A DNA stretch of 55,689 bases, filler included, from Jimgerdemannia flammicorona (Eukaryota): assembly GCA_003990765.1 (NCBI GenBank). It is 3 parts of 3 records of this genome, joined end to end, with 100 filler letters (N's around TTAATTAATTAA, not from the genome) between each part and the next. Parts side by side here need not be neighbours in the genome. Positions count along the whole stretch, not along the records: positions 1 to 18,500 come from RBNJ01002197.1; 2 more parts are not named here. The stretch is one strand, 5' to 3'. Under the pieces are notes generated by a model. That model made no database searches, had not been told where the DNA came from, and saw nothing but the letters and a program-made list of their open reading frames with translations. How positions within the stretch are numbered: the stretch's first letter is position 1; the number at the start of each line of letters is the position of its first letter. Position numbers and translations under genes: made by a program. Shown here piece by piece: positions 1-55,689 of this stretch.

Positions 1-1194
1 GGAATGGACATCACTACAGTAGAAGAAACTATACTGAAACCCCAGACAACCACCCTACTCGCAACTGGACTGGAGATGACCATCCCAAAGGATCATGTCG
101 GGATTCTCAAGACAAGAAGCAGCCTGGCTAGAAGCGAAATCACAATCGAAGGAGGAGTCATTGATTTAGACTCTACTGGAGAAATTCTACTCATTACTAG
201 GAACCACAATCCTACAATTTCATTCCCAGTCAAGAAGAAGGACTGATTGGCACAGATGTTGATCTTCCCAATCATACAGCCAAGGATCATAAAAGTCATG
301 AATCTGGAGGAAACAAAAAGAGGAAAGAAAGGATTCAGATCCACAGGAAGAGGAGTATTCGCCAGTACCAAGATCACTGAACTCGAGCATAAGAAGGAGG
401 AAAACATGAGCAAGCACAGTTACACCATTGGAGACGAATTTCCACTCAAGGAGGAACTTAAGAAAATACTCCACAAATTCGAAGATGTCCTTGCCACAGA
501 TTTCAAGGATATTAAGGGAAAGACCCCACACTACTATCATGAGGTAGATACTGGAGACACCAAACCAATTTACCAGAAGGCAAGATCTGTCCCACCAGCC
601 TACCAAGAATAGCTCAGAGAAGAAATCAAGCAGATGGAAGAAGCTGGCATCATCAAAGAAGCCAGCAGCCCCTGGTCTTCACCAGTTGTACTAGCCCCGA
701 AAAAAGGAAGCAAACCTGGAGAATTTGCCCCAAGGCTCTGTGTTGACTACAGAAAGCTCAATGTAGTTACCAAGAAGGATCGCCAACCACTGCCGCTCAT
801 CAGTAACATCCTTATAATACTGGGAGACAAAGCAGAGTACTACAGCACTTTGAACTTATACTCAGGATTTCACCAAATCGGACTCACAGAGATGGCAAGT
901 GAAAAGTCAGCCTTTATCACCCCAGACGGAACCTATATCTACCTACGAATGCTATTCAGAATGTGCAATACACCAGCAAGCTTTCAGCGAATGATGAACA
1001 AAATCTTCTGCTATGACATGGGAAGATGGATGATGGTCTATATTGATGATGTAATCATCTACAGCAAGACACCTGAGGAACATCTGCAGCACATACAGCA
1101 GATAATAGAGAGACTAAGACAATATGGCCTTTATATCAAACCCAAGAAGTACAAGTTTGCAGAAATCGAGATCTCCTATCTTGGCCATATTATC
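1..1194 (+). pseudogene. pol: Ty3/Gypsy element A pol remnant, 5' part: dUTPase followed directly by reverse transcriptase
   Basis: ORFs 4-246, 247-612 and 634-1242 are in one frame broken by single stops. dUTPase motifs KTRSSLA, EGGVIDLDSTGEI, AQ, RGKKGFRSTG; RT motifs SPWSSPVVL, RLCVDYRKLN, YIDDVII, SYLGHII. Cut at 1194 by an LTR insertion. Confidence 0.93.
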
Positions 1195-1288
1195 TGTAAG
1201 CACACAACCTCCAAGCCACTGAAATTACACATCACCCTCTGAACAAGCCACTGAAATCACACACTTTTTTTTTTTTTTTTTTTTTTTT

Positions 1289-1963
1289 ATAAAACGAGTA
1301 GATAGTAGAGGAATAGTTTAGAGCGAGATGTGATACTGTTACGGCAGATATGAAAGTTGGCAGTAAAAGGTCAAAACAGTAATCTTAAGTGAATTTTCAT
1401 AATGGAACGAAAGCAAGCAGAATAAAGTGTTTTCCGAAGCAAGGTGCAATAGATCTGCAACCCGCCCTCAGTATTGCAATATGCGGTGGTCTTTATTCAT
1501 TTTGAGAAACAAAGTTTGGATAAACAAAGACACGGATCTAACTCCAGAATTCCGGAATCAGATAGGTGCATAAGTACCCAGACCTTGCCCTGATCCAAAC
1601 AAGGGTCTGAATCGGGCTTCGTCGATCTACATACATGATGGGCCATTAAAAAACCTGATATAGTAACAATCAGGAAAAAGGTTCTGGTCACGTGATCTAA
1701 TGTTACACAATCAATAAACAATGCCAAAAATGGAACTAGACCAATGACACAGCATGTGTTGTCACATGATTGTCACTGATAGGTTTTAAAAACCTAAAAA
1801 TTGTTGGCACCTGAAGGCGCAGGCATCAGGCCTAGAGCCTCGCGACCGGAGCGGAGTAGAGCCTCGGCACCGGAGCGAGCAAAGCAAGTGGAGGTAGACA
1901 GGCATCACGGAGCGTAGGTACGCAGGCGTCAGGCCTAGAGCCTCGCGCTGGAGGTTGTCCGGC
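1289..1963 (-). repeat. 3' pseudo-LTR of Penelope-like copy 1
   Basis: Reverse complement matches 5702-6380 and 9590-10267. Confidence 0.9.
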
Positions 1964-2013
1964 GATTTTTCACATTTTTAAACATCGTACGGCACGTACA
2001 AGCAGTGCGGCCT

Positions 2014-4026
2014 TCAAGGAGGACTTAGAGCGAAGCTGGTGTTTGAGACAGCATTAAGAATGGTAAAACCATTCTTCTGGGTGATGATTGATCGTTGGGC
2101 GGTCGCAGGGAAACCAAAACAAAGCAAAGCGATACGTAGAGTCTTGTCGGGCTGTTGATGTAGCCATCGGGCCATGTCGTATTGGACAACAAGCAGCGGG
2201 GGAGAAAAAGCAGAGTGGGGGATAGGGGGGTGGGAAATAAGGGGAGGGGTGAGAAGTGAAGTTCGGACCTCAAGCCAATCAACCAAACTCAATTGAGCAG
2301 TTACAACATCAACAGGGTATCCTTTCCTGTGAACCAGGAATTCGGCCAAAGACCAACACTCATCAAGCCAATCATGGTGAGACGAGCAGAGTAGCGAAAG
2401 GCGGCGGGCTTCATTCACAATGCATAGATGGAGTATCTTCCTAGGATAATTGCTCAACCAGTTGACAAACTGAGTACTATGCGGGAATTTAGCAAAACGG
2501 CCAGTACAGAACGGTGCAACTCAGATTTCCAGGTCTAAGTAATGGCACGGTCCAGCGGACAAGACTTCCTATTTGATACGATAGTGTGGTGGGTACACAG
2601 CAGCAAAGATCAAGGCCAAGTCCATAATTGCGGGCATAAAGACAATAAGATCGTCGATATACCAGCGGAACTTTAGCCCGGCAGCAACGGCTCGGCTAAG
2701 CAGATGATCAGGTGCTTGCAAGGCATGCAATTCATGAGCAAAACCAACCAGATTGGCAAGATCCGGAGCACAATTGGTGCCCATAGCAATACCAGTCACA
2801 GAGCGGAAGGAGCCGATGGCAGATATAAACGTCGTATGAGTCATGACAATGCAGACGAGACCGAGAATGACGACAAGCAGCAGAGAGCCAGGGGGGAAGG
2901 CCACCATCGACAAAAAGGTGAGGCAGTCGATGCACTCATCTAATGTGATCCTAGTGTAGAAGGTGGCAAAATCTCCAGTAGCAACATAGTTGCAATCTGA
3001 CATGTCAAGGTAATCTGATCGAACCAATTGAAGCAGTTCTAATGTATCACGTAGAGGTGAATATCGCGAATAACCCATATTATGGTGCAGATGGGCTGAC
3101 CACAGATGGAGAAAGCGAGATAAGAAATGCGAAATCTCAGTCATGGGAGAGTTAAATGCACTAACAATAGGGTGCCATGCCATGCAAGCCCCTTTGTGTA
3201 CCTTGGGCAGAGCATGAAATATGGGTAGCTTTCAATTGTTGGGCTCCATGAGGTGTTCCCAAATCGGCATACAATTATGATCGCTGATACAGAACTCGAG
3301 TAGACCAAGCAGGTCTAGCCTCACTGATTCCTTAATGTTATCAATCGTAGAGAGATCATTCACGTACGCAGGATCGTGAAGGAGGGACCGAAGACCGTCG
3401 AGATACAGAGCGCATGGTAAGACGGCAAACTCCAGATTTTTGTCGGTAAGACAGATGGTAAAGTCATCATGAGTACGGACGCCTTTGAGAAGGCGGTGGA
3501 ACTTCTTCGGTATAAGCGCACCGGACACATTCGTCGTGGGTCGGACAGCTTGATTCAAGGTGGCACTCATATGAAGCATAATTTGCATATTTTCCATACA
3601 GTGTGGCGGTCGCCATTTAGATGGCACCCAGGCAGAGATCTCCGGGACGTCATCAGGATTACCCATAGAGGTCCAGAAGGTGGCAAGGTCAAGACGCCAT
3701 TGGAATGACGACAACGAAATCGGGTCGATGGTGCTGTTCATCGATGCCGACCCAGGGAGAACGAACTTAGGGCCAAAGTTCAGCATATACGTGAGCTCGG
3801 GGGTAAGCCAAGGCGGAGGTATATCGGTAACAAAGCCCTCCTTGGTAAACATCCAAAACCGAGGGACGAAAAACTGACTTAAGCGGGAACCGGGAAGAGA
3901 AGACACGAAGGCAAAATCCTCAATAGGTGTCAAGGCCGCTACCCTACGTGGAATGGGGACATCGGGGCCAAACCACACTGCCGGGAAGTCATATAAGACT
4001 TCCGGGCTGGGGACCTCTAGTTTTTT
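2014..4026 (-). pseudogene. Penelope-like reverse transcriptase ORF2, copy 1 (~670 codons, premature stops, no GIY-YIG domain)
   Basis: ORFs 3232-3978, 2569-3183 and 2014-2457 share one frame; motifs LPKVHK..WHPIVS, GDFATFYTRI, GIAMGTNCAPDLANL, WYIDDLIV, HYLDLEI, SNYPRK; ends at 2014 with no endonuclease motif. Confidence 0.9.
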
Positions 4027-5165
4027 AATGCTAGAGGGCAGGTATTGCCGGCATTATGCCAAACGACATGATGTTTAGCGGCAGTACACTTGTTGTACTG
4101 CAGCACAAACGCCCTGGCAGCGCTCTTAGATGAGCGGCTCGAAGTCGACGAGTGACTGGTCCCAGTAGAAACAGAAGAAACGGATGGGGAAGGAGAATTC
4201 TTACGTGCTCGCTTGACCCCTTTTACAGAACCCACTGTCACGGCAGGGGCTAGGGGGCAAGGACCCCAGTGGGCCTTCGTAGGCACACCAAGGCGTCCAG
4301 AACAGCTACGGCAGTTCGGCGCAACAGAGGCCAAGGTCACCTTCACCTCCTTCACCTTTCCCGCAGCCCCCGCAGGCATGGCAGTAGAGGGTAGGGGGGT
4401 GGGGACGCTCTTTTTCGGTCAGGCGGAACCAGCGGCAGTAGAAGCAAACTTGTGTTTGGCACCCGGAGTAATGATCTCGGGGCGCTTCCCAAGCTCCTCA
4501 ACCACAGCTTTGTGAGCGGCGGCAGAAATCCCATCTTGCAGGGAGGAGGATGCAGGGACTGTCGAGCAGACGGCGGCAGCAGTGGCTTTGGCAGCGGCAG
4601 CGGCGGCAAGATGGCGAGACTGATGCACGACAACGTCAAAACCACGGAACAGAAACAAGTTCGTCCTGACTCGGTCAGTGGCAGCGAGGGTAGTGATATT
4701 CTTGCTAACCCCTTGGGTGATATCAACAGATACACCAAAAAATTGATGGGCATCGAAAGAGCCACCCATGGCTTTGTCAATTTTAGCATGCTGGTCCTTA
4801 GCATGCTAGGCAGCGGCATCTTGATCAGACACGGCAGCCTCGATCGCGGCAGTGGCATGGCGCTTAGCTTCTGCCAAAGCAGTAGTAAGGGTGGCATCAT
4901 GCTGCTCCTCAGGTAGGAGGGTGATGGCAGCGGCAACCTTCTTGGAAGGAGTAAACTTCCAATCAGCAACCTGGGCCCATAGGAACTCGGCGCGGCGTTC
5001 TTTCGCGGCGGCGACCTCAAGGGCGGAGAGCACTCCGATGCAAGCAGCACAGAAGAAAACAGGGACCTCGGCAGATGCCGCAGTGACATAGGCTGCAAGG
5101 TTGTCGAACTCTGCCAAATCGGTGAAGGAAGCTTTGGGGACAGCAGCATCGCCATCTATATTCAT
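4017..5165 (-). pseudogene. Penelope-like ORF1, copy 1 (Ala-rich helical N-half, C-terminal Cys/His motifs)
   Basis: In-frame pieces 4806-5165, 4419-4769 and 4017-4379; near-identical to 6387-7547. Confidence 0.8.
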
Positions 5166-5183
5166 ATTATCTGTTATGTTGTG

Positions 5184-5702
5184 TATTATAAAATGAGTAG
5201 ATAGTAGAGGAATAGTTTAGAGCGAGATGTGATACTGTTATGGCGGATATGAAAGTTGGCAGTAAAAGGTCAAAACAGTAATCTTAAGTGAATTTTCACG
5301 ATGGAATGAAAGCAAGCGGAATAAAGTGTTTTCCGAAGCAAGGTGCAATAGATCTGCAACCTGCCCTCAGCACCGCAATATGCGGTGGTCTTTATTCATT
5401 TTAAGAAACAAAGTTCGGATAAACAAAGACATGGATCTAACCCCAGAATTCTGGAATCGGATAGGTGCATAAGTACCCGGACCTTGCCCCAATCCAAACA
5501 AGGGTCTGAATTGGGCTTCGTCGATCTACACATATGATGGGCCATTAAAAAACCCGATATAGTAACAATTGGGAAAAAGGTTCCAGTCACGTGATCTAAT
5601 GTTACACAATCAATAAACAATGCCAAAAACGGAACTAGACCAATGACACAGCATGTGTTGTCACATGATTGTCACTGATAGGTTTTAAAAACCTAAAAAT
5701 TG
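5184..5702 (-). repeat. 5' pseudo-LTR of copy 1, lacking the first ~170 bp
   Basis: Direct repeat of 1289-~1802; stops at the inversion junction AAAAATTG 5695-5702. Confidence 0.88.
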
Positions 5703-6380
5703 CCGGACAACCTCCGGCGCGAGGCTCTAGGCCTGACGCCTGCGTATCTATGCTCTATGATACCTGTCTACCTCTGCTCGCTTCGCTCACTCCGGTGCCG
5801 AGGCTCCACTCTGCTCCAGTCGTGAGGCTCTAGGCCTGATGCCTGCGCCTTCGGGTGCCGACGATTTTTAGGTTTTTAAAACCTATCAGTGACAATCATG
5901 TGATAACACATGCTGTGTCATTGGTCTAGTTCCGTTTTTGGCATTGTTTATTGATTGTGTAACATTAGATCACATGACCAGAACCTTTTTCCCGATTGTT
6001 ACTATATCGGGTTTTTTAATGGCTCATCATGTGTGTAGATCGATAAAGCCCAATTCAGACCCTTGTTTGGATCGGGGCAAGGTCCAGGTACTTATGCACC
6101 TATCCGATTCTGGAATTCTGGGGTTAGATCCATGTCTTTGTTTATCTGAACTTTGTTTCTCAAAATGAATAAAGACCACTGCATATTGTGGTACTGAGGG
6201 CGGGTTGCAGATCTATTGCACCTTGCTTCGGAAAACACTTTATTCCGCTTGCTTTCGTTCCATCATGAAAATTCACTTAAGATTACTGTTTTGACCTTTT
6301 ACCACTGACTTTCATATCTGCCGTAACAGTATCACATCTCGCTCTAAACTATTCCTCTACTATCTACTCGTTTTATAATA
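5702..6380 (+). repeat. 5' pseudo-LTR of Penelope-like copy 2
   Basis: Direct repeat of 9590-10267; ends at TTTTATAATA 6 bp before the ORF1 ATG; no TG..CA ends. Confidence 0.9.
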
Positions 6381-6386
6381 CACAAC

Positions 6387-7547
6387 ATGATAGATAATAT
6401 GAATGTAGATAGTGATGCTGCCATCCCCAAAGCTTCCTTCACCGATTTGGCAGAGTTCGACAACCTTGCAGCCTATGTCGCTGCGGCATCTGCCAAGGTC
6501 CCTGTTTTCTTCCGTGCTGCTTGCACTGGAGTGCTCTCCGCCCTTGAGGTCGCCACCATGAAAGAATGCCGCGCCAAGTTCCTATGGGCCCAGGTTGCTG
6601 ATTGGAAGTTTACTCCTTCCAAGAAGGTTGCCGCTGCCATCGCCCTCCTACCTGAGGAGCAGCATGATGCCGCCCTTACTACTGCTTCGGCAGAAGCTAA
6701 GCACCATGCCACTGCCGCGATCAAGGCTGCCGTGTCTGATCAAGATGCCGCCGCCCAGTATGCTAAGGACCAGCATGCTAAAATTGACAAAGCCATGGGT
6801 GGCTCTTCCGATGCCCATCAATTTTTTGATGTATCTGTTGATATCACTCAAGGGGTTAGCAAGAATATTGCTACCCTCGCTGCCACTGACCGAGCCAGGA
6901 TGAACTTGTTTCTGTTCTGTGGTTTTGACGTTGTCATGCGTCAGTCTCGCCGTCTTGCTGCCGCCACTGCTGCCAAAGCCGCTGCTGCCGCCGTCCGCCT
7001 GACAGTCCCTGCATCCTTCTCTCTGCAAGATGGGATTTCTGCCACTGCCCACAAAGCTGTGGTTGAGGAGCTTGGGAAGCACCCCGAGATCGTTACTCCA
7101 GGTGCCAAACACACATTTGCTTCTACTACCACTGGTTCTGCCTGACCGAAAAAGAGCGTCCCCACCCCCCTACCCTCTACCGCCGCGCCTGCGGGGGCTG
7201 CGGGAAAGGTGAAGGAGGTGAAGGTGACCTTGGCCTCTGTTGCGCCGAACTGCCGTAGCTGTTCTGGATGCCTTGGTGTGCCTACGAAGGCCCACTGGGG
7301 TCCTTGCCCCCTAGCCCCTGCTGTGATAGTGGGTTCTGTAAAAGGGGTCAAGCGAGCACATAAGGATTCTCCTTCCCCGTCCATTTCTTCTGTTTCTACC
7401 GGGACCAGCCGCTCGTTGACTTCAAGCCGCTTGTCTAAGAGCGCCACCAGGGCGTTTGTGCCGCAGTGCAACAAGTATACTGCTGCTAAACATCATGTCG
7501 TTTGGCATAATGCTGGCGATACCTGCCCTCTAGCGTCAAAAAACTAG
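6387..7547 (+). pseudogene. Penelope-like ORF1, copy 2 (386 codons with one internal TGA at 7143-7145)
   Basis: ORFs 6387-7145 and 7209-7547 are in frame; C-x2-C-x10-H-x3-C (CRSC..HWGPC) and a second C-x2-C-x9-H-x5-C motif (consensus of both copies). Confidence 0.8.
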
Positions 7548-7584
7548 AGGTCCCCAGCCCGGAAGTCTTATATGACTTCCCGGC
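7538..7584 (+). promoter_or_regulatory. Candidate -1 programmed ribosomal frameshift signal between ORF1 and RT
   Basis: A_AAA_AAC at 7538-7544 in ORF1 frame immediately before TAG; -1 frame is open into RT; hairpin GCCcGGAAGTC/GACTTCCcGGC at 7557-7584; identical in copy 1 (heptamer 4020-4026). Confidence 0.72.
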
Positions 7585-9539
7585 AGTGTGGTTTGGCCCC
7601 GATGTCCCCATTCCACGTGGGGTAGCGGCCTCGACACCTATTGAGGATTTTGCCTTCGTGTCTTCTCTTCCTGGTTCCCGCTTAAGTCAGTTTTTCGTCC
7701 CTTGGTTTCGGATGTTTACCGAGGAGGGCTTTGTTACCGATATACCTCCGCCTTGGCTTACCCCCGAGCTCACGTATATGCTGAACTTTGGCCCTAAGTT
7801 CATTCTCCCCGGGTCAGCATCGATGAACAGTACCATCGACCCGATTTCGTTGTCGTCGTTCCAACGGCGTCTCGACCTTGCCACCTTCTGGACCTCTATG
7901 GGTAATCCTGACGATGTCCCAGAGATCTCCGCCTGGGTGCCATCTAAATGGCGACTGCCGCACTGTATAGAAAATATGCAAATTATGCTCCATATGAGTG
8001 CCGCCTTGAATCAAGCTGTCCGACCCATGATGAATGTGTCCGGCACGCTTGTACCGAAGAAGTTTCGCCACCTTCTCAAAGGCATCCATACTCATGATAA
8101 CTTTACCGTCTGTCTTACCAACAAAAATCTGGGGTTCACCGTCTTATCGCGCGCTCTGTATCTCGATGGTCTTCGGTCCCTCTTTCACGATCCTGCATAT
8201 GTGAATGATCCCTCTACGATTGATAACGTTAAGGAATCAGTGAGGCTAGACCTGCTTGGTCTACTCGAGTTCTGCATTGGCGATCATAATTGTATGCTGA
8301 TTTGGGAACACCTCATGGAGCCCAATGATTGTAAGCTACCCATGTTTCACGCTCTGCCCAAGGTACACAAAGGGGCTCGCGTGGCATGGCGCCCTATCGT
8401 TGGTGCGTTTAACTCTCCCACAACCAAGATTTCGCGTTTCCTATCTTGCTTTCTCCGTCTGTGGTCGGCCCATCTGCACCATAATGTGGGTTATTCATGA
8501 TATTCACCTCTATGTGATATGTTAGAACTGCTTCAATTGGTTCGATCGGATTACCTTGACGTGTCAGATTGCAACTACATTGCTACTGGCCTTCTACACC
8601 AGGATCACATTAGATGAGTACATCAACTGCCTCACCTTTTTGTCAATGGTGGTCTTCCCCCCTGGCTCTCTGCCACTTGTCGCCATTCTCAGCCTCATCT
8701 GCATTGTTATGACTTATATGACATTTACATCTGCCATCGGCTCCTTCCGCTCTGTGACTGGTATTGCTATAGGCACCAATTATACTCCAGATCTTGCCAA
8801 TCTGGTTGGTTTTGCTCATGAATTGTGCGCCTTGCAAATACCTGATCATCTGCTTAGCCAAGCTGTCGCTGCCTGGCTAAAGTTCCGCTGGTATATCGAC
8901 GATCTTATTGTCTTTACGCCTGCGATTATGGACTTAGCCTCGATCTTTGCTGCTATGTACCCACCACACCATCGTATCGAATGGGAAGTCTTGTCTGCCG
9001 GACCGTGCCATTACTTAGACCTGGAAATCCGAGTTGCACCATTCTGCACTGGCCGTTTTGCTAAATTCCTGCATAGTACTCAGTTTGTCGACTGGTTGAG
9101 CAATCATCCTAGGAAGACGCTCCGTCTATGCATTGTGAACGAAGCCCGCTGCCTTTCGCTACTCTGCTCATCTTGCCGTGATTGGCTTGATGAGTGTCGG
9201 TCTTTGGCCGAATTCCTGGTTCACAGGAAAGGATACCCTGTTGATGTTGTAACCGCTCAATTGAGTTTGGTTGATTGGCTTGAGGTCCGAACTTCACTTC
9301 TCACCCCTCCCCTTATTTCCCACCCCCCTATCCCCCACTCCGCTTTTCCTCCCCTGCTGCTTGTCATCCAATACGACATGGCCTGATGGTTACATCAATA
9401 GCCCGACAAGACTCTACGTACCGCTTTGCTTCATTTTGGTTTCTCTGCGACTGCCCGATGACCAATCATCGCCCAGAAGAACGGTTTTACTGTTCTTAAT
9501 GCTGTCTCAAACATCAGCTTCACTCTAAGTCCTCCTTGA
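7544..9539 (+). pseudogene. Penelope-like reverse transcriptase ORF2, copy 2
   Basis: LPMFHALPKVHKG..WRPIVG, GIAIGTNYTPDLANL, WYIDDLIV, HYLDLEI, SNHPRK; 11-bp deletion near 8590 removes motif A Asp and shifts frame; premature stops. Confidence 0.9.
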
Positions 9540-9589
9540 AGGCCGCACTGCTTGTACGTACTGTGTGATGTTTAAAAACGCAAAAAATT

Positions 9590-10267
9590 GCTGGACAACC
9601 TCCGGCGTGAGGCACTAGGCCTGACGCCTGCGTACCTATGCTCCGTGATGCCTGTCTACCTCCGCTCGCTTCGCTCGCTCTGGTGCCGAGGCTCTACTCC
9701 ACTCTGGTCACGAGACTCTAGGCCTGATGCCTGCACCTTCGGGTGCCGACGATTTTTAGGTTTTTAAAACCTATCAGTGACAATCACATGACAATATGTG
9801 CTGTGTCATTGGTCTAGTTCCATTTTTGGCATTGTTTATTGATTGTGTAACATTAGATCACGTGACCGGAACCTTTTTCCCAATTGTTACTATATCGGGT
9901 TTTTAATGGCTCATTATGTGTGTAGATCGACGAAGCCCGATTCAGACCCTTGTTTGGATCGGGGCAAGGTCTGGGTACTTATGCACCTATCCGATTCTGG
10001 AATTCTGGGGTTAGATCCGTGTCTTTGTTTATCTGAACTTTGTTTCTCAAAATGAATAAAGACTACCGCATATTGTGGTGCTGAGGGCGGGTTGCAGATC
10101 TATTGCACCTTGCTTCGGAAAACACTTTATTCTGCTTGCTTTCATTCCGTTATGAAAATTCACTTAAGATTACTGTTTTGATCTTTTACCACCGACTTTC
10201 ATATCCGCCGTAACAGTATCACATCTCGCTCTAAACTATTCCTCTACTATTTACTCGTTTTATAATA
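9590..10267 (+). repeat. 3' pseudo-LTR of Penelope-like copy 2
   Basis: Direct repeat of 5702-6380, followed by A-rich tail. Confidence 0.9.
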
Positions 10268-10280
10268 AAAATAAAATAAA

Positions 10281-10331
<51 letters not shown>

Positions 10332-10539
10332 AAATCTAGAAATCACCTGCTTGATCATGAAGCTGAGTCAAACCGAAGTCACAGCATACAAAGCTGAGTC
10401 AATATGAGGTCACAGAATACAAGATTTACACAAACAGAATCTTACCAATTAGGACCAAATGCATATATACCGAGTACCGAGATACGTTGAATCAGAGAAC
10501 CAAAACAAACAAACAACCACAACTTCTAAACACACAAAC

Positions 10540-11637
10540 ATGATCACCAAGATCTACAACTGTATCCATGCTGACATTTGGAATGCCATTGTCAACCGAG
10601 CCACACCCCCTCTGCCCCTCATGAATATCCATAGCCTGGCACCCCTCTACTTCATGGAAGCCTGATGGAATGCCCTGAACATGCTTAGTGAGGCCCACTG
10701 AATCAGACAAATCTCAAGCTACTACCAGATCAGCCGCCTCCTGGAAGACATGATCGAACACTACTACAATACAGACATTACCCAGATATCTCAATACCAG
10801 AAGCTCATCATCTGCAAACATTGAGAACTCTTCTATAAGTATAGCACCATTATTTCCCACCTCCGAGTTACTACCAGTGAAATGGTTGCTACTCTGTCCT
10901 ATGGCCAAATCAATGACATGATACAAGAACTCAACCAGAAGTACCTTGAGTATATCAAAACCACAGATAGAACCTTCCCACACCCCAATAATCATATCCT
11001 ATAAATGCCTCAAGTTGGATACACCATGAAGGACATCTATGATATAATCCACTTCGATGAAGACGAAGCAGAAGACAATGATCTCTCTGATGCCAACATG
11101 ACCTCTAGTCAAGGATCTCTGCCAACCCTGATCACTCTGCCAACCTTGCCAATGAACTTACAACAGTTCATAACTACATACAAGACTTATTGGGACAATG
11201 ACCACTGGCACGAATACCAACCTGCATTCACCCCCAATTACTTCAACTACAACGAAGAGACCAGAGAACACAACCTGTACCTTCAGACAACTCTTGAGAT
11301 CAAACCAACCACTCCACCACCCGAGTACGAGTGACATGAACCACAGCTGCCAGTATACTATAACCCCACAACTCACAGTGCCGTAACCTATAGAAGGTAC
11401 ACAGACAGCAAATCCAATGAAAGTAAAGACAATACACTCATCCTTCACCCACCAATACCTTATCTAGCATACAAGACAGACAATGCTATCCTGTGGGATA
11501 GAGACGAAGTTCCAATGTACTATTACCTCAGCAAACAAAGAGAAGTAATCTGCAAACCACTCTTCCTAGATGACTACTTCATCAGAGATGATGCAATCGA
11601 TGGTGATGTCATTGAGGACTACCCAGACAGCACCTAA
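10540..11637 (+). pseudogene. LTR-internal ORF of family B, decayed copy (366 codons incl. stop, unknown function)
   Basis: ATG 10540 to TAA 11637, same 1098-bp length and frame as 30003-31100; only point-mutation stops. Confidence 0.75.
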
Positions 11638-12318
11638 ACCCATAAATAGCCTAGCAGTCATAGTATAGTTAGATTAGCCTTGTATGACATGACTGTGAAC
11701 TAACTCAGCAGTCAGATGATCTCTTGATATATCAGATCACACTTGTACTATGTGACTATATTCCGACTCAGCAAAGTACTTAGTGCTACATCCATATTTA
11801 GCATAGTCCAGATAGCCCCTTACTAGTATAAATACCCCCTCCCCCAGACCTCAGAATCTCAGACTCAAACACACAAGAACATTCCTGAATACTTCTCCAC
11901 AATATCCCTTCATACAAATACTCCTAGTATAGCAATATCATGAATAGCAAATAAACCTATTCCATAACCCACAAACTACTCTTAAGTAAATCCACCCCCT
12001 GTTAGGTCCCACTCCTAACCCCATCACGAAATTTCCTAATTGGGTATTGTCTGCAGTGATACACCAATTCAACTAAGCTGGTCTTAGTTTCTTGAACTTC
12101 CTGAAATACAGAAAATCCTGAACATCTAGAACTAGTCTGAAAAAGGACTTTGGTTGAGATATCAACCCAATCTTGAAATCAATAAGCGTAGAGGACATAC
12201 TCCATATGAAATTGATCTTGACTATAAGAAAATGGTCTTCCAGAATATCCTGAACCTCCAGAAAACCCTTCCAGAACTATGTAACGATTACCCTAAAAAG
12301 CAACCCTCTTACATTATC

Positions 12319-12728
12319 AATCGAGATGGAACACACACAGACCCCCTCAAAATACAAGTGGTAGCAGCATACCTAAGGCCCACTACTGTCACAGAAGCCC
12401 AAGCCTTCATGGGACTTGCCTCCTACTATCACAGATTCATTAGAGGATTCTCCAACATCGCAGGTCCAATCTATGAACTCAATAAGAAGGATACCAAGTT
12501 CCAGTGGACTGGCAGACAACAAAAAGCATTTGATGAACTCAAGATCAGACTAACTCAGGCACCCATCCTCAGACAACCCAATTGGACCCAAGAATTTATC
12601 CTTCAGATGGATGCAAGCACACAAGGACTAGGAGCAGTCCTAGCTCAAAAAGAAGACAAAAAAGAGTATGTCATTGCATATCTTAGCCGCGGAACCCGAG
12701 GGGCTGAAAAAGAATATGAGTCCATATG
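12319..12728 (+). pseudogene. pol: Gypsy element A pol, continuation (RT connection and RNase H start)
   Basis: AFMGLASYYHRFIRGFSNIAGP, QQKAFDELK, FILQMDASTQGLGAVLAQ, VIAYLSR; cut by the LINE at ~12729. Confidence 0.92.
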
Positions 12729-12808
12729 ACCTCTCTCTATTACAATTCATGTTACACACACTTTACAACACACTTTCAAATTGTTTATTGGAGAAAGATA
12801 TTAAGGAG

Positions 12809-14837
12809 ATGTCAATCAGAAAGTGAGCTGATGCATGTCCTAGGTTAGGTGGACCTGGGGCCTTCGACTGGCAGTATGTTGGGAGAGGGTATGGACTGGG
12901 AATGAGGTCTTTCGGTGGATCGAGTGGACTGGACAGCTCGGGGGGTAGAGGAGGCACTGGTGGGGGGGCTGGAGGGTAGCAGGGAGGGAGCTTTGTGGAT
13001 ACACTTAAGGCTGGGGGTTGGCCGAGGGGTGCCCGCAATAGACAGGCAGGAGGAAAGGGGAAGCAGAAGGTTGGCGATGCTGGGGGAGCTGGGTCTTCAC
13101 TGGTGGGAGGTGGAGGGAGTAGAGTAGTGGCTGGGGGTAGTGGCAGGACTGCTGATGGTGGTGTGATGGTGAATCTGGAAAAAAAAAGAGATGTGATGGC
13201 TGATGGCCAGGGGGGACAGGGGCTCCCAATGTGGAAGGGGGATCTGGCTGATGGTGTAATGGGACTGGCAGTGGCCCCATTGCTCAAGAAGTCAATCTTG
13301 GAGTTCACGGCTATCTTGTGCTTCCGGGGCTTAGTGGTGATAGTGAGGATGGTCCTGGGGCTTATCTCGAGGCAGGTGGCTGGTGCGGTCTCAGTGAAGT
13401 TCTTGAAGGGCATGGAGGGGGTCGAGGTGGGCTTTGAGGAGGCAGGCCTACTGGATGAGACCATGAAGACAGGAGTGGTGGTTGGGGAGGTGGTGGTCCC
13501 CATGGTAAGGTGCTTGAGGTGGGACCCCAGGGTGGTACAGCTTCTGGTGAGGGGGGTGCTCATGGTGACTAAGGAGGAGACTAGGAGGAGGGTGGAGGAG
13601 GTGATAGTAGAGTATGGCGATGTAGTGGACATTGGATTTCAGTTGTAGGAGGGGACAACTATCAGGATGGGCGACATTGATGTCAGGATTCGGTTGGCAG
13701 GGAAGGAGGCCATCGGGAAGACAAGTGACTGGCCCTTGGTGCTGATGTGGGGGGCTGTCATCTGCAAGGTGTCGAGGGTGAAGGGGAGTGAAGAAGAGGA
13801 GGAGGACTTGTTGGAGGCACTGGAGGAGTTGGGTAGTGCTGTGGAGAGGAGGGCGAAGGCCTGGAAACTATATGAGAAATTGACGCATCTGGAGGTTGTC
13901 GGAGAGAGGCATATCTGTATAGATAAGAAGCAGTGGGAGTGGATCCAGGGACGCAAGAGGCAGAAGGAGCTATTGTATGATAGGTGGGGAGAAGGAGAAG
14001 TTGGGTGAGGCTGAGGAGTCTGGAGGCACTGAGGCCAGTGTCTGGGCTGGTAAAGGAGGAGAGGAGGTCAAAGCGAAGGAGGCGGGAGCTGGGAAGGGGC
14101 TGGATAAGGACCCATTTGCTGATGGTACCTTTGAAGTGTGGGAGCCGGAGTTGGATGCCACCCCCCCCCCACTTATCAGGAGGGGCCCAGTGGGGAAGAG
14201 AGGGAGGATGGAGGATACACGGATACAGGGGGCCCAGCAGGTACGCTTTGGGGTCCCTGATGTGGCTCAAGGGGGTCAGGTGGTGGCAGTTGGCGAGGAT
14301 GAGCTGGTGGATGTCCCTGAGGAGGAGTGGGATGAGGCTGCTAGTGTAGGAGCTGACACCATGATGTTGGATGCAGGGCGACCGGGGACTCCAGGAGGGA
14401 AGGAGGTGGGGAACTTGTTGTGGGTATGCAAGGTGATGGATAACCTTGCAGCAGAAGCATTGGGAGAGGTTGACCTGCGGGCAATGCCTGAGGAGCATTG
14501 GGCAAGGATCCTGCATGGGGATGGAATGGTAGAGGCACTGAAGGTGGAGATTCTGGTGATTTTACTGGAGGAGGAGGGATATGAGGTTGACGAGGTGAGG
14601 AAGGTAGAGCTGGGGGTGGTCACTGCTGAGCAGGCAGACTACTGTTGGGCAGAGCGTCAGGGTCTGCAGCTCTGGCAGGAGGCCTGTCTGGAGTATCGCG
14701 AGGATTTTGAGGAGCATGAGGATGGGGCAATGGTAGAACTTCTGAGAGAGTTAGAGGCATGGGAAGCTGGGGAGAGGGAACTGGCTGCTGAACTTAACTT
14801 GGACTTGGTGCTGGAGAGGCAGGATACCAACTTATAG
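12809..14837 (+). pseudogene. LINE ORF1 (Gly-rich N-terminus, acidic C-terminus), stops and one frameshift
   Basis: ATG 12809 in frame with 12995-13648 and 13667-14008, shifting to 13977-14837; aligns with 22361-24388. Confidence 0.8.
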
Positions 14838-14869
14838 AGGATGGGCTCTGATATATATCATTATTCTTT

Positions 14870-17800
14870 ATAAACAGTACAATCAACTTTTTTTCCTTAA
14901 ATGTGAATGGGCTAAGGGGATCTGGGTGGCGTAGGAACATTTTTACTTAGCTCAAGGGATTAGAGGCTGATCTCTTTTTATTGCAGGATGTTTGATGTGA
15001 GAATGAGGATGATCAGGCAGAGTGGACTAGAGAGTGGGGGGGGGCTGCTGCTTGGTTTGGGAAGATAGCAATTCTGGTGATGAAGGGCAGAGGAGACTTG
15101 GGGGGAATCAGGAGCTGGGGCGATCGCTTGGTCTGGGGAGATTGGCATCGGCCAGGGTGGGAATCAGTGAAGGTGGGCTCTTGCTACTGCCCTGCAGTTA
15201 GGGGTGAGAGGATTGCATGGATTAGGAGATTGCTGGAGGAGGGTATTCTCTTAGAGGAAGGGGTCGATGTTCTCAGTGATGGTTTGGGACCAGCGTCTGG
15301 ACAGAACTGATAGAGGGAGGAGTGCTGGGGGTAGAAGTGGAGGTCTGGATGCATGGGAGGAGGTGGAGATATTGAGCTTCTTGGGGGATATGAGCAGAAT
15401 GAGATAGGGTGACACTAGGGTTTACATGCATTGGGTGAATGGTCTGGGCACAAGGATTGACTGGATTCTGATGGCGGAGTGCTGGGGTTCAGATGTTTGG
15501 AAGGCATTGGAAGTAGAGTAGTGCCCATGGTCTGATCACTGGGGACTGTTGGGGTAGGGGCAGTTTGGGGGGAGTGAAGATGGACCCAGACATTGGTGCC
15601 TTAACTCCTCCCTGCTGGCTGAGAAGGGGCTGTGGGAGCTGTGGGTGGAGGACATTCAGGTAAAAGTTTTTATCTGAAAGCATGAGGGTTTGCCTGTGGC
15701 TGTCCGCTGGATGAGGTTGAAAGAGGCTGCAAGAGTTTATTGGGGAGAGGCTGGTAGAGAGGCTGGGAGGCAGAGAAGGAGGCACACGAGGTGTGCTTCC
15801 AGCAGGCTGAGGAGACTACAAATAGATTGGGTGGATTTGCTCACTATTGTAGGGGTGGAGGATTGGAGGATAGAAAGGGCGAAATTGGAGATAGTGGAAC
15901 TACAACAGGTGCTAAGAGAAAAGGAGGAGACCTATATGTGGGGCATAGCTGCTAGGCTGCGGTGGCAGGGGCTTGAGGAGGGTGAGCAGCCTACTAGGTA
16001 CTTATTGAGGCTTCTCAAAGCTAGAAGAGTGCATCATCGGTGGGATGGGGTCCTGGATGCTGATGGGGTCATGGTTCATGGCACACAACAAATCCTGGGG
16101 GTCTTAAAGGAGAGATGGCAGGGTTTGTGGAGTGAGGGAGAAGGGGGTGCAGATGAGGTAGAGATTGTAAATACACTTGATGAGTGGGGACCACCGCAGG
16201 TTACTGGACTGAGGGATTTGATCTTACCGGTGCAGAGGGAGGAGATCCAGAGTGTCCTGGCAGTAACTAAGCTTGGGATAGTGCCAGGGGAGGATGGATT
16301 GCCTTGGGACTTCTGGAAGAAGATAGTAAATGTCCCCAGAGTATTGGGCAAGATGGCCGATCTTTGTGACCATATCCTTCGGAGTGGTGAGTGGGTTGGA
16401 GAGCAGGATCTGGAGCTGGTGGTCTTACTGTACAAAGACAAGGGAAGGAGGGAAGACTGGAAGAACTGGAGGCTGATCATGCTTCTGGATATGGACAGGA
16501 AGATGGTGACTAAGGTGATTGTCGCAAGGCTGCAGAAGGTTGCCCAACAGGTACTGGGGGAAGAGTAGAGGGGCTTTGTTGGGGGCAGGCTAATAAGAGA
16601 TGGGACTGCATGGGTTCATGGTGTCATTGAAGGGGCCTGGGCCTGTGGACTGGATGGAAGGTTGGTCTTTCTGGACCAGGAGAAGGCCTATGACTGTGTA
16701 TGGCAGGTGTGGCTGGGAAAGGTATTGGACCGAATTGGTGTTCCCCCAACATTTAGGGCCTCTATGTTGAGTCTGCTGGAAAGTAGTTGGGTAGCTCTGA
16801 CGTGTAATGGTCACCATGGGAGGGCATTTCTCTTGGGAAGAGGAGTACCTCAGGGGGACCCTCTATCCCCAATTCTCTATGCCCTGTCACTGGAGCCATT
16901 GATAGATAGGATTCGCCAGAAGGTAGCAGGGCTCTCTATATATGGTATAGTGTAGAAGGTGGGGGCCTTTACTGATGATATGGTGGTTGGACTTGGGTCT
17001 GTGGCGGATGTAGTGGCACTTCAGGAGACTGTGGAATAGTATGAGGCTCACTCAGGGGCGAAACTCAACTGGCATAAGTGTGAGACAATGGTGCTAGGGA
17101 ATGGGCTAGTGGGTGGGGACGTCATTGGAACAATTGTCCCTACTGGTGAGGTGGTGTGGTATCCTGGCATCTTCCTCTCTGTATATGGTTCTGTCTTGCC
17201 ACGAGTGTGGTGGGAGGGCAGGGTGAATAGTTGGGGGGAGGCCCTTCGAGGTTGGAGAGGCCACCATATCTCTCTAGCAGGGTAGGTATCGATCCTGAAT
17301 ATATATTGGTTCCCAAAGCTGTGGTATGTGGCATATCACCTCGACTTCCTAGTATGGGTGGTGAAGAAGCTGATGAAGGTGGCTAGGGATTGGATTTGGG
17401 CGGGGAGGAGGTCTCAGATCAGTTGGAATACCCTTGCGAGACTGGTAGTCAAGGGAGGTCTTGGCCTGGTGGATTTCCCTAAGAGGCTGTACTGCTTGAG
17501 AGTCTGGTGGTTGAAGAGAGCTGTGGAATTGCAGGGCGGAGGTTGGGTGCCTCTGCTGCAGAAGGTATGGGAGATGCAAACATCCCCCTGAGGGTCCTCT
17601 GGAAATCTGCTCTCTTTGGTGGGGCTGAATGGAGTTCGGAGGCTGCAGTTTAAGGGCTTTTGGTGGGGAGTGGCCAATAGAGCACACTGAATTGACCTGC
17701 GATGACAAGGTAATGAGGGGGAGGCGGCGTGGGGGCCTAATATGTGGTGTTGGGATATACTGCTCCTGGGGGGTACTCCACTGGCTGCGTTCGATATTGG

Positions 17801-18490
17801 GGAGGGAGTGGAGTATCAGCAGGGGCTTGGCCAGGACCTTTGGCCAAGTAGCTGGCAGGCAGTTGGAATTGGAGAGGAGTGGGACTGGGCAGGCATCTGG
17901 TCTTGGAGTGCTGAGGTATGGCAGTGGCTTCCTCCCAAGTTCTGGGTGGTATGGTGGCGAATGTTGTGGAGGAATATCATGCTGAATTTCTGCTCAGGGC
18001 ATTTAGTAGAGGGTGGACAATTTGACTGCGAGGAGTGTTACAATGTTGGGCAGACTGGGGGTCATGTACAGACACCGGAACATTGGCTGGGAGAGGTTGA
18101 GGTCTTGGGGGAATTTTGGGCTGAGATTGGGGATAGACTGGGTGTGGGGCGTCGGCAGATGGGGGAGGGAGGTCACTGGGAGGACTTAAGATCTTGGCTT
18201 GTAGATAGGGTGGGAGATAGTTGGCTCACTGTAGGATGGGTGTTAGCAGTATAGGTAGGACTGGCGGGCCACTGGCTTTTTGTATTTAAGGAGGGGTAGT
18301 GGTTGGGGCTGCATGAGAAGGTGTTAAGATGGGAGGAGCTGGTGGGAGATCTACTTACCAGATAGTGGGTGGGTTGGGGTCCTCAGGGAGGACAACGTCG
18401 CGGTTTGATGATGAGGATCTGTGAGCAGAGTAGTGGGAGGGTGGGGATAGTGTTCGACAAAGTGGTCTTTCACAGAGAAGGGGTAGGGGG
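14870..18490 (+). pseudogene. LINE ORF2: AP endonuclease, reverse transcriptase, C-terminal Cys motif
   Basis: FSLNVNGLR, LLQDV, GTRIDWI, WSDH (APE); PGEDGLPWDFW, NWRLIMLLDMDRK, FLDQEKAYD, GVPQGDPLSP, AFTDD (RT); CEEC..TPEH. Start codon decayed to ATA. Confidence 0.92.
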
Positions 18491-18500
18491 GGGGGGCCCC

Positions 18501-18600
18501 NNNNNNNNNNNNNNNNNNNNNNNNNNNNNNNNNNNNNNNNNNNNTTAATTAATTAANNNNNNNNNNNNNNNNNNNNNNNNNNNNNNNNNNNNNNNNNNNN
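18501..18600. other. Artificial contig linker (44 N, TTAATTAATTAA, 44 N)
   Basis: Exactly 100 bp, six-frame stop spacer, identical to 37099-37198. Confidence 0.97.
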
Positions 18601-18670
18601 TTTTTTTTATAGTCCCTTGGACTCCATCTTTATTACCAATCTATGAATAAGTATACAATAACACCACTCT

Positions 18671-21600
18671 CTACCCTATCCCCATCAAGGGACTCCTCTC
18701 CACCTCTTCATGTGTAAAGACCACCCTCTCACTAACAACTCCAACTCTCCCACCACTCTGACCACAGATTTTCACCACCAAGTGGCACCTCCAACCCCCC
18801 TGCAGCCCCCAACCAAGCCACCAGCCCATCAAGGTATCCTCTATAAGGCACTGCCACCATGATAACCAGCTCCCCAAGCTCTGTCGCCTCTCCTCCTTAA
18901 ATACAAATAGCCAGTGACTGGCCAGCCCAACCCAAATAGCCAACATCCAGCCAAGAGTAATCCACTTCTCCCCTACCCCTCCTATCAATCGATCCCTCAG
19001 ATCCTCCCACCTCCCCCATACATCATCACCCCTACGCCTTACCCCCAAGCGGTCCCCAATAGCCTGCCAAAAGTCACCCAATACCTCATACTCCTCAAGC
19101 CAATGTTCTGGTGTCTGTACAAATTTCCCTTCCTGCCCTACATTATGGCACTCCTCACAGTCAAAGCAGCCCCCTATAACAAGGTGTCCTGAGCAGAAGT
19201 TAAGCATCACATTCCTCCTCAGCACATGCCACCAGACTACCCAGTACTTCGGCGGCATCCAATTTTTCACTGTGGCACTCCAGGTCCAAACCCCCTGCCA
19301 GTCCCACTCCTCACCAATTCTAACTCCTTGCCAACCACTAGGCCACAGATCCTGGCCTGGTCCCCTTTGGCATTCGATTCCATCACCAATGTCGAACTCC
19401 AGTAAAGGTATGCCCCCCAGAAGAATACCATCCCATCTCCACATTGCTGGGCCCCAAGTCCTCTCCCCCTCATCCCCTTGCCAGCAAATACCAATGTGGT
19501 GTGCCCCCTCAGCTATCCCCCACCAGAAGTCTTTATATTGCAGTTGCCCAGTGTTCTGAAGCCCAACTAATAAAAGAAGATCACCAGTCAAGCCTCTTGG
19601 TAATGTCTGCCTCTCCCATATCTTCTGCAGTAGGGGAATCCAGCCCCCTCCATGCAACTCCACTGCCCTCCTAAGCCACCATGCCCTCAAGCAGTGTAGT
19701 CTTTTGGGGAAGTCCACCAGCCCAAGACCACCTCTCACCACCAGTAGGAACAGCATCTCCCAACCAATCTGACTCTGTCTGCCAGCCCAAATCCATCCCT
19801 TGGCCACCTTCACCAATCACTTCACCACCCAGGCTGGGAAGTCCAGATGATAAGCCAAATACCACAGTTTTGGCAGCCAGTATACATTCAAAATTGAGAT
19901 CCTTCCTGCCAGAGAGAAGTGTCTTCCCCCCCAACCCTGCAGGTCCTCCTCCCAAATTCCAATCCTATGCTCCCACCACTGCCTGGGCAGAACAGACCCA
20001 TAGACTGACAAATATATGCCCAAGTACTGCACTGCCTCTCTGGTGGGGACAATTGCTCTAATAACCTCTCCACCCACCAGTCCATTGCCTAGCACCATTG
20101 TTTCGCACTTGTGCCAATTCAGCTTTGCCCCAGAGTTCTCCTCATACCACTCCACTGTCTTCTTGAACTCCTCGACATCTGCAGTAACTCCCAAACCAAC
20201 CACCATGTCATCTGCAAAGGCTCCAACTTTCCAGCCAATTCCATAGATAGAGAGCCCCACAATCCTCCGCTGAATTCAGTCCATTAGAGGCTCCAAGGAA
20301 AGTGCATACAAAATGGGGGACAGTGGGTCCCCCTGGGGCACTCCCCTACCCAGAGGGAATGTAACCCCTCTATGCCCATTGTACATGAGCGCAGCCCTAC
20401 TCCTTTCCAGTAGGCTGACCATCGCCACCCGAAATGGGACCAGAACCCCAATTCTATCCAACACTTTCGCCAGCCAGACTCGCCGCACCCGGTCATAAGC
20501 CTTCTCCTGGTCCAAGAAGACAAGACGCCTATCTAGTCCACAGACTTGCACACTCTCAACAACTCCATGTACCCAGGCCGTGCCATCTCGAATAAGCCAA
20601 CCCCCTATGAAGCCCCTCTACTCAACACCCACAATTTGTTGGGCCACCTTCTGCAGCCTTGTGACCACCACCTTAGTCACCAACTTTCTGTCCATATCTA
20701 GCAACATTATTGGCTGCCAGTTCCTCCAATCCTCTTGCCTTCTCTTGTTCTTATAGAGCAGCATCACCAGCCCAAGATCCTGCTCCCCCACCTATTTCCC
20801 TGACTGCAATATGGAGTCACACAGTGCCGTCAACTCTCCCAATTTGCCCGGGACTCCAACCATTCACTTCCAGAAGTCCCAGGGGAGGCCATCCTCCCCA
20901 GACACTGTACCTGAGGCTGTTGCGGCAAGAACCTGGTGGATCTCGTCCTCCTTTACAGGCATCACCAGATCACCTAATCCTTCAGCTCATAGAGGGTGCC
21001 AATCTTCTAATGTTTGTTCAATGGCCGTGGCATCCACCCCACCCTCCTCCTCACTCCACAATCCACTCCATCATGTCTTCAGTGTTCCAAGGATATCCTG
21101 TATACCATGCACTAGTCTATCATCTGAGTCAAGTATCCCTTCCCACCGCTGCTGTACCCTTCTCACTCGAAGCGTCCTCATAAGAAACTTAGAAGGCCTC
21201 TCCCCTTCCTCCAGCCCCTGCCAATGAAGCCACACCACCAGGCCTTGCACCCTTGACTCCTCCTCTTCCTGCAGCACCTGTTGTAGTTCTCCAACCTCCA
21301 TCTTCACCCTTGTTATTCTTCAATCCTCTTCTCCCTCTACTACTGCCAGATTTGCCCACTCCTCCAGAAGCCTAGCCAATCTAGCAGAAGCCCAATGCAC
21401 TCTCTGCCTTCACTGCCTCCCAGCCACTCTGCCAGCCTCGCTCCAATACATCCTGGCCATCTCTTTCATCCTCCTCCACCGAACCCCAATTATGGCCCCT
21501 TCCTGCCACCAATTCACCACCTTCATCTGAATGTCATTTGCCCACTCCTCCCACTGGGACTCATCATTCAACAAGGAGGAATTCAGGTACCAATGTCCAG

Positions 21601-22327
21601 GCCCATCACCACTTCCCCCAAAACACCTCTGTCCCAAAAGGCCCCAGTGGTCTGATCATGGACACCATTCTACCTCTAGCACCTTCCAAATGTCGTGGCC
21701 CCAGCAGTCGGCTGTTAGAATCCAGTCAATCCTTGTCCCCAGACCTCCAGCCCAATGCGTATATACCCTCCTGTCCCCCCAGTATTCCCTACCAGCATCC
21801 ACCAGCGCTCCTAGCCTTTCGACCTCCTCCCACATCGCCAGCCCCCCACTCCTGCTCTCAGCACCCCATCCTCCATCAGTTCTATCCAGCTGTACATTCC
21901 GAACCATATTGAAATTGCCTCCAAGTATATCCAACCCAGCTTCAGCAAGGATCCCACTCTCTAGGAGCCCTTTTACCCAATCCACACACTCCCCCCGTAT
22001 AGCAGGGCAGTAACAGGAGCCAACTGTAACTGGCTCCCAACCTGCATGAATCCACTCACCCCAGACCAGTCTCTCCCCCCAGCTCCTCACATTCTGTATC
22101 TCCCCTCTACCTTTCTGAACCAGAATTCTGACCTTACTATTCCAAATCGCCGTGCCACCCCATTCCTTAGTCCATTCCATCCTATCAGAATCATCCTCAC
22201 ACCTGACATCCTGCAAGAGGAAGAGATTGGCCTCCAATTCCTTCAACCAAGTAAAAATGTTCCTGCATCTAACTGCACCCCTTAGCCCATTCATGTTCAA
22301 AGAAAAAAGGTTAGTTGTACTGTTCAT
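18671..22327 (-). pseudogene. LINE ORF2 (APE + RT), 1219 codons in one frame with premature stops
   Basis: FSLNMNGLR, LLQDVR, GGNFN, TRIDWI; FLDQEKAYDRV, GVPQGDPLSP, AFADD, YLGI; CEEC..TPEH. Confidence 0.93.
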
Positions 22328-22360
22328 AATGAAATATAGTTTGTTTGCAATCAATCCCTA

Positions 22361-24388
22361 CTATTCCATGCCCATCTCCTCCTGTGTCATGTTCAGATTG
22401 TGTTCAGCCATCACCTCCACCTCTTCAGCCCTCTGAGCCTCCAGTCCAGCCAACAGCTCATTCATCTCCTCATCAGCCTTCTCCTCAAACTCCTCTCTGT
22501 ACTCGATGCAAGCCTCCTGCCAAAGCTGCAACCCATGACGCCTGTTCCAGCAGTACTCAGCCTTCTCCCCAGTGACAACCGCCAACTCTGCCTCCCTCTC
22601 CTTGTCTACCTCATACCCTTCCTCCTCCAGATACACCACGAGAATTTCCGCCTTCAGTGCTATTGCTACTCCTTCCTCCTGCAAAATTCTCACCCAGTAC
22701 TCATCACTCATCCCACACAAGTCCACCTCCCCCAGCTCTTCTGCTGCCAGGTTGTTCATCATCCGGTACATCCAAAGTAGGTTTCCCACCTCCTTCCCAC
22801 CAGGGGTCGCCGGCCTCCCTCCGTCCAGCATCGTGGTGTCAGCTCCAGCACTCGCATCCTCATCCTACACCTCTGGGACATCCACCAGTTCCTCCTCCCC
22901 AGCCACCACTATCTGGTCCCTATCCATTATCTTCGGAACACTGAATTTCACCTGCTGGGTCCCCAGCATCATCATGTCCTCCCCAGATTTGTTCCTGGAA
23001 GCCGGGCCGTGCCTGATAAGAGGGGAAGGGGTGGGGGAGTTCTCCCAGACTTCCTCCCAAACCTCCAAGATGCCATCTGCATATGGGTCATTAATCGTCA
23101 CCTCCTTTGCCTTCCCTGTCTTTGTCCCATCATTCCCACTCCTCTCACCAGTCCAGACACTTGCTCCGGCCCCTTCTGCACCCATCTTCATGCTTGCATC
23201 CTTCTGTGGTCCACCCCCCAGTTTAGCCAGCAGATCCTTCTGCCTTTTCTGCTCCTGAGCCCTTTCCCACTACACCTTGTCTACTTGAATCCTCTTCCCA
23301 TCCACTATCTCCAGGTGTGTTGACTTCTCGAAAGTCTTCCAGGCCTTGGCACACCATTCCACAGCCCCATCCAGCTCCTCCAGCACTTCCAATAAATCCT
23401 CCTCCTCTTCTTTACTTCCTTTCACCCATGTCACCTTACACAAGAATGCACCCCAAACCATCGCCGAAGGCCAGTCCCTCATCTTCCCAGTAGCCTCTTT
23501 TCCAGCCAGCTGAATTCTCACATCCACGTCCCCAGTCCTGAGTGTGGTCCCTTCCCAGACCCTGAATCCAATATCCACCACCTTGCCATACTCTGCCATG
23601 ACATCCTCCACTCTCTTCCTCGTCTCCATCACTGTCACCATGGGGACTCCTTTCACCAGCAGTTGGACCACCCTCGGATCCCATTTCAAACACCTTGCCA
23701 TCAGAACACACACCTCTCTAACCACCAGCCCAACCCTCAGTGCCTCCTCTAGCAGTTTGATCTCCTCAAAACCCACCTCCACCCCCTCCAGTCCCTTCAG
23801 GAACTTCACCGAAGCCGCTCCAGCCACCTGCTTAGTGATGAGCCCCAACACCATTTTCACCATCACTACTAAGCCCCGGAAACACAGTGTAACTGTGAAC
23901 ACTGAGATCGACTTCTTGAGTAACAGAGCCACCACCAGTCCCGTTACACCATCCGCCAGGTCCCCGGACCTCATGCCCTTCCTACTATTCAGCTCACCAT
24001 CAGCAGTCCCATCTAGATTTTTTTCCAGATCACCCATCACACCCCCATCAGTAGTCCTTGCCCCAGCCGCTACCCCCCCAGCTCCACCCCTATGGCCCTC
24101 CAGAGAGGTACCCCCAAGAGGTTGCTGCCTGGTAGCCTTCACTGGTACCTTCCCCCCTTGCAGCCAGCTCTCCAATCCAGCCCCTTGCCGACCCCCCTTC
24201 ACCTTCTCCACAAAGCTCACCCTGCCAGACCCTTGACCTCCAGCTCCACTCCCTCCTTCACCATGGCCTCCCACCAGCAGGCCCCTCATACTTCCCCCCA
24301 AGCCGGGGCCTCTCCCCACTTGCTGCCATTTAAATGCTCCAGGGCCACCCTGCCCAGTACGCATCTCCGGATGCTTGTTGGTCACCAT
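22361..24388 (-). pseudogene. LINE ORF1, 676 codons in one frame with premature stops
   Basis: ORFs 23270-24388, 22865-23191 and 22361-22831 in frame; homologous to 12809-14837. Confidence 0.85.
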
Positions 24389-24468
24389 AATACTAGTAGC
24401 TTTTCTCCAGAAACTGTGTCAAAAGTGTTGCCAAAGATTGTGTAACCTGAATGTTACCGGAGAAAGGT

Positions 24469-25100
24469 GTCCCACCTATGTCATTACCTCCTTCTCTACA
24501 AATCTAATCTCCACTGTCTCCATCAATGGAATAAACTTCATGAACTCCACTCTAGCCACTTCATCCTCCACTAGTCTCAGAACCTTCTTAGCCAACATTG
24601 CCAATCCTAGGAAATTTACCAAAACTACCCATGTTGATACCAACTTGTAAAAGAAGAGCTGCACCACTAGCTCACCTATCCCAGCTGCCAGAGTCACCTT
24701 CTTTTTTATCCTGAAGACATCAGCAGTTACTTCACCAGTTACAGCTGTGCCACCAGTAGTCCTCTCCCTAGCCACCAGCTTAGCCCCAGAAGAACCAGTC
24801 CCCAACATCACACCACCAGACCCCTGTCCCCTGCTGGACATCTGACCTGTCACCTGACCCATCACCTGACCCCTCTCTCTGTCAATACTATGCCCCCTCT
24901 GCCCCACCCCCAAAGGCCTGACTATAGCCCTCTTATTCCCCACCACAGTATGTCAGGCCTTGATTCCACTAGACCTCCCCTGACCACCAGTCCCTCTAGT
25001 AGCCACACCAGCTCCTACAGTAGCTGCAAAGTTCTTGGGAAGACTCAGACCAGGCCTTCTCCTCTCCAGATACTTAGAGCTAGAGAAATCTTGACTAGTT
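24469..25100 (-). pseudogene. 5' fragment of ORF1 from a third, more divergent LINE into which copy 2 appears to have inserted
   Basis: LAAGIGELVVQLFFYKLVSTWVVLVNFLGL..VEFMKF..VEIRF aligns with LADGVTGLVVALLLKKSISVFTVTLCFRGL..VKF..VEVGF; upstream boundary approximate. Confidence 0.65.
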
Positions 25101-25329
25101 ATATCACAGTTTTTACTGAAACTTATTATGCCTTATAGATAGACTCTTGCTGTACAATATACACCAGTGTGTTTAAAATAAAAACTTGAAAACATATTAT
25201 CTTTCACTGAAAGATATCTGTGTGGCTTAGCTCACTCTGGGTGGTTTGAGCAAAAGAAGTCTGGTATATAGGTCTCTTTTGCCCTGTAAATGGTGGGAAT
25301 AGTAGTTACTAATATAGAGAAATATTATC

Positions 25330-25752
25330 TTAAGGTGAGGTAGTCAGCATATTTCCTTAGCAGAAAGAGTGATGGTAATGAATGTGTATTGGCTACCAAA
25401 GCTGTGGTATGTGGGGTATCATCTGGACTTCCTGGTGTGAGTGGTCAGGTAACTTCTGAAGATAGCAAGATTATAGATTTGGGCCAGGCAGTGAAGTTAC
25501 ATAGGCTGGGAGATTCTGACTCTATCTGTTGATAGAGATGAACTAGGTTTGGTAGACTTTACCAAGCACCTTTATTGCCTGAGAGTATGGTGGCTGAAGA
25601 GGACAAGCAAGTTGAGGGATCAGGAGTGAGTACCACTCATGCAGAGGGTGTGAGAAGTCTGGTATTCTCCTCATGGTGTAACTGGTGACCTGCTTGCAAT
25701 GGTGGCCTTGGATGGGAGTAAGAGGATATATTACAAAGGCTTTTGGTGGGCC
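25330..25752 (+). pseudogene. LINE ORF2 internal fragment (post-RT region)
   Basis: ISLAERVMVMNVYWLPKLWYVGYHLDF..LGLVDFTKHLYCLRVWWLKR..YYKGFWW matches the same region of both larger LINEs. Confidence 0.85.
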
Positions 25753-26360
25753 CTTTCTCCACTATCTTACTGGTCACAAGGTTTGGTAGGCAACCTTCTG
25801 AGTCTCCTTTCCCCTATTATTACCCCCTCAACCTTAGATTGGTTTGCTGTACCTATATGGGCATGGTGGGAGGAGGGTAATGGTGATGAGTTGCCCCTTT
25901 ATCAGTGTCAGATTGGTGTCTTCTCTACTTTTTCGTAGTTTCTAGTGCCTTCAGCTGTATCTGGAGTGCATTCATTTTGGTGTGGCACCTTCTTCCTTTT
26001 GCTGTCATCAATAAGGTGCAGCCTTGATGCATTATGGGTTACATAGAGAGTTGGCCGACCTTGGGCATCAAGTGTTCAGTGTAGGTTACCTGCAGGTCCT
26101 TGGTGGCTATAGTAGGGCCCTCTGGCTTTGGCAAGCTTCCCGGCAAGTGTGGTTCTGGTGTAGGTGACTGTTTTTCAGATATTGTCAGATGGGAGAGGAG
26201 ATGGCCATCACAGATAGGAGGATGGGTGATAATGGTGAACTAGTGGGGTGCCAGGCTGGGGGTGGTCATCAGGACTGGGGTGGACAATATTTCAGTGAGG
26301 CCTTTTGATTGGCTGGTGGGGAGTGGGGTGGTGCAGAGGCCAGCATCCTGGCTATACCCA

Positions 26361-26510
26361 ACTGGAACTGGGAGCTGATGCAGTAATGCAATCGAGGCCC
26401 ACAGGTTTGGGGAGTGGGGTCTTCCTTATTTGGTAGTACCTGACTGGAACTGGAAGCTGATATGGCAACATAATCGAGGCCCACAGGCTCAGAGAGTGGG
26501 AGTGGGGTCT
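26361..26510 (+). repeat. Imperfect ~60-bp direct repeat in unassigned degenerate DNA
   Basis: ACTGGAACTGG.AGCTGAT...AATCGAGGCCCACAGG...GGGAGTGGGGTCTT at ~26361 and ~26443. Confidence 0.6.
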
Positions 26511-26685
26511 TTTCAGGCCCTAGCCCATGTGCAAGTTCTTTACTTACCCACTTTGAATCCACTTTGCTCTCTGTTGGTTAGTTGGGGGGTTTTTTCTTTG
26601 CCTCAGGCTTTCTTTTGGAGTTCAGGGGGCTATTCTTTATTCAGTCCTGGTGCTGCTAGATCTGACATGTAGGTGTGCTCTTGTA

Positions 26686-27326
26686 TGTAAATGATGATCC
26701 AGCTCTAGTGAGCAGACAAGTCTAGTCTATATCATTGGGGTCAACATAGCTGGTGTTTGACAGGTATAGCTGTTCTTGTTTTGTGTATATCTATAGGAGT
26801 GGTATCTTGTAGCTCTTAAGTGCTGGCTTGTGGGAACTTCTGATAGAGGAGATTTTCTATTTCATACTCCTGCCACATTTGGAGGTATTCGGTAGTAATG
26901 GTGATCCTTGTTTCCATTTCACAGCAGTAGAGAATAAAGTAAAAAGATCTGCAGTACCTAGGTTGATACTAGGAGTCCTTCTTGAGTAGGTCCTCATGGC
27001 TCTTCTGATGTCTTAGAATATCCTTTCTTCAACTAAGGTGCCTTGGTGGTTCCTTGACCTTAAGGTTTGGCAAGCAGCAGGCATTTTGTTTATAGTAAGT
27101 CTTTGAGCTATTTTGGGATTAGTGGGTCTTGTTGATTGCTGTTACTGCAGTTCCTTGATCCTTCTTTTATATTCTTCAAGATACTTGTACTATGGTCACA
27201 ATGACTCACAGTTGGTCATTATTACTTATCTTGTATACTATATGATCTTCTTGTGCTCCAATCTGGTGGCTTATAAGGAAAGACTATCTCTTGTACTGAT
27301 GTCATCATTCTGAGGTCACTGTTACA
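26686..27326 (-). repeat. Probable 3' LTR of Gypsy element C
   Basis: On the minus strand a purine tract AGGAGGAAGA directly precedes TGTAAC at 27326; TTACA end at 26686; TATAAAA near 27170. No second copy in the window to confirm. Confidence 0.5.
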
Positions 27327-27599
27327 TCTTCCTCCTGAATAAGGATCTTCTTGAACATCCTTATTCATTGGTCCAATTCTGAAAAATTTGCTAATCCTAT
27401 AATCTCTGACAAGGGGTCAAAAAGTGGTATTTATAGGCTGGTATCTTCTCTATGTATTTTGGCATAATGGTGAAGGATCACTCTCTTCATATAGAGCAAG
27501 GGCCTGATTCTGATCTTGACTAATCAGTTGATGGTTTGAACTCCTCTGACTTCAAAAGTCTCATAGATGAGTAGTTGTTAGTGCTGTATCTCTTAGAGA

Positions 27600-29745
27600 A
27601 TGGTCCAGACAGATAGCCTGCTGGTCATGGGACATGCTGTTATAATTCGTGGACTAGAACCTTGTGGGCAGTTATCACATTTTGCTTCTCTTATATAGGT
27701 TCATAATACTTCTTGAGTCTGTTCCTATGTACTATGGTAGGCAGTATGGTCTCTGAGATTTTTCTAAGCTAGAAGGTGGTTCTCTTGATATCTTGTATAT
27801 AGAAGGGTCCTTTCCATTTGGGCTCCAGTTTTTGTGACCATGAGGCTTCTACTATATTTCAATATAGTAGAACATTTTCTCTGATTTGGATGGGTTCTAG
27901 GGTCTTGTAATTCTTTTCTGCATTTTTTCTTATCAGTGCTTGTAACTTGATAATGTAATCTTCAGCCTTCTTTCTGATTTGGTGTAGTCTCCAGATTTCT
28001 GCATCAACCCATCTCTAAGTTAGGTCTAGATTTGTGGCTAAGGTTCCATTGGAATCTTCTTCTCTAAAGAGCAATTCTCTTGGGGTAAAGTGTGTGTGCT
28101 CTGTAACTGTATATCTTATAGGACAGAGAGAGTAGTTGGGAGGTAGTTATCCCAATTCTCATATGTCTCTGAGATCTTCATCAGGATGTTCTTGAGGGTC
28201 TTATTGGTTCTCTCTGTCTGTCTATTTCCTTGAGGGTAGTATGTGGTAGTCTTGATATACTGAATCTTGTATTTCTGATATATTATTTTATAAAATCTAT
28301 TGATAAATTCAGTGCCACAGTCTGTTGTGATTTGCTTCAGTATCTTGTAGTAGCAGATGATTTCTTGGTGCAGGAAGTCAGCTATAGATAGGGCATTGGC
28401 TTCTTGTTATGCTCCTGCTTCTATCTATTTGGTAAAGAGGTCTACAATAACTATAATATAGCAGTTTCCTGATAGTATTACTGGTAGTAGCCCAATGATA
28501 TCTATTGCAATGTGGTGGAAGGGGATAGGCTCAATTTTTGATAACTCAGGTGCCTGGTCTTGCTGATCTTGTTTCTGTTTTTGGTACTTGTCACACCCTT
28601 TGACAAATTGGTATAGGTCTTCTTCCATTTTAGACCACTATATAGTTCTTCTTGCCTTGTTATATATATTGGTTCCTCTTAGGTATCTTTGCTTGTGTAC
28701 TTCCTTCATTACTTGATACTTTTTGTGTTTGAGTATTACTAGCTTTCCTCCTTTTCTGAGTATAGTATTGTCTAGTTCAAACTATTTCAAAGTCCAGTTG
28801 ATGATGGTGATTGTCCAGGGTTTGAGGTGGTTGGACATCTTCTCTGCTCAAGATAGCTAATTAATCCATAGTATAACTCCTTATTCATGTTGAATAGTCT
28901 TGATGGAGGTGTTTCAGGGTATCCTTGAGAGTGTATCAGCATTGGTATTGGTTCTTTCTGAGTAATACTTGACAGTATAGTTATACTCTTGCAGTCTGTA
29001 GATCCATTTGGCATATATTCCTTTGGGGTTCAGAGTGTGGAATAGCCAGGCAAGAGCAGAATGATCTGTTTGAATAGTGAAGTGTTTTCCAGCTAGGTAG
29101 TAGTGGAACTTGTCTACTGCCCAAACTACTGCTAAGCATTTGAGCTTACATGACTCATAGTTCTATTCTACTTCATAGGTACCTCAGCTTACATAGGAGA
29201 TGACATATTTATACCCATCTTTCTTCTGGGCTAGAACTGCTCTAAGTCCTATAGTACTTGTATCTGTCTGCAAGATGAATTCTAGGTTCCAATCTGATCT
29301 TCTGAGGATAGATGCTTGGGTCAACCTAATCTTGAGTTCATTGAAGATTTCTTGGCATTTCTTGGTCTATTTGAATTTGGTTTCCTTCTTCAGTAGTTTG
29401 TAGATAGGTGCTGCAATATTGGAGTATTCTTTGATAAATCTTCTATAGTAGCTGGTCAGTCCAAGGAAGGCATGGACTTCTGTGGTTGTTCTGGGTCTTG
29501 GGTAGGCTGCAATAGCCTCAATCTTAATGGGGTCTGTGTGGATTCTGGTCTGGTTGATAAGGTGTCCTAGGTAGGTGATTTCCTGGGCTGCAAACTTATA
29601 TTTCTTGGGCTTGATATAGAGGCCATACTTCTTGAGCTTCTTGAGGGCTAGCTGTATATTATTGATATGTTCCCATGTAGTGTTGCTAAAGATGATCACA
29701 TCATTAACATAGATAAAGAGCCATTTTCCAATCTTGTTGCTGAAG
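27600..29745 (-). pseudogene. pol: Gypsy element C pol 3' half (RT end, RNase H, integrase), related to element A, heavily decayed
   Basis: YVNDVIIFS, YIKPKKYKF, TYLGHLI, FLGLTSYYRRFI; RNase H; GCDKYQK zinc finger remnant, HIAIDIIG, IVIVDLFTK; KWKGPF near 27800. Cut at 29745 by a family B LTR; 3' boundary approximate. Confidence 0.88.
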
Positions 29746-31776
29746 TGTAAGTGCACAACCTCCAAGCCACCGAAATTACACGTCACCCTCTGAACAAATC
29801 TGGAAATTACCTGCTTGATCACGAAGCTGAGTAAAACCGAAGTCACAGCACACAAAGCTGAGTCAATACGAAGTCACAGAACACAAGAATTACATAAACG
29901 GAATCTTACCAATCAGGACCAAATGCATATATACCAAGTACTAAGACACGTCGAATCAGAGAACCAAAACAAACAACAACTATAACTTCCAAACACACAA
30001 ACATGACCACTGAGATCTATAACCATATCTACGCTGACATTTGGAATGCCATTGTCAACCAAGCCACACCCCCTCTGCCCCTCATGAATATCCATAGCCT
30101 GGCACCCCTCTACTTCGTGGAAGCCCGATGGAATGCTCTAAACATGCTTAGCGAGGTCCACTGAATCAGACAAATCTCAAGCTACTACCAGATCGGCCGC
30201 CTCCTGGAAGACATGCTCAAACACTACCATGATACAGACATTACCCAGATGTCTCAACACCAGAAGCTCATCACCTGCAAACATCGAGAACTCTTCTATG
30301 AGTACAGTACCATTATTCCCTGCCTCCGAGTTACTACCAGCGAAATGGTTGCTACTCTGTCCTATGGCCAAATCGATGACATGATACAAGAACTCAACCA
30401 CAAGTACCTCGAGTACATCGAAACCACAGACAGAACCTTCCCGCACCCCAATAATCAAATCCTGCAAATGCCTCAAGTTGGATATGCCATGAAGGACGTC
30501 TATGATATAATCTACTTCGATGAAGACAAAGCAGAAGACAATGATCTCTCTGACACTGACATGACCTCTAGCCAAGGATCTCTGCCAACCCTGATCACTC
30601 CACCAACCTTGCCAATGAACTTACAACAGTTTATAACTACATACGAGACTTATTGGGACAATGACCACTGGCACAAATACCAACCCGCATTCACCCCCGA
30701 TTACTTCAACTACAATGAAGAGACCAGAGAACACAACCTGTACCTTCAGACAACCCTTGAGATCGAACCAACCACTCCACCACCTGAGTATGAGTGATAT
30801 GAACCACAGCCACCAGCATACTATAACCCTGCAACTCACAGTGCTGTAACCTATAGAAGGTATGCAGATAGTGAATCCGATGAAAGTGAAGACAATACAC
30901 CCATCCTTCGCCCACCAACACCTTATCTAGCCTATGAGACAGACGATGCTATCCTGTGGGACAGAGATGAAGTCCCAATATATTACTACCTCAGCAAACA
31001 AGGAGAAGTAATCTGCGAACCACTCTTCCTAGATGACTACTTTATCAGAGATAATGTCATTGATGGTGATGTCATCAAAGACTACCCAGATAGTGCCTAA
31101 ACCCATAAATAGCCTAGCAGTCATAATATAGTTAGATTAGCCTTGTACGACGTGACTGTGAACTGACTCAGCAGTCAGACAATCTCTTGACATATCAGAT
31201 CACACTTGTACTATGTGACTGCATTCCGACTCAGCAAGGCACTTAGTGCTATATCCATATCTAGCATAGTCCAGATAGCCCCTCAGTAGTATAAATACCC
31301 CCTCTCCCAGATCTCAGAATCTCAGACTCGAATACACAAGAACATTCCTGAATACTTCCCCACAATACCCCTTCACACAAATACTCCTAGTATAGTAATA
31401 TCATGAATAGCAAATAAACCTATTCCATAACCCACAAACTACTCTTAAGTAAATCCGCTCCCTGTTAGATCCTACTCTTAACCCCATCACAAAATCTCCT
31501 AATTGGGTATTGTCTGCAGTGATACACCAATTCAACTAAGCTGGTCTTAGTTTCTTGAACTTCCTGAAATATGGAAAATCCTGAACATCCAGAACTAGTC
31601 CGGGAAAGAACTTTGGTTGAGACATCAGCCCAATCTTGAAATCAATAAGCATAGAGGACGTACTCCATACAAAATTGATCTTGACCATAAGAAAACGGTC
31701 TTCCAGAACATTCAGAATATCCAGAAAACCTTTCCAGAACTACGTAATAGTTACTCTAAAAAGCAACTCTCTTACA
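29746..31776 (+). repeat. 5' LTR of Gypsy family B (2031 bp)
   Basis: TGTAAG...CTTACA, TATAAATA 31290-31297, followed by PBS; colinear with the two other copies. Confidence 0.93.
30003..31100 (+). pseudogene. LTR-internal ORF of family B (365 aa ancestral, acidic/Pro/Tyr-rich C-half, unknown function)
   Basis: ATG 30003 in frame with ORF 30213-30797 and on to TAA 31100; two internal TGA, the second reading CGA in the third LTR copy. Confidence 0.8.
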
Positions 31777-31779
31777 ACT

Positions 31780-31790
31780 TGGTAGCAGCA
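31780..31790 (+). promoter_or_regulatory. Primer binding site, probably initiator tRNA-Met
   Basis: TGGTAGCAGC 3 nt after the LTR end; complementary to a tRNA ending GCUGCUACCA. Confidence 0.75.
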
Positions 31791-34700
31791 GTTTACAATC
31801 CAATTCCGCTTCAAGATGCTTCCTCACTCTGCTACAATCCCCTCTGCAAATTCCTACAAGTTGGTATAAAGCCCAACCTCTGAACTAGAATTTATCCGAA
31901 CCATCTGACAATCTGGAGAAAATTGAACCTGACATACAAGGACAATTTGACCTCCATACCTGCAACAAGTGGGATAAACTTCATTCAAAAAAAGAAGTAC
32001 TCCAGTTAAACCAGCAAATAGGCGAAACCCTATTCACCGAACTCCTTGCACTATACCCAGCAAGTCAAGATGAAGAAGGTCTTATTGAAGCCTTCTTTAC
32101 TCTTCTCAACAAGAGTTTTGTCAGCTCCACAAATCCAAGTGACCTAGGACAACCAGCAGCAGTCTTTCTAGCCTTAGTTCCTCACAAAGCCCAAGCCTCT
32201 ATAGCCAAGTGGCTCAACTCTACCGACTTTCACCACACCAGGACCAAGACTGCCTTATACTACCAATTCCAGAACAGCAAGGCCCGCCATATTCTTAAAG
32301 AAGAAGTAAGAGAAACTCTTCATCAACTACCTGACCCTGAACCTGAAGCAGGCCCTGCTACAGCCCTACCTGAATCTGAAACCAATACCAAACCTGAACT
32401 TGACCTTGAATTAAGTCCATCTGAAATCAGATATATAACTGATTCTGTCTACTTCGACGCCGAGTAAACCCAATTACATGGGGACCAAACTGAAGAAGAG
32501 GAGGAGTATCTCACCAAATTCGATCCCGAATATACTACTAAAGGAGATGCACTTCCATCAGGACAGAATATACCTACACAGTAACAAATAGCTATCTATC
32601 AAGCCCTCACTCCAGATCCACAACTACTACTCCAGCAACTTACACAGACCTAAAGAACCCCATCACACTCTGCACTAGTACCTCAAGTAGTACCTGTAAC
32701 ACCACTACCAGTGGTCCAACCACCTCCAGCAATCAACATGGTGAACCAACAGATTCTTGATCTCACAGCCCAAGTAGCTATAATGGTAGCAACCATTACT
32801 GCCTTAGCTGAACAGACCCGACCTACCAAAAATCTGAGCCTACCTACCTTCAATAGTACTGCACAAGAAGTGCAAAGCTTCATTAGTGTAGTTGACACCA
32901 ACTTCGAAGCCAATCAATGAACTAATGAGTGAGTTGCTGACTGTATTCTGACAAACAATCAAGATCACACTCTGGAACAACTCTTTGCTACAACTACAGC
33001 CTATGTCCACCGAGTTGTTACATTCTTCCGAGGACCTGCCGAAGAATGGTGGTGAACCCTTCCTGAAAAACCCCTCACATGGGATACCCGACCTGCAGTA
33101 GTTGCCCAGAATGCAGCAAACAATGCCCCAGGATATGGAGCCCATCCTGCAGCCCCTGGACTCAAACAACTCATGATTGCTCAATACCGCAGTGAAACCA
33201 TGATTGCTGAATCTCGAGTAAAACTCCGCAACCTCAAATTTGATATACATGGCAAAGAAGAATTCGAAATCTTCTGTACAAAACTCGAGTCACTCCTGAA
33301 CACTGTTGGCCTAGGATATATTGCCAATGATGAAGTACGAAATGGTACAAGAGCAGACCACTTATTTGATGCCCTGCCTGAATGGCTTACTAGAAAAATC
33401 CGAGAACAAGGCCACCCAGTTGGTTGTGATCACCAACAATGGTGCCTGGCAAGAATCAAGACTATGGTCAAGTGAATCCTAACAGCTGGACCAATTCTGC
33501 CTCGAAGACAATTTAACAATAAGGAAAGGACTTGGACCAAGAAAGAAGAACCCAAGCATGAAGCATCCTGAGCTCCCTCCACATCCACCTCTTGGACACT
33601 CAGAAATCATGAACCCACCCAGCCAAGTACCTTCAAGAAACTTACTGAAGGTGAAAGGAACGAACTTCGAAGAAGCAGAGCATGCTTCTATTGCCAAAAG
33701 ACAGGACACATGGCCAGTGCCTGCCCTAACCGAAAACCCCGAACAGCAACCCGAGCAACTGTCACCACTCTGTACCACCTCAACAACCTGACTACAAGAA
33801 CACTAGACTTTGTCAAGTTAAGACAAACTGCTAAGGCCCCAACCAAAGGAAGTCAAAAAGCAGCCGGATATGACCTGTATACAGCCGAAGAAGCTACAGT
33901 TTCTAACTGAGAAGTCAAACAAGTCTACACAGGAATCAGTATCCAAATCCCTGAAGGACATGTTGGAAGAATATGCTGTTGCAGCAGCCTAGTATTGAAA
34001 GGACTCTCAGTAGAAGGAGGAGTCATTGACGAGGATTACACAGGCGAAATCATTATCCTCATTTGAAACCACAGTTGGACACTCTTCAAGATCTCTATTG
34101 GCTTCTGCATTGCCCAGATCCTATTTGAAAAAATCATGTCAACTCTGATAGTCAAAGAAGTCCCTGAACTACTGCCCACCATCCAAGGATCCAAAGGATT
34201 TGGCTCATCAAACAAGGCCCCAGCCCAACCTACCATGAACAAAGAAGAATAATTCTACAAGAAGATCGAAGATGGATATGTGCCAAGTGGCTGATGCCCT
34301 CATGGTATTGGAATATACTCTTCCCGAATGATTGATGATTGCTTCTCTTATGTCAATGAACTGGCTTAAAGAAGAACCAACAGAAGGAAAGCTACTATAA
34401 CTGAAATCACTAGCATTGGATCAGACAAACTGCTCACCCTTAAGGCTTTTGTCAACGGAGCACCTGTCAAGATTATGATAGACAGTGGTACCTCAGGCAA
34501 CTTCATTAATGAAGAAACAGCCAACAGACTCAAGGTCTTCACCTCCCCAGTACAGCAAACTCAAGCAGTTGCTATAGCTGATGGAACCTCACATGTTATT
34601 AGCAAAGAAGTCCGCAATCTACCCTTCCGAATTGGCAACTACCGAGTACATGTTACCCTCCAAATCATACCACTTCCTGACAATGAAATTATCCTTGGGA

Positions 34701-35825
34701 CTCTATGGTTAAAACAAGAGAACCCCATGATCGATTGGATAAACCATTCTCTGATCATCAAGAAAGGACGCCACAACTTCAAACTACAAGGTGAAAAGGA
34801 CTCACTCAACTCTAGTGACCCTGGACCAAAGATCACCCACATCAATAAGCTACAACTCAAGAAATTGGCCAAGAAATGCCCTCTCTTCACTATCTCCATC
34901 CGACCATCCAAAGGAGAACCCAAGAACTCTGAGAAAGGTTTTTCCAAAGTTGACAGCCATGTCAGACCACTACTCTAGAAATTCTGAGACATATTTCCAA
35001 AGAAGCTCCCGAAAGGCCTACCTCCCAAACGAGCAGTAGACCATGCAATCAAGACTATCCCAGATGCCAAACCAGCCTTCAAGTCAATCTACCACATGTC
35101 TCCGAGAGAAATTGATGCACTCAAGAAAGAAATTGACGAACTCCTAGAACAAGGATTCATCAGACCCAGCACATCACCCTATGGTGTTCTAGTCCTCTTT
35201 ATTGTCAAGAAAGGAGGAGACCTACGAATGTGCATTGACTACCGCGATCTCAATGAACAGACCATCAAGAACTGTTGCCCACTACCAAGGATCGATGAAA
35301 TATTTGATAGACTTACCAATCCACAATTCATAAGCTCTTTTGACCTGTGAAATGGTTACTGGCAAATTGCCATGAAAGAAGAAGACATCTACAAGACAGC
35401 TTTCTGAACTTGCTATGGACACTTCGAGTTCCTGGTTATGCCCTTTGGCTTAATTAATGCTCCAGCAACCTTCCAGACACTGATGAATACCATTCTGCAT
35501 CCATACCTGGACAAATTCGTTGTTGTCTATATTGATGACATTCTAGTCTTCAGCAAAACCCTGAAGGAACATCTTGAACACCTTGAACTAGTACTACTGA
35601 AACTCCGAGAAGAAACTTTTGATATTGGAGAAAAAGTCCTACTAGATATCAGAGGATACCGAGTTGACAACCTCAAGCACAGACCATCTACTAAGCTGAA
35701 CAGCAAGTTCATTGGACCATTTGAAGTCATTGCACAAGTCTCTCCAACCTCCTACAAACTGGCATTACCAGATACCATTAAGATTTACCCAGTCTTTAAT
35801 GTTCAATGCCTCAAGCAATACAATG
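31781..35825 (+). pseudogene. gag-pol: gag-pol polyprotein remnant: long N-terminal region, Gag with CCHC knuckle (33683-33724), dUTPase (~33800-34210), aspartic protease (~34440-34790), RT (~35000-35612), integrase GPF tail
   Basis: ORFs at 32711, 33173, 33710, 34475, 35096 and 35438 are all in one frame. [93 protein letters not shown]. Confidence 0.92.
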
Positions 35826-37098
35826 TGTAAGAGGGTTGCTTTTTAGGGTAACCGTTACGTAGTTCTGGAAGGGTTTTCTGGAAGTTCTGGAAGACTGTTT
35901 TCTTGTGGTCAAGATCAATTTCGTATGGAGTACGTCCTCTACGCTTATTGATTTCGAGATCGGGTTGACGTCTCAACCAAAGTCCTTTTTTGGACTAGTT
36001 CTGGATGTTCAGGATTTTCCGTATTTTCAGGAAGTTCAAGAAACTAAGACCAGCTTAGTTGAATTGGCGTATCGCTGCAGACAATACCCAATTAGGAAAT
36101 TTCGTGACGGGGTTAGGAGTGTGACCTAACAGGGAGCGGATTTACTTAAGAGTAGTTTGTGGGTTATGAAATAGGTTTATTCGCTATTCATGATATTGCT
36201 ATACTAGGAGTAGTTGTGTGAAGGGGTATTGTGGGGAAGTGCTCAGGAGTTGTGTTCGGATTGTTCAAGTGTTCAAGTCTTTAAGTCTGAGATTCTGAGG
36301 TCTGGGGGAGGGGGTATTTATACTAGTGAGGGGCTATCTGGACTAGGCTAGATATGGATGTAGCACTTAGTGCTTTGCTGAGTCGGAATGCAGTCACGTA
36401 GTACAATAGTGATCTGACATGTCAAGAGATCGTCTGACTGCTGAGTCAGTTCACAGTCACGTCGTACAAGGCTAATCTATCTATACTATGACTGCTAGAC
36501 TATTTATAGGTTTAGGCACTATCTGGGTAGTCTTCGATGACATCACCATCGATTGCATCATCTCTGATGAAGTAGTCGTCTATGAAGAGTGGTTCGCGGA
36601 TTACTTCTCCTTGTTCACTGAGGTAGTAATACATTGGAACTTCGTCACCGTCCCACAGGATAGCATCGTCTGTTTCGTATGCTGGGTAAGGTGTTGGTGG
36701 GCGAAGGATTGGTGTATTGTCTTCGCTTTCATCGGATTCGCTGTCTGCGTACCTTCTATAGGTTACGGCACTATGAGTCGCGGGGTTGTAGTAAGCTGGC
36801 GGTTGTAGTTCATGTCGCTCGTACTCAGGTAGTGGAGTTGTTGGTTCGATTTCGAGAGTTGTCTGAAGGTACAGGTTGTGTTCTCTGGTCTCTTCATTAT
36901 AGTTGAAGTAATCAGGGGTGAAGGCTGGTTGGTATTCGTGCCAACGGTCATTGTCCCAATAAGTCTCGTATGCAGTTATGAACTGTTGTAAGTTCATCGG
37001 CAAGGTTGGCGGCGTGATCAGGGTTGGCAGGGATCCTTGACTTGAGGTCATGTCGGCGTCGGAGGGATCATTGTCTTCTGCTTCGTCTTCATCGAAGT
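35826..37098 (-). mobile_element. Third family B LTR, inverted, truncated by contig end; best preserved copy
   Basis: Begins TGTAAGAGGGTTGC, the reverse complement of the LTR 3' end; colinear with ~30512-31776; not followed by a PBS on its own strand, so solo or 3' LTR. Confidence 0.92.
36512..37098 (-). CDS. LTR-internal ORF, uninterrupted 3' part (5' part beyond contig end)
   Basis: Open from the contig end through ORF 36512-37051 to the conserved EDYPDSA stop. Confidence 0.7.
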
Positions 37099-37198
37099 NN
37101 NNNNNNNNNNNNNNNNNNNNNNNNNNNNNNNNNNNNNNNNNNTTAATTAATTAANNNNNNNNNNNNNNNNNNNNNNNNNNNNNNNNNNNNNNNNNNNN
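37099..37198. other. Artificial contig linker
   Basis: Same 44N-TTAATTAATTAA-44N structure. Confidence 0.97.
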
Positions 37199-37777
37199 TT
37201 GGAGGAGGGGGGGGGGAGGGGGGAATGCTTGCCTGTGATTTTAATTGATGGGACCCGATGGCTGACTTGTATGCGTGACTATACGTAGGCCATCGAGCTT
37301 CTACTCACATATCCGGTCATGAACAGGTTCGGGTTCAGCAGTAGGGTGTACCTAATGATCAAGGGCAAGGGCAACAATTGGGCCAGCACGAAATTTCAAA
37401 TGGTATGTTTTCCTCGATATCCTAGTAATGAATCGCCTTGGTTTATATCCCTCTCCATCTTCCATGCCATGCATTAACCAATTCACACAAACATTAACAG
37501 CACCTCTCTCCCCTCCCCCTTCCCTCCTCCTACCAGCTCCCCCCGGTACGTGCTTCAACAATCCCTAATCCCTACCTCGGCTCCCTTCAACGCCGTGAAG
37601 TATTCCGCGGACCTCGCTTGCTCGACTTTCTTCCTTGCTGTCAACCTTACCGCGTTTTACAATTGCGCCACGAAGGGTGGTCCTTTGCTCGAATATCGAC
37701 GGTCCGCGTTTCTCTCCTATATTCTACATATTATCTGTATGCTGGGGCCGCGAATGTGATTGCGTTGGCAGTCTATA

Positions 37778-37850
37778 GTGGGGTTACTGAATACCTTGTG
37801 GTGTGGGTCGTGGGGTTACTGAATACCTTGTGGTTTGGGTCGTGGGGTTA
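37778..37850 (+). repeat. 32-bp tandem repeat, 2.3 units
   Basis: GTGGGGTTACTGAATACCTTGTGGT(G/T)TGGGTC at 37778 and 37810, partial at 37842. Confidence 0.85.
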
Positions 37851-39485
37851 ATCGTAATGATGTCGGATCATACTCGACCGTAAACGTTGCCTACCCTGAC
37901 TATCGTCACAGCCTACAAAATTGCCCTAAATAATTATAATAGTCATATTGTCACCTCACCCTGCTTCCTAAATTATGACTAGTGTGATGAGAATGTATTC
38001 ATTTGTGACAGTAATTCTTTGAGCGCATTGGCTTCCGCATCACCATGACACTCAACCCCTTATCTGTCAAGAAACCATCCGATTTTCCCATTTCTGACTA
38101 GTCCTTCTCACCGGCTCCATTCATTTACATTTTATATCATTTATTTCGGTCGGATTATTTTCCTTCTAACGATTAAACCAATCGTATAGAACCCCTAACC
38201 CATGTGCCATTGTCCATCCTATCGAACGTCGCCGAAACGCAGGAATCTTGGCTGCCTGGTAGTTTCCATTCCCATCCTGGTAAATGACTTCATAACGTAT
38301 ATAACGTACCGCGCGACGCAGCTCGCGTTTCACGTACAGAAAATAACACGTACACACACACACAAATGGAAATCGGACGTCACTATAAAGGCGCGTTGCC
38401 ATAACGTGATGTTACCATCTGTAGCGAAGTCTAGTGTTTAAAAAAAAAAAAAAAAAAAAAAAAAGATGTCTTTGCTATTCAAGTTCAAGCATCGCAAGGC
38501 AACCCGTCAAGGCTGAATTCAAATAGTTGAAATCCAGCATCTTTATAATCTTCCAAACGACCCTATTTATACAGCCTGTTTATTACTAATGTTTAGGGCC
38601 CACGTAAGGGCGCCGCGTACGCCTATTGGACGGCCTCGAGTAGAGTTGCGAGGGATTTCCAACGACCCTCGCGCCATGGAGAAAAGCAGACGCCGCTACC
38701 AAATAACGTAACACAACCAATGTTCCAGCATGTCCCTTGACTACAGTGTTATTGCTCTTCCATATCAATCCCAGGCGGCTTGAGCCAGTGGCCCGCGGGC
38801 CCGGACAGCATCTGCTTTGGAAGAGGGCCACGCTGTCAATAGCGCACACGGACCTCCCGCGCGCCAACGGAAATGACCGAGACCTTGGAACAGCAGGCTC
38901 GGTGTGGCATTAATTCAAACCGCCCTAACGAATAAATCGTTATTAAGGATTACGTGAAATTGGTGCGTGCCGTACACGAAAAATAAAAAATATTTATTGG
39001 TAAAGCCACAACAGGGGGTGAGAGAAATAAATAAATAAATAAATAAAATGGACTAGTCGCATAAACAATATCCAATAGTCTGAACAATTGTTAACAATAA
39101 TTTCCATTCTTTGTTTGAAAGAATACTTGAAATTTGATTTAATTACCATTTCACGGCCGACGAAGATTCTCGGCTTTGGAATATTCAATATTGCGCCGAG
39201 TGACGCGCAGGTTATTTTGCCATATAAATATCTAATGGGTGGACAACAAGACGCATCATTTGAAACAAAATTTAATTTTATTTGAGCATTGTAAATAATT
39301 GCACGGCCTTTGAGTTTTTCAGCTTTGGAATATTCAAAATATATAGCTATTTAATACAAATTGCACCGAAGCAAGGCATGCAGGTCTTTTTGACCAATTG
39401 AAATAATAACAGTAAAGCTCGGCAAACAGAGCCACCGACTGGACACGAGAGAAAGTTATACAGTCCCGAGTTTAGACCCGGACTA

Positions 39486-41215
39486 TCAAACTAAAACATA
39501 AAAAGTAAATTCGTCGAAATCCACGAGCGCTTGAGAGGCGAGGTCTGAGCTCGGGACTGGATCACTTTCTCTCGGGTCCGGTTGGTTCAGCTCTGTTTGC
39601 AGAGCTTTAAAGTCGAATGATGTTGATTGATTGGCTGATTCCGGTGTTGTCAAGAATACCGCCTGCACCGAATCGTCATTGATATAGTTGTCGCAAAAAG
39701 GAGTCGTTTCGGACGTTGGAAAGTATTCAAATTGTTGGACGGTGCAAAGATCGATGGCGTTGTTGGAGGGGAATAAATTTGAAACATCGAACTCGGGAGA
39801 TACCTACGGGGAGAAGGGAATGATGAGATTCAGTATTAGTTGCTGACAACCATCACATATTACTACGCTTTGAGTCGGAGGCCTACATACCATATCGCGA
39901 TTGTATTCTTCGCAACTCTCGTTTGACGAGGATAATCCTTTGGCGTTGGTGTTGCAAAAAGGAGTCGTTTTGGATGTTGGAAGGTGTTCCGCGGAGATAT
40001 CAAGTTGTTGGACGGTGCAAATATCGGTGACGTCGTTGGAGGCAAATAAATTTGAATCATCGAACTTGGGAGATACCTACGGGGAGAAGGAAACGATGAG
40101 ATTAGTATTAGTTGCTGACAACCATCACATATTACTACGCTTAGAGTCGGAGGCCTACATACCATATCGTGATCGTATTCTTCGTAATTCTCATTTGGCG
40201 AGGATAATCCTTCGGTGTTGGTGTTGCAAAAAGGAGTCGTTTCGGATGTTGGAAGATATTCCGCGGAGATATCAATTTGTTGGACGATGCAAAGATCGGT
40301 GGCATCGTAGGAGGCGAATAAATCTAAATCATCGAACTCGAAAGATACCTACGGGGAGAAGGAAACGATGAGATTCAGTATTAGTTGCTGACAACCATGA
40401 CATATTATTACGCTTTGAGTCGGAGGCCTACATACCATATCGTGATCGTATTCTTCGCAACTCTCATTTGGCGAGGATATAGAGCTCGGCGGTGATAATG
40501 GTGGCGAAGGGAGTCTTTGGTAAGTTTCGATGACCCGCGGGGAATCGCTGTGCATTTGAGCGTTGGGAGGCCCGCCCGTCTTGATCTTGTTCGAAGGGAT
40601 GCACGGGGAACCCGGGGAACCCTGGCACTTCCTCTTCCGCTCCCGGCACGATGAGCACGCACGTCCAGGCGAGTTCCTCTCGCCGATGAACTTGGTGGCA
40701 TGAACGCTACACTTGTGTTTCTTACGGCATTTGTCACATTTGAGTTTTGGAACGTTTGCTGATGGATGTAATTGTTGGCTGCCGATGGGGATGGGTGCCG
40801 GACGGATAGACTTGTAGGTTTGTTGATAGGCCTGATTTTGGCCCGCGGGGACAAGATCACGCTGCGACGCCTCGTCGAACGGTGCTTCGCGTTTCATGCC
40901 TTTGTTGAATATCTCGTACTTGGAAATGGTCTCGCTGTATTTGGCTGGCGACAGGTTGGAGGCGATCTTGTTCAGCCCGGGGAACATGGCGTGCACGTCG
41001 CCTTTGAGGTTCGTAATGTCGCCGCTGCCATTCAGATATGTAGGAAGGTTGACGGGTAGGTCCGACGAGCTATATATGGCGGTTTGGGCCTTGTCGGAAG
41101 GCTCATGGCGGCGGGAAAGCTTGACGCGTTTTACAGAGCGTTCGGTGGGGTTGAGGAATGGCAGGGTTGGGATGGGGAATTGTTGAAGGGTGAGGGTTGG
41201 GTTGGGGTAGGTCAT
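39486..41215 (-). CDS. Zn-cluster-like putative transcription factor, paralogue 1; exons 41215-40436, 40348-40163, 40076-39891, 39803-39486; 489 aa
   Basis: Three phase-0 GTATGT..ACTAAT..TAG introns of 87, 86 and 87 nt; spliced frame is open to the stop at 39486; motif CDKCRKKHKC-x17-CSSCRERKRKC at 40625-40738; acidic tail. Confidence 0.8.
39700..40480 (-). repeat. ~272-bp tandem repeat made of one intron plus one 186-nt exon, about three units
   Basis: Intron donors at 40435, 40162 and 39890; acceptors at 40349, 40077 and 39804. Confidence 0.9.
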
Positions 41216-41531
41216 TCGGGAGGTGTGGTGTGGGAGTAGGGTAGTGTGGTGTGGGAGGAGGTGTGGTGTGGGAGAAGGGGCTGTGGGAGGAGGTGTGGTG
41301 CGGGAGAAGGTGCCGTGGGAGTAGAAGTAAGGAGTGGGTGTGGTAAGTAATGGGGTGGCACGGATGGATGACCTAACTTCTCAAGTTGGCTAGCAGACTC
41401 CCAGCCGCCAACGCTTGATTGGCTAGATGCCGCAACAATCCCGTTGGCCACCTGCGCCATCTAGTCATCTATAATTGACTACTCCGAGATCGAACTCTAA
41501 ATACCCCCACCATTTGGCGTCATCTTGTTGA

Positions 41532-41570
41532 ACCATATGCCACCATATGCCACCATATGCCACCATATGG
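41532..41570 (+). repeat. 10-bp tandem repeat (ACCATATGCC) x4
   Basis: Read directly from sequence. Confidence 0.9.
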
Positions 41571-42892
41571 CCTATACAGAGTTCCTTTCGAGGGTACATT
41601 CCATTGGTACCGGTTCTTCTTCGATTGATTTGACGGCAAAGCGCTTCGGGAAGCACTTGGAGAAAGGTAGTAACGCCATTGTCGTTGGTGGCAGTCATCT
41701 CAGGGGCGTACCCCTTTCAGGGCAGCGTCTCTATCGGCAGTGAACAAAACAATGGAATTTCCTGATATCCTATTTTGATGGGTCTTGGCACGCATGAATT
41801 TCTTGGCCATTGAGCCAAGTCACGGGCTTCGTCACGGGCTTCTGGCACGTGCGACATCGATGAGACTTCAACTTATTTTTATATATATTAGGTTCATATC
41901 CCGAGTCTTTACTCTCAAATGAGTGCTTTACTACCAAATGAATGTGACGTGTTGGCACTAGAGAATAGAGAGGGATTGTAAAGAACAAAATGGCTGAGAA
42001 AAGACATTTATCTGAGAAATAGGCAAATGCACATAAAGTGACGTCACTAAAAGTGGCGTAAAGTGACATCCCTATAAAGTGACATCACCATAAAGTATCA
42101 TCACTTCTTTAGCAAAATATACGAAAATGATGGATTCGTCCCTCTTGTCAGAACTTTATCATCTAAACCCACCCTATTTATACAGTTCATTTATTACTAA
42201 TACGTAAGCACGCCGCCTTAGCCTACGGAAGGGCCTCGTGGGTACGCACAGAACCGTTCGGCTTGTGTAGCGTAGGCGCACGTGGCCTTCAGCAGTTTGC
42301 GTTCTCTACGCTATTTCGGCTGTGCACGAAATTCAAACAGCCTTAAGGTGGAATTGTTCGTGCCAGATCCGAAAAAAAAAAAAAAAAAAAAAAAAAAAGG
42401 TAAAGGCGATACAGCAACAGAATAGGAGAAAGTGAAATGACCGAAATGGAAAAGGACACGTCGCATAAGTAGTCTTATCAATACTTTTCTTTATTGGTCA
42501 TACAGCGCCAAACGAAATACTTGAAATTGGATTTATTTGAGCATAGTGAATTGTTTCAAGCCGATGAGATTTTCAGCTTTGGCATATTTAAAACATATAG
42601 TTATTCAATACAATATTGCGCCTAGAGGCGCGCATGCCTTTTTTTTTGCCGTGTAAATGTCTAATGGGTACGACAGTCGAAATAAAATTTTGAGGTTGCA
42701 AATAATTGAAATTTTCGGCATTGGAATATAGCTATTTAATACAACATTGCACTGAAGCAAGATGTGCAGGTCATTTTTTGACATGTAAATGTCTAAGGGC
42801 GCATCAATCGAAATAATAACATTGAAGGGGTGTAAAGCTCAGCAAACAGAAACGCCCGACTGGGCACGAAAGAAAGTTATCCAGTCCCGAGT

Positions 42893-43885
42893 TTAGATCG
42901 GGGCCGTCAAACTTTTAGCTAAATAAAAATCTACATAGCCTCGAATAAAGTCTCGTAAGGATTCCAGCATCTGACAATCCGGATCTGAACTCGGGACTGG
43001 ATAACTTTCTTTCGTGAACAGTCGTTGCGTTTCTGGTTGCGGAGCTTCAAGGTAAATTGATGTCGGTTGTTGGGTTGTTGGCGATGTTGGGAATAATTCT
43101 TCCCACGACAAATAGTAATTGATATAGTCGTCGTCGTTCGTGCTGGTGTTGTAAAGAGCGCCATCATGTTCTTGGAAAATGGGATAAATTTGAGAAGAGT
43201 TTGTTTCCGCGGAGACGAAAGATGGTTCTTGGGTTGCGCAAGGAACGATGGCGTCGAATTTTGACGGTGACGGTGATGGCGAAGGTGGCGTGGAAGCCGG
43301 TGTGTTCCCAATTGTTTCGTCGATGACCCCCGGAGAAACGCTGTGGATTTGAGCGTTGGGAGGCCCGCGCGGGGAAGGCGGAGAAGGCGGCGAATGCGGG
43401 GAAGGCGGAGAAGGCGGAGAAGGCGGCGAATGCGGGGAAGGCGAAGGCGGGGAAGGCGGCGAACGTGGGTAAGGCGAGGAACGCGGAGAACGCGGAGAAC
43501 GCGGAGAACGCGGAGAACGCGGGGAACGCGGGGAACGCGGAGAACGCGGGGAAGGCGGGGAACGCGGGGAACGCGAGGGACACTCGCATCTCTTCTTCCG
43601 CGCCTTGCACGATGAGCACGCATCTCCAGGCGACCTCCTCTCGCCCATGAACTTGGTGGAATGAACGCTGCACTTATGCCTCTTACGGCAATCGTCACAT
43701 TCGCTTTTTGGAACATACGGAGGTGATTGCTGTGGCGTGCCGCCGTGAATGGGTCCCGGAAGGATATGTTGATAGGGCTGTTTTTGGCCCGCGGGGGGGG
43801 CACGCGGAAGGTTGTCCGACTCGTAGCCGCCGGGGCATTGGAGGGTGGACAGCTGGGGGGCAGATTCGAGGAACTGGTTGATCAT
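42893..43885 (-). CDS. Zn-cluster-like putative transcription factor, paralogue 2, intronless, 330 aa, with SP(R/P/H) repeat
   Basis: Single ORF; CDDCRKRHKC-x17-CSSCKARKKRC at 43586-43699; shares PAGQKQ, GPPNAQ.HS.SP.VI and C-terminal ES.PVPSSD with paralogue 1. Confidence 0.82.
   Translation of the reverse strand: MINQFLESAPQLSTLQCPGGYESDNLPRAPPAGQKQPYQHILPGPIHGGTPQQSPPYVPKSECDDCRKRHKCSVHSTKFMGERRSPGDACSSCKARKKRCECPSRSPRSPPSPRSPRSPRSPRSPRSPRSPRSPRSSPYPRSPPSPPSPSPHSPPSPPSPPSPHSPPSPPSPRGPPNAQIHSVSPGVIDETIGNTPASTPPSPSPSPSKFDAIVPCATQEPSFVSAETNSSQIYPIFQEHDGALYNTSTNDDDYINYYLSWEELFPTSPTTQQPTSIYLEAPQPETQRLFTKESYPVPSSDPDCQMLESLRDFIRGYVDFYLAKSLTAPI
43368..43580 (-). repeat. 9-bp coding tandem repeat (Ser-Pro-Arg/Pro)
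   Basis: GGAGAACGC / GGAGAAGGC units on the plus strand. Confidence 0.9.
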
Positions 43886-44053
43886 TGTGGAGATCGAAGA
43901 TGTTGGCAGTGGAATATGTTGTGTTGGTACGGCAAGTGGGTAATGGGCAACGGGGTAACAGAGCGGTGGGTGTGGTATTTAATTATTGAATTGAAAAGAT
44001 GAGCACGTAACGTTTCAATTTGGCTTAGCACCCTTAGCAGCCGCAAACCTTTA

Positions 44054-44112
44054 ATTGGCTCTAGATGCCGCAGCATTCTCATTGGCTCTAGAAGCCGGAA
44101 CAGTCCCATTGG
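44054..44112 (-). promoter_or_regulatory. Three CCAAT boxes at 27-bp spacing upstream of paralogue 2
   Basis: ATTGG at 44054, 44081 and 44108; TATA-like TTAAATA near 43980. Confidence 0.55.
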
Positions 44113-45375
44113 ACTGCGAGCTGCGGCTTCGACACGAAAAGTTGAACGCACATGCTTGCATTTCGAGTTGGGGCCCCGCTTCTTGCATCAAACCCTAAAT
44201 ACCCCAGATGATTTTCCCAAGCCGTAATGATCTTTGTCCTTCCGAGGGTATATTCCGTTGGTACCGGTTCTTGTTCGATTTGACAGCGGAGAAAGGCATA
44301 ACGCCATTGTTTGGTGGTAGCGTTCTCAGGCAGCGTCCATATCGGCAGTGAACAAATCGATAGACTTTCCTCTGGGGTTAAATTTTACCTGACTTGACAT
44401 GTTCAAAAATGGCGTCACCATGTCACCAGAAAGTGGCGTCACAACGCCACCAACTGTGCAAACACAAATTTGTCGCTATAGCGGTCGAGAGTCTGAATAA
44501 AAAAAAACAAAAAAAAAAAAAAACGGATATATCGCTAGTAAATTCCCCAAGTGAAGCGTCGCAAAGCAACCTGCCGAGCCGCGTAAGCCTACGGAAGTAA
44601 GCAATAGAACCGTTCGGCTTGCGTAGAGTAGCAAGCGAATTCTAAAGACCCTCGCGCTGGAGAAAAGCAGACGCAACCACAAAAAACTTGTTCCAACATG
44701 TATACTCGACTGCCAGGTTATCGCTCTTCCATATCAATCAAGCGCACAGACATCCCACCCGCACGTGAAAGAGACAAAGGAGTCCCTGTATTCCTCGTTG
44801 GCGCACGTGGCCTTCGGCCGTTTGCCAAACCCGCAATTATCCAAACCGCCAACGCATAAATCGTTAAGCATGACGTGAAACCGGTGCGTGCCCGATCCGA
44901 AAAGAAAAAAAAGGGTCTTTATTCGTAAAGGCAATACGGTGACGGAACAGGAAAAAAAAAAAAAAAAAAAAAGCCAAATGAGAGAAATGAAAAAGGACAT
45001 GTCGCCTAAAGTATATCCAAGAGTCGGAACAATACGTAGCAATAATTTCCAATTTTTTTATTGGCCATACAGAGTCGAACGGAATACATGAAATTTGATG
45101 TTATTGAGCATAGTGAATTATTTCACGGCATATTCAAAACATACAGCTATTTTGATACAATGTTGCGCCGAAGCAAGACGCGTCATATAAAATGTCTAGT
45201 GGGTACAATAGGGGGTATCGTTCCAAATACAAAAATTGAGCATAGTGAATTATTTCACAGGCGAGAAGGTTTTCGACATAGGCATATCAATTGAAATAAT
45301 AACATTGAAAGTGTGTAAATCTCGGCAAACAGAGCTGCCGACTGTGACACGAGGGAAAGTTATATAGCTCCAAGA

Positions 45376-46379
45376 TTACGCCCGGTCTGCCAAACTTTTA
45401 GAGCTTAAATATGAAAATAAGTAGTCGAGATCCTCGTTCGAGACTGGATCACTCTCTCTCGGGTCCGGCTGGGTCGGCTCTGTTTGCAGAGCAAGGTCAA
45501 ATGCTGATTGTGGTGTCGGAAAGAATGCTGCCTGCGCCGAATCTGCCGGGCTGTAAATGGCCGGAATCCTTTCGGATGTTGTGCAAAGATCGACGGCGTC
45601 GTCCGAGGCGAAGGAATTTTGGTTGGATTCGGAAGATACCTATGGGGAGAAGGAAACGATCAGAATCAGTTTTGGTTGCTGACAAACATTACATATCAAT
45701 ACGCTTTGAGTTGTAGGCTACATACCGAGAAAGCGGTTATTGGGCTCGGCGAAGATGGTTCGTCAGTCTTGATCTTTTTCGGACGGACGCACGAGGAACC
45801 TTTGCACCTCCTCTTCCGCTCTCGGCACCACAGGCACGCATGTCCAGGCGAGTTCCTCTTGCCGATGAACTTGGTGGCATGAATGGTGCACCTATGTTTC
45901 TTACGGCAATTTTCGCATTTGTTTCTTGGAACCTTTCCTGGTTTTTGTGTGCCGCCGGGGAGGGGCGCATGTGGTGCCGGACGGATATCCTTATAAGTTG
46001 GTTGATTGGACTGTTTTTGGCCCGCGGGGAAAAGGCCACACTGCCGCGCTTCGTCGAACGGTGCTTCGTCGAACGGTGCTTCATCGCAATTCGTGACTTG
46101 GACGCGATTCGTGACTTGGTTGAACACCTCGCGATTCGTGACTTGGTTGGACACCTCGCGATTCGTGACTTGGTTGAGCTCCTGGCAATTCGTGCCTTGG
46201 TTGAACGCCTGGCTCAGAGAATCGAATGTGGGAAAGGTCCCGCAGTAGTAATCGGGCGACGGGTTGGAAGCGATATTATCGAGCCCGAGGAGTGTGGCAA
46301 TGTCGTCTCCGAGGTTCGCAATGTCCCTGTTGCGTTCGTGGAATTGCTGGATGGGAAATTCGAGGCCTTGGTAGGTCAT
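45376..46379 (-). CDS. Zn-cluster-like putative transcription factor, paralogue 3; exons 46379-45726 and 45639-45376; 305 aa
   Basis: 86-nt phase-0 intron homologous to the paralogue 1 introns; exon 2 open and shares ALQTE..QPDPRESDPV; CENCRKKHRC-x17-CLWCRERKRRC at 45804-45917. Confidence 0.8.
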
Positions 46380-46541
46380 GCTTGAGGTCGAAAATTTTGT
46401 AACGAAGTCGGTATGGCAAGTTACGGGAGCAACAATAACTGAGTTGGTGTGTGTGCGCTATTTAACTATATAGATTGAAATGATGTGTGTTGACGTGACT
46501 TCTCAATTTGGCTTAGAAGCTCTAGCTACCGCAACCGCCTC

Positions 46542-46598
46542 ATTGGTCTCGCTGCCGTAACCCCCTCATTGGCTTAGCTGCCGCAACCGTCTCATTGG
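46542..46598 (-). promoter_or_regulatory. Three CCAAT boxes at 26-bp spacing upstream of paralogue 3
   Basis: ATTGG at 46542, 46568 and 46594 within GCCGCAACC..CTCATTGG repeats. Confidence 0.55.
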
Positions 46599-48953
46599 CT
46601 AGCTGTCTCGTCCTCATTGCCAAGCTGCGGTTCAACACTAAAAGTTGAAACCTATGTTCGTTCACCCCACCCCCTAACTCCTGTTCATATTCTTCTTTCA
46701 CTTACAATGCTTACCATCAACGCATTGGTTTATTACCTTATACGCAGTTTACGCTACGCTTGTGGCCAAGGGTCCAAGATGTACAATTTTCTTGGCTGGG
46801 AATGAGACTAAGCGATTTGACGCAATACCTTTATTTGCAGCCATATCGGGGGCATTACGAAATGTTGAATACCACCTGTCACCATGGTTGAATTTCTGGA
46901 TCAGTCGAGAATTATCGAAAATTGTCGTAGCAGACAAGCAAGCATTACCCAGTACCCAGTTTCGTTTATAAAAATCATATTACTTCGATTAGGTTCAATT
47001 CGTATTGCAGATTGAACGCTCCCGCGTCCGAGACAGTCTTCGTTCTTCCTTTGTAGTATCCAGCTACAGAGACAACCGTCCGTTGTTCGAAACGTCCCCT
47101 AAATCCCTCGATACGTATACACACGATCAATAGCCCGCACGTCTCGTCAAAAATTTTTGGGGTATCACGAGCCTCGAGCCGCAGCACGCGTCCAAAGTCA
47201 GACTTTTCCTGGTATCTATATATCTATATCGTACCTAATTATAATTCGCCATCGTACCACCGCCTGAGATATAATATAGCATTCGCATCCGAGAAGCTTA
47301 TACCGTCAGAGAAGCTTATCGGGTGCAAGCAAGAATCGAATTAAGACGCCTTCAACGTTTTGAATAATTTCATGCTCCGTCATTGATAGCGCGTTAAAAG
47401 GACCCGAAATTCTCCACCAGAAATTTGTCGCTAAATAAAGCGCCTGCAAAAAAATTCCGGGTGAGCCCGAAAAGCGACCTCATGATACGCGGATCCCAAT
47501 ATAGTTCAAGTGTTCAGATCTTATAGAATGCGCTTTATTATCAACGACGAATTTCCAAATTTCATAACTAATAACTAATGCTAGGCGTGCCACGTATGTT
47601 TCTACACTGCAGCCTACGCATAAGCCTACGCATAAGCCCTCCCCTGAGGTTTCGGCTTGCGTAGAGCACTTCCGCAGCATTATACTCTCAGAGGAGACCG
47701 GGCTAACTAGAATAGATGGTGGAACTTGGAATGAATATGAAAGGAGCTATTAACTAATTAGAGGCTGTGTTGTACAAGTCAGACACGCCGTCCTTTTGCA
47801 TGTGACTCTCCCTTCGAAAATTTGTTGTCTGTATATATGAATTCTGACAATGCTACGCCAATTCAATTATGTGAAGTTGAAGTCTTATGTGAAATTGAAG
47901 TAGCCCTTGGATATTTTGCTTCGTTCCTCAGACCGTACGTCGCCGAGAAATGAGGCAAAACGTCCATTAATGATTAATGGCGAAATCTCAGAACTTTACA
48001 GCAATGACTGTTAATGTGATGGTGCGACAGAACACGTCAACAACCACACCATACACCATTTTGTAACTTCACAATACATCCCCAGAGAAGAGAGGAAAGG
48101 TCCCACCGCGGCTTTCCACGAGGCATGTTTATACCATGAAGTAGACTGCCGGGGAGTTTTCGGTGTCTCCTGGTCAGCCCTCATCTCTCACGACCTGCCG
48201 CCCGCGCGCGCTTCATTCACCGGAAGCATACAAGGTTGAATGCCCCAGCTTGGGGTGGCATCCTCAAGTCTTTTAATACATTATCGTCCACTATGAACCC
48301 GCTTCTCCGTTGATACCTTTTCGCTGGTCACTGAGAGCCACCGGTCTTGGTTGCTTTTAAGCCAGCTGACGAACCCCTTGAGCAAGGGCGAACCCGAGCC
48401 TCATTGCTGTCTTCTTGATGTCGACGGCTTTACGACCTCTATCGAAACACATATAGAAGGAATGCAAGATCGCAGACTACTTCGACTTTATGTATACGGC
48501 GTGGTCCCACAGGATCAGCTTAAGGTGCGCACATAGTCTCGGTTTGCTTAGGGTGGTATGTTATTGTGAGGCGATTCGATACACCCGCGAAAAATACATA
48601 TTAAGATTCCTAACGAGATTCTACTATTGCTTGGTTCATCGACCCAGACACCCCAACTACATGTTACAGCCTCATTTCTATAAGCACGTCCCCGTCAACG
48701 AGGTGCACAGTTATCCGAAACCAGTGGAATACGGATCTCGACCTGCTGTCGCCGTATCAGTATCGTTAGGAATGTAAGTGTGTAATTTTTGCTAATTGGG
48801 CTTGAATTTTAGTAGCGGGTATAATGGAATTGGTAGAATCGCTGTTTTATATGTGCCATCATCATTATTCTCAATAATTGGTCGAAGCGCATACAATTCA
48901 CTTCCTCAATTTGTTTTATTTTTATTTTTATTTTTTGCACCTGATTAATACAG

Positions 48954-50044
48954 GTCACCTTGACTGTCTTCATCGCCCCTTCCGCCTGCGCCGCATGGTC
49001 AACCAGCTGCGCTCCATTGATCTACGTCACTTCCACACAGAGGGTTGTCAACTTCACCTGCACCGTCGAGCCAACCGTCCCGGACCACCTTCGTGGCGAC
49101 TCGCGGTGGCTCATGCGGATCGTCGTCAACGCCCTCGGGAAAGCATTCATGTTCACCAGCGTGGGTGGCGTCGTCGTCGTCAAGGTAGGCCGTCTCCTTG
49201 CGGTGCAGCGTCGTCCCACGCCACCTTGATCCCCCTTCTGACGCTGCGCGACGACAGCTCGAATTCCAATATGACGATTGCCGATCCGTTGCCGGCGTTG
49301 ACGCTGGCACACAGCAATGAGAATACGGTCGCACTTGAGTTCACCATCATTGACACGGGCATCGGCATCCCCACCGACTGACACCACCTGCTTTCAAATC
49401 CTTCTCCCAGCTCGACTCATCCCACAGCCGAAAGTTTGGCGGTACGGGCTCGGGCTTGCCATCTCCAAGAAGCTCGTCGAGGTCAAGGGCGGCACCATGT
49501 GGTTCGAGAGGACTACCACCGGCGGCGGTAACGGCGGTGCGAGTCTTAGTAGGCAACTGTCGGGGACTCCTTCCTTATTCCGCGTGCCGTTCACGAGGGT
49601 GCTAGGGGAACGAGGGATCTGAGGAGCTTACGTCCGCTTCGAGGCCCAAGCCCGGCGAGCCGCGGAGTTTATTGCTGGCCGAGGATAATGTCATAAACCA
49701 AGAATTGCGAGGTGCATGCTGACGAAGCTGAGACACCGCGTTGTATCACCGTCAACAGGGTCGAGGCCGTAGCGAATTCTAGCGCAGCGTCGGAGGCGGT
49801 GTTGGATGTGGATCAGAGCGTGAGATTCGATGTCATGATACTCATGGATGTTTTGGTTTGTTTTTTACGATGCTTGATTAAATTCTCCGCCCAACTCCAA
49901 AAGGCGACAACTCACCCACCGTCTCTCTCCCTCACATCTCTAGATGCCCGAGATGGATACCAGGAGGTGTGCCTGCGCGCCGGGATGGACGGCTTCGTCG
50001 CAAAACCCACCCATCGAAGTCAAGGCCTTAATCAAAATGTCTAA
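48954..50044 (+). pseudogene. Hybrid histidine kinase C-terminal remnant (HATPase + receiver)
   Basis: VPDHLRGD..NALGKAFMFT (N box), IDTGIGIP (G1), FKSFSQLDSS..FGGTG / GLAISKKLVE..GG (F, G2), LLAEDNVINQ, ILMDV, AGMDGFVAKP, spread over different frames with stops. Confidence 0.88.
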
Positions 50045-50873
50045 CCACGCCCAGTAATTGACATGAAACCTTCTTCCCCCCCACAACATCTCCCAAAACC
50101 GTCATCATATGCGTATTACTCAGCAACCTGCTCCACATTTTCCGTCACGACTATTTCGACTGCATTCGCGGCATCTGCAACGATTCCTCAGGCGCATTCT
50201 TCACTTCGTTTCCTTTTTCATTGATTTTCTTTATACGAGGAACGCTCCGCTCCATATTGATGTTGCCAGAGCATTGTTATTGCATTCAATATTCGTGCCG
50301 AATGAATAAAAATTTGACTAGTACACCAGAAAGAGTATTAGGACAGCTTGCTGAGAAACGACAAAGCCCAAAAATTCTTGTGACGACACCATACCAGTCC
50401 GAAACAAGCAACACCAGTGCCGATCGGCCATGTAAAAAATCGAATAAATGCCCCAGAGCAGCAACTTGTTCAAATACGTTCTTTGCTTTTTTTATTCATG
50501 AAGTTCCAGACACATTCACCACTGATTAATATATAGAATCACCTGACCAACGGCCTAGGCCAAGTGGATATCACATGACCACCACTTACTGGCTACGTGA
50601 TCCGGACTGAGATCACATGACCCCATCTAGACCCTGACTGTCTACGTAGTGGTAGGCCTAGAATCACATGACCGCCACTGACCGCCACTGACCATCTACG
50701 TAGTCATCATGTGATCCTCGGTAGAATCACATGATCCCCCAATATCCAAAGGCGCGCCAAGCTGAAGCTGCTTCTCTACCACGACTAGAATTCCCGAAGG
50801 ACCTTCTGTGTGATGTTCGAAGAAAGCCTGGTCTGTTCCACGTAATCCTCTGACGACGACAACGATTGCATAC

Positions 50874-51150
50874 GAGCAGGTGTACAGCGAGCAGGCGGAC
50901 GGCGAGCAGGCGTACGGTGAGGATGCGTGCGGCGAGGGTGTGTACAACGAGCCTACGTACAGCGAGCTGGAGAACGGCGAGCCGATATACGGCGAGCCGG
51001 AGTACAATGAGCAGGAGTACGGCGAGCAGGTGTACCGCGAGCAGATGTACGACGAGCAGGCATATGGCGAGCATGTGTACCGCGAGCAGACATACGGCGA
51101 TCAGGCATAAGCGAGCAAGCGTACAGCGAGCAGGCGTACAGCGAGCAGGC
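50874..51150. repeat. 15-bp minisatellite, ~18-19 diverged units (consensus GAGCAGGYGTACGGC)
   Basis: Regular GAG every 15 nt, one 14-nt unit near 51100; coding strand unclear. Confidence 0.9.
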
Positions 51151-52599
51151 GAGCGGTAGCAAGCAAGTGAACGACGGCGAGTAGTCAAATGGAATTCGCT
51201 CATCGATGAGGACGTTCCGGCCCGAGTTCCCGTTCCATCCAATTCCATCAGGACGGGACACAATCGCACAGTGTGCGCGGCGGACGTGCAAGGTGTGGAG
51301 GCATGATGGAGACGAGGGAGGATTTATACGGAGGTTAAGACGATGCGCAACGATTGAGGGCAAAAGAGCAATTTGAAATGACATGTCACAAATTTGGATA
51401 GTTTAATAATAGTGTAAGGCATTAATTCGGCCATTCTACACATCATCGAATGCCACCACGCATCACAGATGCATTATATATTAAATAAATGTGAGCGTGA
51501 ATGTGCGCCGTGTGGTGACCTGCGACGTATTTTCGGCGGCATTAAGACGTTGCACACAAGATATGTTGTTCAGCGTACACGGACTACGATACGCTGTGCG
51601 ACTATCCAAATTGATGTCAAAGAAATTCCATGGCATGGTATAATTCGCGTACATTGCAGAATGGGTGATACAGGAACAGGTATTTTACCAAGGATGTTAG
51701 ATAGGGGGGTCTTGTCTTCTTTCCATTATTCTGCTGTGATTGTGATGATCTAAACAAAGGGCGTAGTAAATTTTATTTCTCGCCCAATTTGCGAGCTACA
51801 GAAAGGATCACATATACCTAAACTTACATCAATGTCTCCCTTACAGTCCGATCAATAATGGCCCTCATCCACTTAATTCAAGCCGTCGTTCGATAAAATT
51901 GGTCTTTCGCGGAAATCAGTGGCCACCTTTGACACTAGGGATAACGGCCCACCTGCACTGGTTAAAAATCATGGCTGGCCATACTTTCAACTATATCCCG
52001 GTGTATGTATTTGGGGAACTTTTTTTCTGTTCTCCGCCCACAATTTTCTATATTCTAAAAGCCTGCAATATTGTTCACCCGTGAGCAAGACACCGCGTTG
52101 ATGAAGCTAACTGGTTCGAGAGATTCGTAACATAGCTCAATCGAGGCGAAGGTAAGAATCGATAAGATAGCAAAGCGATTGCTCGGAGGTGGCTGAGAAG
52201 GTATATAATGCAGCTGGCGTTAAATTCGGATAGAAATCGGCGAGAGCACACGCAACGGAGCTTTGAATAATCTGGCTCTCTCGGTTACATAGGAATAGTG
52301 AAAATATGGATTCGAGGTTCGTATGCCTTGATATGGTACGGCAGCTGCCATTTTCAGGTCTGTAACGTCCTTAACGGAGAGGGAAATTAATTTTTGATGG
52401 TCGAAATTAGGCGGAGACAAATTCGCTCCTACTACGAAGCAGTTTAGGCAGGTTTCGTAATACATAATCGGAAGAAAAACAATGGAATATTTTCGTCACG
52501 GATTGTGAGGTTTTGAGATGGTCTGAAAATGCCACAGTGCAGTGACTTTTCTGTTATGCAAGTGGAAAAAATTGAGGTGGATATCGAATAGCTGAGGGA

Positions 52600-52957
52600 T
52601 GGTTTTCGCGCCGGAATGGGCTACCTACTGCTTGCGCTCATAGCTGAATTTCATGCTGGCACTCCTGACGTCGCCTTTTGTGGTGCTTGCACATTAGCCC
52701 ATCAACGAATCCACAAGCTTTTGCCAAAGTTTCCCGCTCAATCTGCATACATCTTCATATATCTGCAAGTCTTCTCTCTCCCTGCAACCAATGGCGAGCT
52801 CTTCCCAGAAGAGCAGTAGAGCGACGGCGCGCCAGTCGTAGTAGACGTGTTAGTTGAAGAAGTCGGTGCGAGTGAGATGATGTCCAATGGTGTCATTCGG
52901 TGGAATGGTTTTAAAGATGGTGGCGAGTGTATCGAGAGGAAGTGTTGGAGTGGGCAT
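52600..52957 (-). pseudogene. F-box-like protein N-terminal remnant
   Basis: Manual translation from ATG 52957: MPTPTLPLDTLATIFKTI...DFFN*HVYYDWRAVALLLFWEEL fits LP..L..IF...V...W...A...LW; in-frame stops; 3' extent uncertain. Confidence 0.5.
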
Positions 52958-54784
52958 AATTGGTATGGCGGTGAGTGTTTCGAAAGAAAGTGTTTGAGTG
53001 GCCGTGGCTAGTAGCTCACTTTGGTTCAAGATGGTTTACTATGCCTCAAAGCTACAACGAAATAAACTACACCGTCCTCTTTCCCGACGTTATCGAATGG
53101 GTTCATCATTTACACATTTCGCGTCCGCGTTAATGCGACTTACAGTCCATTATGCTAGAAGGCGTCCATCGCTCTTTAAGGTACATGTAGCCTGTATATT
53201 TTCCTTTGAATTCTTCCGAATGGGCCTGATTCCATTTGGCTATTTGAATCTCGCTCATTTTGAAAGCCCTGTGGCATCGCACGGCACAGTCCGATAGCGA
53301 GCTTTGTGTCCAGCTGCGACCCTGCCAGAAGATCCGAAAGGCGAACTGCTCTGGGGCCTGCTCAAACTGTTTTGAGGAATCGGCCCACTTGACAAGTGGT
53401 ACACAAGCAATTTTGCATTCTCGTGCTTTAGTTAAATTCTTCCGCTATTCCCCACATATTCAAACTCTCGATAAGAGGACACATGCGCTGGCCATGATTG
53501 AAAAATAGAAAAGTAAACAAGATAGAATCAAAATATCAAAATCAACAAAAGGTACAATGAAATATCAAAGCGAGTATTGGGGGTAGAACGTATTTCAAAT
53601 AATTGTCGATTTCGGGTCTGAGCCGTGGAAACATAGCCAAAGGTTCGGGATTTCCATTTATACTATATACCGATGCTGCGTTACAGATTAATCAGACTTC
53701 GTCTCAAGTTGACTTTGTATTGCCGACATTTGAAAGAATATTGTATACTTAGAAATTATATTGATATATGTCCACATCAGCAAAAAACTCTTCTTATAAA
53801 CAAAAAATTCGCATACACTGCTAACTCACCCCGCGGACGATCCGAAAAACGAACCGCTTGGGGGGTGGGGGCCTGCTCATCTAAGCGCAAATTTTTTTAG
53901 AAGAAATGGTCCACCCAACACTACCATAATAAGCAGGAATGTTGCATTCTCATTAGTCATCTACGCTCTAAGATGCAGCTTTCCAAACCATCGACGAGAG
54001 AACACAAGTGCTGGCCATGATTGAAGAAAAAAAAAAAAAGAAAAAAAAATACATCGAGAAATCTCATGTCAATATGGCTTAGTAAAAGTTCGGGATATTT
54101 TTTATCCGTTAAAGTTTGAATATTTAGAATTGACTTTGTAGTACCGAGACCGGCGCGAGACCAGGACGTCTCGATCGGGGCTGGGACGAGACCAGGACGT
54201 CTCAACCGAAACAGGGATCAGTCCTATGATGTTATGGCTCGACGTGACCGAAAAGCCTCGGATCAGAAAGTTTCGTCGAGACCGGACAGGAAAGCGTCTG
54301 ACACTAAATATATTTGGTACTGAAAGAATGGTAACGACGTATATATGTATAATGATGACTTTGCTCTTAGGGGGAATCTATCGTTCAAGGTTTCCAATTT
54401 CACCGGCACCACACCAGAGGTACTCTGTCAAAATGGCATTCTGAGCTTAATTGCCTCAATCGCCTCGATAAACCAGGAGACCAGTGTCTGTCAATGTCAC
54501 AATAAAAAATTGCGCAGCAACATGGCCAAGACTCGGCACAGTGAGGCATCTCAATTTTGCAGGTAGCACAAGCTCGTATTTTGACAACCATGCTTACTAC
54601 AAGAGGATTATCTAATGGATCCAATTCGATTTGTGAGGTTTGGAAACTGAAGTTGCTATTTTCGGAGAACGTCGAAGGAACTGATTACCGAGCTTGCGGA
54701 GCTCGGAGTTATTTATATGGATAGGTACCACCCTTGCGAAAATGGTTTTCTTGATCACCAAACGAAAATCAGTATACACATCAA

Positions 54785-54990
54785 CCCGCCATGTCCCCCG
54801 TGTCTTTGAACACTTTCACCTTCCCGCTCTCGGATTGAATCCCCCACATGCAGAAATCTTTCAAAAACAGGAAGTTAACGGCAAAGTTCTTGTTCGACTT
54901 ACCAAAGCGACCCCAATGTAATTCGCCAGGTGGACCTGCGACCAAACAAAGGACAGAATTATTATCGAAAAATTGACTGTCACAGTTAAA
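54785..54990 (+). pseudogene. SAM-domain-like remnant
   Basis: LGLNPPHAEIFQKQEVNGKVLVRLTK, then frameshifted PGGPA, resembles the SAM pattern F....I.G..L..LT....GP. Confidence 0.45.
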
Positions 54991-55096
54991 AATATCATTC
55001 GAAACTTTTGTATCTTTGCTTAAACTTGAACATTTCATTTGCATGTATCTGACCTATTAACAGGGTTCAGTCAGTGTGCATCTCTCAAAGGTGCTT

Positions 55097-55097
<1 letters not shown>

Positions 55098-55140
<43 letters not shown>

Positions 55141-55689
55141 GAATGATGGCCATTTATCTCAGTATACATATTTTCATCTTGAATTGTAATATAATTTGAA
55201 ATTTAATTATATATAACAGCTATCAGTCAAAGAAATACTGATACTAAAATCAAATAAACAGAGGCTGAACTCAATGAGCCAAAGTACAATATTAAATCAG
55301 TGAGATAGAAGATCAAATCAACAATAGATAAGAAGAAGAAAAAAAAAAATTTATAAAGTTTAGAACACTTTTTGGATTATATTTATTTTCTCTCTCTATA
55401 TATTTAAATATTATAAGATATAAAGAAGATATTCTGAAATTATAAAAGTAATTATACTATAAATTATATAACTTTAAAATAAAAATAAAACAATCAGATT
55501 CTATATATATTTAGATTTTTTTTTATAAAATTAAAAGTAAGTTGAGATAAATATTAACTTATTATAATTACTAAATTATTTATTATTTAAATTTTATTAA
55601 TAGTATTATATAGGTTTAAAACTATATTTATACTTTAATTTAGAATAATATAAATTATAATAACTTCTTTACTTTTTTTTTTTTTTTTT
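55098..55689. other. Poly(T) tract followed by increasingly AT-rich degenerate sequence at contig end
   Basis: About 42 T at 55098-55139; almost no G/C after ~55350; no ORFs. Confidence 0.6.

Follow-up and report, generated by a model that had tools for sequence, protein, structure and literature searches.

Head-to-head pairs as the normal insertion form of an endonuclease-less Penelope-like family in Jimgerdemannia flammicorona

Background

Athena and Coprina elements carry a Penelope-type reverse transcriptase (RT) without an endonuclease (EN) and need ready-made 3'-OH ends, and Coprina-1_Alen has two ORFs and direct repeats (PMC8557442, PMC13159263). The family described here shares these traits. 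As far as the cited sections of these two papers go, it differs in being dispersed in chromosome interiors inside other repeats, in carrying poly(A) tails rather than telomeric repeats, and in its head-to-head pairs; a hammerhead was not found in it. The consulted part of PMC3846280 states that fungal and protist EN-deficient Penelope-like elements (PLEs) do not share the inverted organisation.

Pseudo-LTRs, partial tandems and an inverted head-to-head copy with a short junction overlap are found both in our family and in the EN-bearing Penelope/Poseidon, Neptune and Naiad elements (PMC3846280, PMC8557442, in the sections cited). In contrast to these, our family has no GIY-YIG domain, its inverted copy is usually full length with one fixed junction, both ends are polyadenylated, and there is no 8-10-bp target-site duplication (TSD). 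Inverted structures were suggested to be shaped by endonuclease cleavage (PMC8557442), which cannot hold for this family.

The PLE-X elements of Chara and Selaginella are also EN-less PLEs away from telomeres. They belong to the Chlamys clade, have a CxC motif and hammerheads, and are rDNA-targeted or genome-wide; the section of PMC8557442 that covers them notes no head-to-head rule and leaves their route open, as it does the genome-wide insertion route of EN-less PLEs in general.

L1 bridges and twin priming likewise produce pairs of inverted elements that meet at their 5' ends and have poly(A) on the outside, with deletions, duplications or distant-site joins, as in our family. In L1, however, such events are rare and aberrant, require the ORF2p endonuclease and join at variable positions, whereas here the structure is a regular product, made without EN at a built-in site (bioRxiv 2024.08.27.596794; PMC13526784; bioRxiv 2024.12.14.628481, in the parts cited). 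Inverted copies in EN-bearing Penelope elements and rare L1 bridges were thus known already. The present family shows the full head-to-head structure without endonuclease, the fixed hairpin, and target sites reading like break repair. In the literature searched (open-access main texts), we met no account of EN-less PLEs arranged head-to-head with a tail at each end.

Results

The window, meaning the whole stretch of 55,689 nt analysed here, contains an inverted pair of ~9 kb (1289-10267), each arm pointing the 3' end of the element outward and carrying an A/T-rich tail there. It lies inside a solo LTR (1195-12313, 5-bp TSD TTATC) that itself splits a Gypsy RT gene. The antisense arm (1289-5702) measures 4.4 kb and the sense arm, up to 10267, 4.6 kb. 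The T24 run at 1265-1288, the two arms, the A-rich tail and the box AAAAATTG (5695-5702) at the inversion junction all bear out a preliminary description. The features are:

1190-1194, plus strand: left TSD copy (TTATC, 5 bp) of the solo LTR, inside the Gypsy RT gene (RVT_1 613-1239)
1195-1264, plus strand: 5' part of the solo LTR, which is of the two-repeat subtype and has its native second repeat at 1247-1264
1265-1288, minus strand: left-arm poly(A) tail (A24; T24 on the shown strand), added after TTTTAT(A)
1289-1983, minus strand: left-arm 3' pseudo-LTR
2014-4053, minus strand: left-arm ORF2, a Penelope-like RT of 679 codons that lacks an endonuclease and has three in-frame stops
4017-5177, minus strand: left-arm ORF1, decayed; Ala-rich helical part, and Cys/His motifs in a basic tail; boundaries transferred from the right arm
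5184-5702, minus strand: left-arm ('B' arm) 5' pseudo-LTR, cut short at site B
5684-5706, no strand: inversion junction between site A and site B; the crossover is of class 2, in the AAAAAT(C/T)G box of the inverted repeat that the element carries
5684-6380, plus strand: 5' pseudo-LTR of the right ('A') arm; starts at site A, retains a ~155-nt spacer and its own site B
6387-7547, plus strand: right-arm ORF1; stop at 7143, ~385 aa in an open copy elsewhere
7538-7544, plus strand: A_AAA_AAC heptamer directly 5' of the ORF1 stop, with ORF2 read in the -1 frame
7511-9539, plus strand: right-arm ORF2, Penelope-like RT; stops, 11-bp deletion near 8590
9570-10267, plus strand: right-arm 3' pseudo-LTR; contains a 200-nt hairpin with site A (9570-9592) and site B (9746-9770) as its closing stem
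10268-10330, plus strand: right-arm tail, (AAAAT)3 then A48, after TTTTATAATA
10331-12313, plus strand: 3' part of the solo LTR; the LTR lacks 8-10 bp between 1264 and 10331
12314-12318, plus strand: right TSD copy of the solo LTR; the Gypsy RT/RNase H gene continues from there

Two details of the flanks had to be revised. The 18 nt at 1247-1264, formerly read as filler copied from 1215-1232, match that stretch at only 16 of 18 bases and are a native LTR repeat: a genome-wide pattern search matched the two-repeat subtype with this native second repeat 1,398 times, against 0 for the control. Nor does the LTR resume with nothing lost, as comparison with 14 two-repeat LTR loci places the left and right junctions 10 bp apart. 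Assigning two A's of the tail to the target reduces this gap to 8 bp; an apparent overlap arises solely against the one-repeat subtype at 29746.

The arms show 329 differences over 4,402 aligned columns (~92.5% alike). Almost all are changes of the C>T/G>A kind raised in the preliminary description (325 of 329 transitions, 242 in CpG context), and four are not. Arms that diverged in this way argue against an assembly fold-back. Moreover, the arm-to-arm divergence (~7.5%) equals that between the pseudo-LTRs within an arm, variants private to the insertion are common to all four pseudo-LTRs, and the same junction recurs 50 times. Although the assembly is fragmented (35,354 contigs), these data leave almost no probability that the pair arose from two copies inserted one after the other, from ectopic recombination at a later time or from a fold-back in the assembly; sequential insertion and assembly fold-back were rejected on the divergence pattern and kinship of the arms.

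The inverted repeat at 13142-24062 (71-76%) was considered as a second case and rejected: it consists of two LINE copies on different contigs, joined by linker.

When family copies were scored for orientation across the genome, 32 of 34 adjacent RT pairs were head-to-head and none was tail-to-tail. The head-to-head pair is therefore the normal insertion form of the family and not a one-off accident. Judged by transversions, the closest relative of each arm was its partner in 25 of 28 insertions, so the arms of different age or subfamily that would have spoken against a joint origin did not appear. The B arm was longer than the A arm in four insertions (C5137, C7071, C6473, and C720). Unequal arms do not prove two primings, since later recombination between pseudo-LTRs gives the same result, and their value as proof against a fold-back is weakened accordingly.

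Each arm contains 700-bp direct repeats (pseudo-LTRs) that the preliminary description had not mentioned. Within them, sites A and B form a ~22-bp imperfect inverted repeat closing the 200-nt hairpin, and the hairpin region of two other copies folded with z of -3.6 and -4.5. Thus, the 8-bp box formerly seen as junction microhomology is real, but it is part of the element's own repeat. Among 53 centres, 50 join A x B, two lie within ~15 nt and one is on the B side only. One unit contains 83 perfect 8-mer inverted pairs, yet the junction is near-fixed at A x B.

A near-invariant junction site is also what an inherited junction would give, with the palindrome copied whole or with one RNA per arm overlapping across the centre. 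The centres fall into two crossover classes (38 and 12), and among the 31 tested, the class changes 9 times on the tree versus 8.68 with shuffled labels, so that it carries no tree signal. A arms and B arms pair within insertions and form no separate A and B lineages, and an RNA spanning the centre cannot supply arm B with its own poly(A) tail. An inherited junction is, on these grounds, very improbable. At C2487, site B of the A arm was converted to A sequence, which implies that the hairpin also forms within one strand. Later correction of this kind could be the source of the class 2 junctions.

At the coding level, the unit is 3.9 kb with two ORFs, flanked by the 700-bp pseudo-LTRs. The proposal of a Penelope-like RT without endonuclease held: the RT carries the N-terminal GPKF/DKN motifs, core and thumb by which Penelope-like RTs are recognised, and no GIY-YIG was found. 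We retrieved 398 RT relatives at E<=0.001, including the GIY-YIG-bearing RTs P0008 and P0025, which align over core and thumb, and ORF2 terminates where GIY-YIG starts in the EN+ relatives. An open ORF1 and an open ORF2 exist in other family copies, and neither gave any Pfam match. A local EN profile matched 14 of 131 relatives, the family's protein not among them. In a tree built without named Coprina elements, five relatives in which no EN was detected cluster with the family RT (support 0.98); two of these carry the names of Racocetra and Gigaspora. A tandem/inverted Penelope-like arrangement is present, with 0-2 units per arm.

The A_AAA_AAC heptamer occurs in 52 of 54 copies and, from its sequence, is probably a programmed frameshift site leading from ORF1 to ORF2. 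Transversions between lineages in ORF2 fell on third codon positions in 59 of 75 cases, versus 28 of 71 for those between arms, a contrast that points to selection on an autonomous RT. A search for homologues of the RT fragment among longer proteins scored none, PDB sequence and Atlas searches with ORF1 gave nothing usable (best 0.82), and a metagenome scan for related loci gave 38 pattern matches with none confirmed.

TTAGGG arrays were found at contig ends (883 matches). The 17 family-bearing contigs numbered up to C2090 were not among the first 100 of 883 matches listed, no (TTAGGG)2 occurred in 59 fetched loci or the window, and reverse-complement telomeric repeats were not found within the element. 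Unassembled telomeric copies of the family are possible. Rfam gave no hammerhead ribozyme (one chance match only), and no recurring CTGANGA...GAAA core was found across copies, which are decayed, so that variants could escape both searches. With neither telomere association nor hammerhead found, membership in Athena or Coprina is not shown.

Discussion

We give a probability of roughly 0.6 to the reading that reverse transcription starts separately at two free 3' DNA ends, with RNA from one source as template, and that the two cDNAs anneal through the built-in repeat. The insert in the window is probably one typical insertion of an autonomous EN-less Penelope-like family whose standard product is palindromic. 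Sister arms, tails and poly(A) sites that differ between the two arms, and break-like targets fit the break-primed double reverse transcription with cDNAs joined at their 5' ends that was proposed earlier. The idea of a one-off patch of an internal break does not stand: its local repair signature (templated filler, nothing lost) was wrong, and the fusion is a programmed form of the whole family.

The RNA would start near site A in the 5' pseudo-LTR and be polyadenylated at a pseudo-LTR end. An RT particle would capture two host-made 3'-OH ends, be it a double-strand break, widely staggered nicks or broken-fork ends. Each DNA end may pair with 0-4 bases of poly(A) or of the RNA end and prime a separate cDNA; both cDNAs may be copied from one RNA molecule or from sibling RNAs of one source. 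The 3' end of one cDNA (complement of site A) would then pair with the site-B complement of the second cDNA, after which a 170-nt flap would be trimmed and both strands filled in. Joining of two cDNA intermediates was demonstrated for L1 (PMC13526784; bioRxiv 2024.08.27.596794). Against annealing, a human L1 reporter needs at least 25 bp for efficient cDNA-cDNA recombination, which mismatches suppress, whereas A x B offers ~22 bp with mismatches (comparison limited to the cited part of PMC13526784).

The tails bear on a second route, in which the 3' end of a single cDNA folds back on site B of the same cDNA and serves as primer for the second strand, the poly(A) end of this new strand is captured by the second DNA end, and replication opens the hairpin. 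Self-priming was proposed for inverted Penelope junctions (in the cited part of PMC3846280), a single strand forms a stable hairpin on the A:B stem, private variants recur in both sister arms as expected of exact copies, and the site-B conversion at C2487 is in line with it. However, arm B should then be a copy of A, and none of the 19 two-flank insertions had identical tails; poly(A) sites differed between arms in 4 of 19, the B arm in two of these having bases absent from the A arm. TAAAA tail repeats are no proof of two primings, since such repeats can arise after insertion. No inverted copy of the opposite flank or run-over into the A-side flank was seen in the 19 insertions, the longer B arms also count against this route (though later recombination would explain them), and it requires an additional, unexplained transfer of the new strand to the second end. 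We regard the single-cDNA fold-back as the main rival and the less likely reading.

Under priming at two free ends, the relative position of these ends would set the outcome: a small deletion as in the window, a 0.3-3-kb duplication or an unrelated join. We could call the target outcome in 10 of the 19 two-flank insertions: six duplications, two deletions, and two unrelated flanks. The long duplications (0.3-3 kb) are at C35, C436, C756, C1023, C4055, and C5772, with copies that differ mostly by transitions; the deletions are at the window locus (8-10 bp) and at C2627, the latter called from a single paralogue; the unrelated flanks are at C446 and C7071. Self-inverted flank pieces of 22 and 90 nt lie at two junctions. 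Judged by sequence, the targets of the family are heterogeneous and break-like.

LINEs with an APE domain are abundant in this genome and there are 34 GIY-YIG matches, so a LINE or other endonuclease might nick in trans, with the Penelope RT merely filling. Some insertion ends have 1-4 T of microhomology, and one reads TTT/A. Yet short TSDs (6-40 bp) were found in 0 of 19 two-flank insertions, in a search with a mismatched-pair control (4 of 342) and no positive control, and clean TSDs with an L1-type nick thus did not appear in most copies. The target ends in the window, CAC/GAC, are not L1-type, and family target sites do not show the L1-type TTTT/AA nick site with short TSD (as defined in the cited part of PMC13526784 rather than from LINEs of this genome). 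Duplications of 0.3-3 kb and unrelated flanks are atypical for one nicking enzyme, no GIY-YIG match fell on the contigs listed for the family, and 0 of 10 GIY-YIG loci had a Penelope RT within ~1.5 kb. Mobilisation in trans is therefore improbable.

The family offers a case in which an RT related to telomerase works at internal DNA ends and leaves structural variants behind, and its break-like landing sites suggest how elements without a cutter spread. The second-strand or joining step of PLEs becomes directly testable, with two mutable sites and with open ORF1 and open ORF2 copies. More tentatively, and with some doubt, the family might be a mobile end-joining system that caps two free ends by telomerase-like poly(A) priming as its sole interior route and fuses them via a selected hairpin at the RNA 5' end. 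Each insertion would then be a repair event fixing kilobase duplications, deletions or translocations, and the inverted architecture of Penelope elements at large would come from RT and RNA, not from endonuclease.

CpG decays common to both arms were modestly above independence in 11 of 11 insertions (e.g., 60 vs. 40). We set this observation aside as evidence, because it follows equally from rates that vary by site, from an aged parent or from conversion.

Structure of the head-to-head insert

The head-to-head insert lies entirely within contig C2197 of a 231-Mb genome in 35,354 contigs; the linkers N-TTAATTAATTAA-N, at 18501-18600 and 37099-37198, join the window's three contigs of similar length. 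The insert interrupts a solo LTR:

1195-12313, solo LTR with target-site duplication (TSD) TTATC, interrupting a Gypsy RT gene
1265-1288, T24, inside the solo LTR
up to 5702, antisense arm (left, B), inside the solo LTR
up to 10267, sense arm (right, A), inside the solo LTR
up to 10330, A-rich tail, inside the solo LTR

The arms differ in 329 of 4,402 columns, 325 by transitions and 242 in CpG context. Since the 5' and 3' pseudo-LTRs (700-bp direct repeats) inside each arm have diverged at a similar rate, all parts of the insert are of the same age and were not made by the assembler. The head-to-head pair reported in the preliminary description is genuine, partly mis-described, and more general than that reading supposed. 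A 71-76% inverted repeat at 13142-24062 was rejected as a biological palindrome: it is two LINE copies flanking a linker.

The mis-description concerns the target site. The LTR family has one-repeat and two-repeat subtypes at its 5' end (29746-29797 and 1195-1264 in the window), the latter with 1,398 pattern matches in the genome and none for a reversed-pattern control. The 18 nt at 1247-1264, taken earlier for filler copied from 1215-1232, carry the diagnostic base of the native second repeat. Against the single-repeat copy at 29746, the junction resembles a 21-nt duplication. Against 14 two-repeat loci, the two junctions leave a gap of 10 bp, or of 8 bp when two tail A's are assigned to the target, so the LTR did not resume with nothing lost. 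A few bases of the target were deleted, and neither filler nor a TSD is present.

The element and its relatives

The 3,887-bp unit comprises ORF1 (~385 aa, open in contig C2487), ORF2 (679 codons, open in contig C6158) and the 700-bp region that forms the pseudo-LTRs. The two ORFs overlap, ORF2 being in the -1 frame. At 7538-7600, an A_AAA_AAC heptamer precedes the ORF1 stop and a short stem follows, as conserved in 52 of 54 copies. The heptamer matches the slippery-site pattern, and with the stem it is probably a -1 programmed frameshift signal.

The claim of a Penelope-type RT lacking an endonuclease (EN) held: ORF2 has Penelope-type motifs, with 398 relatives at E<=0.001, and stops where the GIY-YIG domain starts in two EN-bearing relatives. 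A tree of 130 relatives places it (0.98) beside its five nearest relatives, P0003, P0161, P0002, P0005 and P0006, none with a detected EN. Two of them carry the source names of arbuscular mycorrhizal fungi, Racocetra fulgida and Gigaspora margarita, an indication that the host is fungal. Transversions common to both arms concentrate on third codon positions (59/75 sites in ORF2, 65/121 in ORF1) whereas arm-to-arm ones do not (28/71 in ORF2), so selection has acted on the lineage, which is autonomous. No hammerhead was found in the element by an Rfam scan or a search for a recurring core across decayed copies.

A fixed junction across the family

The palindrome is a family rule. We scored 150 of 738 RT candidates, on 116 contigs; among these, 34 adjacent pairs comprised 32 head-to-head, two tandem and no tail-to-tail. 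We inspected 53 centres, 31 through pseudo-LTR matches (partly selected for opposed matches) and 22 by RT spacing alone. In 50, the join links site A (9570-9592) with site B (9746-9770) in reverse complement; another two joins lie within ~15 nt of A x B, and one centre retains the B side alone. Of 11 5' breaks not of this junction type, the 10 that adjoin other repeats are read as later insertions; the eleventh is in C35 (below).

The junction had been described as carrying an 8-bp microhomology. Perfect 8-mer inverted pairs number 83 in one unit, so microhomology by itself does not select the site. Together, site A, the spacer and site B form a long hairpin (z -4.5 and -3.6) with nearly invariant A/T boxes (16 aligned copies). 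Crossovers fell in the TTTAAAAA box 38 times and in the AAAAATCG box 12 times, the window's junction being one of the 12. Crossover class is not inherited, as it needs 9 changes on a transversion tree built from the first 31 insertions against 8.68 with shuffled labels.

Two copies are informative. In C35 (L053:5694-5719), an extra unit stops at element position 9597, not quite reaching site A, and is joined to the next copy's poly(A); this agrees with an RNA whose 5' end lies near site A, and resembles template jumping from a cDNA that did not extend as far as that site. In C2487 (L049:4379-4430), site B of the A arm's 5' pseudo-LTR carries the central part of site A. This perfected quasi-palindrome, observed a single time, demonstrates hairpin formation within a single strand.

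In four copies (L042, L061, L119, L120) the end of a LINE adjoins the pseudo-LTR inside a 15-bp interval, element positions 9966-9980, a possible insertion hot spot.

Target sites and mechanism

The arms were mutually closest in 25 of 28 insertions, three short overlaps being ties (three of 31 were left out for too little overlap). This excludes that two copies inserted one after the other, that separate insertions recombined, or that each arm supplied one RNA in every generation.

None of 19 two-flank insertions had a 6-40-bp TSD (mismatched-pair control 4/342, without positive control), and none had identical tails on both arms. The target outcome was assigned in 10 of 19:

Target outcomes in ten insertions
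C35, long direct duplication, 457 bp
C436, long direct duplication, ~315 bp
C756, long direct duplication, ~710 bp
C4055, C1023 and C5772, long direct duplications, ~2.4-3 kb (C1023 and C5772 partly cut by contig ends)
Window (C2197), deletion, 10 bp (8 with two tail A's assigned to the target)
C2627, deletion, ~170 bp, from one paralogue
C446 and C7071, unrelated repeats joined in mid-sequence

Most differences between duplicated flanks are transitions, and in the cases compared their rate is between a half and two thirds of that between the arms. Insertion ends have A/T microhomology of 0-4 bases, with self-inverted flank pieces (22 and 90 nt) at two ends and an abortive cDNA start at one.

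We suggest that two host-made 3' ends would each prime a cDNA, and that the cDNAs would then anneal via A x B. This fits the family data, and we give it a probability of about 0.6. Unequal arms (B longer in four insertions) favour two primings, but later pseudo-LTR recombination may explain them too. A single cDNA folding back to give both arms, the main rival and less likely, accounts equally well for sister arms and the fixed site, and C2487 shows hairpin formation within one strand. It accounts less well for the poly(A) sites, which differ between arms in four insertions, and for the lack of run-over: none of the 19 insertions with both flanks carries the opposite flank in inverted form. 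A nickase acting in trans could draw on the LINE endonucleases common in the genome or on its 34 GIY-YIG matches, but none of these matches is on a listed family contig, and we regard this source of the ends as improbable. Several of these matches lie in repeated arrays (e.g. G000:C509, four ~4 kb apart), and none of 10 loci checked (L134-L143) had a Penelope RT within ~1.5 kb.

Comparison with known elements

PMC3846280 and PMC8557442 give inverted 5' copies as typical of EN-bearing Penelope-like elements (PLEs). According to the former, such copies are absent from EN-deficient PLEs of fungi; the latter names the endonuclease as their probable cause and leaves open how EN-less families insert genome-wide. 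The inverted copy is common to EN-bearing PLEs and to this family without EN. An EN-bearing PLE extended both target strands in vitro (PMC11167929). Fungal PLEs carry hammerheads (PMC4209133). Coprina elements are telomeric (PMC13159263), whereas (TTAGGG)2, from the genome's telomere repeat TTAGGG, was absent from 59 fetched loci and the window. As rare events, pairs of L1 cDNAs can become joined by their 5' ends, tails outward (bioRxiv 2024.08.27.596794; PMC13526784; bioRxiv 2024.12.14.628481); here, this is the fixed product.

We found no account of the head-to-head form for EN-less PLEs in the open-access main texts searched. The family is an EN-less PLE of a new form with a fixed head-to-head product. 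By mode of working it may be likened, without being assigned, to the end-capturing Athena and Coprina elements.

Other features of the window

Three related minus-strand stretches without a Pfam match occupy 39277-46457, each near a short inverted repeat, and may be a local gene or transposon family:

40352-41380, minus strand
42896-43978, minus strand
45699-46457, minus strand

Two have Cys-pair motifs resembling fungal zinc clusters, and one has a Ser-Pro repeat. Finally, a 15-bp coding-like repeat occurs eighteen times at 50858-51172.

Follow-up and report, generated by a model that had tools for sequence, protein, structure and literature searches.

Within the LTR of a high-copy Ty3/Gypsy retrotransposon of Jimgerdemannia flammicorona, a reading frame of 365 codons was found which shows purifying selection in that one frame only, and which is probably a real, selected accessory protein gene encoded by the element. 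The interpretation considered likely here is that an active lineage of dUTPase-carrying Ty3/Gypsy elements kept this gene, which is contained entirely in the LTR, while the copies seen in the window (the whole 55,689-nucleotide stretch of DNA analysed) are dead.

The element and its LTR copies

The window consists of three contigs joined by N44-TTAATTAATTAA-N44 linkers, so a contig end truncates one of the three LTR copies found in it (copy 3). The LTR measures 2031 bp, of which 1098 bp, or 54%, are occupied in frame, in agreement with the first-pass annotation of a 2-kb Gypsy LTR filled for more than half of its length by an embedded frame. It forms direct repeats with TG...CA ends, as in Ty3/Gypsy elements, the termini TGTAAG...CTTACA being 6-bp inverted ends. 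The family boundary at 29745/29746 was marked by loose contig ends in 3 sequencing runs, and the first 52 bp of LTR copy 2 were aligned to positions 1195–1246 using blastn. Identity among the three copies was 88.5–91% (blastn), with a divergence of 9.5–11% in the ORF and of 8.4–9% in the remainder of the LTR; that the ORF is no less diverged than the rest speaks against reading it as a gene. A tandem repeat in the 5′ part of the LTR is a possible enhancer (Table 1).

Copy 1 is a solo LTR, located within the RT of another Gypsy element, flanked by a 5-bp TTATC target-site duplication and separated into a left and a right piece by a 9-kb insertion; the other ends of copies 2 and 3 are missing. 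The frame is whole in this copy, though decayed, as expected from the earlier proposal that a solo LTR retains the entire gene.

Copy 2 is the 5′ LTR of a truncated element and is followed by a PBS-like sequence containing TGG and by gag-pol, in which Pfam domains were arranged in a single frame in the order zf-CCHC, dUTPase, aspartyl protease, RVT_1 and SH3_Tf2-1, with the dUTPase at approximately 33830–34210, between zinc knuckle and protease. This copy has lost RNase H and the integrase core, and its RT is directly followed by the C-terminal SH3 domain of the integrase; apart from these deletions, the domain order is that of Ty3/Gypsy. As the window contains no junction with a 3′ LTR, no polypurine tract was seen. 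Against named proteins, pol matched at 33–55% identity over part of its length only, with the best matches in plants and Chara. These pol matches, together with the dUTPase of bdelloid rotifer elements, speak against a fungal host; in favour of one are a sub-threshold match to Zn_clus (E 0.032), the CpA bias of C>T changes (see below) and the Gypsy elements with dUTPase described from fungi. The element is a dUTPase-bearing, chromovirus-like Ty3/Gypsy retrotransposon. Its family is present in high copy number, 4045 contigs from one sequencing run lying on 2.7 kb. A search of the window against Rfam gave no match.

Table 1 Coordinates of LTR copies, reading frames and motifs, counted along the window
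Feature	Position	Strand	Remarks
Solo LTR copy 1, left piece	1195..1264	+	Preceded by TTATC target duplication, 1190–1194
Solo LTR copy 1, right piece	10329..12313	+	Followed by TTATC, 12314–12318
ORF copy 1 (solo LTR)	10540..11637	+	365 codons, 5 stops
LTR copy 2	29746..31776	+	5′ LTR of truncated element, 2031 bp; sequence, blastn copy alignment
31-bp tandem repeat, 2.2 copies	29820..29886	+	LTR 5′ part; Tandem Repeats Finder
TATATA motif	29928..29933	+	About 70 bp upstream of ORF ATG; kept in copies 1 and 2
ORF copy 2, LTR-embedded	30003..31100	+	365 codons + stop; in-frame TGA at 30162–30164 and 30795–30797
Only canonical TATA box of LTR, TATAAATA	31290..31297	+	Identical in 3/3 copies
Only AATAAA of LTR	31413..31418	+	Kept in 3/3 copies
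Internal gag-pol frame of copy-2 element	31778..35827	+	18 stops, no frameshift; Pfam
PBS-like sequence, TGGTAGCAGCAG	31780..31791	+	Starts 3 nt past LTR end; sequence
LTR copy 3, 3′ two-thirds	35826..37098	-	Opposite orientation, inside integrase end of copy-2 element
ORF copy 3	36512..37096	-	Last 194 codons + stop, uninterrupted

The reading frame

The ORF lies wholly within the LTR in all three window copies, the solo LTR included. Its annotated length of exactly 1098 bp was recovered in copies 1 and 2, both in the same frame, and the visible part of copy 3 was likewise found to be open over 194 codons and the stop. Internal stops are located at codons 54 and 265 in copy 2 (both TGA) and at codons 42, 54, 95, 155 and 265 in copy 1; neither of the two is therefore an intact gene. 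That every full-length copy in the window carries stops is an observation against the gene reading. The suggested origin of the stops by CGA>TGA changes was borne out, as copy 3 has Arg at codon 265 and the database protein P0003 (see below) has Arg at codons 42, 54 and 95, where window copies carry TGA. The designation of copy 3 as the youngest was not supported: in the shared 582 nt, copy 1 has 30 private changes, copy 2 has 27 and copy 3 has 34.

The stops at codons 54 and 265 shared by copies 1 and 2 were considered as a sign that a broken gene had been transposing, and this was rejected as inconclusive; parallel CGA>TGA changes are expected at both codons because they contain CpG, and synonymous CpG sites differ between copy pairs at 12/16 to 18/24. 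A CpA-biased pattern was seen for 40 of 64 polarised C>T changes.

In copy 2, the true frame contains 2 internal stops versus 17.1 expected from composition, and not one of 20000 shuffles had two or fewer. The remaining five frames contain 5–34 stops, the codon-aligned antisense frame having 5 in 366 codons. Four stops lie in the same frame upstream of the ORF ATG in copy 2, so the ORF is not an extension of pol. A strand skew of A>T and C>G is common to ORF and gag-pol. All 12 bins of the ORF were covered by contigs in three DNA-type runs.

Selection on the frame

In the true frame, NG86 dN/dS was 0.08 for copies 2 and 3, 0.19 for copies 1 and 3 and 0.27 for copies 1 and 2, and thus not near 1, compared with 0.54–1.74 in the off-frames and 0.46–0.82 in pseudo-frames of the non-coding LTR. 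With regard to the first-pass concern that CpG sites should be masked, synonymous and non-synonymous C>T/G>A changes were compared within the strata CpA/TpG, CpG and other. The synonymous excess persisted between copies 2 and 3 (odds ratio 4.4, p 6e-5), with odds ratios < 1 in the two wrong frames; for 2 of the 3 pairs, the test was not significant (p 0.1 and 0.09).

Private changes within the shared 194 codons were 19 synonymous to 8 non-synonymous in copy 2 and 23 to 11 in copy 3, against non-coding baselines of 26:52 and 26:63 (Fisher p 0.0013 for copy 2 and 0.00017 for copy 3). On the solo LTR copy 1 they were neutral-like at 10 to 20. Among the 16 best-supported variant sites of the ORF, taken from 4 runs and from a list that was an automatic pick of 40 of 670 sites, 11 were in third position (all synonymous), 5 in first and none in second (binomial p 0.004). 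A strong synonymous excess is hence seen in copies 2 and 3 as well as among the variants across the family, whereas on the solo LTR branch it is absent.

Frame-breaking indels, named in the first-pass annotation as a further point to inspect, were absent from the ORF among the three window copies, all 4 indels lying outside it; alone this is weak evidence, because gag-pol with its 18 stops is also without frameshifts. Among the 12 indels listed for thousands of family contigs, two fall in the ORF, both in one contig, where one base is lost and another gained at a distance of 13 nt, so that the frame is restored.

The encoded protein and its relatives

The protein has a pI of 4.35, with 60 D+E versus 21 K+R, and a maximum 19-residue hydropathy of 0.86, without membrane segment. 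The N-terminal half of approximately 140 aa is predicted to be helical, helices being placed at residues 2–141 in a low-confidence AlphaFold2 model (5-row alignment, pLDDT 31.8, no usable fold). The C-terminal half is acidic (pI about 4), Pro/Tyr-rich and probably disordered. No domain had been recognised at first pass, and no match to a domain or to a captured host or TE gene was obtained in Pfam, PDB or the representative proteins: Pfam at E ≤ 0.1 returned no family save a sub-threshold RAMP (15.7 bits, cut-off 27), and the best hit of the PDB sequence-profile search had an E of 0.2. No paralogue was found in the window by tblastn with the ORF protein; against the element's own gag-pol, blastp gave no match and hhalign a probability of 0.16%.

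A search of 1.84 billion representatives and 5.8 billion clusters retrieved two relatives only. P0002 (247 aa) shares 66% identity over residues 115–364 and is open, with two 2-residue gaps which are both in-frame; P0003 (128 aa) shares 87% identity and has the same starting Met. Both proteins are fragments encoded on contigs some 1 kb long; they entered the database through a gene caller that recognised them as open, which introduces an ascertainment bias with respect to decay after insertion. In neutral simulations to 68% identity, 194 codons stayed open in 43–150 of 2000 runs (2–7.5%). The Atlas model of P0002 (pLDDT 0.39, best TM 0.30) gave no fold match, and an Atlas feature search with P0003 gave nothing above the recognition bar. 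Searches for the DNA of the relatives yielded 593 and 92 pattern matches in JGI metagenome contigs, 374 in IMG/VR and 352 in GTDB genomes, with none confirmed in any of these. P0004 and P0005, tandem-repeat proteins matching over short stretches, were set aside as relatives. Late-domain motifs of the PPxY type (PPEY and PPAY in copy 2) were dropped as a functional lead, P0002 having LSEY and PLAY at these places.

Signals and expression

As annotated at first pass, the ORF lies upstream of the LTR TATA box: the only canonical one, TATAAATA, starts 190 bp past the ORF end and is the presumed U3/R promoter, and the AATAAA beyond it is the presumed poly(A) signal in R. From these single motifs, a placement of the ORF in U3 is inferred. 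TATATA, which is separated from the ORF start by a stretch free of ATG, is a candidate promoter of the ORF.

Sequencing runs recorded as RNA did not contain the LTR stretch. Run X12, the only one guessed to be RNA, had a depth of 2–20 over most of the ORF and of 670–1450 at 31329–31600, just past the TATA box; in three DNA-type runs, the ratio for the same regions was approximately 1:2, unlike in X12. No conclusion on expression was drawn from this run. The joints listed among the aligned contigs were of low depth and from single contigs, and none resembled a splice into the ORF.

Alternative explanations

The gene could be real and nevertheless not belong to U3, if the genomic RNA started upstream, after TATATA at 29928, so that the ORF came to lie in a very long R or 5′ leader; it would then be the leading cistron either of the full-length transcript or of a short one with premature polyadenylation. 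The position of this TATA-like motif 70 bp before the ATG, its retention in copies 1 and 2 and the lack of an intervening ATG are consistent with such a start, and a short mRNA ending at the LTR's only AATAAA, which follows the ORF, is possible from either promoter. However, the one canonical TATA box is found downstream of the ORF, identical in all copies; an R of about 1.5 kb would be needed, as would read-through of the RNA's own poly(A) signal to give the full-length form and translation of gag behind a 365-codon ORF. We consider this arrangement improbable.

Alternatively, a transduced piece of a host gene, or a gene of another mobile element, might have been trapped in the LTR, its codon periodicity being inherited from its past as a host gene and the frame being of no use to the element. 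Gene capture by LTR retrotransposons is documented in the accessible part of PMC7264820, and the ORF protein has no link to gag-pol. Against such a passenger, searches of 1.84 billion representatives, Pfam and PDB sequences yielded no homologue resembling a host or TE protein, the strand composition of the ORF equals that of gag-pol, and the relative at 66% identity remains open. Moreover, the changes that show the synonymous excess postdate the divergence of the LTR copies (private to copies 2 and 3, or family-wide variants), and the excess is thus not inherited, which leaves this origin quite improbable. Very improbable is the reading without any gene, by which an A/C-rich composition or a constraint from U3 cis-signals would have left the frame open in copies that are merely young. 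T and G are indeed scarce on the ORF strand, the codon-aligned antisense frame also has few stops (5/366), and the non-coding part of the LTR is about equally conserved overall, but 0/20000 shuffles reached two or fewer stops, and signals in the nucleic acid give no three-base periodicity with a synonymous excess in one frame only. Furthermore, at 9–11% divergence the copies are not young, and all gaps in the relative at 66% identity are in-frame.

Proposed explanation

The preferred reading is therefore a selected gene of the element. The lineage of active elements would keep it under purifying selection, whereas the window copies would be dead insertions decaying via C>T/G>A transitions. The gene would lie in U3, with the sole TATA box and the sole AATAAA both downstream of it, and from this position it would be contained in the genomic RNA only at the 3′ end, behind pol. 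Its most economical expression would be by a separate short mRNA, starting after TATATA at 29928 and ending at the LTR poly(A) signal, in which case every LTR, solo LTRs too, would be a potential expression unit. Provided that the gene is real, we hold such a transcription unit of its own, proposed from the motifs, to be an evenly balanced possibility.

The protein may be a trans-acting factor which aids expression or replication of the family. It is doubtful that the LTR is a complete, self-contained cassette, with a promoter in its first 250 bp, the 365-codon gene and the poly(A) signal, from which a family-specific acidic regulator would continue to be expressed in solo LTRs; such a regulator might activate the LTR in trans, in the manner of Tas/Tax, or else counteract host silencing or a RIP-type defence. 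That it is specifically a transcriptional activator, namely an acidic activator regulating the LTR, is a first guess from composition and unlikely.

Significance

Extra genes are known in LTR retrotransposons, and U3 genes are known from a few retroviruses. Our full-text literature search turned up no account of a stand-alone protein gene under selection that is wholly inside a Ty3/Gypsy LTR, and it is by this position that the ORF differs from known accessory ORFs. As a consequence of it, the gene would be doubled at each insertion and would survive LTR–LTR recombination in solo LTRs, and it would need an expression route other than the genomic RNA. If the gene is expressed, an orphan acidic protein would be present in the host in a very large number of copies, which would give direct, testable access to the way in which a retrotransposon lineage controls its own activity or opposes genome defence. 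Should the cassette exist, the element would be a 'complex' Ty3/Gypsy retrotransposon in a probably fungal host, where gene copies carried on LTRs would act in trans by the thousands. Genes of this kind would be missed or masked by annotation pipelines that take LTRs to be non-coding.

Comparison with known systems

In MMTV, the complete sag frame is located inside U3 and is hence present in both LTRs; Sag is a membrane glycoprotein superantigen of a vertebrate retrovirus. The frame described here is likewise contained as a whole in the LTR, with a U3 placement inferred from motifs, but its protein is without hydrophobic segment or Pfam match and its element is a Ty3/Gypsy without env. Foamy-virus tas/bet and lentiviral nef encode accessory or regulatory proteins behind pol/env and overlap the 3′ LTR, and Tas is a transactivator with an acidic domain and an internal promoter of its own. 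These genes overlap U3 in part, in contrast to the ORF, which is wholly inside the LTR and shares no homology with them; Tas serves as a model for the proposed mechanism, an activator role being guessed here from composition. Pfam and PDB profile searches gave no sequence homology to Sag, Nef, Tas or similar proteins. The term 'LTR ORF' for MMTV is used, e.g., in the accessible part of PMC2118998.

Gypsy/chromovirus elements with dUTPase are described from fungi, namely PosPlaTy3 of Postia placenta, elements of Phanerochaete chrysosporium and Tmt1 of Tuber melanosporum (PMC2864245, in part), and bdelloid rotifer elements carry dUTPase too (PMC5408684, in part). The present element resembles the fungal ones in its Gypsy gag-pol with an acquired dUTPase domain; for these, no LTR-internal ORF is described in the accessible portion of PMC2864245, in which a figure legend mentions 'add. 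ORF' at a place not visible there.

The closest parallels within retrotransposons are accessory ORFs (aORFs), present in maize Grande, rice RIRE2, Retand (TRP28), Botrytis Boty, bdelloid elements (ORF3) and C. elegans Cer1 (CERV). According to the accessible parts of PMC7264820, PMC11963269, PMC5408684 and PMC10309623, their proteins are family-specific, have no homologues outside the elements, persist in the majority of copies and are presumed to have a role in transposition. The ORF resembles them in its presence in all three window copies and in that no homologue was found outside the element. By the same portion of PMC7264820 (Vicient & Casacuberta 2020), aORFs are internal, where they lie either ahead of gag or between pol and the 3′ LTR, and are often antisense, whereas the frame reported here is in sense orientation and is located not in the internal region but wholly inside the LTR.

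Organization of the repeat and the surrounding element

Self-comparison of the window returned a single repeat of ~2 kb in three copies (mutual likeness 88.5–91%), the long terminal repeat (LTR) of a Ty3/Gypsy element, and the 365-codon open reading frame (ORF) within it is probably a real accessory gene encoded by the element. Each of the 100-base blocks at 18501–18600 and 37099–37198 consists of 44 N, TTAATTAATTAA and 44 N; these are all-frame stop linkers by which three contigs were artificially joined, so neighbourhoods across them are not real. The 5′ boundary of LTR copy 2 is 29746 rather than 29793, giving a length of 2031 bp, because similarity to public contigs from three runs is lost just ahead of 29745/29746, the first 52 bases recur at 1195–1246, and the LTR so delimited has a 6-bp inverted end (TGTAAG...CTTACA). 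In its first bases (29746–29800; 1195–1264) a unit of ~31 bp (…CTCTGAACAA GCCACTGAAATCACAC…) varies in number, with one extra unit in copy 1 and many public contigs relative to copy 2, and some public contigs diverge totally past TGAACAA near the 5′ end, which suggests LTR subfamilies with differing 5′ ends.

Coordinates of contigs and features in the window
Feature	Position	Strand	Remarks
Contig 1	1–18500		
Contig 2	18601–37098		
Contig 3	37199–55689		
LTR copy 1	10329–12313	+	self-comparison match
LTR copy 1, left piece	1195–1264		70 bases
LTR copy 2	29793–31776	+	self-comparison match
LTR copy 3	35826–37098	-	ends at contig end
ORF copy 1	10540–11637	+	length and frame as copy 2; five stops
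ORF copy 2	30003–31100	+	365 codons + stop; TGA at codons 54 and 265
ORF copy 3	last 194 codons of frame	-	open
31-bp tandem repeat	29820–29886		within first 250 bp of LTR
TATATA motif	29928		in copies 1 and 2
TATA box	31290		only canonical one in LTR
AATAAA	31413		only one in LTR
dUTPase domain	33830–34210		between gag zinc knuckle and protease
RT to integrase SH3	35408–35830		within one frame
Related RT/RNase H	12334–12656; 29218–29540		323 bp, 70% identity, opposite orientation
9-kb insertion	1265–10328		inside solo LTR copy 1
LINE-like elements	13145–18294; 18892–24058		68.7% alike
Cys-rich paralogues	40349–41380; 42893–43978; 45696–46457	-	250–360 codons

A primer-binding-site-like sequence, TGGTAGCAGCAG, starts 3 nt past the end of LTR copy 2, and the interior of this element is one frame of 1350 codons with 18 point-mutation stops and zero frameshifts. 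Pfam matches followed in the order zinc knuckle, dUTPase (E 2.3e-29), aspartyl protease, reverse transcriptase (RT) and Tf2-1-type integrase C-terminal SH3. With the dUTPase, the element carries a second acquired module in addition to the gene in its LTR. As RT passes straight to the SH3 domain, RNase H and the integrase core have been lost by an internal deletion. Copy 1 is a solo LTR in two pieces, flanked by TTATC at either end, which breaks up the RT of another Gypsy element, and the copy-2 element carries copy 3, reversed, in its integrase end. The Gypsy elements hosting copies 1 and 2 are related to each other over part of RT/RNase H, and the LTR family may prefer insertion into other Gypsy elements.

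Further features were recorded alongside. The insertion inside copy 1, with a T-run on its left and a long A-run on its right, is a near-perfect palindrome (arms 91.5% alike over 9039 bp, centre ~5776), each arm of which holds direct repeats of ~0.5–0.7 kb at 3.9-kb spacing and ORFs that resemble RT only weakly. Its appearance is that of an unusual retroelement dimerized head to head. A pair of LINE-like elements, with matches to endonuclease/exonuclease/phosphatase and RT, point towards each other and show strong, opposing GC skew, a juxtaposition that is a joining artefact, as they lie on different contigs. Three diverged tandem paralogues share the motif C-x2-C-x5-C-x17-C-x2-C-x6-C, one matching the fungal Zn(2)-Cys(6) cluster below threshold (E 0.032) and one having a long SPRSP/SPPSP repeat, and may be host genes, in which case they would hint at a fungal host; a soil fungus is the probable host.

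Integrity and decay of the reading frame

The first-pass annotation had described a 1098-bp frame in two copies, uninterrupted where visible in the third, with stops arising by CGA>TGA, and had inferred that each solo LTR would keep a whole gene; these points were borne out, the frame of the solo LTR being complete in length though decayed. Copies 1 and 2 agree in length and frame, copy 3 is open in 194/194 codons, and the TGA codons of the window copies correspond to Arg in copy 3 or in the database relative P0003, which confirms their origin from CGA. The ORF is part of the LTR, has been duplicated with it and is kept, at full length, in a solo LTR. It does not extend the pol frame, as four in-frame stops lie upstream of the ATG within the LTR. 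By composition, 17 stops are expected per 365 codons, and two or fewer were obtained in 0 of 20000 shuffles; the remaining five frames of the region contain 5–34.

Between copies 1 and 2, 99 of the 104 differences in the ORF are transitions. Polarised C>T changes fell mostly in CpA (40/64) and CpG and G>A changes mostly in TpG and CpG; with this excess and these contexts, the copies decay through cytosine deamination or a RIP-like mechanism, and indels are very rare. Missing frameshifts among the window copies are therefore a weak argument for coding, since gag-pol is likewise without any, and a crude dN/dS needs a baseline reflecting the transition bias. Overall divergence of the ORF (9.5–11%) is not below that of the remaining LTR (8.4–9%).

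Selection on the reading frame

dN/dS, proposed earlier as a check, was by the NG86 method 0.08 (copies 2–3), 0.19 (1–3) and 0.27 (1–2) in the true frame, compared with 0.54–1.74 in the two wrong frames and 0.46–0.82 in pseudo-frames of the non-coding LTR part (nine of nine such comparisons). In a context-aware test, C>T/G>A opportunities were split by context (CpA/TpG, CpG, other) and combined as a Mantel-Haenszel odds ratio. Synonymous sites had changed more than non-synonymous ones between copies 2 and 3 (odds ratio 4.4, p 6e-5), whereas the copy-1 pairs were not significant (1.6, p 0.1; 1.85, p 0.09); in wrong frames, five of six comparisons gave ratios of 0.27–0.81, and the sixth (copies 1–3, frame 2) gave 1.59 (p 0.36).

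Private changes, assigned over 194 shared codons to the copy differing from the other two, numbered 19 synonymous to 8 non-synonymous in copy 2 (non-coding baseline 26:52, Fisher p 0.0013) and 23:11 in copy 3 (26:63, p 0.00017). The solo LTR, copy 1, equalled its baseline (10:20 against 26:48, p 1). Such a pattern would be expected if copies 2 and 3 came from distinct active sublineages keeping the protein and copy 1 had mostly decayed in place. At the level of these substitution patterns, purifying selection on the ORF in the replicating lineage is demonstrated.

Relatives outside the window

Partial word matches to the LTR occurred in 20 public runs (share ≤0.28), mostly labelled soil metagenome. 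Contigs of four runs were aligned to 29600–32300 at a likeness threshold of 80%, yielding 4045, 446, 536 and 306 contigs; those at least 99% alike numbered 481, 51, 58 and 39. Wherever it is present, the family thus has a high copy number. Among the best 40 of 670 variant sites, 16 lay in the ORF, at third (11, all 11 synonymous), first (5) and second (0) codon positions (binomial p 0.004). Frame-breaking indels had been named as evidence against a gene; of the best 12 of 19 indels, two lay in the ORF, and one contig accounted for both, a single-base deletion and a single-base insertion 13 nt apart.

Two relatives, gene-caller products on ~1-kb contigs compared as protein only, were retrieved. 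P0002 (247 aa) is open and 66% identical over residues 115–364 with two 2-residue gaps, and P0003 (128 aa) is 87% identical and shares the start Met. The 1.84 billion representatives, like the 'near' and 'shorter' length classes of a 5.8-billion-cluster set, contained no further true relative. When neutral divergence to 68% protein identity was simulated 2000 times, 194 codons stayed open in 43–150 runs, according to the transition bias assumed. Frame, selection and relatives together support the main reading of the first-pass annotation, an accessory gene in a Gypsy LTR, which by its distribution in these sets is lineage-restricted.

Predicted protein and expression

As anticipated, no recognisable domain was detected: Pfam gave no family (sub-threshold RAMP only, 15.7 bits, cut-off 27), a PDB sequence profile search no match (best E 0.2), and comparison with the element's own gag-pol no similarity, with no paralogue elsewhere in the window. 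Acidic residues (60) outnumber basic ones (21) in the protein, which has a pI of 4.35, contains 29 Pro and 33 Tyr, and lacks a sufficiently hydrophobic 19-residue window for a membrane span. Of the proposed helical N-half and acidic C-half, the acidity (C-half pI 4.05) and the richness in Pro and Tyr held, whereas helices (2–141, mostly coil beyond) appeared only in a low-confidence AlphaFold2 model from a 5-row alignment (mean pLDDT 31.8); the Atlas model of P0002 had a pLDDT of 0.39. The product is therefore an orphan protein, whose N-domain is probably helical and whose tail is acidic and probably disordered.

The sole canonical TATA box and the sole AATAAA, identical or nearly so in 3/3 copies, both lie downstream of the ORF, the former as previously stated; from these two signals the ORF most likely lies in U3. 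There, it would be present in genomic RNA only 3′ of pol, and its expression would need a spliced subgenomic RNA or an own promoter. A tandem repeat and a TATATA motif precede the ORF, with no ATG between the motif and 30003. The simplest model would be a short mRNA ending at the LTR poly(A) signal, in which case each LTR would be an expression unit. Judged solely by composition, a trans-acting helper of family expression or replication is proposed; a regulator of the LTR of the acidic-activator type is a first guess from the same composition and rather unlikely to be correct.

Comparison with known systems

In foamy viruses and lentiviruses, accessory genes partly overlap U3. In MMTV, an ORF lies inside U3 (e.g. 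PMC2118998). Additional ORFs (aORFs) of LTR retrotransposons are well documented, as in Grande, RIRE2, Retand TRP28, Boty, bdelloid ORF3 and Cer1 CERV, and are placed in the internal region by passages of the cited texts (PMC7264820, PMC11963269, PMC5408684, PMC10309623), whereas the present ORF lies wholly in the LTR. The phrases 'in/within/inside the LTR' are absent from the aORF review (PMC7264820). Gypsy elements bearing dUTPase are described for fungi (PMC2864245) and rotifers (PMC5408684), and a figure of the former shows an 'add. ORF' with position unstated. Searches of the freely accessible full-text literature for ORFs inside retrotransposon LTRs led to nothing but retroviral examples and unrelated papers, and an earlier description is possible. 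Extra ORFs in LTR retrotransposons and retroviral U3 ORFs being already known, the gene embedded in a Ty3/Gypsy LTR would represent a new variation.
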